64,000 nucleotides of DNA. Origin: Nitrospirota bacterium. GTDB taxonomy: Bacteria > Nitrospirota > UBA9217. The translations under genes and the position numbers were made by a program. Below are positions 1 through 64,000 of this stretch, piece after piece. The notes below the pieces were generated by a model that was not told the DNA's origin, did not search any database, and worked only from the letters and a program-made list of their open reading frames with translations. Location of the stretch: assembly GCA_963818475.1 (NCBI GenBank), contig CAWFSF010000006.1:1664001-1728000 (forward strand). Reading direction: 5' to 3'. Every line of letters starts with the position of its first letter. The first letter of the stretch is position 1.

Positions 1-130
1 CCATCAACGCGTGACAACTGGCGGAGACACAGGTTTCAGTCTGTGCATCAGCTCCTTTTGAAACAGCGATGATCAACGCAAAAGACCACAAAGTGAGAAA
101 AAATATACTTTTTTTATCTCGCTTAACCAT
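1..130 (-). CDS. N-terminus of a secreted c-type cytochrome (partial, runs off window)
   Basis: Translated by hand from the ATG at 130: MVKRDKKSIFFLTLWSFALIIAVSKGADAQTETCVSASCHALM. It has a signal peptide followed by a CX4CH heme motif, and a GGGAG RBS upstream. Confidence 0.7.
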   Translation of the reverse strand, partial: MVKRDKKSIFFLTLWSFALIIAVSKGADAQTETCVSASCHALM

Positions 131-190
131 ACTTTCTACTCCCTAGTCATTCACAGGATAACAGGATAATAGTAATCAAACGTCTTTAGG

Positions 191-206
191 TGCAATTAAT
201 ATGCCC
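191..206 (-). promoter_or_regulatory. sigma54 (-24/-12) promoter of the cytochrome gene
   Basis: Minus strand GGGCATATTAATTGCA = GG-N10-GC with TTGCA, about 60 bp upstream of the ATG at 130. Confidence 0.65.
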
Positions 207-286
207 TTAACAGTCAGACGGCAAACGTGCGAACAATTTGAATATCAAGTGTTATTTCGACAAAAAAACCAATCAGCACCCAAGTC

Positions 287-328
287 TTGAGCATAACCGC
301 TCAAAGCTTGTTCATAACCGCTCAAATT
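287..328. promoter_or_regulatory. tandem 21-bp repeats, candidate enhancer-binding-protein sites
   Basis: CTTGAGCATAACCGCTCAAAG followed by CTTGTTCATAACCGCTCAAAT. The first copy is a TTGAGC-N6-GCTCAA palindrome. Located 80-120 bp upstream of the sigma54 site. Confidence 0.5.
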
Positions 329-411
329 AAATTGAGAACCGATTGAAAATAATCCGAAATATGACTGCTAAGGCTTGAATGCAATTCAAACATTATTGCT
401 GCCCTTTTGAA

Positions 412-2160
412 TTACTTTCCGCTTGCTGGACCAATGCCCAGCAAGATTGCGTAAAACTTTCCGGCAGCTATGTCATTGATACCTGCAACATCCGGGATCC
501 TCTCCGGATTGATCTTGGCTGGTTTATTTTTTTGATCCTTGCCCCATACCCATATCGTGCCATCAGACATCAATGCCATGGAATGATACATCCCGGCAGA
601 GACCCTTTTTATTTTGCTCAAGCCCTCGACCTTGAAAGCCGATGAGCCGTCCGCAACCTTCTTGCCAAGCTGGCTGTACTCGTTCCTGCCCCACGCCCAT
701 ACACTCCCGTCTGTCTTAAGGGCTAGGGTGTGATTCAGGCCGGCCTGAATATCTACGATACCGGAAAGACCTGCGACCTTGACAGCCTTTAACTGGTTGG
801 TCTTCGTACCATCGCCCAGCATCCCGTTGATATTCGCACCGAAAGCCCAGACGGTCTTGTCCGATTTCAGCACCACCGTATGTTGCAGACCCGCAGCAAC
901 ACTGACGGCGTCGGAAATACCCTCTGCCTGCACAGGGCTCACGCGGTCCTTGTTCGAGCCGTCGCCAAGCTGGCCAAATTCGTTCCGGCCCCATGCCCAG
1001 ACCGTACCATCGGACTTGACCGCAACAGAGTGATACATGCCTGCAGCTATCCTCACGACTCCTGACAGGCCGTTGACCCGTACCGGGGTCATGCGGTCAG
1101 CAGTAGAGCCGCTTCCGAGCTGTCCATACGAATTTCCTCCCCACGTCCATACCGTTCCATCAGAAGCGAGCGCGATCGTATGAACCATGCCTGCGGCGAC
1201 ATCAGTGATCTTCCAGAGGTCCTTGACCGCAACAGGAATGCGACTGTCCTGGACAGCGCCGTTCCCCAATTGTCCGTTGGTGTTTCTGCCCCAGGTCCAT
1301 ACAGAGCCGTCGGACCTGAGTGCGATCGCATGTTCGTGACCGGCGGATACCTTTACCACGTTCTCCAGCCCGCCCACGGACAGGAATACATCACGGTCCC
1401 CCGGGGTGCCGTCGCCAAGCTGGCCGAATTCATTCAGCCCTCCGGTCATGACCGTATTCGCCTTCCCCGGCACCCAGCTACGGGCTGGGGGAGAGCCGAC
1501 GCCGGGCTTGCCGAAATCATTCTGTGCTCCGGTTATGGACGCACTCGCCTTGGCCGTCGCAGGCATCGAGCCGCTCCTGACCGGCCAGAGAAATTTGTAG
1601 CTGCAAAAGGACACATAGTCCATCAGCATCTCTCCCGACGCCAGGTCCATGATCCACAGATAATCAATAACGTCCTTTCCCCTGGAGGAGGACCAATAGA
1701 AGTGATTCTGCACATTTTTAAAAGGGTGGCCGACAGGAAGTGCGGGATAGTACCTGGATTTATCAACAAGTGTTTCAAGCTCATCGATCGTTGGAAAACG
1801 CCAGTCGGCGTATCCAAAATTCGGTTTTTTCCCGCTGTTCATGTCCTGGAGATACTGTTTGGCGCCTTCGTTCGGGAGGTGCAGCGTGCTGACATTCGCG
1901 TCTTTGAGCCAGATGAGTCCGGTGTTCTTGTCGAGGATCGTACCATCACCCCTGTCGGTAAAACGCGTACTGACCGGCTCTGCCGACGCTCCCGATTTCT
2001 CGGACTGGACAGGCGGCTGCACAGGGTCGGCGGCCGCCGTTTTTTCCTGGCTTGCTGGTTCCTTGCTTTTTGAAGAGCCCTTTTTGGGTTTTGCGACTGC
2101 TCCAGTCGCCACAAGTGAAGCCATGATAAAACAGACAAAAACAATAACTATTTTACGCAT
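412..2160 (-). CDS. secreted DUF1566 (Lcl C-terminal-like) + RCC1-repeat beta-propeller protein
   Basis: Signal peptide; DUF1566 motifs (DRGDGTILDKNTGLIW, DWRFPTIDEL, YWSSS); about seven RCC1 repeats (AAGxxHxxALxSDGTVWxWGxNxxGQLG). Confidence 0.85.
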   Translation of the reverse strand: MRKIVIVFVCFIMASLVATGAVAKPKKGSSKSKEPASQEKTAAADPVQPPVQSEKSGASAEPVSTRFTDRGDGTILDKNTGLIWLKDANVSTLHLPNEGAKQYLQDMNSGKKPNFGYADWRFPTIDELETLVDKSRYYPALPVGHPFKNVQNHFYWSSSRGKDVIDYLWIMDLASGEMLMDYVSFCSYKFLWPVRSGSMPATAKASASITGAQNDFGKPGVGSPPARSWVPGKANTVMTGGLNEFGQLGDGTPGDRDVFLSVGGLENVVKVSAGHEHAIALRSDGSVWTWGRNTNGQLGNGAVQDSRIPVAVKDLWKITDVAAGMVHTIALASDGTVWTWGGNSYGQLGSGSTADRMTPVRVNGLSGVVRIAAGMYHSVAVKSDGTVWAWGRNEFGQLGDGSNKDRVSPVQAEGISDAVSVAAGLQHTVVLKSDKTVWAFGANINGMLGDGTKTNQLKAVKVAGLSGIVDIQAGLNHTLALKTDGSVWAWGRNEYSQLGKKVADGSSAFKVEGLSKIKRVSAGMYHSMALMSDGTIWVWGKDQKNKPAKINPERIPDVAGINDIAAGKFYAILLGIGPASGK

Positions 2161-2378
2161 ATCCTTCCCGCTTTCCTAAAAGGTCGATCGCCGATTGCTT
2201 GTTCAAACGCCCGAGGGAAATTCTCTCAATGACGACCATGAGAACGACCACATCATACACATAATGATGAACAAATGCAAGATTCAGCTTTACAAATGTT
2301 CACTCAATATGTTATTTTGCAAAGTACTGTTCTATTTTTACCGATGCAAAAAACTAAAAATAGGGGAATAAAAAAAAC

Positions 2379-3807
2379 ATGCTCCGAAAAACCTGTTCAA
2401 TCCTGTTTAACGTGTTTTTTATCTCTTTGTCTTTCATCATTTTCGCACAGACCTCGTTTGCAGAGGTAAATGATGACTATGCTCTCAAGATTTCCCTCGA
2501 GAACCAGCTGGAGAAAAAGCTCAAGCAGGTCATCGTGGAGATCACCGGTACGGACAGAGTGGTCATCTTCGTGAACGCCGAACTGTTCTCCGCCCGGGGC
2601 GAGAGAGGCAAAATGCTCGAGAAGAAGAAGACGAACGCGCTGGTGCTTCCCGGAGTCCCGGAAAAAAAGGAGATCGGTTCCGGCCAGTCCGAGATGGTGA
2701 TCGGCGCCGGGAGCAGCAAGTATACGGTCAACAAGATCATCCTTTCCATCTGGATCGACAAGAGCGTGCCCGGGTCCATCGTCGACCTCATCCAGGATAT
2801 CGCCAAGAACGTGATCGGCTTCAATCAGAACCGGGGCGACCAGATCAACGTCAAGAAGGTCGACTTCGAGTCAAAGGGCTTTTTCCGGAGCGCTCTTTGC
2901 GCTGCCGAACTTCTTCTGGCTGATCCTGACGCTGGTCGGCGGCTTCATGCTGGTAACGGTCGGCATGTTCTTCATGGATCCGCTTAAAAAAATCGTGCCG
3001 GCGCTAAAGAACATCGACTGGGGCCTGATCCGCGGAACCGGAGGTTCACCGAGCGGCCGAGCGAACCGATGACATACGAGCGAGAGGTCCTGTCCGGACG
3101 GCCGGCAATCCTAGACAAGGAACCTGCGCCGCTGGCGGGGGCTAAGGATGAAGCCGTTCCCTTCTCCTTCATCCGGGAACGGGACATCCCGTGCCTCGCC
3201 TTCCTGCTGAAGGACAAGACCGCGCAGGACATCGCCATCGTCATCAACTACCTCGACCCGGCCATCGGCATGCGGCTCCTCGAGCTGTTCCCGAAGGACA
3301 AGCAGGTTGAGGTCGCGCTCATCCTCGGCCAGGAAGAGATCAACATGGAAAAGGTGCATGCCCTCGAAGAGATGGTCAAGAGCAGGCTGACCTATGTCGT
3401 CGGCGGCGAGAACAAGCTGATCACCCTGCTCGACATGACCAACGAGGATGTTCGCGACAAGATCGTCAAGACACTGGAGACCAGGGACGCCCAGACCGCG
3501 ACGCGCCTCAAGTCAGAGGATCAAGAGCCTGGAATCGATCATTCGGGAACTGCCTGCTCCCGGCATTCAGACCCTGTACCGGAACATCGATGCCACGCTG
3601 TTCGCCCAGATCCTGAAGGCGTCACCGGAAGACATCCAGCAGAAGGTCATCTCTTCGCTCAGCGCCGGCGCCGCCGAACGGCTCAAGCAGGAAATGGAGC
3701 TGAGCCGACCTCTCTCCGGCGTGCGCCTCCGGAGGGAAAAACAGAACCTGATGGTCCTGGTGCGGCGGCTGATCAGCGAAGGTCTTGTGGAGGTTGAAAA
3801 CAACTAA
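2379..3807 (+). CDS. FliF-ring-domain / TM / FliG middle+C-terminal fusion protein (three apparent frameshifts at ~2889, ~3060, ~3513)
   Basis: Signal peptide; FliF C-terminal ring-building motif (LENQLEKKLKQVIVEITG..V.VNAEL, LPGVP, IAKNVIGFNQNRGDQINVKKVDF). TM helix FFWLILTLVGGFMLVTVGMFF lies in the +1 frame from 2890. FliG-M: PFSFIRERD..IAIVINYLDP..GG. FliG-C: LSAGAAERLKQEME..LVRRLISEG. Confidence 0.8.
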
Positions 3808-3808
3808 C

Positions 3809-4595
3809 ATGGAAAAAATGGATAAAATGACCATAATCGGGCTCGTCGCCATCCTGCTGACGATCCTGTATGTACTGGCCGTAGGCAATATCCTGCACAT
3901 GCTCTTCAACCCGCTGGCGCTGATCATCGTGTACGGCGGTACCTTCAGCGCGACCCTGATCGCCTATCCCTGGGCCGTGATCAAGGAGATCGTCCCGTCG
4001 CTGCGGGTCATGCTGTTCCCCAGCAAACATAGCGATCAAGGACATGGAGGACATGATCGCGACGCTTTCGCTCGCTGGCCGAAAAGGCCCGGCGGGACGG
4101 CGTTGAGAGCCTGGCCGGCGAGCTGCCGAAGATCAACGACAAGTTCCTGATCCATGGCATCCAGATGCTCGTTGACGGGCTTGAACACGATGTCATCAAG
4201 GACAACCTCGACCGCGAGATTTTCTATACGCGCCACAACCAGCAGAAGGTCTCGGGCGCCTTCCGGACCATGGCCACGGTCGCTCCCATCTTCGGACTGC
4301 TCGGCACGCTCATGGGCATCGTGGACATGCTGCGGAACCTGTCCAACCCGGCCAGCATGGGCGCCGCCATGTCCAATGCGGTCACGGCGACCTTTTACGG
4401 CATCTTTTCCGCGAACGTGTTCATCCCGATCGCGACCAAACTCTACGGACCACAGCGAGCGCGACATCATCAACAAAGAAATGATCGCCGAAGGCATCAT
4501 GGCGATCCAGCAGGGCGATGTTCCCCTCATCCTGAGGAAAAAGCTGACCGCCTTCATCATGGCCCATATGCAGGCAGAGATCGGATACCGCGTGA
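3809..4595 (+). CDS. motA: MotA/PomA-family stator A subunit (frameshifted)
   Basis: Reconstructed over several frames: MDKMTIIG..NPLALIIVYGGTFSATLIAYP; LAEKARRDGVESL..DKFLIHGIQMLVDG; APIFGLLGTLMGIV.ML.NL..P...G.AMS.A.TATFYGIF.AN.FIPIA.KL; EMIAEGIMAIQQGD.P..LR.KL. The 3' end is inferred from a GTGA overlap at 4592-4595. Confidence 0.85.
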
Positions 4596-5303
4596 ACGTA
4601 CATCGTCGACAGAACAGGCTGCCGAGCATGATCGAACAAAGAAAAGAAATCGGCAATATCTGGCTGATCATCTTCTCCGATATCACCACGAACCTGATGC
4701 TCTTCTTTCTCATGCTCTTCGCCATGACGCGCATGACGGCATCGGACAAGCAGATGGTGGTCGCCGGCATGGAGAGCACGGTCGTGAATCAGTCCGCCCG
4801 CGAACAGGCGGAGCTGGAGCGCCAGGCCAAGATGCAGCGCGAAGAAGAGGCGATCAAGCGGCTCCAGCTGGCGGTCGCCGACGGAACGCTTGCGGGAAAA
4901 GCGACGATCAGCGGTGACGGACAAGGCCGTCAATATCGCGCTCAATCCCGAGATCGTTCTTTTCCATCGGCAGCGCCAAACTCAATCCCGGCACGGTCAA
5001 TGTCCTGGAAAGCCTGGTCGGGCCTGATCCAGATGTTCCCCAACGACATCATCATCGAAGGCCATACCGATCACGATACCGGTGCGCGGAGGGGCCTATC
5101 GTTCCAACTGGGAGCTGTCCATTGCGCGGGCCGTCGGGGTCGTCAACTTCTTCACTGCCGGCGGCATCGATCCCCGAAGCAGCTGATCGCCGCCGGCTAC
5201 GGCGAGTTTCATCCTGCCTATCCGAACGATTCGGAAGTCAACCGGGCCAGGAACCGGCGCATCGAGATCACCCTCGTCCGCCAGGCAGAGGAGCACGCAG
5301 TGA
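4592..5303 (+). CDS. motB: MotB-family stator B subunit, copy 1 (frameshifted)
   Basis: TM WLIIFSDITTNLMLFFLMLFAM retains the conserved Asp. OmpA-like peptidoglycan-binding domain: IIIEGHTD, SNWELS.ARA, AAGYGEFHP..PND....RARNRRIEI. The end is inferred at a TGATG junction; the in-frame stop as written is 5338. Confidence 0.8.
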
Positions 5304-5970
5304 TGTCGGTCCTGAAAAAATTCGTACAGTATACGTGAAGAGCACGATGGAGGAGACCGAGCTCTGGATGCTGCCCTACAGCACCCTGATGCTGACGCTG
5401 GTCATCCTTTTCATCATGTTCTACGCCTTTTCCCTGTCCGGTTCCGTGGAATACGAGACCGCGCTCTCCGACCTGGCGTCCACCAACCCGAACGACCCCC
5501 GGGTCAAGCAGATGAAGCAGGAGATCGCGCTGGCGAAGAATATCCGCGATTTCATCGAAAAGAACAAGTTGACGGACAAGATCCAGCTGGTCATGACTCC
5601 GCACTCCATCAAGATCAAGATGGAAAGCTTCGCGCTCTTCGACAGCGGGAGCGCCGACGTGAAGAAGGACATCCTGTTCTTCCTCGACTACCTGAACGAG
5701 CAGTTGAAGCCCATGAACAACATGGTCATCGCCGAAGGGCATACCGATAACGTCCCGATCCACAACCAGCAGTTCGACTCGAACTGGGAGCTGTCATCGG
5801 CCCGTGCCTTCAGCGTCATTTATTTCTTCCTCAATAAAGGCATTGCGCCTGAACGCCTCGTCGCCCATGGCTTCGGCGAGTTCAGGCCTGCCTATACGAA
5901 CGAGACGGAGACCGACCGGGCGAAGAACCGGCGTATCGAGATCACCGTGGTCAGAGGAGCTACAAAGTGA
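5303..5970 (+). CDS. motB: MotB-family stator B subunit, copy 2 (conserved Asp replaced by Thr)
   Basis: GAGGAG RBS and ATG at 5303, with one indel in the A6 run at ~5318. TM WMLPYSTLMLTLVILFIMFYAFS. OmpA-like domain LFDSGSA, AEGHTDNVPI, SNWELSSARA, GFGEFRP, RAKNRRIEI. Confidence 0.85.
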
Positions 5971-7266
5971 AAAAAATACTTACTCTTGTCATCGGTGCCA
6001 TGCTCTGCATCGCAACCGGTGCCGGGGCCATAACGCCGAAGCAGGTGGAGCGGATCGAGCAGCTGAAGAAGGAGGTCGTCTCGCTCTTTCGGGAGGGCAA
6101 GTTCGAGCAGGCGGCGCCGCTCCTGAACGAGGTCCTGGCCATCGATCCTTTTGACAAGACGGCTGCCCGGTACCTTGCCCTGGCCAAGCAGCAGGCCATG
6201 GAGCCGTACTGCAAGGATGCCGCCGACGCGTTCCAGAATGAGGACTACGCCAAGGCGATCGAGATGTGGGATAAGCTGCTCAAGATGAATCCCGAAGACC
6301 GCCGTCTTCGACAGCCTGATCGATACGACGAAGAACCTGATCACCGACAAGACAACGGCCAAAATGTACCAGCACGCCGAAAAGTTCATCCAGGACGACG
6401 ACTACAAGTCCGCAGTCAACGAACTGGAAAAGATCCTGGCGGTCAGGCCCTACGACCGGCAGGCCAGCAGCCTCCTCAACACTGCCAAGAGCAATGTCGT
6501 CGATGTCCGGACCAAAAAACACTACGATCAGGCCGACGCCTACCTCAAAGAAAAACAATACGACCGCGCCATCGAAGAATGGAAAAAGATCCTCGACATC
6601 GACGATTCCCAGGAAGCCGCCTCACGATACATCGCATCGGCGGTCCGCGAAAAGATGGGCAGCCTCTATGTCGAGGCGAAGCAGGCCTATGAGCGAGGCG
6701 ACTACATAACCTCGCGCGATTCTTACAACAAGATCATTGCGGACAACCCGACAGACCTGGATGTCAAGACGATGATCGCGCGCCTCGACGACGTCATCAA
6801 GGTGTCGCTCAAGATCGACGAGAAAGGCCCGGCCGGCGACATGATGCGCAAGGCAATGACACAGTTCATTGCCGCCGACGGCAACCGCAAAGCATCCATG
6901 GCTGCCGCCTGGTACGCCTTCCAGCTGAACCCGGCACCGCTCACCACCGCGGTCAAAGGATTTCTGGAACTCAAGTACGCTTCTATTTTGACGACCATGG
7001 AAGCGCCGGTCGGCGACATGAACATTATAGACCAGTACCTCTTTACCGCGTTGAACCACATTTATGAAGGCCGGTACGACCTCGCGATCCAGAAGTGCAC
7101 CATCGTCATTGAGCTGCAGCCCAAGAACATTCTGGCGTGGAAGAGGCTCGGATCGGGCTACTATGCGATCGGCAAGAAGGACAAGGCGAAAGAAACCTGG
7201 GAGAAGGCGCTGAAGATGGCGCCTGACGATCCTGAACTGAAGCAGTTCATTCGTCAGGCAAAATAA
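5967..7266 (+). CDS. periplasmic tetratricopeptide-repeat protein (frameshift ~6310)
   Basis: GTGA overlap with motB2; signal peptide MKKILTLVIGAMLCIATGAGA; many TPR motifs (YAKAIEMWDKLLKMNP, YDRAIEEWKKILDIDD, AWKRLGSGYYAIG..KAKETWEKALKMAPDD). Confidence 0.85.
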
Positions 7267-7326
7267 TACAAATAATGCAGACGGAACGCTGATCGTCAGC
7301 CGTTCTGTTCACACGGGACTGCCCGC

Positions 7327-8718
7327 TTAAATAAGCCCGAATCGTTTCATACGACGCCTGAAGGCATCCCGGGGCATTTTCAGCAGCTGGGCAGCTTTGG
7401 TCTGGTTGCCGTTCGCCATGTCAAGCGATTTTCTGACCAGCGCATGCTCAACATCCTCGATCGACAGACCCGACTCGGGAATGACAAAGCCATCCAGGGA
7501 AACAGGCGCGCCCGAGACGCCTCCTGCGGGCGCACCGGTATCAGAAACGCTGTCCAGGAGCTCCTGCGGCAGATGTTCCGGCTGGATCTCGTCCCCGACT
7601 TCCAGGATCATTGCACGCTCGATGACATTCTTCAGTTCTCTCACGTTTCCCGGCCAGGAGTATGCAAGGAGTATCTCTTCTGCGTCCCTGTTGATCCGAT
7701 GAATGTTTTTATGGCACTCCTGGCTGAAATGGTTGATAAAGTGATGTGCGAGCAATAGAACATCACGGCCCCGGTTCCTGAGAGGAGGCAGGGTAATGGG
7801 CACCACCTGCAGGCGATAGTACAGATCCTTCCTGAACTTTCCTTCGCTCATTGCTTTCGATAGTTCCTGGTTCGTTGCCGATACGAGCCGGACATCGACA
7901 GTGATATCCTTTATTCCGCCAACCCGCTTAAAGGTCTTCTCTTCGAGCATTCTGAGCAGCTTTGCCTGCATGCTCATATCCATGTCGCCGATTTCGTCCA
8001 GGAATACGGTGCCGCTGTCGGCGAGCTCGAACAGGCCTTTCTTGGCGGCCTTTGCGTCGGTAAAGGCGCCCTTCTCATGCCCCATAAGCTCGGTCTCGAG
8101 CAGCGTGACCGGCAAAGCGGCGCAGTTGATCGCCATGAACGGCTTGTCCGCCCGCGCACTGCCGTAGTGGATGGCCTTCGCGACAAGTTCCTTGCCCGTG
8201 CCGCTCTCGCCCTGGATCAGCACCGTGGTGGCATCACTTCGGGCAATTTTCCTGATCAGGTTCTTGATCTTGACCATATCATCAGATTCACCCATGATCG
8301 CATCGACCTGTGAGCTGGTTTCCTTCCGGAGTTGTTTGACCTGTGTGCGCAGAGAGCCTGCCTCGAGCGCTTTTTTAATCACAAAGGTTATTTCTTCGAG
8401 ATTGAACGGTTTGCTGATATAGTCATAGGCGCCGAGCTTCAGAGCTTTGACAGCGGTTTCGACCATACCGTAGGCCGTGATCATTATGACCATCAGCCCC
8501 CGCTCCTGCACATGCAGTTTTTCGAGCAGCTCAAGTCCGGTCATTTCCGGAAGCCGGTTATCGAGCAGAATGAGGTCAGGGGTGTCTTCCGTAAGCAGTT
8601 CCAATCCTTTTTCCGCGGACTCTGCCGTGACGACATCGTACCCTTCCTTGACCAGATGCTGTTCCAGCGTCCAGCGAATCAACTTTTCATCATCAATGAC
8701 CAGAATCTTCTGTACCAT
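7327..8718 (-). CDS. sigma54-dependent NtrC/AtoC-family response regulator
   Basis: Receiver domain (VIDDE, LLDNRLP, KP), AAA+ GESGTGKE and GAFTDA motifs, WPGNVREL, Fis-type HTH. Confidence 0.95.
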   Translation of the reverse strand: MVQKILVIDDEKLIRWTLEQHLVKEGYDVVTAESAEKGLELLTEDTPDLILLDNRLPEMTGLELLEKLHVQERGLMVIMITAYGMVETAVKALKLGAYDYISKPFNLEEITFVIKKALEAGSLRTQVKQLRKETSSQVDAIMGESDDMVKIKNLIRKIARSDATTVLIQGESGTGKELVAKAIHYGSARADKPFMAINCAALPVTLLETELMGHEKGAFTDAKAAKKGLFELADSGTVFLDEIGDMDMSMQAKLLRMLEEKTFKRVGGIKDITVDVRLVSATNQELSKAMSEGKFRKDLYYRLQVVPITLPPLRNRGRDVLLLAHHFINHFSQECHKNIHRINRDAEEILLAYSWPGNVRELKNVIERAMILEVGDEIQPEHLPQELLDSVSDTGAPAGGVSGAPVSLDGFVIPESGLSIEDVEHALVRKSLDMANGNQTKAAQLLKMPRDAFRRRMKRFGLI

Positions 8719-8736
8719 CTATCCTGCTCCTCGCTG

Positions 8737-10227
8737 TTATCCCTTTTGCTCTGACGTCCCCTGCTTCGGATAGGGGAACGTGATCGCGAAGGTCGCCCCA
8801 TTGCCCGCAGAGCTCATGACGCTGATTTCGCCGTTATGCTGTTCAACGATCCGCTGGGTGATCGACAGCCCCAGCCCCGTCCCTTGCTGGCGTGTGGTAA
8901 AGAAGGGGTTAAAGATCCTGTTCAGATTGTCCGTGGAAATGCCTTTACCGCTGTCGGCAAGCATGATCGATACGGATCCGGGAGAGTCCGCCGAAGGGCT
9001 CGCCGATCTGGTCTCTACCGTGAATTTGCCGCCGTTCGGCATCGACTGGATCGCATTCAGCGCAATATTGATCAGCGCCTGCTGTATCAGGTCGGGATCA
9101 AGCGTCAGCCAGGGAAGCCCTGCCGCCAATCTGCGCTCGGTCGTGATGCCTTGTTTGGCGAACTGCGGAGCCAGGAAATCGAGCAGTTTCCCGATCATTT
9201 CGTTGATATCGACCAGCGACATCTTTGGCTCCGGCGGACGGGCGAAGGAGAGCAGATTGCGAACAGCCTTGTCCATCCGTTCCACCTGGGACAAGACCTC
9301 CTCCAGGACGGCCCGCTTCGGTTCACCGACCGGTATCTCTTTTTTCAGGACCTGGATGACGCCTGCAATGCCTGCCAGCGGATTTTTAATCTCATGGGCG
9401 ATGCCTGCCGCCATCTCTCCGATGGAGGCCAGCCGGTCCGCCCGCTTCATTTGTTCAAAATGGTACTGCTCAACCCGCCTGCGGGCGCGCTCAAGCTTCG
9501 ACAGAAGCGAATTAAAGGCTTCGCCGAGACTGCCAATATCGTCGGAGCTTTTCACCTCGACGCGGGCCTCGAGACCGCGTTCGGCACGCTCCATGGTGGC
9601 AATAAGCTCCTGGATGGGGTTGGTAACGAAACGCGTGAGGAACATGGAAAGCGAGATGGCGAGCACTGCCGTGACCCCGAAGGCCCAGAGGAACATCGTT
9701 TTGCTGAGGTCTTCCACCTTTTCCTGGGTCTGCGCCATGGAGACATCAACCGTTAGGATGCCATTCAGCTTGATGATAGAACCGTGGCAGCGATAACAGC
9801 GCTCGTCGTTGTCGATCGGGAACAACACGGAGAAGACGCCCTCGTCCCGACGCTTAATCGGTTTCTTGAACCGTCCCTCAAGGAACCACTTTTGGGTCGA
9901 TGGGTCGACGGACCTCCCAATCATCCCGCGCTTCGAGGATTTAAGGACAACGCCGTTGGGGCTGAAGATCTTCACTTCCTGAATATTATGGTACCCGCCC
10001 ACCGCCTCGATAATATGCTGCACTTCATTGCTCTTGCCGTTCAGCATGGCGTTGGACAGGCTGCGTTCGATGGTATTGGCGATCACCAGCACATTATCTT
10101 CCAAAGCGCCTTCCATCTGCGCCCGCTGGTAGCCGATATTGATCCAGGTCCCGGCACCGATGGTCACGGCGAGGATCGCGGAGACCGAGATGATGATCTT
10201 GCTCTTGAGGCTGGAGATGATCCTCAC
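8737..10227 (-). CDS. HAMP sensor histidine kinase with periplasmic heme-c motif
   Basis: Two TM helices; CYRCH in the periplasmic domain; HAMP; AHEIKNPL H-box; NAIQS, DSGKGI, FNPFFTT, GTGLGL boxes. Confidence 0.92.
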   Translation of the reverse strand: MRIISSLKSKIIISVSAILAVTIGAGTWINIGYQRAQMEGALEDNVLVIANTIERSLSNAMLNGKSNEVQHIIEAVGGYHNIQEVKIFSPNGVVLKSSKRGMIGRSVDPSTQKWFLEGRFKKPIKRRDEGVFSVLFPIDNDERCYRCHGSIIKLNGILTVDVSMAQTQEKVEDLSKTMFLWAFGVTAVLAISLSMFLTRFVTNPIQELIATMERAERGLEARVEVKSSDDIGSLGEAFNSLLSKLERARRRVEQYHFEQMKRADRLASIGEMAAGIAHEIKNPLAGIAGVIQVLKKEIPVGEPKRAVLEEVLSQVERMDKAVRNLLSFARPPEPKMSLVDINEMIGKLLDFLAPQFAKQGITTERRLAAGLPWLTLDPDLIQQALINIALNAIQSMPNGGKFTVETRSASPSADSPGSVSIMLADSGKGISTDNLNRIFNPFFTTRQQGTGLGLSITQRIVEQHNGEISVMSSAGNGATFAITFPYPKQGTSEQKG

Positions 10228-11195
10228 CCGGCATCCACCTTTCCGATGATCTCCCGGAGGTCTCCGATCTTCTGCTCCCGCATGAAGCCCTCGATGCCGT
10301 TCAGCACGTCAAGCGTGGCGCGCGGGTTGACGAAATTCGCCGTCCCCACCGCCACAGCCGATGCTCCGGCCAACATGAACTCGATGGCGTCCTCGCCTGT
10401 GACGATCCCGCCCATGCCGATGATCGGCAGGGACACGGACCGCGCCACCTGCCATACCATGCGCACGGCAATTGGCCTGATCGCGGGACCGGAAAGGCCG
10501 CCCGTGCAGTTGGCGAGCCGCGGTTTTTTACAGCGAACATCGATGGCCATGCCGAGCAGGGTATTGATCAGGGACAGCCCGTCGCAGCCTGCATCGGCCG
10601 CCGCCCTGGCGAAGGCGGTCACGTCGGTCACGTTCGGCGACAATTTGGCGATGAGCGGCAATCGCGTTGCCTTGCGAACGGCCGAGAGCAGGTCAAAGGT
10701 GGCCCGGAGGTCGGTGCCGAAGGCCATCCCGCCTGCTTTTACGTTCGGGCAGGAGATATTCACCTCGATGCCGGAGATCCCGCTGGCGCCATCGAGACGC
10801 TCGGCCACGCCGACGTACTCCTCGAGGCTGTAGCCGAACATGTTCACGATCACCGCCGTATCGTACTTTCTCAGATAGGGCATTTTCTCGTTGAGGAATA
10901 CATCGACCCCCGGGTTCTCGAGCCCGATGGCGTTCAGCATTCCCGACGGCGTTTCCCAGATGCGCGGCGGCGGGTTTCCTTTGATCGGTTTCAGGGAAAT
11001 ACCCTTGACGATCACGCCGCCCAGCTGGTTCAGATTTACGAACTCGGCAAACTCCTCGCCGTAGCCGAAGGTCCCGGATGCGGTAAGCACGGGATTTTTC
11101 AGCTTGATCCCGGCGAAGGTGACGGAGAGGTCAGGGCTTCCGATTACGGATTTCTGATTGCGGATTGCGGATTTTTTGTCCAGCGTCGTGCTCAC
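10224..11195 (-). CDS. pyrD: dihydroorotate dehydrogenase B, catalytic subunit
   Basis: KNPVLTASGTFGYG, MLNAIGLENPG, NISCPNV, KLSPNVTD, GGLSGPAI. Confidence 0.95.
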   Translation of the reverse strand: MSTTLDKKSAIRNQKSVIGSPDLSVTFAGIKLKNPVLTASGTFGYGEEFAEFVNLNQLGGVIVKGISLKPIKGNPPPRIWETPSGMLNAIGLENPGVDVFLNEKMPYLRKYDTAVIVNMFGYSLEEYVGVAERLDGASGISGIEVNISCPNVKAGGMAFGTDLRATFDLLSAVRKATRLPLIAKLSPNVTDVTAFARAAADAGCDGLSLINTLLGMAIDVRCKKPRLANCTGGLSGPAIRPIAVRMVWQVARSVSLPIIGMGGIVTGEDAIEFMLAGASAVAVGTANFVNPRATLDVLNGIEGFMREQKIGDLREIIGKVDAG

Positions 11196-11207
11196 CTTTC
11201 CACCTTC

Positions 11208-12026
11208 CTACGTTCTCAACTTCAGAAGCACCTGTTCGCTCCAGTCGATCTCCCGCGAATCGAAAACGGGTCCCTCTTTGCATGCCCGCTTGTACCCGCC
11301 TGCCTTCATCGGGATCGAGCATCCCATGCACGCGCCAAGCCCGCAGGCCATGCGTTCTTCCATGGAGACGTGGCAAGGGATCGTATGTTCGGCAGCTATC
11401 CTGCTCACGGCGGCGAGCATGGCATGGGGTCCGCAGGCATAGAGGACAAGATGCGCTTTCTGCTCCATTTTCTTCAGGAAGGCGTTCAGAATATCGGTGG
11501 ACGTGCCCTGCACGCCGGCGCTGCCGTCATCGGTCGCAATATGGACGCGATCCGTGGCTTCTTTGAACGAGCGCACGATGTTCGCAGGAGGAAGGCATTC
11601 TTTGTTTCGTGCTCCAAGAAAAAGGTGGGCGAGCGAACCGGCACGCTGAGCCAGAAAATGCAGCGGCGGGAAACCGCTGCCGCCGGCAACCAGTACGGGT
11701 ATTGTTTTTTTATCCGGCAGGGGGAAGCCTTTTCCGAGCGGGCCGAGCAGACTCAAGGTTTGACCGGTTTTCGCGCCCGTCAGCATCGTGGTGCCTTTGC
11801 CTACAACGCGGTACACGATCTCGATCGATGACCGGAACATGACGGAGGATATGCCGAAAGGACGGGCGAGAAGCGGGTCCAGGGTATCGGATACCCGGAG
11901 CATCACAAACTGGCCGGGGAGGGCCGTTCGCGCCGCTTCAGGAGCTTTGAGAACGAGGCGGTAGTACTCTCGGCCAACAGGCTTGTTCGAGACAATGAGC
12001 GCCTTGTGAAGCCTATTCGATGGCAA
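11208..12026 (-). CDS. pyrK: dihydroorotate dehydrogenase electron-transfer subunit
   Basis: PGQFVML, RPFGI, GPLGKGF, CGPHAML, EERMACGLGACMGC 2Fe-2S motif, CKEGPVF. TTG start at 12026 is inferred. Confidence 0.93.
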   Translation of the reverse strand: MPSNRLHKALIVSNKPVGREYYRLVLKAPEAARTALPGQFVMLRVSDTLDPLLARPFGISSVMFRSSIEIVYRVVGKGTTMLTGAKTGQTLSLLGPLGKGFPLPDKKTIPVLVAGGSGFPPLHFLAQRAGSLAHLFLGARNKECLPPANIVRSFKEATDRVHIATDDGSAGVQGTSTDILNAFLKKMEQKAHLVLYACGPHAMLAAVSRIAAEHTIPCHVSMEERMACGLGACMGCSIPMKAGGYKRACKEGPVFDSREIDWSEQVLLKLRT

Positions 12027-12491
12027 TCTCGATCTCCTGGATCTCATATTCCACGGTCTTCACCGGCGTCTTGATCGTCACGACATCGCCCACCTTATGG
12101 CTGATAAGCGCCTTGCCCACGGGAGACTGAATGGAGATCTTGCCCAGTTTCAGGTCAGCTTCTTCCTGGCCCACGAGCGTGTATTTCTTGATGCTGCCGG
12201 ACTCCGTATCAGCAAGCGTCACGGTAGCGCCGAAAACCACTTTTTCGTTCGTCAGCTTCGACACGTCGATGATCTGGGCGTGGGCGAGCTTCTGCTCCAG
12301 TTCGCGTTTTTTGGCGTCCAAATGCCCCTGGCGCTCCTTGGCTGCATGGTACTCGGCGTTTTCCGAAAGGTCTCCATGGGCCCGCGCTTCCTCGATGTCC
12401 TTGATGTTCTTGCCCCGCTCCACCTTGACAATGCGGTCCAGTTCCTGCTTGAGCTTATCGTAGCCCGTCTGGGTCATCGGGATTTTCTGTG

Positions 12492-12495
<4 letters not shown>
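12013..12495 (-). CDS. greA: transcription elongation factor GreA
   Basis: [29 protein letters not shown]; sits in its usual position after carB. Confidence 0.96.
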
Positions 12496-15786
<3,291 letters not shown>

Positions 15787-15814
15787 GTGCACTTACCCCT
15801 TCTCAATAATTCAA

Positions 15815-15923
15815 AAATCCTAAATCCGAAATTCTAAACAATCTCGAAAACTTAAAACTGCAAATGTTTCAAACACTCGGATTTCGAGCTTGTTTAGGAT
15901 TTCGATATTCGAGTTTAGAATTT
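15815..15923. repeat. inverted heptamer-repeat element
   Basis: Left arm AAATCCTAAATCCGAAATTCTAAACAATCTCGAAA; right arm TTTCGAGCTTGTTTAGGATTTCGATATTCGAGTTTAGAATTT. Confidence 0.7.
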
Positions 15924-15926
15924 GCC

Positions 15927-16826
15927 TCAATCCAGTTCCTGCACCCATCCGTTCTCCAAACCATACGATTTCCATGATCCGGCAGGCGTCTTCGTACTCA
16001 TCTGTCGTGGTCCTTCGAGAAAGTTCTTTGAACTCAGCTCGCCTTGTATGCCGGAAAGTACTGGGACATGAGGCTGATATACACATCCTTCGATATCTCT
16101 TCAGCCAGGAACTTCATGACGCCCTCGGTTCCCGAAAGCCCGCCGGGCAGCACCAGGTGGCGGATAATGAGCCCGCGCTTCGCTATGCCATGCTCATCGA
16201 GCTGCAAGGTTGCCGACCTGCTGGTACATTTCTCTTACCGCGGCCCGGTTGACCTCGACATAATGCGGCGCAATCGAATAGAGCATCGCAACGCGATCGT
16301 CTGAGTAACGCATGTCCGGGAGGTAGATATCGACGATGCCGTCCAGCAGTCGGAGCGCCTCCACTGAGTCGTAGCCGCTCGTGTTGTACACCAGCGGCAG
16401 CGTGAAGCCGCGTTCCCTGGCGATCGCCCATGCCTTGAGTATCTGGGGCATGAAATGCGTCGGCGTCACCAGGTTGAGATTATGGCAGCCCTGCTCCTGC
16501 AGCCAGAGCATCTGGCAGGCAAGCTCTGCCGGCGTCTTTTCAACACCGTTCCCCATCTGGCTGATGGGGTAATTCTGGCAGTAGACGCACTTCATGTTGC
16601 AGTTGGCCAGAAAGATCGTTCCCGATCCCCTGGTTCCCGACAGCGGCGGTTCTTCGCCATGATGAGCACTGGCGCTCGCAACGACCGGATTCAGACCGGA
16701 CCGGCAAAAGCCTAGTTTATCGTTCTTGAGCCGGTTCACCCCGCATTCGCGGGGACAGACACGGCAGGCTTCGAGGAGCCCGTAGGCAGCCTCGATGCGA
16801 TGTTCTAGTTCGATCTGAGAAACCAT
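15927..16826 (-). CDS. PflX-like radical SAM protein (several frameshifts)
   Basis: CRVCPRECGVNR, HHGEEPPLSGTRGSGTIF, CNMKCVYC, GCHNLNLVTPTH, VYNTSGYD, DIYLPD. The C-terminal LENGWVQELD* is in another frame. Confidence 0.85.
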
Positions 16827-16838
16827 GGAAACCTTTTC

Positions 16839-16970
16839 ACCACGGAGACACGGAGACACGGAGAACGACAAAAACTCAATGCTTAACATATAAATCAGAA
16901 ACAAGGAATTTGTTCTTAGACTTAAGACCCCTCGCTTTTGATTTTCTCCGTGTCTCCGTGCCTCCGTGGT
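16839..16970. repeat. inverted 9-mer (CACGGAGAC) repeat pair
   Basis: ACCACGGAGACACGGAGACACGGAG ... CTCCGTGTCTCCGTGCCTCCGTGGT; same family at 30406, 34888, 43267, 46278 and 53113. Confidence 0.85.
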
Positions 16971-16977
16971 AGAATTA

Positions 16978-18123
16978 CTAGCCTTTGTGCTTCTCCATCA
17001 TATCCACGAACCGCTGGAACAGATAGCGGCTGTCATGCGGTCCCGGCGATGACTCCGGATGGTACTGCACGGAAAAGGCCGGGAGCGTCTTGTGCTGAAT
17101 TCCTTCGCAGGTCTTGTCGTTCAGGTTTTGATGCGTCATGACAACGCTGTCCTTGACCGTTTCCAGGTCAACAGAAAAACCATGGTTTTCTGCAGCGATC
17201 TCGACCTTACGCGTCGAGAGGTCCATGATCGGCTGGTTTCCGCCGCGGTGGCCGAACTTGAGCTTGTAGGTCTTGCCGCCGAGGGCGAGGCCCAGCAGCT
17301 GCTGTCCCAGGCAGATGCCGAAGATCGGTTTTTTGCCGAGCAGCTTTTTGATGTTCTCGATGGCATAGGTGCACGGCTCGGGATCGCCGGGGCCGTTCGA
17401 CAGGAACACGCCGTCGGGGTTCATGGCCAGCACTTCTTCAGCCGGCATGGTTGCCGGAACCACGGTGACATCACAGCCCGCATCCGTGAGCAGACGGAGG
17501 ATGTTGCGTTTGATGCCGTAATCGTAAGCAACCACACGGTACCGTGACGATGTTTTTGCTCCGTACCCGGCGCCGAGGTCCCAGGTGCCTTCGCTCCATA
17601 CATAGGGTTTCTTGCAGGTAACATGCTGCGCCAGGTCGAGGCCGTTCATCTTGGGAAGAGCCTTTGCCTTGGCAACCAGGCTCAATGGATCCAGATCCGT
17701 GGTGGATATCACGCCCGGCTGAGCCCCCACATCGCGGATGTGGCGCGTAAGCGCCCGGGTGTCGATCCCCTGGATGCCGACGATCCGCTTGTCCGTGAGA
17801 TACGTATGAAGGGACCGCTTGGACCTCCAGTTGCTCGGGAAGTCCAGGTACTCCTTCACGATGAATCCTTCGACCCAGGGCCTGGAAGACTCGACATCCT
17901 CATCGTTCGTTCCGTAGTTCCCGATCTGCGGGTAGGTCATGGTGACGATCTGGCCCTTGTAGGACGGATCGGTCAGGATCTCCTGGTACCCGGTCATGCT
18001 GGTATTGAACACGACCTCACCGGTAGCCTCACCCTCCGCTCCGAATGATGACCCTTCGAAGACCCAGCCGTCCGCCAATGCAAGCATCGCTTTTTTCATA
18101 TCTTTCATTGCCTTCCATTCCAT
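16978..18123 (-). CDS. carA: carbamoyl-phosphate synthase small subunit
   Basis: GEVVFNTSMTGYQEILTDPSY, LSNGPGDP, GICLG, QYHPESSPGPHD. Confidence 0.97.
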   Translation of the reverse strand: MEWKAMKDMKKAMLALADGWVFEGSSFGAEGEATGEVVFNTSMTGYQEILTDPSYKGQIVTMTYPQIGNYGTNDEDVESSRPWVEGFIVKEYLDFPSNWRSKRSLHTYLTDKRIVGIQGIDTRALTRHIRDVGAQPGVISTTDLDPLSLVAKAKALPKMNGLDLAQHVTCKKPYVWSEGTWDLGAGYGAKTSSRYRVVAYDYGIKRNILRLLTDAGCDVTVVPATMPAEEVLAMNPDGVFLSNGPGDPEPCTYAIENIKKLLGKKPIFGICLGQQLLGLALGGKTYKLKFGHRGGNQPIMDLSTRKVEIAAENHGFSVDLETVKDSVVMTHQNLNDKTCEGIQHKTLPAFSVQYHPESSPGPHDSRYLFQRFVDMMEKHKG

Positions 18124-18125
18124 AG

Positions 18126-19028
18126 TCAGAATTTATCTCGTATCGTCCCGTTCACATCCACCACTTCCCCGCTCACGCGGTCCCCGTCCACGGTCACCAG
18201 GACATAGTGATGGAAACCGCCGTTCTCGTCCGGCGCGTACAGCGGCGCACCGCCGCCGCCGGCAATGACGTGGGGAATGCCGTCGACTGTCTTGCGGAGA
18301 TACAGGTGCTCATGTCCCAGGAACACCATGGTCACTTTGTGCTTTACAAACAGGGCCTGGAGCCGGTCCCGGTCTTCCTTGTACCGGTCGAGGCTATTGC
18401 CGTAGTGCTTCCCCCTACCCTGCTCGGGATAGAGGGGATGATGGAGAAAAATGAACTTATGCTTCTGCCTGGAGCTTGCAAGGACCTGCTCCAGCCATTT
18501 AAACTGTTCACCGGTGATCTTCTTGTCCTCTCCCTTGATAGAGGAGTCCAGCACGATAAAGAGCGAGTTCCCGGCAACAAAGGAGTAATAGAGTTCGTTC
18601 CCGGGAAGATCCACCTGGTCTTTGTAGGTCTGCTCGCTTCCCACCACCTCAATATGAGCATCGTGATTCCCGACGGTAAGAAAGTGGGGTATCGTCACGT
18701 TCTTCGACATCTCCCGGAACCGTTTCCAGTGCTCAACGCTGCCCGGCTTGCTGATCTGGTCGCCGGTGTTCACCATGAGATCGGGCTTCCGCTCCAGCGC
18801 TGCAGCGATGACCTTCCGGTAGACCGCGTCGCACACCGGGTCTCCCGCACGGTTATCGCCAAGGACCACGAAGGAAAACTTAGGTGGAAGCTTTTCGAGT
18901 GCGGCGAGCTTCTGATAGATCTGCTGGTCCTGGGCAGCAACAGCGACCATACCCAAACCGAAGACAATAAAAAAGACCGCGGTCAGTTTTGCAATCCGCA
19001 ATCCGAAATTCAAGATCCGAAGTTTCAC
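18126..19028 (-). CDS. secreted calcineurin-like metallophosphoesterase
   Basis: Signal peptide; GDNR, TGDQ, GNHD, HHP, GHEH motifs. Confidence 0.9.
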
Positions 19029-20290
19029 ACCCTTCCCCCAACGATCGTCCGAACAGCCCTGCCCTTCAGCTTCGTTCCGTTAAACGGCGTATTCTTTGAT
19101 TTTGATTTGAACAGAGATGCATCTACCGTCCACTCGAGGTCCGGATCGATGACCGTAATATCTGCGTCAGCACCTGCCTGGAGCGTTCCCTTTCCGATCT
19201 TGAGCACTGATGCGGGATTCAGGCTGAGCTTGCAGATAACTTCCTGCAGGGTGAGCACCTTTTCCTTCACCAGCTGGAACGAAAGCCCCAACGCTGTTTC
19301 AAGACCCACAATGCCGAAAGGCGCATAATCAAACTCGCCGGACTTTTCGTCCATGCCATGCGGGGCATGGTCGGTCGCGATCACGTCGATGGTCCCGTCC
19401 CTGAGGCCGTCCTTGATAGCCGCAACATCCTCGGCAGTCCTGAGCGGGGGGTTCATTTTTGCCATGGTATTGTAACCCCGCACCGCCTCATCGGTCAAAG
19501 CAAAATAGTGCGGACAGGTCTCTGCCGTGACCTTGACGCCGCGCGCCTTTGCCGCACGCAGCAGGTCCACCGAACCGGCGGTGCTGACGTGGGCGATATG
19601 CACCCTGCTACGCGTCAGCTCGGCAAGCGAGATGTCCCGCGCGGTCATCACATCTTCTGCTGAACGCGGTATCCCGCGGAGCCCCAGTTCGGTCGAGACG
19701 AAGCCCTCGTTCATGACCCCCTTGGCCGAGAGAGAACTGTCCTCGCAGTGCGAGATCACCAGGAGATCGAAGACCTGTGCATACTCCATGGCTCGCCGCA
19801 TGATGGCCGCATTCATCACCGGCCTGCCGTCGTCAGAGACCGCCACGCAGCCCGCAGCGCGCAACTCGCCCATTTCGGACAGTTCTTCGCCTTTCGACCC
19901 CTTGGTGATCGCGCCGATGGGGAACACGCGGGCAGAAGCTTCACGCGCCGCCTGCGACAGGATGAACTCGGTCACCGATCGGTTGTCGTTCACCGGGTTA
20001 GTGTTCGGCATGCAGCAGACCGACGTAAAGCCGCCTGCCTTTGCTGCAGCCGTTCCGGTCGCGATCGTTTCTTTATATTCGAGCCCTGGTTCGCGCAGAT
20101 GAACATGCATATCGATGAGTCCGGGAACGATCAGCTTTCCCGCAGCATCGACCACCTGCGCATCATTAGACGTTATCGAACCTGCTTTACCGAGTTTCGC
20201 GATCTTGCCGTCTGCAATCAGGATGTCGAGCTTTTCGTCAACCTTGTTCGCGGGATCGATGATGTGACCATTTTTGATTATAATATTCAT
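19025..20290 (-). CDS. pyrC: dihydroorotase
   Basis: [36 protein letters not shown]. Confidence 0.96.
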
Positions 20291-20316
20291 GATTTGACCT
20301 TTTCACCAAAGAAAAC

Positions 20317-20461
20317 GTAACCCGGACAAGCCGAAACCCACGGATTTATTTAGCCGCGAATGTACGCTAATGAACGCTAAAAAACAGTATTTATTCTTTT
20401 TATTTAATTCGCGTCAATTCGCGTTCATTCGCGGTTCATTGCTTGGGCGTAACTGACTAAG
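20317..20461 (+). repeat. MITE-like element with internal inverted 10-mer (TGAACGCGAA) arms
   Basis: Starts GTAACCCGGACAAGCCGAA and ends GTAACTGACTAAG; internal CCGCGAATGTACGCTAATGAACGCTAA ... ATTCGCGTCAATTCGCGTTCATTCGCGG. Confidence 0.6.
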
Positions 20462-20511
20462 GCATTTGATTTATGCATTCCGCAATCCGAAATCCGCAAT
20501 CCGCAATCGAA

Positions 20512-21441
20512 TCATGCTTCAGCCTTCGTCCCGCCCGACAACAGGAACATGACCGCCATCCGGACTGCCACGCCGTTCGTGACCTGATCGAGAATGACCG
20601 GCGTGCTGTCCGCCACATCCGATGCGATCTCCACGCCGCGGTTCATGGGGCCGGGATGCATGACCAGCACGTTCTTTGCCGCGCAAGCGAGCCGTGCCTG
20701 GTTCAATCCGTAGAACCGGGCATACTCGCGCACACCTGGAAAGAGGCCCGCGGTCTGACGCTCAACCTGAAGCCGCAGCATCATGATCACATCAGCGCCT
20801 TCAACAGCCCGGTCCATGTCGTAATGGACCTCGACGCCCATGTGCTCGATCCCGCGCGGGATCATCGTGGCCGGGCCGCAGACACGGACCTTCGCCCCCA
20901 TGGCCAGAAGCCCGTAGATGTTCGATCTGGCCACTCTGCTGTGTGCGATATCCCCGACGATCGCGACCGTGATCCCCTTGATGCTGCCGAGTTTTTCACG
21001 CATGGTGAACATATCGAGCAGCGCCTGCGTCGGATGTTCGTGGAACCCGTCGCCGGCGTTGATCACGGCACTCTTAAGTCGCGTGGACAGGAACTCGGGC
21101 GCACCCGAGCAGGGGTGGCGGATGATGATCATATTGCACTTCATGGCCTCGATGTTCCGGGCCGTATCGAGCAGGGTTTCACCTTTGACCACGCTGCTGG
21201 TCGAGGTCGAGATGTTGATCACATCAGCAGAAAGACGTTTGCCCGCAAGTTCAAAGGATGTCCGCGTCCGCGTGCTTGCTTCGTAGAACAGGTTGATTAC
21301 GGTCTTGCCGCGAAGCGTCGGCACCTTCTTGATGTCCCGCTCGGACACGTCCTTGAACGTGGCAGCCGTATCGAGAATAAGTTTGATCTCGTCGGCAGCC
21401 ATGCCTTTTATGCCCAGCAGGTCTTTTGAACTTAAACTCAT
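20512..21441 (-). CDS. pyrB: aspartate carbamoyltransferase catalytic subunit
   Basis: [40 protein letters not shown]. Confidence 0.97.
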
Positions 21442-21519
21442 GGATCAACCCTTCTAAGCCATAAGATGTTCGTTTTTGAAAAAAATCCGCAATCCGAAAT
21501 CCGCAATCCGCAATGGTTC

Positions 21520-22062
21520 TTACTCACCGAGGATCACTATCTTCTCATCCCCGCCGTCCTCGACCAGCATCACTTCCACCTTCTCTTTTGCCGAGGTCGG
21601 GAGGTTCTTCCCGACAAAATCAGCGCGGATCGGCAGTTCCCGGTGCCCGCGGTCCACGAGCACGGCAAGCTGGATGCGGTGCGGCCTTCCGTAGTCCATA
21701 ATGCTGTTCAGGGCAGCCCGGATGGTCCTGCCCGTAAAGATCACATCGTCGACGAGCACCATCATCTTGTCCTGTATATCGAAGGTGATGTCCGTGGCCT
21801 GCGGCACCGGCTGGGACTTGCGGGTTGCCAGGTCGTCGCGGTACATGGTAATGTCGAGGCTGCCGACAGGAGGCTCCAGGCCTTCGATCTGCTTGATCTT
21901 GGCTGCCAGCCGCTTTGCGATATGCACACCGCCGCGCTGAATGCCGACAAGGACGAGCTCCTTCGCTCCCTTGTTCTTTTCAAGGATTTCATGTGCTATC
22001 CTCGTAAGAGCCCGGTCAATACCTGCCTTGTCAAGAATAAGGGCCTTTTCTTTTTGATTCAT
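21520..22062 (-). CDS. pyrR: pyr operon attenuation regulator / uracil PRTase PyrR
   Basis: [53 protein letters not shown]. Confidence 0.97.
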
Positions 22063-22101
22063 CGCGTTGAACTCCCAGAAGCTAACATATTAAAAAGACA
22101 C

Positions 22102-22134
22102 AAAAAAACCTTCTCTCCAAAATGGAAAGAAGGT
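22102..22134 (-). terminator. attenuator terminator of the pyr leader
   Basis: Minus strand ACCTTCTTTCCA-TTT-TGGAGAGAAGGT followed by a T-run, just upstream of pyrR. Confidence 0.8.
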
Positions 22135-22185
22135 ATGCGTGTTTATACAGTACGATATTTTGACGCGGAAATTTTTCATTTCATG

Positions 22186-22219
22186 CCCTTCCTGGCCTCA
22201 CAGGACCAGACTTAAAGAG
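22186..22219 (-). ncRNA. PyrR-binding RNA element (anti-antiterminator)
   Basis: Minus strand TCTTTAAGTCTGGTCCTGTGAGGCCAGGAAGGG matches the CUUUAA..GUCCNGNGAGG PyrR consensus; lies upstream of the terminator and pyrR. Confidence 0.88.
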
Positions 22220-22237
22220 AATCAATACAACGGCGAT

Positions 22238-22266
22238 ACAATAACCTAACCGCAGATTTCTGTCAA
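22238..22266 (-). promoter_or_regulatory. sigma70 promoter of the pyr operon
   Basis: TTGACA-17 nt-TATTGT on the minus strand, just upstream of the PyrR element. Confidence 0.7.
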
Positions 22267-22548
22267 GAATTTTATTCCCCACTTTTACGGTTTAGTCGCA
22301 GGTCGCATAAAACAATAGGCTGAAAGCGCTACATGCAAACAATAGTATCAGCAAAGTCAGGCAACTCCGCAAAAAGGATTTAACATGAACACATCTTGTT
22401 CCGTATTTGTTGACAAAGAGCACGCCCGTTGATAAATATAAATCAGGTTCATTAAGACACGCAAATGAACGCCTGTTCAGACGACAGGAGAGGGATGAGC
22501 GGGTTTCAAACCCATCCCCTTCGTGCCGGTCCAAAGAAAGGGGAAACT

Positions 22549-22740
22549 ATGTTGATCCGCGTAGTTTACAATGACAATAAATACGATTTTATAAATCCCG
22601 CACGCCTGAATGAGCAGCTTAAGGCTGGCGCCATATCGATGTTCCAGCGCAACAACGGTTGGGTGCGCGTAGGCATAGATCCGCTGAGAGGAAAAAATAA
22701 CGCGCCTCGCGACAAAGCGGACGAGCGCAGGCATTCATAG
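22549..22740 (+). CDS. small GSU3473-family-like protein
   Basis: MLIRVVYNDNKYDFINPARLNEQL..G.I.MF.R..GWVRVG.DPLR..ERR pattern; AAGGGG RBS. Confidence 0.75.
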   Translation: MLIRVVYNDNKYDFINPARLNEQLKAGAISMFQRNNGWVRVGIDPLRGKNNAPRDKADERRHS

Positions 22741-22801
22741 GCAATAGTGCTGTCGCAGCACAGAAAGAATAACGACAGCCGTTCAGGGAAAGGCCAAGCG
22801 A

Positions 22802-23377
22802 TTATCCCCTTGTCTTTTTCAGCAGCCAGGCGATGTTCTTGCCAAGCGTTTTCATGGTCTGCACGCCTTCGGCATCATTATTCACTTCGCCGGGCTGCCT
22901 TCCCATGCCGATATTCCAATAGCTTGACCCCGGGATGATCATCTCGTTGATGGTAAAGAAATAGTTCAGCGAATTGAAAACATTGATCGCACCTGCTCGC
23001 CTGCAGGCGACCACAGCTGCGCCTATCTTGCGCTTGTACATATCCGCGTTCGCGCGGCCAACCATGCCGCTTCGTTCGATCAGAGCTTTCATCCCTGCTG
23101 AAACATCGGCAAAATACGTGGGCGATCCGAGTAGAATGCCGTCGGCTTCATCCATCTTCTGGATGCACTCGTTCATGATGTCCTTTTCCACGGCACAGCG
23201 TTTGTTTTTCTTTTCGAAGCACTTGTAGCAGGCAATGCATCCCTGAACCGGCTTTCCGGCCAGGGAATAAAGCTCGGTATCGATCCCCTCAGCTTTCAAT
23301 TCATCAAGGACGAGGTTCAAGAGTATCGCCGTGTTCCCGTCTTTTCGTGCGCTACCGTTAAAAGCAATGACCTTCAT
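22802..23377 (-). CDS. iron-sulfur flavoprotein / flavodoxin-family protein
   Basis: NGSARKDGNT, CIACYKC...C, GSPTYF. Confidence 0.9.
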   Translation of the reverse strand: MKVIAFNGSARKDGNTAILLNLVLDELKAEGIDTELYSLAGKPVQGCIACYKCFEKKNKRCAVEKDIMNECIQKMDEADGILLGSPTYFADVSAGMKALIERSGMVGRANADMYKRKIGAAVVACRRAGAINVFNSLNYFFTINEMIIPGSSYWNIGMGRQPGEVNNDAEGVQTMKTLGKNIAWLLKKTRG

Positions 23378-23410
23378 TTCAAACCTCCTCGAAATACGTG
23401 CAAATATTTA

Positions 23411-23545
23411 TAAGCCGGACAAACTGAAGCTCACGAATATCTTAACCGCGAATTTACGCGAATGAACGCTAATCGAAAAGTCGTTCCATGACCCTAATTA
23501 TTCGCGTGAATTCGCGTTCATTCGCGGTTCATTGTGTCGTGAATT
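23411..23545 (+). repeat. second copy of the MITE-like element with inverted 10-mer arms
   Basis: TAAGCCGGACAAACTGAA then AACCGCGAATTTACGCGAATGAACGCTAAT ... ATTCGCGTGAATTCGCGTTCATTCGCGGTT. Confidence 0.6.
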
Positions 23546-23564
23546 GCTCTTACAGCTTGAAACG

Positions 23565-24605
23565 CTATCGCGCAAACAGGAACTCTCCCACGTACAGCAG
23601 CAGCAGTATGAACCAGCCTGCGAGGATGATGAATTCCAGCGTCGCCCGGTAGGACACACTGAAATTCTCCGTGGCCATGGTGTACACATCCTCGAGGGTA
23701 TCGAGCTTCTCCTTGATCTCCGTTTTCCAGCTATCCAGATGGAATTTTTTTGAGATCAGGGAATAGAGCTTTGCGGAATACCAGTCCCCGATCAGCTTGA
23801 TGTTCCGTTCCACTGCTTCTGATTCAAGAATGGACTGGGTCCGTATCTCGATGATCTCTTTCACGATCTTCCGTACATCCCGCGACCTGAGGACCGGAAG
23901 CCCTTTTGAGGCGCCCATGAGGCGCAGGGTTTTTTCAAGCCGCACATCAAGATCGTAGTCGAGAATGCGCGATTTCAGGAGTTGGAGGTTCGCGATCTCG
24001 AAGAGTTCGATATTGCTCGCAAAATCACCGGATGAATCGAAGATGAACGCGCCGTCCCAGTCGACGATGGTAATGTCGTTCTTGCCGTACTTCAGGTACG
24101 ATGACAGCGTGGCTTTAACCTCTTCTTCGTCGAGCTCGATCCGTTCGTTTTTGAGGAACGCTGCGATCCTGTCTCCGAAGCGGGACAGATACACTTCCGG
24201 GTCTCCGCTGTATCCGGAGATGCAATAGACGCTGTATTCTTCATCGAACAGCGGATCGCATCCGAACTCACCCAGGATCTTCCTGCACTCATTGATGAGC
24301 CCGCGTTTGAATTCCAGCGTGGTGCCGGACAACAGATCGTCCATGTCCAGCGAAGCCTCAACAACGACCACATCCGGCAAATAAGACTTGACGATAAAGC
24401 GGACCTCGATACCGTCGCATTCCCGCTTTTCGATCCTAATGATCTTCTGTTTCGGGATCACGTCCGGGTAGCTCGGCGCGCTTTTTCCGGTCTTGGTTGC
24501 GACAACCTCCGTGGCCTCAAGGTTCATATCCGTTTCGCCAAAGAGGAAAACAACCAGCCGCCCGGGTACTGATGTTTTTTCTGCATCCATGATCGTAGAC
24601 CTCAT
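23565..24605 (-). CDS. uncharacterised protein with C-terminal TM helix (RMD1/DUF155-like)
   Basis: DITIVDWDGAFIFD, ELFEIANLQLL..RILD..LD, IGDWYSAKLY....KFHL..W...I.EKL, LEFII C-terminal helix. Family assignment is by resemblance. Confidence 0.55.
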   Translation of the reverse strand: MRSTIMDAEKTSVPGRLVVFLFGETDMNLEATEVVATKTGKSAPSYPDVIPKQKIIRIEKRECDGIEVRFIVKSYLPDVVVVEASLDMDDLLSGTTLEFKRGLINECRKILGEFGCDPLFDEEYSVYCISGYSGDPEVYLSRFGDRIAAFLKNERIELDEEEVKATLSSYLKYGKNDITIVDWDGAFIFDSSGDFASNIELFEIANLQLLKSRILDYDLDVRLEKTLRLMGASKGLPVLRSRDVRKIVKEIIEIRTQSILESEAVERNIKLIGDWYSAKLYSLISKKFHLDSWKTEIKEKLDTLEDVYTMATENFSVSYRATLEFIILAGWFILLLLYVGEFLFAR

Positions 24606-24642
24606 CGTGTTTGGAACAAAGCAGCCATTGAGCGCCTGCGCG

Positions 24643-25440
24643 TTATTTCTTAAAAACCTGCTTCAGCAAATCCGTCACCCGGGCAGCCGGATCCTTTCGT
24701 ATCTTCTGCTCTTCCTGGCCGACCATGGTAAAAAGACCATCTAAAGCCTTGCTCGTAACATAGTGGTCGAGGTCCACGACTTCATTCTTCAAGAGCGGTA
24801 TGGTCCTGGCCTTGTCCATCATTTCCTTGAACGACCGGGTCACACCGACATCGTTCATGGTCGCGGTGACTACCGGTTTGAATGAGCCGTAGATGCGGTC
24901 AAAGGTCTTCGATCTGAGATAGGCGGTCGCCGCCGTATCGTTCCCGCGCAGGATAGCCATCGCATCGGGAATGGTCATCTCCTTCACGGCTGCAACAAAA
25001 AAATCAAGCGCCTGCGGCGCCGCCTTCTCTGCAGCCCGGTTCATGCTGAGAATGAATTTGTCGACGTGCTTTCCCTGGCCGGCCCTTCGCATGACCTTTT
25101 CGATCCTCCCGATCTTTTCCGGGGCCGCGATCCTGATCAGCTGGTTGCCGAAATAGCCATCGACCTTCGAGACCGTCGTGACGCTGTTCCTGGCACCAAC
25201 AGACAACGCCTCTTTTAATCCCGCAGCGATCGTGCTCGCATCAAGCTCACCGGATCCCCCGCTCCGTTGTTCGTTCAACGCTTTTTTTATCCGGTCGCGC
25301 AGACTGGCCTGCACAGGAGCAGCAAGCAGGCAGATGATGAGAACGAGGAGCACCGGCAGAAAACGTTTTTTTTCAGCGGTAGAGGAGCATACGGTACGAT
25401 CGTGCATATTTTCTTTCATCGATAAGGACCGGCCTTTCAT
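24643..25440 (-). CDS. DUF4197 family protein
   Basis: IAAGLKEALSVG, MNRAAEKAAP, AATAYLR, YVTSKALDGLF...EE.KIR.DPAARVTDLLKQVF. Start placed at the ATGA overlap with the upstream gene. Confidence 0.85.
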   Translation of the reverse strand: MKGRSLSMKENMHDRTVCSSTAEKKRFLPVLLVLIICLLAAPVQASLRDRIKKALNEQRSGGSGELDASTIAAGLKEALSVGARNSVTTVSKVDGYFGNQLIRIAAPEKIGRIEKVMRRAGQGKHVDKFILSMNRAAEKAAPQALDFFVAAVKEMTIPDAMAILRGNDTAATAYLRSKTFDRIYGSFKPVVTATMNDVGVTRSFKEMMDKARTIPLLKNEVVDLDHYVTSKALDGLFTMVGQEEQKIRKDPAARVTDLLKQVFKK

Positions 25441-25940
25441 TCGGGCACCTCCGGAGAATGGGGAAATGTCACTGAGGTCAAGGCCTGTATGCCGAACAAG
25501 ACCAGCGAGGCCAGGCCCCAGGCAAGACCGACGACCACACCTGCGTCCACAATACCGCGCCATGGCTGGTCCAGAAGACGGACGAGCAGCACGAGGACAA
25601 TGATGCCGGCCGTCACCGAGATGGACGTGATCTGCCTCCGGCGCGTGGCATGGAAAAAGCCCATGCAGAAGAGCGGCGCGAAGATAGCGTGGGAGAGGCG
25701 TCCCTGATCCTTGAGATAACGTGCGCGGGCTGCGACGCGCGGCGAGAAACCCTGCTGAAACGCGCGGTACCCTTCGACGTAGGCCATAAAAAAAACAACG
25801 AGCGCCAGCGTGACCGTGTGATACCAGTGAAAATCGAATGAAAAAGCGCTGACCGCCATCGGCGTCAAGCGATAGATGGCGCTCCCGAGCAAGAGGACGA
25901 CCCCTGTCAATCCCCACCATGCACCCAACTTCTTCTGCAT
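25437..25940 (-). CDS. hypothetical membrane protein
   Basis: 167-aa ORF with about four hydrophobic helices (EGYRAFQQGFSPRV, PWRGIVDAGVVVGL). Confidence 0.7.
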   Translation of the reverse strand: MQKKLGAWWGLTGVVLLLGSAIYRLTPMAVSAFSFDFHWYHTVTLALVVFFMAYVEGYRAFQQGFSPRVAARARYLKDQGRLSHAIFAPLFCMGFFHATRRRQITSISVTAGIIVLVLLVRLLDQPWRGIVDAGVVVGLAWGLASLVLFGIQALTSVTFPHSPEVPE

Positions 25941-26132
25941 TACGTTCTGTCCCTTTCTGGAAAACCACTTTGATTGGACGAACAGCAGCTTAATTCCGCT
26001 GCATGCCCTTCCTCAAAACATCTCAGTAACTGTACTGGAAATTCGGAAACAGGTCAAGAAAAAGTCCCGTGGCAAAGGTCAAGCCGCAAGGTAAAGGCGG
26101 CGCCTTCAGATGCAGCCTTCAGCACGATCTTT

Positions 26133-26954
26133 CTATCTGAACTGTGATGCCATCCGCTCAAGCAGAAGCCCCCAGGCCTTTTTCCAGGTTGACCACTCAT
26201 GTCCCCCTCCAACCACCACGACGCGGTCAGCCGGCAATACGGTTGCCAGGAGGTCCTGGGCATAGGTAAATCGGTCCCCACGCCCGTACCCCAGATAGAC
26301 GGGAGGATATTCCGAAGCATGGCCCTCATACTGCTTGAGCCATGACCAAAGCTGACGCTCCCAGTCTTTGTCTTTGATAGTTCCCGGGTCCCAGGTGTGC
26401 AATCCACCGGCTTGCTCTATTTCGCGTATGATCGCCCGATCTCCGGCATAGGCGCCGAGCAGTACTACGCCGGAAATATCAGCAGGATATCGGGATGCGT
26501 AAACGATCGATCCATATGCACCCAGTGAGTTTCCCACAAGCCAGATACGGTCATATCCATTTTTTCTTGCAGGATCGACCACATCTCGCTTTAACCGCTC
26601 CATGATCGAGCCGTTCCGGTAGTATCCGAGATGGGCGTTTACACCGATGATATCGGCATACAGGTTCCGTTCCCGAAGCAGGGGAATGAGGCCGTTCCGC
26701 CTAAAGGCATCGTTTGCGTCGCCATTGCCGGGCAGGTAAATGAGAAGGGTGTGGTGCGGTTGTTCAGTACCGGCTAAACGCACTATTTCGATCGGCACGG
26801 TAAGCGGCCTGGAGCAGCCGACCTGAAAAGATGCCAGGATCATGAACGAGTATAAGAGTCCTGACACCCTGCTGAACAAGGACCGGCGGAAGCGTTCCGC
26901 CCTGCGCCGCACTCCCTGACGATCCGCATGTGCCGGCATAGCCGTTAACCTCAT
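26133..26954 (-). CDS. alpha/beta hydrolase, probable lipoprotein
   Basis: LLIYLPG, nucleophile GNSLG, GGGHEW; the true start may be downstream of the one given. Confidence 0.75.
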   Translation of the reverse strand: MRLTAMPAHADRQGVRRRAERFRRSLFSRVSGLLYSFMILASFQVGCSRPLTVPIEIVRLAGTEQPHHTLLIYLPGNGDANDAFRRNGLIPLLRERNLYADIIGVNAHLGYYRNGSIMERLKRDVVDPARKNGYDRIWLVGNSLGAYGSIVYASRYPADISGVVLLGAYAGDRAIIREIEQAGGLHTWDPGTIKDKDWERQLWSWLKQYEGHASEYPPVYLGYGRGDRFTYAQDLLATVLPADRVVVVGGGHEWSTWKKAWGLLLERMASQFR

Positions 26955-27096
26955 GAATAGTGGGGCAGATCATAAACAATTCGGGACGGCCATCTGAGCA
27001 GGCCGTCCCGTGTGGCATAAGAACACTCGTCCCGCCATGCGAGCGCAGCAGGGAATAACAGAGCTGTTCTACCGTGCGATACTTTTCCCGACGAAT

Positions 27097-27414
27097 TTAC
27101 TTGTGACACTTGGTGCAGTTCTTCGTATCCTTCACGTCAAAGGATTTTTCGCCGTTGTGGCACTTGCCGCAAAAATCTCCTTTTGTAATTTTGGTCATAT
27201 CCATTTTATAGGAACCCTGTGCCATCTGGAAGACCTGATAGTGGCAACCCGAGCACTTCAGCCCCTTGCCCTTCACATGGATCTCATGACTGAATACGAC
27301 CGGAGCGGCCCCTTTGGGCCGTAACGTAAGATCACCGCCGCCAACCATCTCGGCATCCGCATTAAAAGCAAGCATCATGCTGAAAACAAAACACATCGTG
27401 AATATCTTTTTCAT
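27097..27414 (-). CDS. periplasmic triheme c7-type cytochrome
   Basis: Signal peptide; VVFSHEIH; CSGCH, CGKCH, CTKCH. Confidence 0.9.
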   Translation of the reverse strand: MKKIFTMCFVFSMMLAFNADAEMVGGGDLTLRPKGAAPVVFSHEIHVKGKGLKCSGCHYQVFQMAQGSYKMDMTKITKGDFCGKCHNGEKSFDVKDTKNCTKCHK

Positions 27415-27576
27415 TCCCCCACCCCTCTCTGAAGAAAGATTTGGACAGCCCTGTCTGCGTTATAGTATAACAGAATTTATTCAAAAACTCGACGCCCGAT
27501 GAAGAAAGTCTTCCTCGCCAAATAAAATCCGCTGACGGTTCAACCACTTCGCAAATGATCGAGCAACTGATCGTGG

Positions 27577-28026
27577 TTATTTCAACTGCAGCGAAGTAAG
27601 TTCCTGATAGGTCAAGACCTTTGACTTTCCGGACCGGGCAGCGACCGAGGCTGCCTGCTCCCTGGTCTTGAACGCAATAATGCCATATCCCATGGGTGTT
27701 TTAATTTCCGGCCCGGAGACGAAGAAGGCGTTCTCGATGACAACAGGCTCGCCCGTGAGGTAGTCATAGACCCGAGCATTGCTGTCAAAGGCCGACATTC
27801 TCATGGCACATTCGCCGTCGCGCCAGAGCATGGAGCACCCGATATCGTCGAACGCCATTGGTTCTATCCCCTCGGTCAGCGTGACCGAATACTTCCTGTT
27901 CGCCTCAGGTATCTTCATATTGCACTTGTTGCACCACGTAGGGGCTTCTTTCTCTGCAGCCGGAACGGCCACCGGCAGAAGTACCATAAACAGCAACAGC
28001 AGAAAAGAAAAGCGTTCCTTGATCAT
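27577..28026 (-). CDS. NosL-family copper-chaperone-like protein
   Basis: Signal peptide; CNKCNM, FDDIGC, TPMGYGIIAF. Confidence 0.8.
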   Translation of the reverse strand: MIKERFSFLLLLFMVLLPVAVPAAEKEAPTWCNKCNMKIPEANRKYSVTLTEGIEPMAFDDIGCSMLWRDGECAMRMSAFDSNARVYDYLTGEPVVIENAFFVSGPEIKTPMGYGIIAFKTREQAASVAARSGKSKVLTYQELTSLQLK

Positions 28027-28081
28027 TTAAACCCTCCTTGCCATAGTATCCACGAACGGATTCGCAGAAAATGCCACTGCG

Positions 28082-28592
28082 CTATCCGCTGACGGCTTTC
28101 AAAATTCCCTGCAGCAGCGCAGTCGGTGTGGGCGGACATCCGTGTATAACAGCGTCCACGGGGATAACTTTGTCTATTCCGCCCAGAGAAGCATAGCTCT
28201 CGCCGAAAACGCCCCCGTTGCATCCGCAGTCTCCCACGGCGATCACGAGCTTCGGCGTCGGCGTTGCATCATAGGTCCTTCTGAGCGCGATCTCCATATT
28301 ATGCGTTACCGGACCGGTGACAAGAAGCAGATCGGCAAATCGCGGCGACGCCGTGAAGTGAATGCCGAAGCGCTCGACAGTTATAGATCGGATTATTGAT
28401 CGCATGGATCTCAAGCTCGCACCCGTTGCAGGAGCCGGCATCCACCTGACGGATCGTGAGGCTTCTTTGGAAACGACGCCTGATGACCTCTTCCAGTTTG
28501 ACGCCGATCTTTTCGAGCTCCGGGTCGGTAATGGGAGGCAGTTTTTCCGTGACAATGCCGGTACGGAATATCTGTTTGAGGATCCTGATCAT
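28082..28592 (-). CDS. Ehr cluster A small Fe-S subunit (HyfI/NuoB-like; frameshift ~28380)
   Basis: VDAGSCNGCELE, ASPRFAD.LLVTGPVT, VGDC, GCPPTP. Confidence 0.88.
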
Positions 28593-28804
28593 AAGACTCC
28601 AAACATATACGAAAAATTAACCACGAAGACACTGAGGCACGGAGAAAACAAGAATCCTATGGGGACACGGATTTACACGGAAACATCGGATAAGAAAAAA
28701 TCGTTTTGTTTTCATCCTTAATCCGTTTTTTCCGCGTAAATCCGTGTCAAAGTTTCAAACCGTCCGTTCAGCGGCGATTGTTATTACAATATGCCGAAAT
28801 TGCC

Positions 28805-30381
28805 TCACAAATCATGCCCCGAATAGGACTGATTAAAGCTTTTGTTGCAGACCGGAAAGTCGGGAACAATGTTCCCGTGGATGCACTGCTCAAGCCCCAG
28901 CCAGTTCAGGCTCGACGGGTCCCTGACCATGCAGCGGTTGATCTCTCCGTTCATGTCCGGACTGCACCCAATAGAGGATCTCTCCGCGCCATCCTTCGAC
29001 CGCAGCGAAACCGGACCGGTCCGGCAAGGGAGAGCCAACGAGTTGCGCTGATCCTGCCTGTCGGGAAGCGACCCCAGCAATTCGCGGATGATCCTGATGG
29101 ACTCGCGCACCTCTTCCACCCTGATCCAGGCCCGTGCATGAACATCGCCGGAGATCAGCACCGGCACATTCACGCTGATCCGGTCATAGGGAGGAAACGG
29201 ATGATGGATGCGGCAGTCAAGGTTCAGACCGCTTGCCCGCGCTACGATCCCGACCACGCCGAGGTCGCGCGCCCGCGCCGGTTTGAGCACGCCCGTGTCC
29301 CGCACCCGGTCTTCCAGGGATGAATTCTCATCGTAGATCACGACGAGCCGTTCGAAATCTTTTTCCAGCCGGTCCAGTTCTTCAAGGATAGCCGCGATAC
29401 CGGAGTCATCGATATCAGTGGTTACGCCGCCCGGCACGATCCGGTCCATCATGAACCGGTGGCCGAAGAGCTTGAGGTTGGTGCGGAGCAGGTGTTCCTT
29501 CAGCCGGTGAAACTGGTACAACAGGATCGCAAAAGCGACATCATTGCAGATAGCGCCCAGGTCGCCGAGATGGTTCGCGATGCGTTCCCGTTCAAGGAAC
29601 AGCGCCCGGAGCCACATGGCCCGATCAGGAAGGATGGTGCCGGTCAACGCCTCCACTGCCCTGGGCATAGGCAAGGCTGTGGGCGACCGTGGTATCGCCC
29701 GACACGCGTGCAGCCAGACGCGCTGCCTCCTGCCAGGAGAGCGACTCGAACCGCTTTTCAATGCCCTTGTGCACGTAGCCCAGCTTTTCTTCAAGATTGA
29801 TGACGTCCTCGCCCATGGCCTGGAAACGGAAATGGCCGGGCTCGATGATGCCGGCATGGACCGGCCCGACCGGGATCTCGTAGATCCCCTCGCCCTCGGC
29901 CCGGATCCAGCGGTACTCTCCGGGGACCCGCGGCAGTTTTGTGGAGGCGTCGAAGGTCTTTCTGAGCGGCCAGGCATCGACCGGCCAGTCCTCGTGCTTG
30001 ATCCAGGGACGGTCGTCCGGATTGCCCACCGGCGTCAGCCCCATGAGGCTCTGGATCTGCCGTTCGAATCGATAGGCGGCAACGAACTTTTTGGTCAGGC
30101 TCGGGAAGGTCGGATCTTCGACAGGCACCTCTGTCTTCACCACGAGGTACTCCCGCTCTCTCCGGTAGCAGGCGTAAACAGCGAACCCTCTGCCCATCAG
30201 CGTCTCATCAGCAGCCCACTCCCCGGCGAGCAGGGCATATTCCTTCTTGAGCATCCGCGCTGTTTCAGCGAACCGTTTCCGCGGTACGACAAGGGACATC
30301 ACCGAAGAAGGAGCAATAGCAGTCATCCTCTTTCGCATCGTCACCGAGCGCAGCCATAACTAGGTTTTTCAATCTGATCAT
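28805..30381 (-). CDS. Ehr cluster A large subunit (HyfG/NuoCD-like, no NiFe cysteines; frameshifted)
   Basis: EIPVGPVHAGIIEPGHFRF, ARVSGDTTVAH, ERERIANHLGDLG, PDFPVCNKSFNQSYSGHDL. Confidence 0.88.
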
Positions 30382-30405
30382 AGTAATCTCGCGAACAAGA
30401 CATTC

Positions 30406-30552
30406 ACCACGGAGACACAGAGACACGGAGAAGGACAATGCCGTGTACTGACAATATATAAAGAGCAAAGCCTGATGTTGATGTCATATCAGAACCTTCG
30501 TTGATCCTGCAGGCGCCGTTATCTCTTCTCTGAGTCTCCGTGCCTCCGTGGT
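30406..30552. repeat. inverted 9-mer repeat pair
   Basis: ACCACGGAGACACAGAGACACGGAG ... CTCTGAGTCTCCGTGCCTCCGTGGT. Confidence 0.8.
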
Positions 30553-30566
30553 AAAAAATGTCTTCA

Positions 30567-32015
30567 TTATTTCAGCAGCACTACTGCCGTCTGGAACCAC
30601 CCGGCAAGGAACTTCGGCATGTACAGGCCGAGCACCAGAACAAGCGCCATGTGCAGCAGCACAGGAATATGAGCGACTTTCAGGTGTTTCTGATAAGGTG
30701 GTATTTCCCCGGATACCATGGGCTGGACCTTCCTGAACAGCGCCGCAAAGGTGACCGCGAGGCCCAGCAGCAGGAACGGGGCCAGGAAAGGCGCGTCCTT
30801 GATGGTCGCCGTCAGGATCAGGAACTCGCTCGTGAATACCCCAAAGGGCGGCATTCCCACGATCGCCATAACGCCCAGCGCCATGCCCCACCCGACAAGC
30901 GGATTGCCGCGGATGAGCCCTTTGATCTTGTCCATTTCCTGCGTCCGGTGCATCTGCGACGCATGGCCCACGGTAAAAAAGATGGCCGACTTGGTCAGGC
31001 TGTGGACCAGCATGTGAAGCAGCGCTCCGAAGGTGGCCACCGGGCCGCCCAGGCCAAAGGCGAAGGTGGCAATGCCCATGTGCTCGATCGATGAATAGGC
31101 GAACATGCGCTTGATGTCCTTTTGGCGCAGGATGGAGAAGGATGCGACCATGATCGAGAGCAGGCCGAATCCCATCATGATATTCCCGGAGTGGTGCGTC
31201 CCGGTTGATCCGTCCACCAGGACCTTGCAGCGGACCAGCGCATAGAGCGCGATGTTCAGCAGAAGGCCCGAGAGCACGGCCGAGATGGGAGTTGGTCCTT
31301 CGCTGTGGGCATCGGGAAGCCAGTTGTGGAGCGGAACGAGCCCGACTTTAGTGCCGTACCCGACCATGAGGAACACAAAAGCAAGAGACAATATGGTCGG
31401 TTCGAGCTGGCTGCTCACCTGTGCAAGGTTCGTCCAGTGGAGTGCGGCGCCGCCTGCGCCCAGTACCTTTTCCGCCGCAAAGTAGAGCAGCACGGTGCCG
31501 AACAGCGCAAGAGCGATCCCCACGCCGCAGAGGATGAAATATTTCCATGCTGCTTCGATCGATGCAGGAGTCCGGTAGAGCGATACGAGGAGGACCGTCG
31601 ACAGCGTGGCAAGCTCCATGGCGATCCAGAGGATGCCGACGTTGTTCGTCAGGAGGCAGAGCAGCATGGCAAAGATAAAGAGCTGATACATGGCGTGATA
31701 GAACCGCATCCTGCGGTGCCCCAATGTCCCGTGCTCGCGTTCACGCCGCATGTAGCGTCTGCTGAAGATGGCGGTGGTCATGGAAACAAATGCAGTAAGT
31801 ACGGACAGGTAGATGCTGAAAGCGTCGACAAAGAAGAAGTCGTTCCAGGCCAGCAACGGGCCCTGTTCGTAGACCTGGAACGCCAGCACAATGCCGGCCG
31901 CGCAGGTCGTTGCGGAGCCGAGGATGTTCACCTCGGGCGCATATTTCCGGTCGCCGATGATGGCCAGCATCAGCGAGGAGATGAGCGGGATGACTAAGAG
32001 AATCAGGAGATACAT
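30567..32015 (-). CDS. Ehr cluster A antiporter-like subunit (HyfF-like)
   Basis: WIAMELATL, EAAWKY, GYGTKVGLVPLHNWLPDAHSEGP, KRMFAYSSIEHMG. Confidence 0.92.
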   Translation of the reverse strand: MYLLILLVIPLISSLMLAIIGDRKYAPEVNILGSATTCAAGIVLAFQVYEQGPLLAWNDFFFVDAFSIYLSVLTAFVSMTTAIFSRRYMRREREHGTLGHRRMRFYHAMYQLFIFAMLLCLLTNNVGILWIAMELATLSTVLLVSLYRTPASIEAAWKYFILCGVGIALALFGTVLLYFAAEKVLGAGGAALHWTNLAQVSSQLEPTILSLAFVFLMVGYGTKVGLVPLHNWLPDAHSEGPTPISAVLSGLLLNIALYALVRCKVLVDGSTGTHHSGNIMMGFGLLSIMVASFSILRQKDIKRMFAYSSIEHMGIATFAFGLGGPVATFGALLHMLVHSLTKSAIFFTVGHASQMHRTQEMDKIKGLIRGNPLVGWGMALGVMAIVGMPPFGVFTSEFLILTATIKDAPFLAPFLLLGLAVTFAALFRKVQPMVSGEIPPYQKHLKVAHIPVLLHMALVLVLGLYMPKFLAGWFQTAVVLLK

Positions 32016-32100
32016 GAGAACCTCAGCGCGTTATAACAGTGAACCGTATTATTGCGATTAATGATAAGCTAACCCGCTTGGCGGGAGAGATTGGTTATTT

Positions 32101-32328
32101 TTAGTTTCTTTTGACTAATTGAATATCTTCTGAATATTTCGCATAGTGGACGAGGCCCATTTTTCCGCTTTTTATCATAATGCCGTTCTTCAAGTAGTTC
32201 CATTCTTGAGCGGGAAAATCGGCCGAATATTCATTCGTATCGATTGAGAAAACGACAACCCCGAAATCGTCATCTGCGATTTTCACTTTATCGCCAATTC
32301 TGATATCAGTTCCATCCGAGTAGTGCAT
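32101..32328 (-). CDS. small low-GC hypothetical protein
   Basis: 75-aa ORF with a GAGG RBS and GTG start, AT-rich relative to its neighbours. Confidence 0.6.
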   Translation of the reverse strand: MHYSDGTDIRIGDKVKIADDDFGVVVFSIDTNEYSADFPAQEWNYLKNGIMIKSGKMGLVHYAKYSEDIQLVKRN

Positions 32329-32364
32329 TATTTTACCTCAAACGGTTCATATGAAGTGCAGTTC

Positions 32365-32433
32365 GTAGGTTGGGTTAAGCGAAGCGCAACCCAACAGCAT
32401 TTGTCGGGTTTTACGTTGCTCTACCGAGCCTAC
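32365..32433. repeat. GTAG-type REP doublet (REPIN-like)
   Basis: GTAGGTTGGGTTAAGCGAAGCGCAACCCAAC ... GTCGGGTTTTACGTTGCTCTACCGAGCCTAC; an inverted near-copy lies at 57958-58027. Confidence 0.8.
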
Positions 32434-32457
32434 CGACTTTTTCTTCTGCATCAGCAA

Positions 32458-32856
32458 TTACAGTTTCATCACTCTGAGCGCCGTGCATTGCGCAATATAA
32501 TCGAAATCGGAATCATTATGCAGCAAGGTAAGTTCGTTCTCGATTGCGACCGCAGCGATCAGGCAGTCAATTGTCTTTCTGATGGTTTTGCCTTTTTTCA
32601 TGCATCGCCGGGAAATATTTGCAGCTTCAACATAGGTCGTGATGTCGGAAGGACCATACAGAGGAAATTCAAGAAGGTATCCTTTTGTTTCATTGTTCGC
32701 CTTATCATCCTTTATGCCCTGCAGTATTTCGGTGAGTATAATACCGGTAATACAGAGGTCTTCCTCTTCGACGATGAGATTATGGAGAATGTCGCGATAT
32801 GGAGTGTCCCTGCCTCGAAAGAAATCGATCCATACGCTGGTATCAATCAGGACCAT
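32458..32856 (-). CDS. vapC: VapC-family PIN-domain toxin
   Basis: MVLIDTSVWIDFFRG, EILQG, IDCLIAA.A......LLHND.DF. Confidence 0.92.
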   Translation of the reverse strand: MVLIDTSVWIDFFRGRDTPYRDILHNLIVEEEDLCITGIILTEILQGIKDDKANNETKGYLLEFPLYGPSDITTYVEAANISRRCMKKGKTIRKTIDCLIAAVAIENELTLLHNDSDFDYIAQCTALRVMKL

Positions 32857-33053
32857 ACCCTGCTCGCCCTCATCTGGCTCAAGTCTCCCTCCCATTGGAC
32901 CTTGCCTTCAAGTTCCAGGATGCGTTTTCTTCTTGCCTTTTTAACCAATTCCTCCAATGCGAAATTCACCAGCTCTTTCTTTGTCCTCAAGTGTGTGACC
33001 TTGAGCCCTTCCTTTACCAACTTGTCGTCTATATCAATGTTCGTTCTTGACAT
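32847..33053 (-). CDS. vapB: VapB-family antitoxin
   Basis: MSRTNIDIDDKLVKEG..TKKELVNFALEELV..GKVQWEGDL; overlaps vapC. Confidence 0.9.
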   Translation of the reverse strand: MSRTNIDIDDKLVKEGLKVTHLRTKKELVNFALEELVKKARRKRILELEGKVQWEGDLSQMRASRVWS

Positions 33054-33069
33054 AAATTCTCCTTAAATA

Positions 33070-33109
33070 ATCATACACCAAATATAGCAGAATCGTGTGT
33101 ATGATACAA
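33070..33109 (-). promoter_or_regulatory. vapBC promoter with palindromic operator
   Basis: Minus strand TTGTAT-17 nt-TATATT (with TGn extension), overlapped by the inverted repeat ATCATACAC...GTGTATGAT. Confidence 0.65.
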
Positions 33110-33148
33110 GTGATCCCTTGGTGTAGTCCATAAACTTCAAAAAGCCGT

Positions 33149-33186
33149 CCCCCTCACCCTCCGCCCTCTCCCACAAGGGGTGAGGG
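33149..33186. repeat. CCCTC-type REP-like palindrome
   Basis: CCCCCTCACCCTCCGCCCTCTCCCACAAGGGGTGAGGG. Confidence 0.65.
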
Positions 33187-33214
33187 TACACTGGCGTATC
33201 GGAACATCTTGACA

Positions 33215-33881
33215 TCAATCCTCTTCCTTCAACCTCGCCATCTGGTCAACATCCAGGCTGTCGAAGGTGGTGCTGATATGGAAAAAGAACATGCCGAAGA
33301 TAAAGGCTGCGATCAAAAGATCGAGCGCCACGCCCAATTCGACCACCAGGGGCATGCCGTAGGTCGCGCTGGTCGCAGCGAAGAGCAGGCCGTTCTCCAT
33401 GGCCAGGAACCCGATGATCTGCGTCACCGCGTGCTTGCGGGTGATCATCATCAGAAAACCGAGCATGAACGTGGCAAGGGCCACGGCAATGGTCGAACGG
33501 GTCACGAGCGTCGAAAGTTCCCTGATAGGCGCAGTCAGATGATAGGAATAGATCACGAGAACGATCCCGATGAGCATCGTGGTCGGGATATTGATGAGCG
33601 AATCGATCTCTTTATGGATCTTCAGCTTTTGGACCAGTTTATGCAGAATGTACGGGAGGAGGAGGACTTTCACCGAGAGCGTCAGGATCGAAGAGATGTA
33701 AAGATGATGCGCGCCGCCCACAAACCCGACAATGGCGGTGCTGACGGCAAGCAGGAACCCCTGCCACGCAAAAATGTGGAGCAACGCGTTCATCCTCCGC
33801 TGCACCACCAGGGCAAACGCGGTGAGCAGGATCAACGCGGCGAGAAGACTGTTCAGTTGCGCTGCGATGGCATGGATTCAT
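33215..33881 (-). CDS. Ehr cluster A HyfE-like membrane subunit (frameshift near start)
   Basis: QIIGFLAMENG, TYGMPLVVELGVALD, FDSLDVDQM. Confidence 0.88.
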
Positions 33882-33891
33882 GTTCCCTCCG

Positions 33892-34839
33892 CTATTCCAG
33901 CATGAAATATGACATCATCCCCAGTGTTGCAAAAAGAAAAGCGCTCCCGAGAAATTCCGTTATGCGGAAGATCCGCATTTTCGCAAGCCCGGTCTCGATC
34001 AGCACCAGTCCCACTCCAACAAACCCCAGTTTAAGCAACAGGACCGCGAGCGCTGCGAAGACGGCGAACAGATCATCATTCAATGCGATCCCCCAGGGGA
34101 AGAATGACGCGATCCCGAGCACGACGAACAGATACAGTTTCATCATCCCCGCCCATTCGATAAGGGCCAGGTGCCTGCCGGAATATTCAAGGATCATGGC
34201 CTCGTGGATCATGGTGAGTTCCAGGTGCGTGGCCGGATTGTCAACCGGCACCCTCCCCGTTTCGGCAAGAGCAATAAGGATGAACGCCAAAAGCGCAAAC
34301 ACGAGCGACGGCCTGAGCATGGCATGCCCGCCCTGGGAAATGACCGCGGTCATCTGGGACAGGGAGGTGGACTTGCCCACCAGCGATACGGCGAACACAG
34401 CCATCAGCATGGCCGGCTCGGCGAGGGAAGCAATGGTCATCTCTCTGCTCGACCCCATGCCGCCGAAGGCGGTGCCGATGTCCATGCCGGCCAGTGCCGT
34501 AAAGAACCGGGCAATGGCAAAAAGCGCGACCAGCACGATAACATCGGCTATCGCCGAGAGCGGCAGGTCCGTCGACAAGGTGGGGATAATACTTCCTGCC
34601 ATGACCGAGACGCCGAACACGAGGTAGGGAGTGAATCGGAAGATCCATGATGCATTCTCAGCCAGCACGACATCCTTGGAGAAAAGCTTCCTGAGGTCCC
34701 GGTACGGCTGGAAAAGGCTCGGCGAGGTCCTGCCCTGGAACCAGCACTTCATCATCTTCACCCAGCCTGCGAACAGCGGGGCAGCGAATAGAAGAAGTGC
34801 GACCTGGGCAACCGCTATGAAAAATGGATGGATGTTCAA
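33892..34839 (-). CDS. Ehr cluster A HyfC/NuoH-like subunit
   Basis: QPYRDLRKLF.K, GGMGSSREM, AETGRVPVDNPATHLELTMIHEAMILEYSG. Confidence 0.92.
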   Translation of the reverse strand: MNIHPFFIAVAQVALLLFAAPLFAGWVKMMKCWFQGRTSPSLFQPYRDLRKLFSKDVVLAENASWIFRFTPYLVFGVSVMAGSIIPTLSTDLPLSAIADVIVLVALFAIARFFTALAGMDIGTAFGGMGSSREMTIASLAEPAMLMAVFAVSLVGKSTSLSQMTAVISQGGHAMLRPSLVFALLAFILIALAETGRVPVDNPATHLELTMIHEAMILEYSGRHLALIEWAGMMKLYLFVVLGIASFFPWGIALNDDLFAVFAALAVLLLKLGFVGVGLVLIETGLAKMRIFRITEFLGSAFLFATLGMMSYFMLE

Positions 34840-34887
34840 TCAAGATCTCCTGAACGAGTAAGAATGAATCGTAATAAATCTATGTCT

Positions 34888-34965
34888 ACCACGGAGACAC
34901 AGAGACACTGAGAACTGAATCACAAGAATTAATAGGTTTTCTCCGTGCCTCAGTGCCTCCGTGGT
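34888..34965. repeat. inverted 9-mer repeat pair
   Basis: ACCACGGAGACACAGAGACACTGAG ... CTCCGTGCCTCAGTGCCTCCGTGGT. Confidence 0.8.
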
Positions 34966-34986
34966 TAAATCAATGTTTATAGGTTT

Positions 34987-37029
34987 TTATGTGAATATCA
35001 GCAGCACAATGATCGTCACGAACGAATAAATGAGATACACCTGAATACGGCCATGCTGCATTCTTCCGATCCTCCGCGATATCCAGAAGCTCGCATCCGC
35101 GATCGGTTGATAGATCCATATCCAAAAGCGGTCCCGTATCCGGAGATGGTACTGCAGTCGCTCAGGAAAGGCACGGTGCGCGGTCTCCGGAAGCAGACGT
35201 ACGTGCTCTTTTATGCTGAAGAGAAAGCCGAAGATCCTGCGCAGGGGCATGGAAAAGGAAGTGGCAGTGTACTGCATCCGGTTGGTTACTTTCGCAAAAC
35301 CGCAGTCCCAGAGCGGCACCCGCCTGATGGCCCCGGGGCGGGTATGCAGAAGGAGGTACGTAACGACCACGACGGCAAGAATCCCCACGAAAACCAGGGG
35401 CGCTGAATAGGACGCCCGCTCATGGGAGATCGGGGTCAGCCACATCCAGCCGAACCCCGCAGCCGAGGACGAGATGGTGTCGCCCACCAGTAATTCGGTG
35501 ATGGGGTCCATCAAGTTGATCAGGTAGGTCGGGAAAACGCCGAGTCCGAAGCAGGTAACCGCGGTCAGCAGCATGCCGATGCGCATGGACCAGCGCACCT
35601 CATGCACCCCTGCGAGATGATGACCGCGCCGGTGCCCCAGGAACGTCACGCCGAAGGCCTTCACGAAGCAGGCAGCCGCAAGCGCGCTCGTAAGCGCAAG
35701 GAGCGCGGCCCCCAACGGGATGAGCATGTTCAGGAGCGGACTGGGAAGCGCGGGAGAAAGCAGAAAGGCCTGATACGTCAGCCATTCCGATACGAATCCG
35801 TTAAAAGGCGGCAGCGCGGAGATCGATACGCACCCGACAAGAAAGAGCGCGGCTGTCCAGGGCATGAAACGGATAAGCCCGCCCATCTCTTCCATGTTCC
35901 GTTCGTGCGTGGCGTGGAGCACCGCGCCCGCTCCCATGAAGAGAAGCCCCTTGAACATGGCATGGTTCAGCGTGTGATAGAGACCTGCAACGAGCGCCAG
36001 GGCCGCCAGCAGGGTCATATCGAAGGAGGTGAAGATCATCGCAAGGCCGATGCCGATCAGGATGATGCCGATGTTCTCCACGGAATGATACGCGAGGAGC
36101 CTCTTCAGATCATGCTGCATCAGGGCATAGAGAACGCCCAGGACCGCGGAAACCAGACCGAACACCAATACGAGAGCGCCCCACCACCAGGGAAATACGC
36201 CGATGAGGTCGAAGATGACCCGCACCATTCCGTAGATGGCGGTCTTGAGCATCACGCCGCTCATGAGCGCGGAGACGTTCGAAGGCGCCACCGGGTGGGC
36301 CTCGGGCAGCCAGATGTGAAGCGGGATCACGCCGGCCTTGGCGGAGAAACCGAAGAAGGCCAGCAGAAAGGCGGCTGTTGCCAGCCCCGCAGGGAGTTCC
36401 GTCTCGCGCATGGCGTCGAAGGTATAACTTTGGAACCCCGAGAACCCGGTCGCAAGCCCTGCCATGATACCGAAGGAGAGAAGGATCGCGATTGCGCCCA
36501 CATGGGCCACGACGAGATAGAGGAACGCGGCCCTTCTGTTCTCAACGCGTTCGTCTTCAAAGAGGACCAGAAAATACGAGGCCGCAGCCATCAATTCCCA
36601 GGCGATAAGAAAGAACAAGGCGTCGTCAGCCAGGACGACCAGCTGCATCCCGATGAGGAAAACGGAATAAAATACCACCAGGCTGGTGATCGGCCGGTGC
36701 CCCAGAAAACCTTTGACGTATCCGATGGAATAGATGGAGACAAACGTGGACAGAAGTCCGACGACGATGAGAAAAAAACCCGACAGGACGTCAAGCCTCA
36801 GATGAAACGGAAGATCGGGAAGACCGAGGGGAATGACGAGCTGGAATGTGCCGCCGCTTGCCACGGTCCAGACACCCGCAGCCGTGGCAAGAAAAGAGGC
36901 AATGGTTGCGAAGGAAAAACCGACGGTAATCAAGAGTCGCTGAGAATGGCGCAGCACCGGCGTCAGTGCGAGCAGAAGCAGAAACACTGCGAACGACGAG
37001 GCTATGAGGCTAACCGGTGCAAGAACCAC
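34987..37029 (-). CDS. Ehr cluster A HyfB-like antiporter subunit
   Basis: FLIAWELM, KAGVIPLHIWLPEAHPVAPS, DLKRLLAYHSVENIG, WDCG....RMQYT. Confidence 0.93.
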   Translation of the reverse strand: MVLAPVSLIASSFAVFLLLLALTPVLRHSQRLLITVGFSFATIASFLATAAGVWTVASGGTFQLVIPLGLPDLPFHLRLDVLSGFFLIVVGLLSTFVSIYSIGYVKGFLGHRPITSLVVFYSVFLIGMQLVVLADDALFFLIAWELMAAASYFLVLFEDERVENRRAAFLYLVVAHVGAIAILLSFGIMAGLATGFSGFQSYTFDAMRETELPAGLATAAFLLAFFGFSAKAGVIPLHIWLPEAHPVAPSNVSALMSGVMLKTAIYGMVRVIFDLIGVFPWWWGALVLVFGLVSAVLGVLYALMQHDLKRLLAYHSVENIGIILIGIGLAMIFTSFDMTLLAALALVAGLYHTLNHAMFKGLLFMGAGAVLHATHERNMEEMGGLIRFMPWTAALFLVGCVSISALPPFNGFVSEWLTYQAFLLSPALPSPLLNMLIPLGAALLALTSALAAACFVKAFGVTFLGHRRGHHLAGVHEVRWSMRIGMLLTAVTCFGLGVFPTYLINLMDPITELLVGDTISSSAAGFGWMWLTPISHERASYSAPLVFVGILAVVVVTYLLLHTRPGAIRRVPLWDCGFAKVTNRMQYTATSFSMPLRRIFGFLFSIKEHVRLLPETAHRAFPERLQYHLRIRDRFWIWIYQPIADASFWISRRIGRMQHGRIQVYLIYSFVTIIVLLIFT

Positions 37030-37090
37030 GTTGCAACCTCGCTCTAGTTCTCTGGCGCGTTAACGAAACGATCTCCCTATAAACCCTTTT

Positions 37091-37175
37091 ATCCGCAGAT
37101 TTTCGCAGATGAACGCAGATTTTAAAAATTAGAAATCAGAATTATCACTCCGCACAATCTGCGAAATCTGCGGAT
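37091..37175. repeat. inverted CGCAGAT repeat pair
   Basis: ATCCGCAGATTTTCGCAGATGAACGCAGAT ... AATCTGCGAAATCTGCGGAT. Confidence 0.75.
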
Positions 37176-37213
37176 ACTCTGTTGAACTGAGCTGTTGCAT
37201 CTGCTCCACCAAC

Positions 37214-37739
37214 TCATCTCGTGCAGTTATCAATGATCTTGGAAAGCCCGAGCAGGATGGCAGTCGGCGTCGGCGGGCAGCCGGGGATATGACCATCCAC
37301 CGGAATCACGTTCCCCACGCCATCGGTCACTGCATAGCTTCCCTGGTAAATACCGCCGTTCATTGCACAATCCCCGCAGGCAACAACGAGCTTCGGGTCC
37401 GGCATCGGCACTGTAGGTCCTTCTGAGCGCCAATTCCATCTGTCGAGCTACCGGGCCGGTTACCAGCAGCAGATCTGCATGGCGCGGCGAAGCGACAAAA
37501 TCGATGCCGAACCGCTGGATATCGTAGATGGGATTCATGAGCGCAATGCCTTCCCACTCACAGGCATTGCAGGACCCCGCATCCACAAATCTGATCCTGA
37601 GTGATCTATGGAAGATTGTATCAATTTTCCGCTGGAAGTCAATGATCTTCGCCGCCTGATCGGGCGTGACATTGAATCCCTCAGGAAAAGGGATGGCCTT
37701 CTTTTTTGTAAATACGTTTTTGAATATCTCTTTCAGCAT
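37214..37739 (-). CDS. Ehr cluster B small Fe-S subunit (HyfI-like; frameshift ~37410)
   Basis: VDAGSCNACEWE, ASPRHADLLLVTGPV, CGDC, IPGCPPTP. Confidence 0.88.
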
Positions 37740-37766
37740 AGTTTAACCTTGTACTCAGTGTTTATC

Positions 37767-37801
37767 TGACCCTGGACCCTGAACCCCGACCCCTGAACCC
37801 T
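37767..37801. repeat. heptamer tandem repeat (GGACCCT-type)x5
   Basis: TGACCCT GGACCCT GAACCCC GACCCCT GAACCCT. Confidence 0.7.
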
Positions 37802-37807
37802 GCCGTT

Positions 37808-39376
37808 CTACATATCCGTTCCCGAGTACGACAGATTAAAACTCTTATTGCACAAGGGGAAATCCGGCACGATGTTGCCATGCACGGCGAAGGGCACCGC
37901 CGGCCAGTTGCAGTATGAAGGCGATCGGAGTTTCACCCTGAGCGGCTTGCCGTCCCTGTCAGCCATGACCCAGTAGAACAGCGAACCCCGCGGCGTTTCA
38001 ACATACCCTAAAGCGGAGGCATAAGCCGGCACTGCTTTAAGCGGTACGGCCAGTTCGCCTTTGTAACCGCTTTCCATCAGCGCCTGGATCATGGAGATCG
38101 AGCACTCCGTTTCCTCTGCCCTGATCATCATGCGTGCGAGCACATCGCCCTGTTCATACGTGTGGGCCTCAAATATCAGCCTGTCGTAGAGCAGATGCGG
38201 ATGGGATTTCCTGATATCATCGGGCAGTCCCGAGGCGCGTGCGGCCACTCCCGTGACCCCCAGTTTTCGGGCGATGTCCTTGGACAGCCGGCCGGTGTTC
38301 GTGATCCGTTCCATGTGAGAGACTGACCCGATCAGGAGCTGCATAAGGTCCTTGTATTCCTTCGTAGCCCAATCCAGGGTCTTCAGGATATCATCGGCCT
38401 GAGCGTAGACATCCCGCGTGACGCCGCCCACGACGTTCACCCCGCGCAGAAACCTGCTGTTGGTCAGCCGCTCGTTCAGCTGCATGAGCCGTTCTTTGAT
38501 GACCGCTCCCTTGGCGTACCCAACGGCCAGTCCCGTTCCCGCGCACATGTACCCGATATCGCCGATGTGGTTGTACAGGCGCTCAAGTTCAAGGACCAGT
38601 GTTCTGACGGCTGCTGCTTTTTCCGTGATCTCGATGCCCATCATCCGCTCGACGGCCATGCAGTATGCTGCTCCATGGGAAAAGGAAGACGTGCCGGACA
38701 CACGCTCGGCGAGCCTGACACCATCGATGAAGCCAAGTCGCTCAAACTGCTTTTCCGTGCCTTTGTGGGTGTAGAACAACCGCGGCTCAAGAAAGAAGAT
38801 GGTTTCCCCGATAGCGCTGAACCGGAAATGGCCGGGTTCGATAATGCCGGCATGCACCGGGCCGACCGGGATCTGGACGATTCCCTCGCCCGTGACCTCC
38901 AGAAAGGGATGGGGTACCTTGATCGCCGTCCCCTCGCCCCACTCTTTTTTCTCCGGATCGGAGATGCTCCAATCCTTGCGGAGCGGATGGCCGCCTGCGG
39001 GAAAGGCCTCGTGAAATACAAGCCTGCGCGGGTCGGGATGCCCGATGGGAACGAGTCCGAGGAGGTCGCTGATCTCCCGTTCGTACCAGTGAGCAGCCGG
39101 GATCATCGGCGTGAGAGAGGGAAATGACGCAACGTCCTCTTTCACCGGCAGAACAATAAACGTGAAGGTGTCGGCGCCGGGGATCGTAAACACGGCATAG
39201 ATCCGGAACAATCCGTCCTTTTCCCGTTCGTCCGCTGCGAACATGAGCCGCAGGAGCGCATGCTGCTTCATGACGAGCGAGACGCAGACCTCCCTGAAAT
39301 CAGTGCTGTCGACTTCGACGTAGACTTCATTGAGCTGGTCCCGCCTGGCACGTCCTTTATTGAAAATACTTTCCAT
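37808..39376 (-). CDS. Ehr cluster B large subunit (HyfG-like, no NiFe cysteines)
   Basis: WYEREISDL.G, PVGPVHAGIIEPGHFRF, ERVSGTSSFSH, ETPRG, PDFPLCNKSFNLSYSGTDM. Confidence 0.92.
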   Translation of the reverse strand: MESIFNKGRARRDQLNEVYVEVDSTDFREVCVSLVMKQHALLRLMFAADEREKDGLFRIYAVFTIPGADTFTFIVLPVKEDVASFPSLTPMIPAAHWYEREISDLLGLVPIGHPDPRRLVFHEAFPAGGHPLRKDWSISDPEKKEWGEGTAIKVPHPFLEVTGEGIVQIPVGPVHAGIIEPGHFRFSAIGETIFFLEPRLFYTHKGTEKQFERLGFIDGVRLAERVSGTSSFSHGAAYCMAVERMMGIEITEKAAAVRTLVLELERLYNHIGDIGYMCAGTGLAVGYAKGAVIKERLMQLNERLTNSRFLRGVNVVGGVTRDVYAQADDILKTLDWATKEYKDLMQLLIGSVSHMERITNTGRLSKDIARKLGVTGVAARASGLPDDIRKSHPHLLYDRLIFEAHTYEQGDVLARMMIRAEETECSISMIQALMESGYKGELAVPLKAVPAYASALGYVETPRGSLFYWVMADRDGKPLRVKLRSPSYCNWPAVPFAVHGNIVPDFPLCNKSFNLSYSGTDM

Positions 39377-39378
39377 AC

Positions 39379-40860
39379 TTATTTCATTCCCAGAACCAGC
39401 ACGCAGGTCCTGATCGTCCCGTCAATGAACCCGGGGATCCTGATGCCCATCACGATGATTGCAGCAGCCATGGCGATCATGACCACATTGCCAAGTATGT
39501 TGCCCATGCCGAAACGCGACGCCTGCCAGCGTGCGGTGTTCGCTGCATCCATTGCGACCGGGGCGCCGAAAAGCATCTTTCCGAACGCGGAAAGCACGCC
39601 GTAGAAAACCAGCGCTATAAAGAAAAGGAAAACGCCTACCACGGGCCACAGACCCTTGTCCACGGCAGCCTTCAGGATCGTAAACTCGCTCATGAAAATA
39701 TTGAACGGCGGCGTTCCAGACAGGGCCAGGGCGCCGATGAACGTGAGCGTCCCGAGGAGCGGCATGGTTGAAAGCACCCCGTTCACATTCGCGATGTTCG
39801 TGGAGCCGAACCGCGCCTGGATCTTCCCGGAAGCAAAGAACATAAGGGGTTTCGCAAAGGTATTGCTCAGGACATGGAGCAATGCGCCATAAACGCCGAC
39901 GGGCCCGCCGATACCGACACCAAGAACGATGATGCCCATGTGCTCGACGCTGCTGTAGGCAAGCAGCCGCTTGAAGTTGTTCTGGACCAGGATGAATACG
40001 GCCGCAATACCCACGGAGATGAGGCCGAAAATGATGAGCAGGTTGCCGGTGAAGACATCGCCGGTCGACGGTTCCACGATCGAGACAAAGCGCATGATGG
40101 CGTAGAACGCGGTCCAGCCGGGCAAGAGAGCGCTGATCGGGCTCGGAGCCTCACCCTGAGCATCAGGGAGCCAGTTGTGTATTGGCGCAAGTCCGGCCTT
40201 GGTCCCGTATCCCACGAGCACAAAGATGAACGCGAGCTTCATCGTCTCGGGGTTCAGCTTCGGAGCAATGCCTTTGAGCACCGTCCAGTTCAACGCGCCT
40301 TCAGCGCCCGTGACCGCGGTCGAGGCATAGTAGGTAATGAACGTGCCGAGGAGCGCGAACGTGATACCCACGGTGCAGAGGACGATATATTTCCACGCAG
40401 CCTCAACAGCGAGCGGCCGCTTGCGAAAACCGAGTCCGATGAGAAGCGCCGAGACGATCGTCGTTGCCTCCATCCCGATCCACATGAGCGCGAGGTTGTT
40501 CGCCATGGACACCAGCAGCATGGTGAACACAAAAATATGAAAAAGGCCGTAATAACGCCGCATGCCACGGAAATCAATAAGCCCGGCAATAAGCTCATTA
40601 TCGAGATAACCGATCGAATAAACCGCCGATGCCAGGCTGTACAGGATCATCAACCCCATGATGTAGGCCGAAAATGCATCCATGAAGAGCGCGCCCTTTG
40701 CCGCGGTGACGGGCGTGGACACCGCGCCGATGATGATCGGTGCGGCATAGGCCGCAAGCGCAACAATACCAGCAAGGTTCGCATAGCCGATCAGCCGCGG
40801 ACTCTTCACCACGTAGCATGCCATGGCGGTTACCAAGGGAATGAGCAATATGATTAGCAC
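39379..40860 (-). CDS. Ehr cluster B HyfF-like subunit
   Basis: WIGMEATT, EAAWKY, GYGTKAGLAPIHNWLPDA, KRLLAYSSVEHMG. GTG start at 40860 is inferred; the longer ORF translates upstream repeats. Confidence 0.9.
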   Translation of the reverse strand: MLIILLIPLVTAMACYVVKSPRLIGYANLAGIVALAAYAAPIIIGAVSTPVTAAKGALFMDAFSAYIMGLMILYSLASAVYSIGYLDNELIAGLIDFRGMRRYYGLFHIFVFTMLLVSMANNLALMWIGMEATTIVSALLIGLGFRKRPLAVEAAWKYIVLCTVGITFALLGTFITYYASTAVTGAEGALNWTVLKGIAPKLNPETMKLAFIFVLVGYGTKAGLAPIHNWLPDAQGEAPSPISALLPGWTAFYAIMRFVSIVEPSTGDVFTGNLLIIFGLISVGIAAVFILVQNNFKRLLAYSSVEHMGIIVLGVGIGGPVGVYGALLHVLSNTFAKPLMFFASGKIQARFGSTNIANVNGVLSTMPLLGTLTFIGALALSGTPPFNIFMSEFTILKAAVDKGLWPVVGVFLFFIALVFYGVLSAFGKMLFGAPVAMDAANTARWQASRFGMGNILGNVVMIAMAAAIIVMGIRIPGFIDGTIRTCVLVLGMK

Positions 40861-40890
40861 GTTGGTCGTTTCACTCCGTTGCACTCCGTA

Positions 40891-40990
40891 CTCCATTGGA
40901 AATTGGAAAATGAAGATTGGAAATTTCAAATTTTAAAGCTACAGCACGTGTTCTTTTTAACCTTCAATTTCCAATCTTCAATTTTCAATT
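40891..40990. repeat. inverted heptamer (TGGAAAT/TGAAGAT) repeat pair
   Basis: CCATTGGAAATTGGAAAATGAAGATTGGAAATT ... TTCAATTTCCAATCTTCAATTTTCAAT; same family at 41682-41722 and 42104-42256. Confidence 0.8.
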
Positions 40991-41010
40991 CGGCATTCAA
41001 AGAATGCCGG

Positions 41011-41670
41011 CTATCCTTTCAGCACCGTCAGTTTGTCCAGATCGGCCGTAGCAAAGGTCCGCCGGATCTGCACCGCAAAGATGCCGAGAATGATCACGCC
41101 CATCAGCATATCAAACAACACCCCGAGTTCGATGATCGTCGGCATCCCGAAGGTCAGGGAAAAACCGGCGAGGAACAGGCCGTTTTCCATGAACAGCAAT
41201 CCCATGACCATCGTCAGGGCCTTCTTTCTCGTGATCATGATAAAAAGACTGATAAGGATCACCGCAATCGCTATCTGGAGCACATTCCGGGAAAATCCCG
41301 TGACCGTGATGCCGGTCTTGAGCGATGCATACACCACGGCAACAAGGATGCTCGATACGGCAAGCGAAAGCGTATTGCTGATAGAGGGCTGTATAATATG
41401 GGTCACCCGCATCTGGCGCACGATCTTTCGCAGAAAAAGCGGGATCAAAACACCCTTTGTCGCAAGCGTGAGCAGGGCCGCGACATAGAGATGCGACTCG
41501 TCAACGAGGATTGCCACCACGGCGACAAGGCATGCCAGGAGCCAGGAGTTGATCGTATATGCCTTCACATAGGATTCGATGCTCTTAAAAGCATTCAGCG
41601 TAACCGCTGTCAGAAGAAGACCGACAGAGATGAAATCAACTATGGAATAAGCCTCGAGCCATGATTTCAT
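41011..41670 (-). CDS. Ehr cluster B HyfE-like subunit
   Basis: KGVLIP..L, GLLFMENG, FGMPTIIELGVLFD, DLDKLTVLKG; GGAG RBS before the ATG at 41670. Confidence 0.9.
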   Translation of the reverse strand: MKSWLEAYSIVDFISVGLLLTAVTLNAFKSIESYVKAYTINSWLLACLVAVVAILVDESHLYVAALLTLATKGVLIPLFLRKIVRQMRVTHIIQPSISNTLSLAVSSILVAVVYASLKTGITVTGFSRNVLQIAIAVILISLFIMITRKKALTMVMGLLFMENGLFLAGFSLTFGMPTIIELGVLFDMLMGVIILGIFAVQIRRTFATADLDKLTVLKG

Positions 41671-41731
41671 GTCGCTGCGCTCCATTGGAAATTGAAGATT
41701 GGAAATTGGAAATTTAAAATTTGCGAGACCC

Positions 41732-42091
41732 TCATTTATTCTTTTTTGCCGTGATGAGCGATTTAGCGATAATATTAATAAGTTGTTTTGTCTCTTCAAT
41801 GAGCGCGTGCAAATCGATATCCTGGAGCATTTCTGCTCTCTGCAATAGTTTTAACCAGTAATGTGATTCGCGCAGTTCCTTCAGTACTATCTGAAGTTTG
41901 TGGATGAAATCAGCCTTGCTCGACGCACCACACGCTTCTTCATAATTGGCGCCTGTTGAGGTCGCGGACCGGAATAACTGTCCTGCCACGTGTTTGCCAG
42001 GCAATGAGGCATCAAGTTTCATGGTGAGCTTGAATATCGACGCACCATAATCGAGTAAGCGTTCTGCAAGCTTATTGGCCTGGTTTTCCAT
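41732..42091 (-). CDS. four-helix-bundle protein (23S rRNA IVP / bAvd-like family)
   Basis: QLFRSATSTGANYEEA..A.SKADFIHKL.I.LKE.RES.YWL; flanked by heptamer repeats. Confidence 0.92.
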   Translation of the reverse strand: MENQANKLAERLLDYGASIFKLTMKLDASLPGKHVAGQLFRSATSTGANYEEACGASSKADFIHKLQIVLKELRESHYWLKLLQRAEMLQDIDLHALIEETKQLINIIAKSLITAKKNK

Positions 42092-42279
42092 GGTCGCTGC
42101 GCTCCATTGGAAATTGAAGATTGGAAATTTTAAATTTGCAATGCTCTCACTTTTTATCATCGTGACAATGGATCAGACGAATCAGATTGATACTCAACTG
42201 ACGATCATTACGCCGTCCATTTTAAAATTTCCAATCTTCAATTTCCAATCTTCAATCCGACACGCCCCGCGTGTCGGCC

Positions 42280-43197
42280 CTATTTCCCCATCATGATATG
42301 CGTCACCAGCGAAAGGAATGCGAGAACAAATGCTCCGCCGAGAATGGACGGCAGCTGAAAAAATCTCACCTTTGCCCGCGTCGACTCCACAACCGCCATC
42401 GCGATGCAGAGGCCGAGCATCTTGAGAGCATAGATGCCGGCAGGCAGGGCGAGCGCGCCGGCGCCAGTTGCCTGTGCAATGCCCACCGGGAGGAAGATGT
42501 CGATCGCCAGCGTGAACAGGACCATCTGTTTTATATAATGCGCCCATTCCATGAGCGCAAGGTATCGTCCCGAGTATTCGAGGATCATGCCCTCATGGAT
42601 CATGGTGAGCTCCAGATGGGTGTCGGGATTATCCACCGGCACCCTCCCGGTCTCCGCGGTGATCGCAACCATCAGGGCTGCAAGCGCCAGCAGATGCGAC
42701 GGAGAGTACAGCGCACGCTGCGCATCTGCTATGCGGGCAATGTTCGTTGAACCGGCGGTAATGGCCGCTGTAAAAAGTGCGAGCATCATCATCGGCTCTA
42801 CCAGGATCGCCACCGTCATCTCCCGGCTGCTCCCCTCGCCCCCGAAGACGGTGCCGGCATCAAGCCCGGCAAGGGCCATAAAGAACCGCCCCAGCGCAAA
42901 GACAGCGATGAGGGCAATGACATCTCCCATCATGCTGAAGACCGACTGCGTCGTAAGAACCGGGACGAGCAGGGCTGCGGCGGCGGCAGACGTAAAAACG
43001 ATGTACGGCGTGGCCGTGAAGATCCACGAAGTCACGCTGGAGACAACCATGCCCTTCTTGAACAGACGCAGCAGATCATAGTAGGGCTGCAGCACGCCGG
43101 CACCGATCCTGCCCTGCATGTTCGCCTTCAGCTTCTTGATCACCCCGTTCACGAGGGGCGAGAAGAAGATGACTATGAGAAACTGAAAATATTCCAT
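42280..43197 (-). CDS. Ehr cluster B HyfC/NuoH-like subunit
   Basis: QPYYDL.RLF.K, GGEGSSREM, AETGRVPVDNPDTHLELTMIHEGMILEYSG. Confidence 0.92.
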   Translation of the reverse strand: MEYFQFLIVIFFSPLVNGVIKKLKANMQGRIGAGVLQPYYDLLRLFKKGMVVSSVTSWIFTATPYIVFTSAAAAALLVPVLTTQSVFSMMGDVIALIAVFALGRFFMALAGLDAGTVFGGEGSSREMTVAILVEPMMMLALFTAAITAGSTNIARIADAQRALYSPSHLLALAALMVAITAETGRVPVDNPDTHLELTMIHEGMILEYSGRYLALMEWAHYIKQMVLFTLAIDIFLPVGIAQATGAGALALPAGIYALKMLGLCIAMAVVESTRAKVRFFQLPSILGGAFVLAFLSLVTHIMMGK

Positions 43198-43216
43198 AGA
43201 GTCTGTACACGAGAGT

Positions 43217-43392
43217 CCTGAGCTAATTGCTATTAAAAATCCATGTAAAAAGGCCAAACAATTATCGCCACGAAGGCACGAAGACACAAAGAAATTCCTT
43301 ACGATTTATGATTTATAAAACCTTTAAAGAGCCAGGCCTCTCTTCGAGTCTTCGTGCCTTCGTGGCAAATTGGTACGGTTTGTCCCAGTTAC
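43217..43392 (-). repeat. MITE-like element with internal inverted 9-mer arms
   Basis: The minus strand starts GTAACTGGGACAAACCGTACCAA (overlapping the hyfB TAA) and ends GCAATTAGCTCAGG; internal GCCACGAAGGCACGAAGAC palindromic arms at 43267-43366. Confidence 0.55.
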
Positions 43393-45380
43393 GTGCCAAA
43401 TATCAACAAAACGATCAGCGTAATCAAAATATACCCGAGATACAGCTGCAGGCTGCCGGACTGGAGCAGCTTCACTTTACCTGCAGCGGCGTGCACAGCG
43501 CGTGTCACCGGATCATAGACGTATCGTTCGAAGAAAGGCGTGATCTCGCCGCCGTAGTGAATGGACCGCACGAAGAAAGGCTTGATGATATACGAAACCT
43601 TCATATCACGGCTCGGGAGATAGATGCGTTTGTAGATGATCCTGAGCGGTTTGGTAAATGCCGTGGCCGTGTACTGCATGCGCGGCGTTAGCCCGCGGAT
43701 GCCGCAATCCCATGAGTCAGCGTACACGGTCTTTTTCCTGCTGCCCGCGAACCTCACGAAAAAAACGGCCCCGATGAAGATCAGCAGCATGACCCCGGCA
43801 AGCGCAGCGGTCGAGAGCGATGCCGCACCACCGGGAGTTATCAGGATGCCCTGCTGGTCCAGTTCTACCGGGGAGCCCGTAATGGCAAATACTGCGGGAG
43901 AGACCAGCGAAACAGGAATGCTCGGGAAAAGACCGAAGAGAATGCACAGAAGCGCAAGGAGCGCCATACCAGCGATCATCCATGTCGATGATTCCCGAGC
44001 TTCGGTTGCGTGCTCGCTCCGCGCCATGCCGAGGAAGGTTGTGCCGAAGGTCTTGACAAACCCGGCGGCAACGATCGCTCCGGTAAGCGCCAGAGCCGCT
44101 CCTCCCAAGGGCGAAACGATCTTTGCAAGAACGGATGAAGACTTGAAACCGAGCAGGAGCGACTGGTAGGTGAGCCACTCGCTCACGAACCCGTTCAGCG
44201 GCGGAAGGGCCGTTATGGCGAGGGCGCCCACGAGGAACAGAGCACCCGTCCAGGGCATGGTCTTCAGGAGCCCGCCCAGTTTCTCCATGTTCCGCGTCCG
44301 TGCGGCGCTTACGACCGACCCCGCTCCCAGGAACAGGAGGCTCTTGAAGAGGGCGTGGTTCACGGCGTGGTAAAGCGCAGCCGCAAGGGCAAAGCTTGAC
44401 AAAGCAAGCATCCCGCTGCTCCGGAACATCATGGATGCTCCGATGCCCAGCAGGATGATACCCACATTCTCCACGCTCGAGTAGGCGAGAAAGACCTTGA
44501 GATCGTTCTCCATGATCGCGTAGAGGATGCCCAGGACCGCCGAGCTCGCGCCGACCACGATGACCGTAATCCCCCACCACTCGGGCCCCGCTCCCAGCAC
44601 GTCCAGGGCGATCCGAAGAAAGCCGTACACTGCGGTCTTGATCATGACGCCGGACATGAGGGGTGTGATGTTCGAAGGCGCAACCGGATAGGCCCGGGGG
44701 ATCCAGGTATGGAGCGGGATGATGCCCGCCTTGGTGCCGAAGCCGATGAGCGCGAAGATGAATACCAGAGATCTGACGTCCTGCGGAAGCGCTGCTGCAG
44801 CGGCGCGCATGGACGAGAACTCCATGCTGCCGGTGTAATGATACAGCACGAGGAAGAGAACGATGATGAAGGCCGTTCCGATGTGGGTCATCACTACGGT
44901 AAACAGGCCTGCTTTTGCCGACTCTGCATTCCGGTCGAAGACCACGAGAAAATAGGCGGCCACTGCCATGGTTTCCCAGCATACCAGAAAGGTTATGATG
45001 TTCGCCGAAAGGACCACACCGTACATGCTGAGAACGAGGATGTTATAGAAGAACCCCAGGTAGCCGGCGTTCCTGATCCCTCGGGTAAAACCGATGGAGT
45101 AAAAAGAGACAGCGATGGTGATAAGGGATATGAGGACGACAAAGAAGCCCGAGAGCGCGTCGCAGGAGAAGGCAAAACTGAAGATCGAGGTTATGGGGAT
45201 TGTCGTGCCGATAAAAGGCGGAGTAAAGAGAAGATACCCGCCTGCAGCGAGAAAGAGGAGTGCGCCTGTCGTGGAGAAGAGATAGCTGAAGTTTCGTACT
45301 TTCGAGAGCGGGAGCTGTGAAGCGACTGCGCCGGAAAGAAAAAAGATAATGCCCAGAGATAATATATTTGCAACGTCCAT
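43389..45380 (-). CDS. Ehr cluster B HyfB-like antiporter subunit
   Basis: FLVCWETM, FGTKAGIIPLHTW, LAYSSVENVG, WDCG....RMQYT. Confidence 0.92.
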   Translation of the reverse strand: MDVANILSLGIIFFLSGAVASQLPLSKVRNFSYLFSTTGALLFLAAGGYLLFTPPFIGTTIPITSIFSFAFSCDALSGFFVVLISLITIAVSFYSIGFTRGIRNAGYLGFFYNILVLSMYGVVLSANIITFLVCWETMAVAAYFLVVFDRNAESAKAGLFTVVMTHIGTAFIIVLFLVLYHYTGSMEFSSMRAAAAALPQDVRSLVFIFALIGFGTKAGIIPLHTWIPRAYPVAPSNITPLMSGVMIKTAVYGFLRIALDVLGAGPEWWGITVIVVGASSAVLGILYAIMENDLKVFLAYSSVENVGIILLGIGASMMFRSSGMLALSSFALAAALYHAVNHALFKSLLFLGAGSVVSAARTRNMEKLGGLLKTMPWTGALFLVGALAITALPPLNGFVSEWLTYQSLLLGFKSSSVLAKIVSPLGGAALALTGAIVAAGFVKTFGTTFLGMARSEHATEARESSTWMIAGMALLALLCILFGLFPSIPVSLVSPAVFAITGSPVELDQQGILITPGGAASLSTAALAGVMLLIFIGAVFFVRFAGSRKKTVYADSWDCGIRGLTPRMQYTATAFTKPLRIIYKRIYLPSRDMKVSYIIKPFFVRSIHYGGEITPFFERYVYDPVTRAVHAAAGKVKLLQSGSLQLYLGYILITLIVLLIFGT

Positions 45381-45512
45381 GTTTTAAAGACTACGCAGAG
45401 CCTGACGGACCATGCCGCCGGGCATTGCGAAGAATCTCGATTTTCAAAGTTCGACGACCGTGGTGCTGCCAAGTTGGTCCCAGGCCGTGATGCCGAAAAA
45501 CAAAAGCGAGCA

Positions 45513-45542
45513 AATGTACAACAACTTGGCGTGTTCTGTCAA
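45513..45542 (-). promoter_or_regulatory. sigma70 promoter of the Ehr B(+A) operon
   Basis: Minus strand TTGACA-18 nt-TACATT, about 130 nt upstream of the hyfB ATG. Confidence 0.6.
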
Positions 45543-45681
45543 GGTGAAAATGCCCGTTTGCGATCTGTGCCTCAAATTTTATTTGCAATATTTATCCTTT
45601 GTGTATATTATCATTTGCGTTGCCAACTATTTACCATAACGAGCCCGGCCTTTTTCCGGAAATTATCCTGAAGGAGTTCTT

Positions 45682-46170
45682 ATGGCCCAAAAAACAGCTA
45701 TGGTCGCGGAAATCGTCGACAACCTGAGGCGTGTTTTTCAGGTGGTGAACGAGCAAGCGAAAAAGGCGGAGCTCAAAACCGGGCTTACCGGTCCGCAGCT
45801 CTGGGCGATCAAAGTCATATCCAAGGAATCGCCGATCATGGTTTCCGATATTGCACGCCGCATGTACCTTCACCCCGCGACCGTGGTCGGGATCCTCGAC
45901 CGCCTCGAACTCCAGGGCCTTGTCACGCGAGTCCGTTCTCTGACGGATCGCAGAATTGTACACCTCGAGTTAACCGCGAAAGGGCAGGCCTTGGTGAATA
46001 AATCTCCTGAAGTCGCCACAGGCACCCTGGTCGCAGGGCTTGAGAAGCTGTCTGTGATCGAACTCAAGGGCATCTCGGGCGGCATGGAACGGATCGTAAA
46101 AATTCTCGGCGCACAGGGGATCCCGCCGCAGCTCATTCATTCGCCGGGAGTAAATACGCCTTCGGAATAA
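45682..46170 (+). CDS. MarR-family transcriptional regulator
   Basis: GLTGPQLWAI, HPATVVGILDRLE..GLV.R.RS..DRR.V.L.LT.KG. Confidence 0.92.
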   Translation: MAQKTAMVAEIVDNLRRVFQVVNEQAKKAELKTGLTGPQLWAIKVISKESPIMVSDIARRMYLHPATVVGILDRLELQGLVTRVRSLTDRRIVHLELTAKGQALVNKSPEVATGTLVAGLEKLSVIELKGISGGMERIVKILGAQGIPPQLIHSPGVNTPSE

Positions 46171-46249
46171 ACAGCCCTTACGGAAACGAGTATGGTAGCC
46201 GCAAGAGTGCGGTGTTGGGCCGGCGTTGAGTGATCATATCTCTTCATCC

Positions 46250-46424
46250 CAACCCGGACAAACCGGAAAACAGTTTAGCCACAAAAGTCACAAAGAACAC
46301 AAAGGAAAACGAAAACCATAACAGTTTTTAACACATTCCAGCTTTTCTCTGTGCCCTTTGTGCTTTCTGTGGCAAAATATTCTTGCCATTTTGAGTTGAA
46401 TTTGATTCTTGAGTAACTACCCAG
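46250..46424 (+). repeat. MITE-like element with internal inverted 9-mer arms
   Basis: CAACCCGGACAAACCGGAA ... GCCACAAAAGTCACAAAGAACACAAAG / CTCTGTGCCCTTTGTGCTTTCTGTGGC ... GTAACTACCCAG. Confidence 0.6.
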
Positions 46425-46435
46425 GAGTACCGGCA

Positions 46436-48475
46436 ATGCCCGAAGGATTGGAAATGCTCTCCGGACTGTTCATCGCTTCGATCGTTCTGCTCGCGATCGC
46501 CGGATTGCTGCCGCTTTTCTTCCCGCGTTCGAAGCGGCTCGCGGCATTATCCTTCTCAATAGGCGTGCTCGCCGGAATGGTGCTCGCGGTTTTCTCCATC
46601 GGCGCGCTGCTGAACAACGTGCCGCTCAGATTCGAGTTGCCCGCGGGCCTCTTCCCGCCCGAGCCTCCGGCATTCGTGATCGACGCGCTCTCTGCCTTTT
46701 TCTGCCTCATCCTTTCCATCCTGCTGACCGCGATCTCGCTCTATTCGATCCGCTACCTGGACCATTACGACGGCACCCCCGTCGGGGTCCTGGCCGGGTT
46801 CTTTCACTTCATCGCCCTCTCCATACTGATGATTTTCTCGGCAGACAACAGCTTCCAGTTCCTGATCGCCTGGGAGCTGATGACGCTCTTCGCCTTTTTC
46901 CTCGTGGTGTATGAATACCGGAAGGAGCAGGCCGTGCGCGCGGGCGTGTACTACCTCAGCGTGACCCATTTCGGCACCCTGTTCCTGATCGCCATGTTCA
47001 TCCTCCTGCAGAAGTTCTCCGGGACCATGCTCTTTTCCCAGACCGCCGCTCAGCTCGGGAACTTCCCGCGCTGGTCGCTCACCTTCGTTTTCATCGCTTC
47101 GCTCGTCGGCTTCGGATGCAAGGCGGGCGTTTTCCCGTTCCATATCTGGCTGCCGCTGGCCCACCCGGTGGCGCCGTCGAACGTGTCGGCGTTCATGTCG
47201 GGCCTGCTGATCAAAACGGGGATCTACGGCCTGCTCAGGATCCTGCTGATCGTCCATGGCTCGGCGGAGCTGTGGTGGGGCGTTCTGCTGCTCGTGGTCG
47301 CATCGGTCTCGGCCCTGCTCGGCATCATGTATGCGCTCATGGAACACGATCTCAAGCGGCTGCTCGCCTACTCCAGCATCGAGAACATCGGGATCATCCT
47401 GATCGGCGTGGCCATGGCCTTGATCTTCAGCGCCTCCGGCATGCCCGTGCTCGCCGGGTTCGCCCTCACCGCCGGGCTCTTCCACACACTGAACCATGCG
47501 GTGTTCAAGGCGCTCCTCTTCCTCGGCGCGGGCGGCGTGCACAGCGTGACGCATACGCGGGACATGGAGAAACTGGGCGGCCTCGCCCGGCTCATGCCCT
47601 GGACCGCGGCCGCGTTCCTGGTCGGCGCGCTCTCCATCTCGGCCATCCCGCCGCTCAGCGGTTTTGTGAGCGAATGGATGTCCTTTGTTTCGATCATCCA
47701 GGTCTACCGGATCGATCAGGTGCCGCAGGTTCTCCGGATCACCGTCCCCCTGGCGGGCGCCATGCTTGCGCTCACCGGCGCGCTTGCAGCAGCCTGCTTC
47801 GTGAAGGTCTACGGCATCGTCTTCCTCGGCACGCCGCGCTCCGAAAAGGCCCTGACGGCGAACGAACTGCCGGTCCCCATGCGGCTGGCGCAGCTCCTGC
47901 TTGCCCTGGTATGTATCGTGACCGGGGCGTTCCCGTTCCTCGTGATCAACGCCACCCGGGACATCCGAACGGCCTTCTTCGGGCCCGATGCGCTCATCGC
48001 GGCGGGTCCCCGGTTCCTTGCCGCGCCCGGCGACGCGGGTTCCATCTCGACGCTCGCGGTGTTCGGCGCGTTATTCCTCTTCCTGGCGCTCGGGCTGCTC
48101 CTTACGCGTGCCTTTGGGAAGGGAAGAACATCTGAAAATATCACCTGGGCCTGCGGCGGTGAGGCAGGCGGCAGGCACCAGTACACGGCAACGGGATTTT
48201 CGAAACCGATCCGCAGGATCTTCAGCGCCCTCTACCAGCCCAAAAAACAGATCGTCGTGGATACGACCGCCGAGAACAAATACCAGATCCGGTCCATCAA
48301 GTTCCACGGCATGACGCAGAACGTCTTTGAACGTTACCTCTATCTCCCGCTCATCGACGTGGCCAACAAGCTCTCCCGGAAGGTCCTCGCCGGGCAGGAA
48401 GGCAACATCAACGGCTACCTGGCCTACATCTTCCTGCTGTTCATCCTGATGCTGCTCGCGGGAGGCGCGCGATGA
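46436..48475 (+). CDS. Ehr cluster C HyfB-like antiporter subunit
   Basis: FLIAWELM, KAGVFPFHIWLPLAHPVAPS, DLKRLLAYSSIENIG, TWACG...QYT; AGGAG RBS before the ATG at 46436. Confidence 0.92.
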   Translation: MPEGLEMLSGLFIASIVLLAIAGLLPLFFPRSKRLAALSFSIGVLAGMVLAVFSIGALLNNVPLRFELPAGLFPPEPPAFVIDALSAFFCLILSILLTAISLYSIRYLDHYDGTPVGVLAGFFHFIALSILMIFSADNSFQFLIAWELMTLFAFFLVVYEYRKEQAVRAGVYYLSVTHFGTLFLIAMFILLQKFSGTMLFSQTAAQLGNFPRWSLTFVFIASLVGFGCKAGVFPFHIWLPLAHPVAPSNVSAFMSGLLIKTGIYGLLRILLIVHGSAELWWGVLLLVVASVSALLGIMYALMEHDLKRLLAYSSIENIGIILIGVAMALIFSASGMPVLAGFALTAGLFHTLNHAVFKALLFLGAGGVHSVTHTRDMEKLGGLARLMPWTAAAFLVGALSISAIPPLSGFVSEWMSFVSIIQVYRIDQVPQVLRITVPLAGAMLALTGALAAACFVKVYGIVFLGTPRSEKALTANELPVPMRLAQLLLALVCIVTGAFPFLVINATRDIRTAFFGPDALIAAGPRFLAAPGDAGSISTLAVFGALFLFLALGLLLTRAFGKGRTSENITWACGGEAGGRHQYTATGFSKPIRRIFSALYQPKKQIVVDTTAENKYQIRSIKFHGMTQNVFERYLYLPLIDVANKLSRKVLAGQEGNINGYLAYIFLLFILMLLAGGAR

Positions 48476-49431
48476 TTGTTCTCGTTCTGCTCAGTACGCT
48501 CCAGGTCCTGACGCTGCTTTTGGTGGGACCGTTGTTTGCGAACTTCATCAGGATCGTCCATGCCCGGCTCCAGGGAAGGCAGGGGCCGCCGCTTTTGCAG
48601 GGACACTACGATATTTTCAAGCTGCTGCAGAAGGACCGCATCTATTCGGTCCGGTCGTCCTTCGTGACGCGCATCACGCCGGCGATCAACTTCGCCGCGG
48701 TCTGCGTCGCTGCTCTGATGGTCCCGGTGCTCAGCACGACGGTCCCCTTCCATTTCGCCGGCGACTTCATCGTATTCATCTACCTCTTCGGCCTGGCGCG
48801 TTTTTTAACGGCGCTCACCGGGCTTGACGCGGGCTCCACCTTCGGCGGCATGGCCTCGAGCCGCGAAATGACCCTCTCGTCTTTGGCCGAGCCGGCGATC
48901 CTGCTCGGGTTCATCGTGATCTCGACCGCGGCCGGGAGCATGGACATCTCGGTCATGACAGCCCAACTCATCCACCTGCCCGGCAAGTACGTGAATCCCT
49001 TTTTCATCCTGACGCTCCTTTCCTTTTCCATCGTCATCATGGCCGAGAACGGCAGGGTGCCCTTCGACAATCCCGCGACGCACCTGGAGCTCACCATGGT
49101 CCATGAGGGCATGGTGCTTGAACTTTCCGGCAGGGACCTCGGCGTCTTCCAGTGGGCGCACGCGTCGCGGCTCCTGGCGCTCACGGTCGTGGCCTTGGAC
49201 GTCTTTTTCCCCTTCGGCCTCGCAACGGAAGTGACAACCTACGCTCTGATGATCTCGCTCGGCGCATTACTCCTGAAACTCTTCATCGCCGCTGTTGTTA
49301 TAGCATACGTCGAGACCGCGAACGCCAAGTACCGCCTCTTCCGCCTTCCCGATCTGCTTACCCTGGCTTTCGTGTTCTCGCTCATTGCGCTGATCGCCTA
49401 CTATGCTACGGAGGTGGCCGGTGCCCGTTGA
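48472..49431 (+). CDS. Ehr cluster C HyfC/NuoH-like subunit
   Basis: QGRQGPPLLQ..YD..KL..K, GGMASSREM, AENGRVPFDNPATHLELTMVHEGM. Confidence 0.92.
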   Translation: MIVLVLLSTLQVLTLLLVGPLFANFIRIVHARLQGRQGPPLLQGHYDIFKLLQKDRIYSVRSSFVTRITPAINFAAVCVAALMVPVLSTTVPFHFAGDFIVFIYLFGLARFLTALTGLDAGSTFGGMASSREMTLSSLAEPAILLGFIVISTAAGSMDISVMTAQLIHLPGKYVNPFFILTLLSFSIVIMAENGRVPFDNPATHLELTMVHEGMVLELSGRDLGVFQWAHASRLLALTVVALDVFFPFGLATEVTTYALMISLGALLLKLFIAAVVIAYVETANAKYRLFRLPDLLTLAFVFSLIALIAYYATEVAGAR

Positions 49432-50078
49432 TATCCTGCTGGAATCGCGTTTGATCAACCTGATCTATGTCTTCGCCCTGGCCGTGGTTATCTGGGCCGT
49501 GGCGAGTTCGGGCATCCCGTCGATGATCCGTCTCTTCGGGCTCCAGTCCTTTCTGCTCGCCTGCGGCACGGCGCTCATCGCCCGCGTGGCCAAGTGAACC
49601 GCACATGTTCTACGCGTCCCTGTTCACGATCGTGTTCAAGGTCATACTGATCCCGCTGGTGCTGACCTACATCATGAACCGGCTCAAGATCAGGAAGGAG
49701 ATCGAGGACTTCATCAACATTCCCTCGGCCCTCATCGTCTGCTCGATCCTGACGATCATCGCCTACGCCGTGACCCTGCGCGTGATCCAGGCAAAGGCAA
49801 CCTTCAACGTGGCCGGCGTGTTCGCCGTGGCCGTCGCGATCATGCTGATCGGTTTTTTCATCATGGTAAACCGGAAGAAGACCCTGACCCAGATCATCGG
49901 CCTCATGTTCGTCGAGAACGGCGTGTTCCTGGCCGCCGTGGCCATGACTTACGGGATGCCGCTGCTCGTCGAGTTCGGCATCTTCTTTGACGTGTTCGTG
50001 GCCATCCTCATCATGGGGATCATGCTGTTCAAGATCTGGGACACCCTTTCGGACATGGACTACAAGGAGAATCTGTGA
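49421..50078 (+). CDS. Ehr cluster C HyfE-like subunit (frameshift ~49593)
   Basis: LFGLQSFLLA in one frame, then KVILIP..L, QIIGLMFVENG, TYGMPLLVEFGIFFD. Confidence 0.85.
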
Positions 50079-51541
50079 CGGCCTTCGAGACCCTGCTTAT
50101 CATCCCCGGCACGCTGGCCCTGCTTTCGATCGCCCTGCCGTGGCGGCGCGTCGTCAACGTCGTGAACGTCAGCGGGTACCTGGCCTACGGGGTCGTGACC
50201 GCGCTCCTGGTCCGGTCCCATCTCTCGGGGCTTGATGGACGCGCAACCGGGCCCTTTCATCACGACGCCCTGACGCTGCTCATCCTCATGATCATCGCCC
50301 TCGTGGGCTTTGCCGGCGTGCTCTATTCGGCGTCCTTTATCGCCGATAAGATCAAACGGCACAGTCTCGGTCCGGGCAAATACCGCAAGTACTTCGCGCT
50401 GTACAACCTGCTGTTCTTCGCCATGACCCTCCTGGTGCTGGCGGACAACATCGGCGTCATGTGGGTGTCCATCGAGGCCACGACCCTGGCGTCGGCGCTT
50501 TTGGTCAGCTTCGACAACCGGCGGGAATCGGTGGAAGCGGCCTGGCGGTATCTCCTGATCTGCTCCATCGGCATCGCCTTCGCGCTCTTCGGCACGGTCC
50601 TCACCTACTATGCATCGAGCCAGGCAGCAGGGCCCGAGAGCGGGAGCCTGAGCTGGAGAACGCTCTTGGGAAGCGCCGCCACGATCGATCCCGCGTCCAT
50701 GAAATTCGCCTTCCTGTTCCTGCTGCTGGGCTACGGCACCAAGGCCGGGCTCGTTCCGATGGCACGGTGGAAACCACAGACCTACGGCGAGGCGCCGTCC
50801 CCGGTCAGCGCCGTGCTCGCCGGCGCGCTCGTGGCCTGCTCGCTCTACACCCTCGTACGCTTCGCGGTCCTCTGCGGCGCCGTGCTCGGCGCGGCCACGG
50901 TCAGCCGCTACCTCATTTTCTTCGGCATCATTTCCGTTGCCTTCTCCGTGCCGCTCATCATCGCCGAGAACGACGTAAAGCGGGTCTTCGCCTACTCGAG
51001 CATCGAGCACGTGGGGATCATCACGGTCGGGCTCGGCTTCGGGACCTTCTTCGGCATCTACGGCGCGCTGCTCCACATCCTGAACAACTCGGTCATGAAG
51101 ACCGCGCTCTTTTTGTCGGCAGGCAACCTGGTGAGCGCCACCGGCGAGAAGGACGTGCGAAGGCTGTCGTGCATGATCAAGAGCACGCCGCTCATGACGA
51201 TCGGGTTCCTTGCGGCAGTCGTGGCGGTGACCGCCATGCCGCCGTTCTCGCTCTTCCTGTCCGAGTTCAATATCATCCGGGGCGGCATCCAGTCCGGCAG
51301 CTACCTGGCCGTGGGGGTCCTGATGCTCGCGCTCTTTCTGGTGTTCACCGCGTTCTACGTGAAGTTCTCCAAGGTCGCCTTCGGGGACGAGTGCCGGGCT
51401 GACTCGCGGCCGGTGGCGCTGATCCAGCAGATCATCCCGGTGGTGTTGCTCGTTCCGATGCTGCTGTTCGGTTTTTACATACCCTCTCCGCTCCACCGCC
51501 TCCTGGTCGAAGCGGCCGGTTTGTTCGGGGTGAAACCATGA
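50075..51541 (+). CDS. Ehr cluster C HyfF-like subunit
   Basis: WVSIEATT, EAAWRY, GYGTKAGLVPM, KRVFAYSSIEHVG. Confidence 0.9.
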   Translation: MTAFETLLIIPGTLALLSIALPWRRVVNVVNVSGYLAYGVVTALLVRSHLSGLDGRATGPFHHDALTLLILMIIALVGFAGVLYSASFIADKIKRHSLGPGKYRKYFALYNLLFFAMTLLVLADNIGVMWVSIEATTLASALLVSFDNRRESVEAAWRYLLICSIGIAFALFGTVLTYYASSQAAGPESGSLSWRTLLGSAATIDPASMKFAFLFLLLGYGTKAGLVPMARWKPQTYGEAPSPVSAVLAGALVACSLYTLVRFAVLCGAVLGAATVSRYLIFFGIISVAFSVPLIIAENDVKRVFAYSSIEHVGIITVGLGFGTFFGIYGALLHILNNSVMKTALFLSAGNLVSATGEKDVRRLSCMIKSTPLMTIGFLAAVVAVTAMPPFSLFLSEFNIIRGGIQSGSYLAVGVLMLALFLVFTAFYVKFSKVAFGDECRADSRPVALIQQIIPVVLLVPMLLFGFYIPSPLHRLLVEAAGLFGVKP

Positions 51542-53084
51542 GAAGCAAAGCATATACGTTCATCCATACCTACAACGCTACGCACGATAATGGGAACGAA
51601 TACACCATCACGGTCAAGCCGAAAGACCTGGTCAAGATCGCGAAACACGTTCACCGTGATCTGCGCGGCGTGGTGAGCTCGGTGTTCTGCACGCAGGAGA
51701 CAGAACGGATACACGCTGGTGCTGGTCTTCTCGATCCGGGCCTCGGGGCTGTTCGTCATTCTACGGTGCCATTCCGATGCTCCCCAATTCCCGGCAATCT
51801 CGCCCATCGATGCACGCGGCAGCCTGGTTCGAGCGGGAGATCCAGGACCTCTTCGGCGTCACCATGGAAGGCCATCTCGATCCGCGTCCGCTCATGCTGT
51901 TCCCGGAAAACTGGCCTGCCGGCATGCACCCGCTTCGCAAGGACTATCCCGCAGGCCAACGGCCGACGGTGCAGACCGCGAAATTCGCGTATCAGCGCGT
52001 GGAAGGCGAGGGAGTGTACGAGATCCCCGTGGGACCGGTGCATGCGGGCGTGATCGAACCGGGCCATTTCCGGTTCTCCGTGGCCGGCGAGCCGATCATC
52101 AAGCTTGAAGCGCGGCTCTTCTGGAAGCATAAAGGGATCGAAAAACAGTTCGAGGGCAAAGACCCCCTGGCCATGGTTGCGCTCGCCGAGCGGATCTCGG
52201 GCGACGAGTCCTTCAGCCACGCCTTTGCCTATGTCCATGCTGTTGAACGGATCTGCGGCGTCTCCGTCCCCTTGCGGGCCGAGTATCTGCGAGGCATCGC
52301 GGCGGAGCTGGAGCGGGTGTCCATGCATCTCTTCGACATCGGCAACATCTGCGTCGGTACCGCGTTCAACTTCGGGGCAGCAACCCTCTGGCGTCAGAAG
52401 GAATCGCTCATGCGCGAGTGCGAACGGTTGTTCGGCAGCCGCTTCCTGCGCAACGTGGTCCGCCCCGGCGGTGTGGCCAGGGACGTTTCAAGCGGCGATC
52501 TTACTTCCCTGAACAAGCTTCTGGCCCGCATCCTTGTCGAGGCGGAGTCCATCATCAAGATCATGCAGTCCAGCTCCTCGATCCTGGACCGGCTCAGGAC
52601 CACGGCGCCGCTCCGTCGCGAAGAGGCCCTGGATTTCGGCACTGTCGGCGTGGTTGCGCGCGGCTCGGGCATCGGCTTCGACGCGCGGTTCCATATTCCC
52701 TATTCCGTGTACCGCATTCACCGGCCGAACGTAGTGGTCGAAACAGATGGGGATGTGCAGGCGCGGATCATGGTGCGCGTGGGCGAACTGCGGGAATCCA
52801 TCCGGTATATCGGCGAGCTGATCGCCGCCATCCCCGACGGCCCGGTTGCCGCCCCGGTGACCGGGGTTGACGATGGCGGCGCGCTGGGCTGGGCTGAGAC
52901 CCCGCGCGGCATGGTGCTGTTCTGGGTGGAGACGCGGGAAGGAAAGCTCGGGCGCGTAAAGATCACGTCGCCGTCGTTCCTGAACTGGCACGCCATGCCC
53001 CAGGCCATTTCAGGCATGATCGTCCCCGACTTCCCGCTGCTGAATAAGAGCTTCGGCCTTTCCTATTCCGGGTGCGACGGGTGA
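51538..53084 (+). CDS. Ehr cluster C large subunit (HyfG-like, no NiFe cysteines; frameshifts ~51710-51810)
   Basis: WFEREIQDLFG, EIPVGPVHAGVIEPGHFRF, ERISGDESFSH, ETPRG, PDFPLLNKSFGLSYSGCDG. Confidence 0.9.
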
Positions 53085-53243
53085 AGGAAGCAAGTCAGAT
53101 TCAGATGCATTTTCTCGCGGAGACGCGGAGACGCAGAGAAGTCAACGGCTTGAAACAAAGGATAAGAAATTGACCTTCTTTTATTTAAGGATTTCCTTGG
53201 CAACCTTTGCGCCTTTGCGAGAGACGCCTTGCTTTTGACCTTA

Positions 53244-54655
53244 TGTACTCCCAAAATGATAATGTCCTATTCTCCCAAAGTAGAAATGTCCTATTCTAAG
53301 TTACAATACCCTGATGTAATTGGAGGGTACTGTGACAGAAATGGACATGATCACTATGAGCAGGAGAGAAACAAAAAGACTGCACATTATCCACCAAGCA
53401 TTGGATAAAAGGATCACGCAGAAGACAGCTGCTGAACTTGTAGGCTTGAGCAGCAGGCAGATTCGACGGATACTCAAACGAGTACGGAAGGAGGGAGACG
53501 ACGGCATCAGTCACCGATCCCGCGGCAAAACCTCGAATCGTCGATTCCCTCAGAAGGTAAAAGACAAGGCACTCAAGCTGTATCGGGAGAAATACAGTGA
53601 TTTTGGCCCCACCTTTGCCTGCGAGAAGCTTCTTGATGTTCATGAAATCAAGCTAAGCGACGAAAAACCCTCCGTCTATGGCTTAATCAGGAAAGCATCC
53701 CTTACGAGAAGCGCAAGGGTAGAAAGCACCGGCAATGGCGCGAGAGGAAGCATCATTTTGGTGAACTGCTCCAGATGGATGGCTCCCATCATGCCTGGTT
53801 CGAAGGCCGGGGCCCTGAGAGCGTATTAATGGGATATATCGATGATGCCACAGGAACGGTGTATGGGCGCTTTTATGATTATGAGGGGACCATGCCAGCC
53901 ATGGACAGCTTCAAGCGGTATATCAAGCGCTACGGCATTCCACAGAGTGTCTATTTGGACAAGCACTCAACGTATAAATCCAATGCCAAGCAGAGCATCG
54001 AGGATGAGTTGGAAGATAGAAAACCCATGAGCCAGTTCGAAAGGAGTCTAACCGAACTCGGGGTAACGGTCATCCATGCGAATTCACCCCAGGCAAAAGG
54101 CAGGATAGAAAGAAGTTTTCGAACGCTCCAGGATCGATTGGTTAAAGAGATGAGGCTTGCCAGGGTAAACAGTGTTGTGCAGGCAAACGAATTCCTGATA
54201 AAGTATCATCCAATATACAATACGAAATTCAAAGTAAAACCCGTTTCTGCAGCCGATGTACACCAACGCGCGCTATCCATAAGGGAACTCGACAAGATCT
54301 TCTGCATTCGAGAGGAGCGTACGCTACGGAACGATTTCACCATTGCGTATAATGGCAAACTCTACCAGATCAAAGACGCCATAAAAACCCAAAAGGTTGC
54401 GGTAGAAGAACGACTCGATGGGTCTCTGCATATCACTCACAGGGGCTTGGAATTAACATACCGGGAGATCAAAACACGGCCAACGAAAGAAAACCCTAAA
54501 ACACCGGCAGTCAATAAGAAACCGACAAGTCGGTATCAACCATCAGATCATCCATGGAAGAGACTCCGCAGAGCAAATGTACAATTTCCAATTGCTTCCT
54601 AAAAGCGGACATTTCTATCTTGGTAAGAGTAGGACATTTCTACTTTGGGTTGACA
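53244..54655 (+). mobile_element. insertion sequence, IS1202 family (formerly ISNCY), 16-bp target duplication
   Basis: Ends TGT...ACA. Tandem subterminal repeats CCCAAAGTAGAAATGTCCTA on the left are inverted on the right. Perfect direct repeat CTTGCTTTTGACCTTA at 53228-53243 and 54656-54671. Confidence 0.9.
53341..54602 (+). CDS. IS1202/ISNCY-family DDE transposase (frameshift ~53666)
   Basis: N-terminal HTH (AAELVGLSSRQIRR), YSDFGPT, GELLQMDGSHHAWFE, IDDATG, YLDKHS, SPQAKGRIERSFRTLQDRL. Confidence 0.92.
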
Positions 54656-54696
54656 CTTGCTTTTGACCTTAATAGCTACAAAGGACTAACCATTAT

Positions 54697-55497
54697 ATGT
54701 TCGCGATCATCAAAAAATACCTGACCACCCCGGCGACGACGGAGTCGCTCCGGAACCTTCTCGCCGACGCCGAGGCCCGCAGGATCGAAGTCCCCCGGCT
54801 CGATCCCGCTCAATGCACCGGCTGCGGCGCCTGCGTTGCCGCCTGCCCCACGAAAGCGCTGGAATTGAATACCGCCGAATTCCTCGTACGCGGGGAACTC
54901 TGCATCCGGTGCGGAAGGTGTCTCACGGCTTGTACGCCAGGCGCGCTGGCCTATGCTTTCCGTCTGCCCGTTGCAGCGCGGGACAAGACCGCGTTCCTGC
55001 AGCGACATCGGCGCGAAGGAGGGAAATTCCTTCCCGCGGAACAGAACACCGAAAACCCGGTGATCAATCCCGATGCGAAGAGCCTGCGCTCGCTGCTCCG
55101 CCGTTCCTTCCAGTTCCGCGAGCTCGATTCGGGCTCCTGCAATGCCTGCGAGGTCGAGGTGAATATGACGACCGCGCCGCAGTACGATCTCGAGCGCTTC
55201 GGCATCGGCTCCACCGCCTCTCCCCGGTTCGCCGACGGCGTCCTGATCACCGGCCCGGTCACGCGGAACATGAAGCTCGCCTGCGAGAGGACCTATGCGG
55301 CGATCCCCGCTCCCAAGATCGTGATCGCCATGGGGAGCTGCGCCATTTCCGGAGGGATCTTTTGCGGCAACTACGCCGTTCTGGACGGCGCCGAAAACGT
55401 CATGCCCGTGGACGTCTTCATTCCCGGCTGCCCGCCCTCGCCCCAGGCCCTGATCCACGGCCTGCTCCTGGCCTCCAACGCATTGCCCAAGCGATGA
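54697..55497 (+). CDS. Ehr cluster C small subunit fused to a 2[4Fe-4S] ferredoxin (HyfH-HyfI-like)
   Basis: CTGCGACVAACP and CIRCGRCLTAC motifs, followed by DSGSCNACEVE, ASPRFAD, MGSC, IPGCPPSP. Confidence 0.9.
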   Translation: MFAIIKKYLTTPATTESLRNLLADAEARRIEVPRLDPAQCTGCGACVAACPTKALELNTAEFLVRGELCIRCGRCLTACTPGALAYAFRLPVAARDKTAFLQRHRREGGKFLPAEQNTENPVINPDAKSLRSLLRRSFQFRELDSGSCNACEVEVNMTTAPQYDLERFGIGSTASPRFADGVLITGPVTRNMKLACERTYAAIPAPKIVIAMGSCAISGGIFCGNYAVLDGAENVMPVDVFIPGCPPSPQALIHGLLLASNALPKR

Positions 55498-55515
55498 CAC
55501 CTAACCCAAAAGGCA

Positions 55516-55952
55516 TCTCTCGCAAAGCTCGCAAAGGGAACCTTGTATCCATAACTCTTTATTCATGATTCGTCATCCCCGTGGAAACGGGGATCCAGTA
55601 AAGCAAACCTTTTTTAACCGCTAATGTACGCGAATGAACGCTAATCAAAAAAGAGTACTTATTACTTTATTCGCGTTAATTAGCGTTAATCAGCGGTTCC
55701 TTCGGTTTTGACACCGTAATAAGTATCCCAGGCAAATAGACACAAAAGGGTTAAAGAAATCCTTAGTTTTTTAATGCCGCACTTTTGAGCTTTCTGTGCA
55801 TTTTGTGGCAATTTTCATTTTTTACAACTTCATCAGCCTTAAAAATCCTGGATTCCCGCCTGCGCGGGAACGACGGACTGGGGAAATGGCCTTTTAAAAC
55901 CAAGCCGCTTTTTTTTGGGTTTCCTTTGCGACCTTTGCGTGCTTTGCGAGAA
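55516..55952. repeat. nested set of inverted repeats including a CGTC-type REP pair
   Basis: Outer TCTCGCAAAG...CTTTGCGAGA; inside it CGTCATCCCCGTGGAAACGGGGATCCAG ... CTGGATTCCCGCCTGCGCGGGAACGACG; innermost 10-mer and 9-mer palindromic arms. Confidence 0.8.
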
Positions 55953-56001
55953 AATATCCTTGCCCTTTTAATCAGAATATGTTTTTCTAATATCCAATCC
56001 T

Positions 56002-57918
56002 ATGCCAATTAAAATACTCCTCATCACGCCGCCCTTCACCCAGCTCAACACCCCCTATCCTGCTTCGCCTTATTTGAAAGGATTTCTGAAGCACCATGGC
56101 TATGATGTATTTCAAGCCGACCTGAGCATCGAAGTAATGAATGCCCTTTTCTCGCAAAAAGGATTTCAAAAACTCTTCGACCACCTTTCGAGCGGCAATA
56201 AACAGCTCTCCCAAAATTCGGACCGCATCCTGAACAATAAAGATTACTATATCCAGACCGTGAACCAGGTCATGAATTTCCTGCAATACAAGGACACAAC
56301 GCTTGCACAGCGCATATGCTCTGATCATTTTCTGCCAAGGGCATCACGATTTGACCAGCTGCCTGATCTGGAATGGTCTTTTGGAAGCGTCGGAGTGAAC
56401 GACAAGGCCCGGTTCCTGGCAACTCTGTATATCGAAGATGTGGGAGATCTGATAAAAGAAGGCATAACTCCGTATTTCGGCTTCAGCCGCTATGCCGAAA
56501 AGCTGGGAATGTCCGCTCATTCTTTTGATCCGATCGACCAGGCTTTGCAACAGCCGGAGAATATCATCGAGACCTGGATGCTCGAATTATTGAAGACACA
56601 TATCGAAGAGCAGCGTCCTGATGTTGTGGGGCTGACCATTCCCTTTCCCGGGAATCTCTATGCCGCGCTCAAATGCGGACAATATGTCAAGCGGAACTAT
56701 CCTCACATCAAAGTTATCGCCGGCGGCGGTTATGTGAACACGGAACTGCGTGAGCTTTCCGAGCCTACGGTATTCAACTATGTTGACTTTATTACGCTGG
56801 ATGACGGCGAACGCCCGTTGCTGGATATTCTGGAGGTTATTGGAGGCAAACGGAAGTCCGGAGAGTTCACCAGAACGTTTACGAGAATTGGCAGTGATGT
56901 TAAATATGTGAACCGTGAAGAGGAAGCGTGTATCTCGCATAAGGACATCGGAACTCCGGACTACTCGGACCTGCCTCTCGACAAATACCTGTCACTCATC
57001 GATCTTGCCAACCCCATGCACCGCCTCTGGAGCGACGGGCGCTGGAACAAGATTACGATAGCGCATGGATGTTACTGGCATAAATGCTCGTTCTGCGACA
57101 CTACCCTCGACTATATCAATCGCTTTGACAGCGCCTCGGCCACCGTGCTGGTCGACAGGATCGAGCGCATCATCGCCCAGACAGGCCAGACCGGCTTTCA
57201 TTTTGTCGACGAGGCTGCTCCGCCTGCGGCTTTGAAAGAACTGGCCTTAGAGCTCTTGAGAAGAAAGATCAGCATTTCCTGGTGGACCAATATCCGCTTT
57301 GAACAAGCTTTTACCGAGGACCTCTGCAGGCTGCTCGCGACATCAGGCTGCATTGCCGTCACCGGCGGCTTGGAAACAGCCTCTGACAGGCTGTTGAAGC
57401 TGATGAACAAAGGCGTGACCGTTCGCCAGGCAGCCCAGGTATGCAGCAACTTAAGCAACGCCGGCATCATGGTGCATGCCTACCTCATGTACGGTTTCCC
57501 GACGCAAACTGCACAGGAGACCGTTGATTCCCTTGAGATCGTACGGCAGTTGTTCGACCAGGGGCTCATCCAATCCGCGTTCTGGCACCAGTTCACCGCC
57601 ACTGTTCACAGCGACGTTGGGATAAATCCGGAGAAATATCATGTGCAAGATCATCGAGCCGCCTGCCGGCAGGTTTGCAAAAAATGACCTGCAGCATGAA
57701 GATCCCACGCGGGTGCGACCATCAGGCCTTTACGCAGGGCCTGAACAAAGCGGTTTACAACTTCATGCACGGCATCGGCACGGATCATCCGGTTGCTGAA
57801 TGGTTTCGACTTCAAAGTGCCGGCAATATCGGTCAATCGGAATTACGTGAGACGGGCGGCAAAACAGCATCTGGCACCTTACAAAAACAAAAAAGGACGA
57901 CCTTCCGGCCGCCCTTGA
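56002..57918 (+). CDS. B12-binding radical SAM protein (frameshifts near C-terminus)
   Basis: LITPPFTQLNTPYPA, AHGCYWHKCSFCD, FHFVDEAAPP, HAYLMYGFP. The tail GCDHQAF..GLNKAVYNFMHG is in a shifted frame; the end is reconstructed. Confidence 0.85.
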
Positions 57919-57957
57919 TGATCGTTACACTTCTATTTTGGTTTGTAGGTCAGTTTT

Positions 57958-58027
57958 GTAGGGCGGGTAGAGCAAAGCGAAACCCGACAAATGCCATTGG
58001 GTTGCGCAGACGCTTAACCCAAACTAA
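57958..58027. repeat. GTAG-type REP doublet (REPIN-like)
   Basis: GTAGGGCGGGTAGAGCAAAGCGAAACCCGAC...TTGGGTTGCGCAGACGCTTAACCCAAACTA; reverse-complement near-copy of 32365-32433. Confidence 0.8.
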
Positions 58028-58242
58028 ATTTGAAAAAGCTAAACCCGTATTTGCATATTAGTTTTATTTGGCACATATTCCATTTATCGGACATTAGTCT
58101 TTTGCTCAAATCTCAATGATTTAACCAGGATGCGTCACTATATTTCTTAAATTCATTGACCACTTTTCGAATCCGTGCTACTGTATTTCGGTACCGATAA
58201 TACCTGGTTAGGCTGAAATTTGAAATTCTGAAAAGGCTGAGC

Positions 58243-58831
58243 ATGAAAGTAAAAGGCTGCCCATTTTGCGACGAAAATCTTATCTCAACGAAAGTAAAAT
58301 TTGATACTGGAAATGAAATACCGTGTAACAGATTGATTTACGAAAATGAGTCTTGTTATGCAGTATTAAAACCAGAGCAGCACTCTCATGGTGAGGCTCT
58401 GATTATTTTGAAAGTAACATGTCAGAGACATCACTGATAACATCCAGCCAGATCTATTATCAAAATTTATAATTACAACGCAAAGGATAGCTCAGGCGAT
58501 GAAGTGCTGCTTAATTAATGAGCATAACGAAAAGCCTGAAAAAATTTATACATCAACTTTATGCGATGGGATACAGCATTTGCACTTTCATTTAATACCG
58601 AGATATCCTTTTACTGAAACAGATCGTAATACATTTAGGAGAATATTCTTAAAGCGCGATGGAAAAGAAAAGGTCCAAAATGCTCTCGATATTAATGAGC
58701 TTGGGGGATATTGGTATGTCGCAGAAAGAGAAGCAAATCACAAGAATTCAGAGTATTGGCGACTTCCAAACAAAAATAAGGCAACAATATTGGAATGTTT
58801 AGCCAGTTGTATGCGTACAAAAATATGCTAA
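58243..58831 (+). CDS. HIT-family nucleotide hydrolase (frameshift ~58412), low GC
   Basis: CPFC, LIYENE, GEALII in ORF 58243; GIQHLHFHLIPR histidine triad in ORF 58499. Confidence 0.8.
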
Positions 58832-58911
58832 TACATTGTCTATCCATCGCGTGGACTCGGACGCGGGATAGATCGCCGCGCGCCGCTGTCCATATGGAAA
58901 GGGAAAATAGC

Positions 58912-59994
58912 ATGATGAACAATAGACATCGTTTTTGTGCTTTGATCACTCTTATTTTTATAATTAGCTGCAGCAGTGCATTTGCTAGGGACGACATGTA
59001 CTCAAGTGAGCAAAACTGGAGTTTCTATCTTGATAGTTGCAAAACCCTCGATAACGAATTAGATGAAGTTAAGAAACAGATGGAATCTGGGTCGGACGTT
59101 GTTTTTATAAGCTCCATTAAATTTCATTTGAAAAGGATGGCTAATTCACTTAAAGCTGTTGATCAAAAAGATATAATTCTTCAGGAAAAGCAAATGTGTG
59201 ACGATAAGGTAAAAGCATCAAAAATAATTATCGCACAAGGAGAGGAATACGAAAAGAAAATCGCTAATAAGGAACAGCAAGAAATTCGCGGTGAACATGA
59301 GAAGTCGCCCAATTATAGAAAGGCAAAAGGACTGGGATTGACCGACTATGAACATATTTCTCAGATAAAGGTTGTTATTGAAAAACTCGGCTTGGAAAAA
59401 GCCAAGAAATATTTATATATCGTAGGGTCAAATCCATTCATATATCGAATATCGCAAAAACATGGCAATTACGCTGTCTATTCAAGTGATAAACACGACT
59501 CTGTTACTAGCGGCCAAATTCTTGTGCTACCCTTGCAGGGCGAAATTGTAGAAAAGGGGGCCGCCTTGTCTGGTGATTATTACCGCCTACTTGATGTGGT
59601 TGAAGCTGCTGGCTTGGACGGATTTAAGAGAAAATTGCCTCTATTTCAGCGGTTCATATCAGACAATGAAAAAATCGGATACGGAAATCCGCCTGATGAT
59701 ATGTCTTGTCGTAAGATTATTGTTGGTAGCTGGTCATATCATAAGGTTTCGAGTGGTATAGACAAATTTGTCTTTAAAGCAAATGGAGCTCTTTCTGGAA
59801 CAACATATTCAGACGATGATCATAGAGGCGACAACTTTGTAGGAACATGGAGCATTAATAATCGAGTGTTAGAAATTAACATGGATTATCAAAATGGACG
59901 AACAACGACTATTACCGCTCGAATTATAAAGCTCACTCAGGATACATTAATAACACACATTGGTTATGAAATGTTATTTCACAAAAAGCCATAA
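58912..59994 (+). CDS. low-GC secreted hypothetical protein
   Basis: Signal peptide MMNNRHRFCALITLIFIISCSSAFA; helical N-terminal part; lipocalin-like IVGSW..F..NG...GTWSI tail. No family recognised. Confidence 0.7.
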   Translation: MMNNRHRFCALITLIFIISCSSAFARDDMYSSEQNWSFYLDSCKTLDNELDEVKKQMESGSDVVFISSIKFHLKRMANSLKAVDQKDIILQEKQMCDDKVKASKIIIAQGEEYEKKIANKEQQEIRGEHEKSPNYRKAKGLGLTDYEHISQIKVVIEKLGLEKAKKYLYIVGSNPFIYRISQKHGNYAVYSSDKHDSVTSGQILVLPLQGEIVEKGAALSGDYYRLLDVVEAAGLDGFKRKLPLFQRFISDNEKIGYGNPPDDMSCRKIIVGSWSYHKVSSGIDKFVFKANGALSGTTYSDDDHRGDNFVGTWSINNRVLEINMDYQNGRTTTITARIIKLTQDTLITHIGYEMLFHKKP

Positions 59995-59996
59995 AA

Positions 59997-60067
59997 TACT
60001 AACCAGCCGGTCCACAGCGTCGCGCCGGAAGCGGCGCGTGACCGGCGTGTTCACCTGCCCGTTAGAT
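59997..60067 (+). other. attC-like integron cassette recombination site
   Basis: TACTAAC just after the stop codon, then CAGCCGGTCCAC ... CGCGCC-GGAAGC-GGCGCG-TGACCGGC with one unpaired C, then GTT (60049) and GTTAGAT (60061). Confidence 0.55.
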
Positions 60068-60441
60068 AAACAATAGTGAACATGCCGATCATGGAGAAGG
60101 GCAGCAGTGCTCATATGCACTTAGCCCAAACCGACGAACTGCAATTCAAAACTTTGAGCAGGCAAGACGGACTGGCGCTCAAACCTCAGGGCATCACCTT
60201 CTAAACGTCTGCACACTCAATTTGTCCTGCCATCCCTAACTACCAGCAGACCATCTCATCTGATACTTTAGACTGATAAATAAGAACTATCCGAAAACGC
60301 TCTCATCCGCCTTTACTGATGGTTTTATGAAGGGAGATTTATACGCTATACTATTTAGTATCGGTCTGCGCTGGTGCCGAATTAAAGTGGGCTTTAGGCA
60401 GATGATAGAAAATAATAGATGGGTAAGAAAAAGGGGAAATC

Positions 60442-61209
60442 ATGAATACCATGCCTGAAAAGAAACGCGGGCGCCGATTCATCGTGGCCGCAGGCAGCAG
60501 TGGCCGGAACATACTATCCCTCTCGCTGCTGCTCCAACGCTTTAACTACGAGGTTTTTATTGCAAACACGGCAGCACAGGCCTTCGAACGCATTTCAGCG
60601 GACCGGCCCGCCCTGGTCTTTACCGACCTTGCCCTGCCGGACATGGGTGGTATGGACTTTTTTATGAAGCTCCGGGAAAGCCGGGACGGGAAGTCCATTC
60701 CCGTGATCTTTATGGTCCCCCCGGGAGACGCGGCAGCGGAGCACCGTTGTATGGCTTACGGTGCAGCGGGCTGTATCACAAAGCCGGTACAGGCCGAAGA
60801 GCTGTATCGGGCGGTCCAGCATGTCATAGAACCAAAACCGCGCGCCAGCATGCGCATCGGCACCCGTATGCCGGTATCGGTTGACAACCTGCCGCTTGAC
60901 TGCGGCACAAAAGAGTGCAGCATAGACTTGTCTGAGCAAGGGATGCGGGTGCCGATAGACAAACCCTATCCCAGGAATAAGCAGGTCGTCATACAGCTTC
61001 ATATGAAAGAGAGGACCATCTCGGTTGAAGGCTCGGTACGGTATTACATTCCTGCTCATTCCGGGCCTTCAGACTCGCCTGCCATGGGGCTCATGTTCTC
61101 GAGTATTGCCCCCCAGGACAAGGAGTTCATCAGAAAGTTCGTACGCGATGAGGTCGTGAGGGACGTCAACGAAGCTCTGACATCACAATATCCCTCCGTC
61201 GTTGTTTAA
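60442..61209 (+). CDS. atypical receiver domain + PilZ domain protein
   Basis: Receiver fold (VFTDLALPDMGG, ITKPV); PilZ RASMR (RxxxR) and DLSEQG (DxSxxG). Confidence 0.85.
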   Translation: MNTMPEKKRGRRFIVAAGSSGRNILSLSLLLQRFNYEVFIANTAAQAFERISADRPALVFTDLALPDMGGMDFFMKLRESRDGKSIPVIFMVPPGDAAAEHRCMAYGAAGCITKPVQAEELYRAVQHVIEPKPRASMRIGTRMPVSVDNLPLDCGTKECSIDLSEQGMRVPIDKPYPRNKQVVIQLHMKERTISVEGSVRYYIPAHSGPSDSPAMGLMFSSIAPQDKEFIRKFVRDEVVRDVNEALTSQYPSVVV

Positions 61210-62721
61210 CCTCTGCGCGAACGTGTCCACTCCCTGAAGGATTCCGTTGCTGTTCGTGTTATTGTAATTTCGATAATCATACCAGGTGATGATCGCGCCG
61301 CCCCTGCCGTCCGGTATGATCTGCGGCTCGTACTGACTGTATGCGGCAGTGCTGACGGGCACGCCGTCTGTTGTCCATTGCACGGTCCCCGATGCATTTA
61401 CGCGTTGCGCATAGATGTCCCGGATTGCCGAGCCGGCACGGCAGTCTTCCCAGGTTATAATTGCTCCGCCGCTGCCATCTGTTGTCATCTGGGGAGCGGT
61501 CTGGTCAGCGGTAGCAGCAGAAATAATCGTGCCTGCAGATCCCCATTGCACCGTCCCGCTTCCATTGATTCGTTGAGCATAAATGTCACCGCTGCTGCTC
61601 TTCCATCCGACGATTGCGCCGCCAGCCCCGTCAGCCAGGGGATGAGGCACGTACTGATAGGATGCGGCAATTGTAGAGATGCCAATGCCGTTGGTTGTCC
61701 ATTGAGCGGCGCCTGCGCTATCGATCCTTTGCGCATACATGTTCCAGGCGCCGGAGCGGTAGTCCTGCCAGACGATGATCGCGCCGCCCGCATCGTCAGT
61801 GACGATCTCGGGGAAAAGGAATTGCGGATTATTGGAAGCACTTGAGATCGCGACTCCGTTCGCGGTCCACTGCGGTACGCCGTTCCCGTCGATCCTCTGG
61901 GCATAGACCTCATACCGGCTGCCGCTCCGGTAATCATGCCAGACGACGATCGCCCCGCCGGCGCCGTCGGACACGATTTTTGGCTTTTCCTGGCCCCCTC
62001 CGGCAGTGCAGACAGCAACATTCGACGCCCATACCAGAGCACCGCTCGGGCTTATTCTCTGCGCGTAGATATCGGCTGCATTCCCGTTCCGGTAATCTTC
62101 CCACACGACGATAGCCCCGCCATTGCCGTCAGAAACGAGTTGGGGGAAATACTGTCCTCCGGCTGCCGTGGAAAGGGGAACCCCATCGGAATTCCATATT
62201 ATTTTGCCCCGGCTGTTCAAACGCTGAGCGTAGATATTTACCTGGCTGCGGTGGTCATTCCAGACAAGAATGGCGCCGCCAACTCCCTCCGCGATGAGCT
62301 GCGCGTGCAGAGGACTCACATGGTTGCCGGGGATGATGACATTCTGCGGATTCTCCTTATCCCACAGTACGACGAGATGCTTCTCATCGCTGTTCTTATC
62401 CGCTACTGTTGCTTTAATCGCACCGGTCAACGCGTCCTCGGGGACGATAGCTTTTATCTCTGAATCGCTCCAGGACACTATCGAAGCTGCCGCTGCGCCG
62501 CCGACGGTCAACACACTCGTACCCTTGTTATTACCGAATCCGAAGCCTGCTATGGTGATCGTCGCGCCTGCCTTTACCTCCGTCGGCGTAACACCAGTAA
62601 TTAACGGCTGCGATGCTGTTGCTGGCGTAGAAGGATCGGATTTCGAGCAGCCAGATGGCAGGGTAACGACAAACAATGCGAAAATGGTCAAAAACCAACC
62701 TAGCCTTTTTGGTGACATCAT
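61183..62721 (-). CDS. lipoprotein with IPT/TIG domain and DGxGGAIxxW-repeat beta-propeller
   Basis: Lipobox-like LPSGC; TIG domain (ITIAGFGFG, SWSDSEI); about six repeats of DG.GGAIVVW.DYR....IYAQRI...G..QW..NG. Confidence 0.8.
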   Translation of the reverse strand: MMSPKRLGWFLTIFALFVVTLPSGCSKSDPSTPATASQPLITGVTPTEVKAGATITIAGFGFGNNKGTSVLTVGGAAAASIVSWSDSEIKAIVPEDALTGAIKATVADKNSDEKHLVVLWDKENPQNVIIPGNHVSPLHAQLIAEGVGGAILVWNDHRSQVNIYAQRLNSRGKIIWNSDGVPLSTAAGGQYFPQLVSDGNGGAIVVWEDYRNGNAADIYAQRISPSGALVWASNVAVCTAGGGQEKPKIVSDGAGGAIVVWHDYRSGSRYEVYAQRIDGNGVPQWTANGVAISSASNNPQFLFPEIVTDDAGGAIIVWQDYRSGAWNMYAQRIDSAGAAQWTTNGIGISTIAASYQYVPHPLADGAGGAIVGWKSSSGDIYAQRINGSGTVQWGSAGTIISAATADQTAPQMTTDGSGGAIITWEDCRAGSAIRDIYAQRVNASGTVQWTTDGVPVSTAAYSQYEPQIIPDGRGGAIITWYDYRNYNNTNSNGILQGVDTFAQRLNNDGGIL

Positions 62722-62892
62722 AGTCTCCTTCGAATAAGGTTTACGACAAGCAACAGGCAAAGCACAAACATATTGCTATAACTATATAGAACTCTGATAT
62801 CGATGTAAAGGTATAATTCGAAGTAATGATGCACTATGATTCGCAAACATATATCTAAGGTTTTAGGACAAAACCCTTCAAAGTTTACTGAC

Positions 62893-62919
62893 AAAAAAGG
62901 GCGGCCTCTTGGCCGCCCT
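62893..62919 (-). terminator. intrinsic terminator after the DUF1634 gene
   Basis: Minus strand AGGGCGGCC-AAGA-GGCCGCCCT followed by a T-run. Confidence 0.8.
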
Positions 62920-62952
62920 CGGTGTTCGTTGCACTTCAGTTATGACTGGTAA

Positions 62953-63373
62953 TTAATGTCCGCCGACCTTCAACAGGCCGCTTGCTGCAAGCGAAAGCAC
63001 CAGGATCTCGACGATCGCGATAACAACATAGGCGGTATCCTTCTTCCTGATACAGGATGGGCAGAATGACCGCGTAGCACAGAATGGTCAGGCCCGAAAG
63101 CATCGCAATGCCGATAAAATTCAGGTAATCGCCCTTCCCGACCAGCGGCGCCCAGCCCCAGCCGGTCGGCGCGTTGAGCGCCACATTGAAATCATGGACC
63201 CGCATGGTCCAGTATTTCGGCAGGTCATCGATCGGCACAAAGCTCGGGAGCACCCCCGATACATACACAAAGAAGGTTACCACCATGACCGCGAGCCCCA
63301 GCCACATCCCGATATTCAAAACGCTTGCATATGCCATCTGTTCTTCAGATGCTTGGGTTTTTAAGTTCGACAT
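62953..63373 (-). CDS. DUF1634-like membrane protein (frameshift ~63050)
   Basis: EQMAYASVL..G, PTGWGW, GDYLNF.GIA.L; the tail LSLAASGLLKVGGH* is in a shifted frame. Usual partner of TauE genes. Confidence 0.75.
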
Positions 63374-63385
63374 TGTATATCCCTC

Positions 63386-64000
63386 CTATTTCCAGATTCC
63401 GAGTCCCTTGAGCAGGGACCTGAGTCCTGCGAAGAGCAGGAGACCGATGACCATCCATTTGATGGCCTTTGGCTTCGACTTGGCGAGGATCTTCACGCCG
63501 ATCATCGAGCCGAGCATGATGCCCACCAGCGACGGCACCACGATCATGGGCAGCACGGCGCCCTGGTTCAGGTAGACCCAGGCGGCCGAGGTGTCGGTGA
63601 TCGAGAGCAGGAACTTGCTCGTTGCCACCGAGATCTTGAGCGGCGCGCCCATCAGCAGGTTCAGCACCGGCACGTTCGCCCATCCGGCGCCGAGGCCGAA
63701 CATGCCTGCCATGATGCCGATCACGACGAACAGGGCCAGGCCCATCGGCGTCTTATGAACATTCCACTCCACATCCTTGCCGAGCGACTCTTCGCGGTAG
63801 ATGCCCATGATCCCGAGGCTCTGCGACAGCGCATCCGGCTTCGGCACCACGGGGAAATCCGATTTCTTGGCCGTTGCCATGATGACCACGATGAACAGGA
63901 TGGTGGCGCCAAGAAGGGTGTTGATCACATTAGCCGAGAGCGCGAGGCCGATCATGGCGCCGACGATCGCGGCTGACGAGGCGATGAGCGCAACGGGAAG
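63386..64000 (-). CDS. TauE/SafE-family sulfite exporter (partial, runs off window)
   Basis: AGMFGLGAGWANVPVLNLLMGAPLKISVATS, multiple TM helices. Confidence 0.88.
   Translation of the reverse strand, partial: LPVALIASSAAIVGAMIGLALSANVINTLLGATILFIVVIMATAKKSDFPVVPKPDALSQSLGIMGIYREESLGKDVEWNVHKTPMGLALFVVIGIMAGMFGLGAGWANVPVLNLLMGAPLKISVATSKFLLSITDTSAAWVYLNQGAVLPMIVVPSLVGIMLGSMIGVKILAKSKPKAIKWMVIGLLLFAGLRSLLKGLGIWK

Follow-up and report, generated by a model that had tools for sequence, protein, structure and literature searches.

In a window of 64,000 nucleotides from a Nitrospirota bacterium, we find a gene in which a ring-building domain of FliF, one transmembrane helix and the middle and C-terminal domains of FliG are fused into a single protein, at the head of an operon that also encodes flagellar-type stator subunits. 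We propose, with a probability of roughly 0.55, that this cassette is a self-contained, non-flagellar, switchless and ion-driven rotor-stator module whose rotor is made of one protein. Most genomes that carry the cassette have no other flagellar genes.

The fusion gene lies on the forward strand (2379..3807) and comprises 474 codons, which corrects the length of about 476 residues given in the first-pass annotation; as assembled, four 1-nt insertions interrupt its frame. The domain order read in that annotation, namely a signal peptide, one FliF ring motif, a transmembrane helix, a linker, FliG-M and FliG-C, is confirmed, with Pfam matches for the ring and FliG domains. Residues 1-28 (2379..2462) form an N-terminal signal peptide, which signal peptidase I is predicted to cut at SFA/EV; inspection of the sequence reveals a basic n-region, a hydrophobic core and small residues at -3/-1, a hydrophobic N-terminal segment is found in all 17 aligned family members, and the peptide is probably cleaved. 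The periplasmic RBM3-like ring-building domain follows (2463..2873; delimited by Pfam YscJ_FliF_C and AF2 models), and then a single transmembrane helix (2902..2976, residues ~175-199), assigned from hydrophobicity and the AF2 model, which places the helix at 175-199; a hydrophobic segment at ~180-200 recurs in 17/17 family members. A cytoplasmic juxtamembrane helix and a low-confidence linker, a segment free of Pfam domains (2977..3152), take the place of the FliF-C/FliG-N junction that would otherwise join both proteins. The FliG middle domain (3153..3407) contains KTAQ at 3216-3227 and the Gly-Gly linker at 3402-3407, and the FliG C-terminal domain, together with the IKSL that precedes it at the MFXF position (3520-3531), occupies 3520..3804, with the torque helix ..SAGAAERLKQEM.. 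at about 3661-3696. All these features are on the forward strand. A three-frame translation of the gene reads ..AQTSFA/EVNDD.., a hydrophobic stretch LFALPNFFWLILTLVGGFMLVTVGMFF, then LLKDKTAQDIAIVINYL, YVVGGENKL and RIKSLESII.

The assignments rest on matches above the Pfam cut-offs, obtained with the in-frame pieces of the window copy. Among the four pieces, YscJ_FliF_C (PF08345) is matched with E 6.6e-7 (30.3 bits, cut-off 23.8), limited to profile positions 93-147 of 147, that is, the last third of the model. FliG_M is matched with E 2.3e-7 (31.4 bits, cut-off 25) and FliG_C with E 4.4e-13 (49.9 bits, cut-off 23.3). A profile alignment of the family to the middle and C-terminal domains of Thermotoga maritima FliG (1lkv) gives E 6.9e-30 and pairs EHPQ with K-T-A-Q, MFVF with I-K-S-L and GG with GG, in agreement with the earlier reading of all three motifs. 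EHPQ occurs in none of eight fusions versus all three canonical FliGs, which come from the same phylum, and the GG linker is invariant across the fusions and canonical FliGs compared. Full-length flagellar models fit poorly: an intact orthologue scores 62.4 bits with the fliG model TIGR00207 (equivalog cut-off 226.7), over positions 106-324 of 338 only, and the FliF model TIGR00206 yields 30.7 bits against an equivalog cut-off of 129.75.

FliG_N binds FliF at the latter's C-terminal tail, and the EHPQ(R) motif of FliG_M binds FliM. FliG_N (PF14842) is not matched by the window pieces and is listed for 0/82 homologues, as the first-pass annotation had supposed, and the FliG_N-binding C-terminal tail of FliF is absent, with the linker and the FliG middle and C-terminal domains in its stead. 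PF01514, which covers RBM1/RBM2 and the SctJ-like region, gave no Pfam match on the fusion protein or in the genome. The proposed single ring-building motif lacking RBM1/RBM2 is thereby borne out, and structural comparison places it as RBM3-like; the fusion protein therefore has no housing for an export gate.

This comparison was made with the isolated periplasmic domain of an AF2 model, scored by VIA-align Z. The domain superimposes on Salmonella FliF 230-438 with Z 14.6 and an rmsd of 1.9 Å over 100 residues, and FliF RBM3 chains are its best structural matches (Z 14.6, 14.1 and 12.5), followed by unrelated folds at about 9. Foldseek retrieves FliF RBM3 chains at E 1e-4 to 1e-3, and FliG chains spanning the middle and C-terminal domains at E 6e-9 to 3e-7. 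The model is of moderate confidence (mean pLDDT 68), with values below 50 in the insertion loop and in the linker (residues 219-257). Its elements run alpha-beta-[~40-residue loop]-beta-alpha-beta; within the loop an LPGVP motif is invariant in family alignments, and an RGD follows helix 2. The modelled loop of about 40 residues between beta1 and beta2 agrees with the short insertion noted earlier. SpoIIIAG, which builds a large homo-oligomeric ring from a single RBM bearing an insertion, had been suggested as a parallel. A resemblance between the RBMs does exist (Z 8.2), but it is much weaker than that to FliF RBM3, and the matches of the fusion family to SpoIIIAG are weak as well (profile E 0.0051, NCBIfam E 0.058); moreover, SpoIIIAG has neither a FliG part nor a stator.

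The fusion belongs to a large protein family. Intact orthologues of 470-474 aa are encoded as one ORF in six related genomes, which settles the earlier question of a single reading frame. A length of 458-484 aa is shared by 79 of 82 database homologues, and a search at E <= 1e-30 returned 207 cluster representatives, with nearly all of the 150 listed matching over their full length. Among the homologues, which are single ORFs, neither a split into separate FliF-like and FliG-like genes nor a retained EHPQ alongside fliM was found. In some sources the protein is labelled 'flagellar motor switch protein FliG'. In an unrooted tree of the FliG middle and C-terminal domains, built by a quick search from 64 rows with three canonical FliGs of one phylum and no outgroup, the Nitrospirota-type fusions form a clade of 16 rows with an SH-aLRT of 100, and the three canonical FliGs group together in a clade of their own, which joins the tree among long, TPR-tailed fusions. 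Three Elusimicrobia genomes were searched for a FliG of canonical size and none was found; each holds two long FliG_C-bearing ORFs.

The gene order of the cassette, with the fusion at the head followed by motA, motB1, motB2 and a periplasmic TPR gene, recurs in 21 loci of Nitrospirota and Elusimicrobiota, the two phyla reached by the locus search behind this count. MotA follows the fusion wherever the DNA extends, and matches to MotB1, MotB2 and TPR are found in 18 loci, two of which are Elusimicrobia with the TPR gene upstream; in one of these (L042) the two MotB matches share one stretch.

The stator genes all lie on the forward strand. The first of them, motA (3809..4582; Pfam MotA_N, MotA_ExbB), encodes a stator A subunit of flagellar type; its start overlaps the last part of the fusion gene, and motA is broken by 1-nt insertions at ~4037, 4070 and 4444 in the assembly. 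The intact orthologue can be aligned over its whole length with solved structures of flagellar MotA/PomA (E 1.6e-41 to 2.4e-22) and scores E 1.8e-54 with the NCBIfam flagellar MotA model versus 4e-4 with TolQ, the scores of all stator genes being below the NCBIfam equivalog cut-offs. Next comes motB1 (approximate limits 4625..5338), which carries several 1-nt insertions and encodes a plug (Pfam MotB_plug, E 6.3e-9), a transmembrane helix with the channel Asp in ..FSDITTNL.. and an OmpA-like peptidoglycan-binding domain; its product is only 61% identical to the G005 protein, and the neighbouring products reach 90-93%. The paralogue motB2 (5347..5970) is intact in the window and matches OmpA (E 6.3e-16) and MotB_plug (E 5.3e-5), but has Thr where the channel Asp would stand (..PYSTLMLTL..); this Asp is absent from all six Nitrospirota copies. 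MotA and MotB1 together display the features of a flagellar-type stator, namely a full-length, four-TM MotA with a large cytoplasmic domain and a B subunit with plug, Asp and OmpA-like domain, and MotB2 does not have the Asp. A mixed MotB1/MotB2 dimer might not work as a flagellar stator does, which counts against the rotor-stator reading.

The interface between rotor and stator was compared at the E. coli torque-helix positions R281, D288, D289 and R297. The position of D289 is Glu in 8/8 fusions and that of D288 is Glu or Gln, R281 is replaced by Gly in 8/8, and the R297 column holds neither Arg nor Lys in 8/8. On the MotA side, the position of E. coli R90 is Arg or Lys in all seven MotAs, and that of E98 is Ala or Gln in the five Nitrospirota copies. 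Since the Arg positions of the torque helix and E98 of MotA are unconserved, the interface differs from the flagellar one. In terms of the charge pairs described for flagellar motors, R90-D289 and E98-R281 (MotA-FliG), as far as the parts of the reports consulted describe them (PMC7564593; PMC12505986), one pair, MotA Arg with a FliG acid, is kept in the cassette, whereas the second is lost on the rotor side. A paired loss of E98-R281 on both partners as a general rule was considered and rejected: MotA of Elusimicrobia keeps the Glu (2/2), and the rotor Gly is nonetheless universal (8/8).

The last gene of the cassette here (5967..7266, forward strand) encodes a periplasmic TPR protein of ~432 aa with a signal peptide and matches to TPR families; a 1-nt insertion at ~6309 splits it into two frames relative to the proteins of related genomes. 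Searches of the PDB and NCBIfam returned generic TPR matches only (designed TPRs, BamD, PilW, MamA, YbgF), below family cut-offs. A TPR gene after motB2 is kept in Nitrospirota, and a TPR-LysM protein precedes the fusion gene in Elusimicrobia. Divergently upstream, the gene at 412..2160 on the reverse strand encodes a secreted beta-propeller protein that has RCC1 repeats and an Lcl_C domain (Pfam: WD40_RLD E 6.5e-84, RCC1 E 1.2e-72, Lcl_C E 1.3e-21). This gene is a conserved neighbour of the Nitrospirota cassette, in 14 loci and the window, and the adjacency persists even in loci where the fusion has fallen to 39-46% identity (L033, L038, L039). Convergent to the cassette on the reverse strand, Pfam identifies a sigma-54 response regulator (7327-8718) and a HAMP histidine kinase (8737-10227), a pair also found nearby in G005, G011 and G021; a histidine kinase follows the cassette in Elusimicrobia. 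Regulation of the cassette by this pair is possible. A promoter does not support the link, since no sigma-54 -24/-12-like match occurs in 2161-2378 upstream of the fusion gene; across the window such matches number 53, below the shuffled mean of 65, and the only promoter-like match is a weak sigma-70-like one at 2289-2318. In 13 of the 21 loci the Nitrospirota cassette is followed by genes for a DmsE-like multihaem cytochrome and a pair of c7 'nanowire-type' cytochromes, and in one further locus the cytochrome genes are rearranged yet still adjacent.

From these parts a mechanism can be drawn. After cleavage of the signal peptide, the RBM3-like domains would assemble a periplasmic ring like the S-ring of FliF, anchored in the inner membrane by one helix per subunit, with the covalently tethered FliG middle and C-terminal domains forming a second ring beneath the membrane. 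Stators of the MotA5B2 type, held to peptidoglycan by their OmpA-like domains, would use ion flow to push the torque helix of FliG_C, and with the Arg-acid pair between MotA and FliG kept, the ring would therefore turn. In the absence of EHPQ and of FliM/FliN no CheY-driven switch would operate, so rotation would be one-way. Such a ring may also leave a lumen free for a different cargo, as the first-pass annotation suggested. The likeliest parts to couple it to an output would be the LPGVP loop, the TPR protein of the operon and the neighbouring RCC1/Lcl_C beta-propeller.

The same parts could instead form an energy-transducing anchor, a monomer or small oligomer that does not spin. FliG_C would dock on the cytoplasmic face of MotA, and the ion-driven motion of MotA would be relayed by the transmembrane helix to the periplasmic domain and from there to the TPR and beta-propeller partners, much in the way that ExbBD and TolQR energise TonB and TolA. 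We consider this the most serious alternative, and still an unlikely one. The RBM3 insertion builds the beta-collar in FliF; here it has only about 40 residues, in a model of 136 residues as compared with FliF 230-438, and the geometry of a ring may therefore differ or be lost. Interface charges unlike those of flagellar motors, an Asp-less MotB paralogue and operon partners that are periplasmic, with no axial parts among them, point in the same direction. However, the best structural neighbours of the domain, well above other folds, are FliF RBM3 chains that do form rings. In C-rings, FliG_M and FliG_C form head-to-tail polymers, and both are retained here with their GG linker. Ton- and Tol-type transducers are not known to be driven through a FliG-like cytoplasmic domain; they receive their drive on the periplasmic and membrane side.

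Another alternative is that the cassette, although it works in relatives, is decaying in this genome, as a pseudogene cluster with real frameshifts, and no longer yields the machine here; as assembled the window copy of the fusion gene cannot make the protein. Against two intact orthologues it has four single-base insertions, at ~2886, 3052, 3068 and 3516. The first-pass annotation had correctly seen a broken frame, and its three shifts (0/+1/0/+1) become four (0/+1/+2/0/+1) because 16-17 nt that are read in the third frame had been missed. Relative to G003, the window copy has 16 single-base insertions across the 4.9 kb of the cassette (2379-7266), where the only other changes are a 1-nt deletion, an 8-nt indel and a 2-nt indel near motB1. 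That these fall within the cassette favours decay, and so does the fact that the RCC1 gene and the genes in the 6.7 kb beyond the cassette align to the proteins of relatives in one frame; over 7333-14068 only a 1-nt and a 25-nt difference separate the window from G003. Yet all 16 are insertions, none of this kind was counted in 7333-14068, and removal of the four surplus alignment columns leaves the fusion gene with no internal stop or other nonsense change. A second patch, of six insertions, strikes the respiratory nuo genes at 28954-30909, and the related assembly G003 (9 contigs, long-read-like) has patches of extra bases of its own, for example opposite window positions 34824-36991. Furthermore, dN/dS between the window and G003 copies of the fusion gene (0.132) equals that between two intact orthologues (0.135). 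Because the changes are insertion-only, patches also strike the nuo genes and dN/dS is 0.13, the breaks are most likely assembly errors rather than decay, which we regard as improbable; for the window, this means that the organism itself probably has an intact gene.

Very improbable is the idea that the fusion serves an ordinary flagellum as an accessory or alternative rotor part, a FliG paralogue alongside a normal basal body. The name of a flagellar motor switch protein given to it in databases fits this idea, as does FlhA in 3/17 fusion-bearing Nitrospirota genomes; one flagellated carrier, G021, has the full flagellar set. In contrast, a canonical FliG and a MotA are encoded separately from the cassette in G021, FlhA is missing in 14/17 carriers, including eight of the ten high-quality genomes, and searches for FlhA, flagellin, FliMN_C and YscJ_FliF found none in four of five carrier genomes. 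FliM, FliN, FlhA, flagellin and a full FliF were not found in the genome of the window, which is 91% complete with 6% contamination, so that 'not found' is not 'absent' there; the FliG_C of the fusion is its only FliG_C. FlhA, FliM and FliN were also not found in three relatives that are 96-100% complete, in line with the earlier claim of a ring with neither export gate nor switch. Moreover, the fusion has no FliG_N for binding FliF and no EHPQ for binding FliM, and it comes with a membrane ring domain and stator genes of its own. Reading it as a remnant of a flagellum is rejected on the same evidence.

With respect to known machines, the proposed module shares with the flagellar motor core the RBM3 fold, FliG_M and FliG_C with the GG linker, a flagellar-type MotA and a MotB with plug and Asp. 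It differs in that the rotor is one polypeptide instead of two, without RBM1/RBM2, FliG_N, the FliF C-tail and EHPQ, in that most carriers have no genes for FliM/FliN, export apparatus, rod, hook or filament, and in the addition of a second, Asp-less MotB and of TPR and RCC1/Lcl_C partners. A full-text literature search of main articles found no published account of, or name for, a FliF-FliG fusion that is encoded alongside MotAB outside flagella. Within the literature searched, a flagellar FliF/FliG rotor outside the flagellum with a dedicated stator is apparently undescribed.

The nearest published system is the FliF-FliG fusion of the Chlamydiaceae, in which, likewise, a truncated periplasmic region of FliF, a transmembrane helix and a FliG-like cytoplasmic domain are naturally fused in non-flagellated bacteria (Bergeron 2016; PMC4768692). 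According to the sections of that report available to us, this protein of ~330 aa contains RBM2 and one further RBM-like stretch, without a SpoIIIAG-like third domain, and only the M region of FliG; it is proposed to work with the injectisome, and these sections describe no MotAB partner (PMC4768692). The proteins studied here differ by keeping RBM3 and both FliG_M and FliG_C in 474 aa, by the adjoining motAB and by the lack of PF01514. Engineered FliF-FliG fusions of Salmonella and Vibrio (8z4d/8z4g), in the parts of the reports consulted, demonstrate that a covalent link is compatible with ring assembly (PMC11481574, PMC10941966); chain 8z4d (945 aa) matches the family profile with E 3.1e-20 and reaches Z 12.5 in its S-ring region. 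These constructs, as described there, are laboratory-made, join full-length FliF to full-length FliG and work inside a complete flagellum. Among non-flagellar 5:2 ion motors, ExbBD-TonB, TolQR-TolA, GldLM, AglRQS and Zorya likewise use a MotA/MotB-family ion unit for a job other than swimming, as far as the accessible portions of the sources go (PMC12505986; 10.1101/2024.03.12.584617). Their A/B subunits belong to the generic, non-flagellar clade and they are not known to have a FliG-like rotor, whereas the MotA of the cassette scores as flagellar.

A further-reaching account would see an autonomous rotary machine in non-flagellated bacteria, whose turned periplasmic ring drives a process of the envelope. 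It is combined with two bold extensions, and the three together appear doubtful. In the boldest, suggested by the cytochrome genes that follow the cassette, the motor would help to place, turn over or move an electron-transfer apparatus in the periplasm or outside the cell; in the other, with which the small unrooted tree is compatible, the fusion family would be a relative of a pre-flagellar rotor-stator core and not a late derivative. Should the proposed rotor-stator module itself be borne out, it would put rotary torque to a new use in the cell envelope and add a data point on the origin or re-use of the flagellar motor core. It would also offer a far simpler system to study torque between MotA and FliG, free of switch and export gate and with a single rotor protein, in which the MotB paralogue without the Asp and the changed charge pairs provide natural experiments on the stator mechanism.

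A fusion of a FliF-like ring-building domain with FliG is the first gene of an operon in the window, and motA (3809–4582, forward strand) starts right at its stop. An intact orthologue of this MotA matches solved flagellar MotA/PomA structures end to end (E 1.6e-41 to 2.4e-22), and it scores E 1.8e-54 against the flagellar MotA model versus 4e-4 against TolQ. Two MotB genes follow, each with plug and OmpA-like domains according to Pfam, and the cassette closes with a periplasmic TPR protein. The fusion gene and MotAB fit best as a stand-alone rotor–stator module; the main rival, which casts the fusion as a non-rotating transducer, seems unlikely to us.

The fusion gene is read in four open pieces, overlapping one another, on the forward strand, at 2379–2987, 2947–3072, 3069–3797 and 3448–3807, and their frame-wise translation contains the domain and motif features listed by the first-pass annotation. 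A six-frame search with the FliG_M piece as query recovered the same protein within open frames of 474–527 aa in six of 41 related genomes. From plausible starts these orthologues measure 470–474 aa and can be aligned over their full length with the four window pieces, bearing out the view that the fusion is one gene in relatives; of 82 homologues in a large protein collection, 79 have 458–484 aa and the remaining three 270–316 aa. At the DNA level, the window's gene is colinear with two orthologues save for four single-base insertions, near 2886, 3052, 3068 and 3516, which yield a frame path of 0/+1/+2/0/+1 and a product of 474 aa. The joined reading frame first proposed thus stands, and its path (0/+1/0/+1) and length (about 476 aa) are corrected by the orthologue alignment.

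Without the four extra columns the gene has no stop and a dN/dS of 0.132 against G003, an assembly of the same genus; two intact orthologues give 0.135 between them. Over 2379–7266 the window and G003 show 16 single-base differences, every one an insertion in the window, and over 7333–14068 none. Another patch of six such insertions falls in the respiratory nuo genes (28954–30909), and G003 holds patches of extra bases of its own, for instance opposite 34824–36991. Judged from the sequences, these patches look like the uneven consensus quality of long-read assemblies, as a result of which gene calls in the window's genome (7 contigs, 91% complete, 6% contaminated) will be fragmented. The breaks in the fusion gene are probably not real, and genuine decay in the window's strain is improbable. 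A search for public sequencing runs containing this DNA listed none. Further single-base insertion patches relative to G003 occur at 14069–16204 and 34057–34576, the housekeeping genes hit including nuo and the carB region.

Piece 1 matches Pfam YscJ_FliF_C (E 6.6e-7, 30.3 bits, cut-off 23.8) over profile positions 93–147 of 147 only, piece 3 FliG_M (E 2.3e-7, 31.4 bits, cut-off 25) and piece 4 FliG_C (E 4.4e-13, 49.9 bits, cut-off 23.3). Scores of the pieces fall far under the NCBIfam equivalog cut-offs for fliF (30.7 versus 129.75 bits) and fliG (25.8 and 32 versus 226.7 bits). AlphaFold2, run on the closest intact orthologue (mean pLDDT 68), predicts an N-terminal helix (residues 2–22), a helix and a strand (32–56, 61–71), a low-confidence loop (73–113), a strand, helix and strand (115–127, 132–146, 155–161), the TM helix (175–199), a disordered linker (219–257) and the helices of FliG_MC (266–465). 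Two hydrophobic segments, the N-terminal helix and the TM helix, and no others are present in each of the 17 aligned family members; in most of these proteins small residues occupy positions −3/−1 ahead of a conserved EVNDD start, so that cleavage of a signal peptide is plausible. Modelled alone, the periplasmic domain forms a clean α-β-β-α-β ring-building motif, whose insertion, about 40 residues long, contains an LPGVP motif that is invariant across the family. Among 48,161 solved chains its best structural matches are FliF RBM3 (Salmonella 6scn, chain 230-438: Z 14.6, rmsd 1.9 Å, 100 residues; Vibrio: Z 14.1 and 12.5), followed by EscJ, PrgK and SpoIIIAG at Z 8–9. Foldseek with the whole model gives a concordant picture, matching chains of FliG MC (E 6e-9 to 3e-7) and of the FliF ring (E 1e-4 to 1e-3).

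The family profile aligns with Thermotoga maritima FliG_MC (1lkv) at E 6.9e-30, placing K-T-A-Q opposite EHPQ, I-K-S-L opposite MFVF and GG opposite GG, in agreement with the initial motif assignments. When eight fusions from Nitrospirota and Elusimicrobia were compared with three canonical FliGs of the same phylum, GG was kept in 8/8 and 3/3, and EHPQ in 0/8 versus 3/3. FliG_N, also claimed to be missing, is listed for none of 82 fusion homologues. At the aligned columns that we take to be R281, D289 and R297 in E. coli numbering, all eight fusions have Gly, Glu and neither Arg nor Lys, respectively; the three canonical FliGs have Arg at the first and an acidic residue (Glu or Asp) at the second. 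On the stator side, the R90 position of MotA is Arg or Lys in 7/7 sequences, and E98 is Ala or Gln in 5/5 Nitrospirota and Glu in 2/2 Elusimicrobia copies. The flagellar rotor–stator charge pairs are given in the literature as R90–D289 and E98–R281 (PMC7564593; PMC12505986). The ion-binding channel Asp is present in MotB1; MotB2 (5347–5970) has Thr there in 6/6 Nitrospirota copies, and the Elusimicrobia locus L041, with both MotB genes present, has Asp in both paralogues. MotB1 and MotB2 may pair as a heterodimer that carries only one Asp.

In the window's genome no gene other than the fusion matches FliG_C, and FliM was not found in this 91% complete assembly. FlhA, flagellin, FliM/N C-domains and YscJ_FliF are missing from four of five carrier genomes (the window's 91%, the others 96–100% complete). 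The fifth carrier, G021, has all of them on another contig, along with a canonical FliG (354-aa frame) and a MotA of its own. Over 17 carrier genomes, FlhA occurs in three.

Species genomes, scanned by pattern, yielded 21 loci, of which 18 are Nitrospirota-type records and three come from Elusimicrobia. MotA directly follows the fusion gene wherever the DNA extends that far, and 18 loci have MotB1, MotB2 and TPR matches, among them two Elusimicrobia loci with the TPR gene upstream. Full-length fusions occur in about 17 of 301 sampled genomes of the phylum, including 13 of the 63 from the window's family, and about 30 other genomes of the 301 have canonical FliG alone (~330 aa). Searching 1.84 billion cluster representatives with the fusion profile gave 207 proteins at E ≤ 1e-30; among the 150 matches listed, nearly all cover the profile from one end to the other and are about 430–735 aa long. 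TPR repeats follow FliG_C at the cytoplasmic C-terminus in ten of 16 long members scanned (~630–735 aa; P0128, P0141, P0150, P0174, P0185, P0191, P0193, P0198, P0199 and P0206), and several of these match the entire YscJ_FliF_C model (1–147), hence with an RBM3 insertion longer than the Nitrospirota type. Look-alike clusters from the ESM Atlas in Elusimicrobiota, Cloacimonadota, Bdellovibrionota, Bacteroidota and Thermodesulfobacteriota serve as leads only. Three Elusimicrobia genomes each contain two different long FliG_C ORFs, in frames of ~500–575 and 633–704 aa (G301:C95, G303:C14 and G302:C228, loci L043–L045, versus L046–L048), and none of canonical size, a pattern that points to a pair of paralogous fusion systems in each genome. 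In a quick FliG_MC tree of 64 segments, with only three canonical FliGs from one phylum and no outgroup, Nitrospirota-type fusions form a clade of 16 rows (SH-aLRT 100) and the canonical clade joins among the long TPR-tailed fusions (support 98); the tree gives no direction of evolution.

Divergently upstream of the fusion gene lies a secreted RCC1/Lcl_C β-propeller gene, and an RCC1 gene is also upstream in 14 other loci. Other RCC1-repeat paralogues of 35–44% identity are encoded elsewhere in the window's genome (G000:C6:820569-822386, C5:199324-201291, C2:542759-544931). Convergently downstream of the cassette (7327–10227, reverse strand) lie the genes of a sigma-54 response regulator and of a HAMP histidine kinase, which in G005, G011 and G021 are likewise close to the cassette; no sigma-54 promoter-like match was found ahead of the fusion gene. 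In Elusimicrobia loci the MotBs are followed by a Cache/PAS histidine kinase that is not related to the HAMP one; ahead of the fusion gene these loci have a TPR-LysM protein as well as an ORF whose UPF0164/TraF-like matches are weak. Three multihaem cytochrome genes follow the TPR gene in 13 of 21 related loci (L022–L036, e.g. L031:11943-15113): one of ~488 aa with paired CXXCH, DmsE-like (TIGR03508, 275.9 bits, cut-off 192.2), and two of ~260 aa each of the c7 'nanowire_3heme' type. In locus L038 the three are upstream of the RCC1 gene; downstream of the cassette the set was not found in the window or G003. Immediately upstream of the RCC1 gene there is a multihaem cytochrome of 32% identity (window 1–130, G000:C6:1662925-1664130). 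At 58001–60000, G+C is 0.37 over 2 kb versus 0.48–0.62 elsewhere in the window.

The nearest natural case found in the literature searched is the FliF-FliG fusion of Chlamydiaceae, described as keeping only RBM2 and FliG_M, with no stator (PMC4768692). The remaining fusions in that literature are engineered Salmonella or Vibrio constructs, and no description of a fusion plus MotAB cassette was found in the full texts searched. As a stand-alone module, the RBM3-like domains would build a periplasmic ring and the tethered FliG_MC domains a cytoplasmic torque ring, which MotAB units anchored to peptidoglycan would drive to rotate. With FliM/FliN missing there would be no switch, and rotation may be one-way; the lumen of the putative ring may have a function of its own. 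The altered charges and a MotB2 devoid of the channel Asp show that the rotor–stator interface, and perhaps the stator cycle, are unlike those of flagellar motors.
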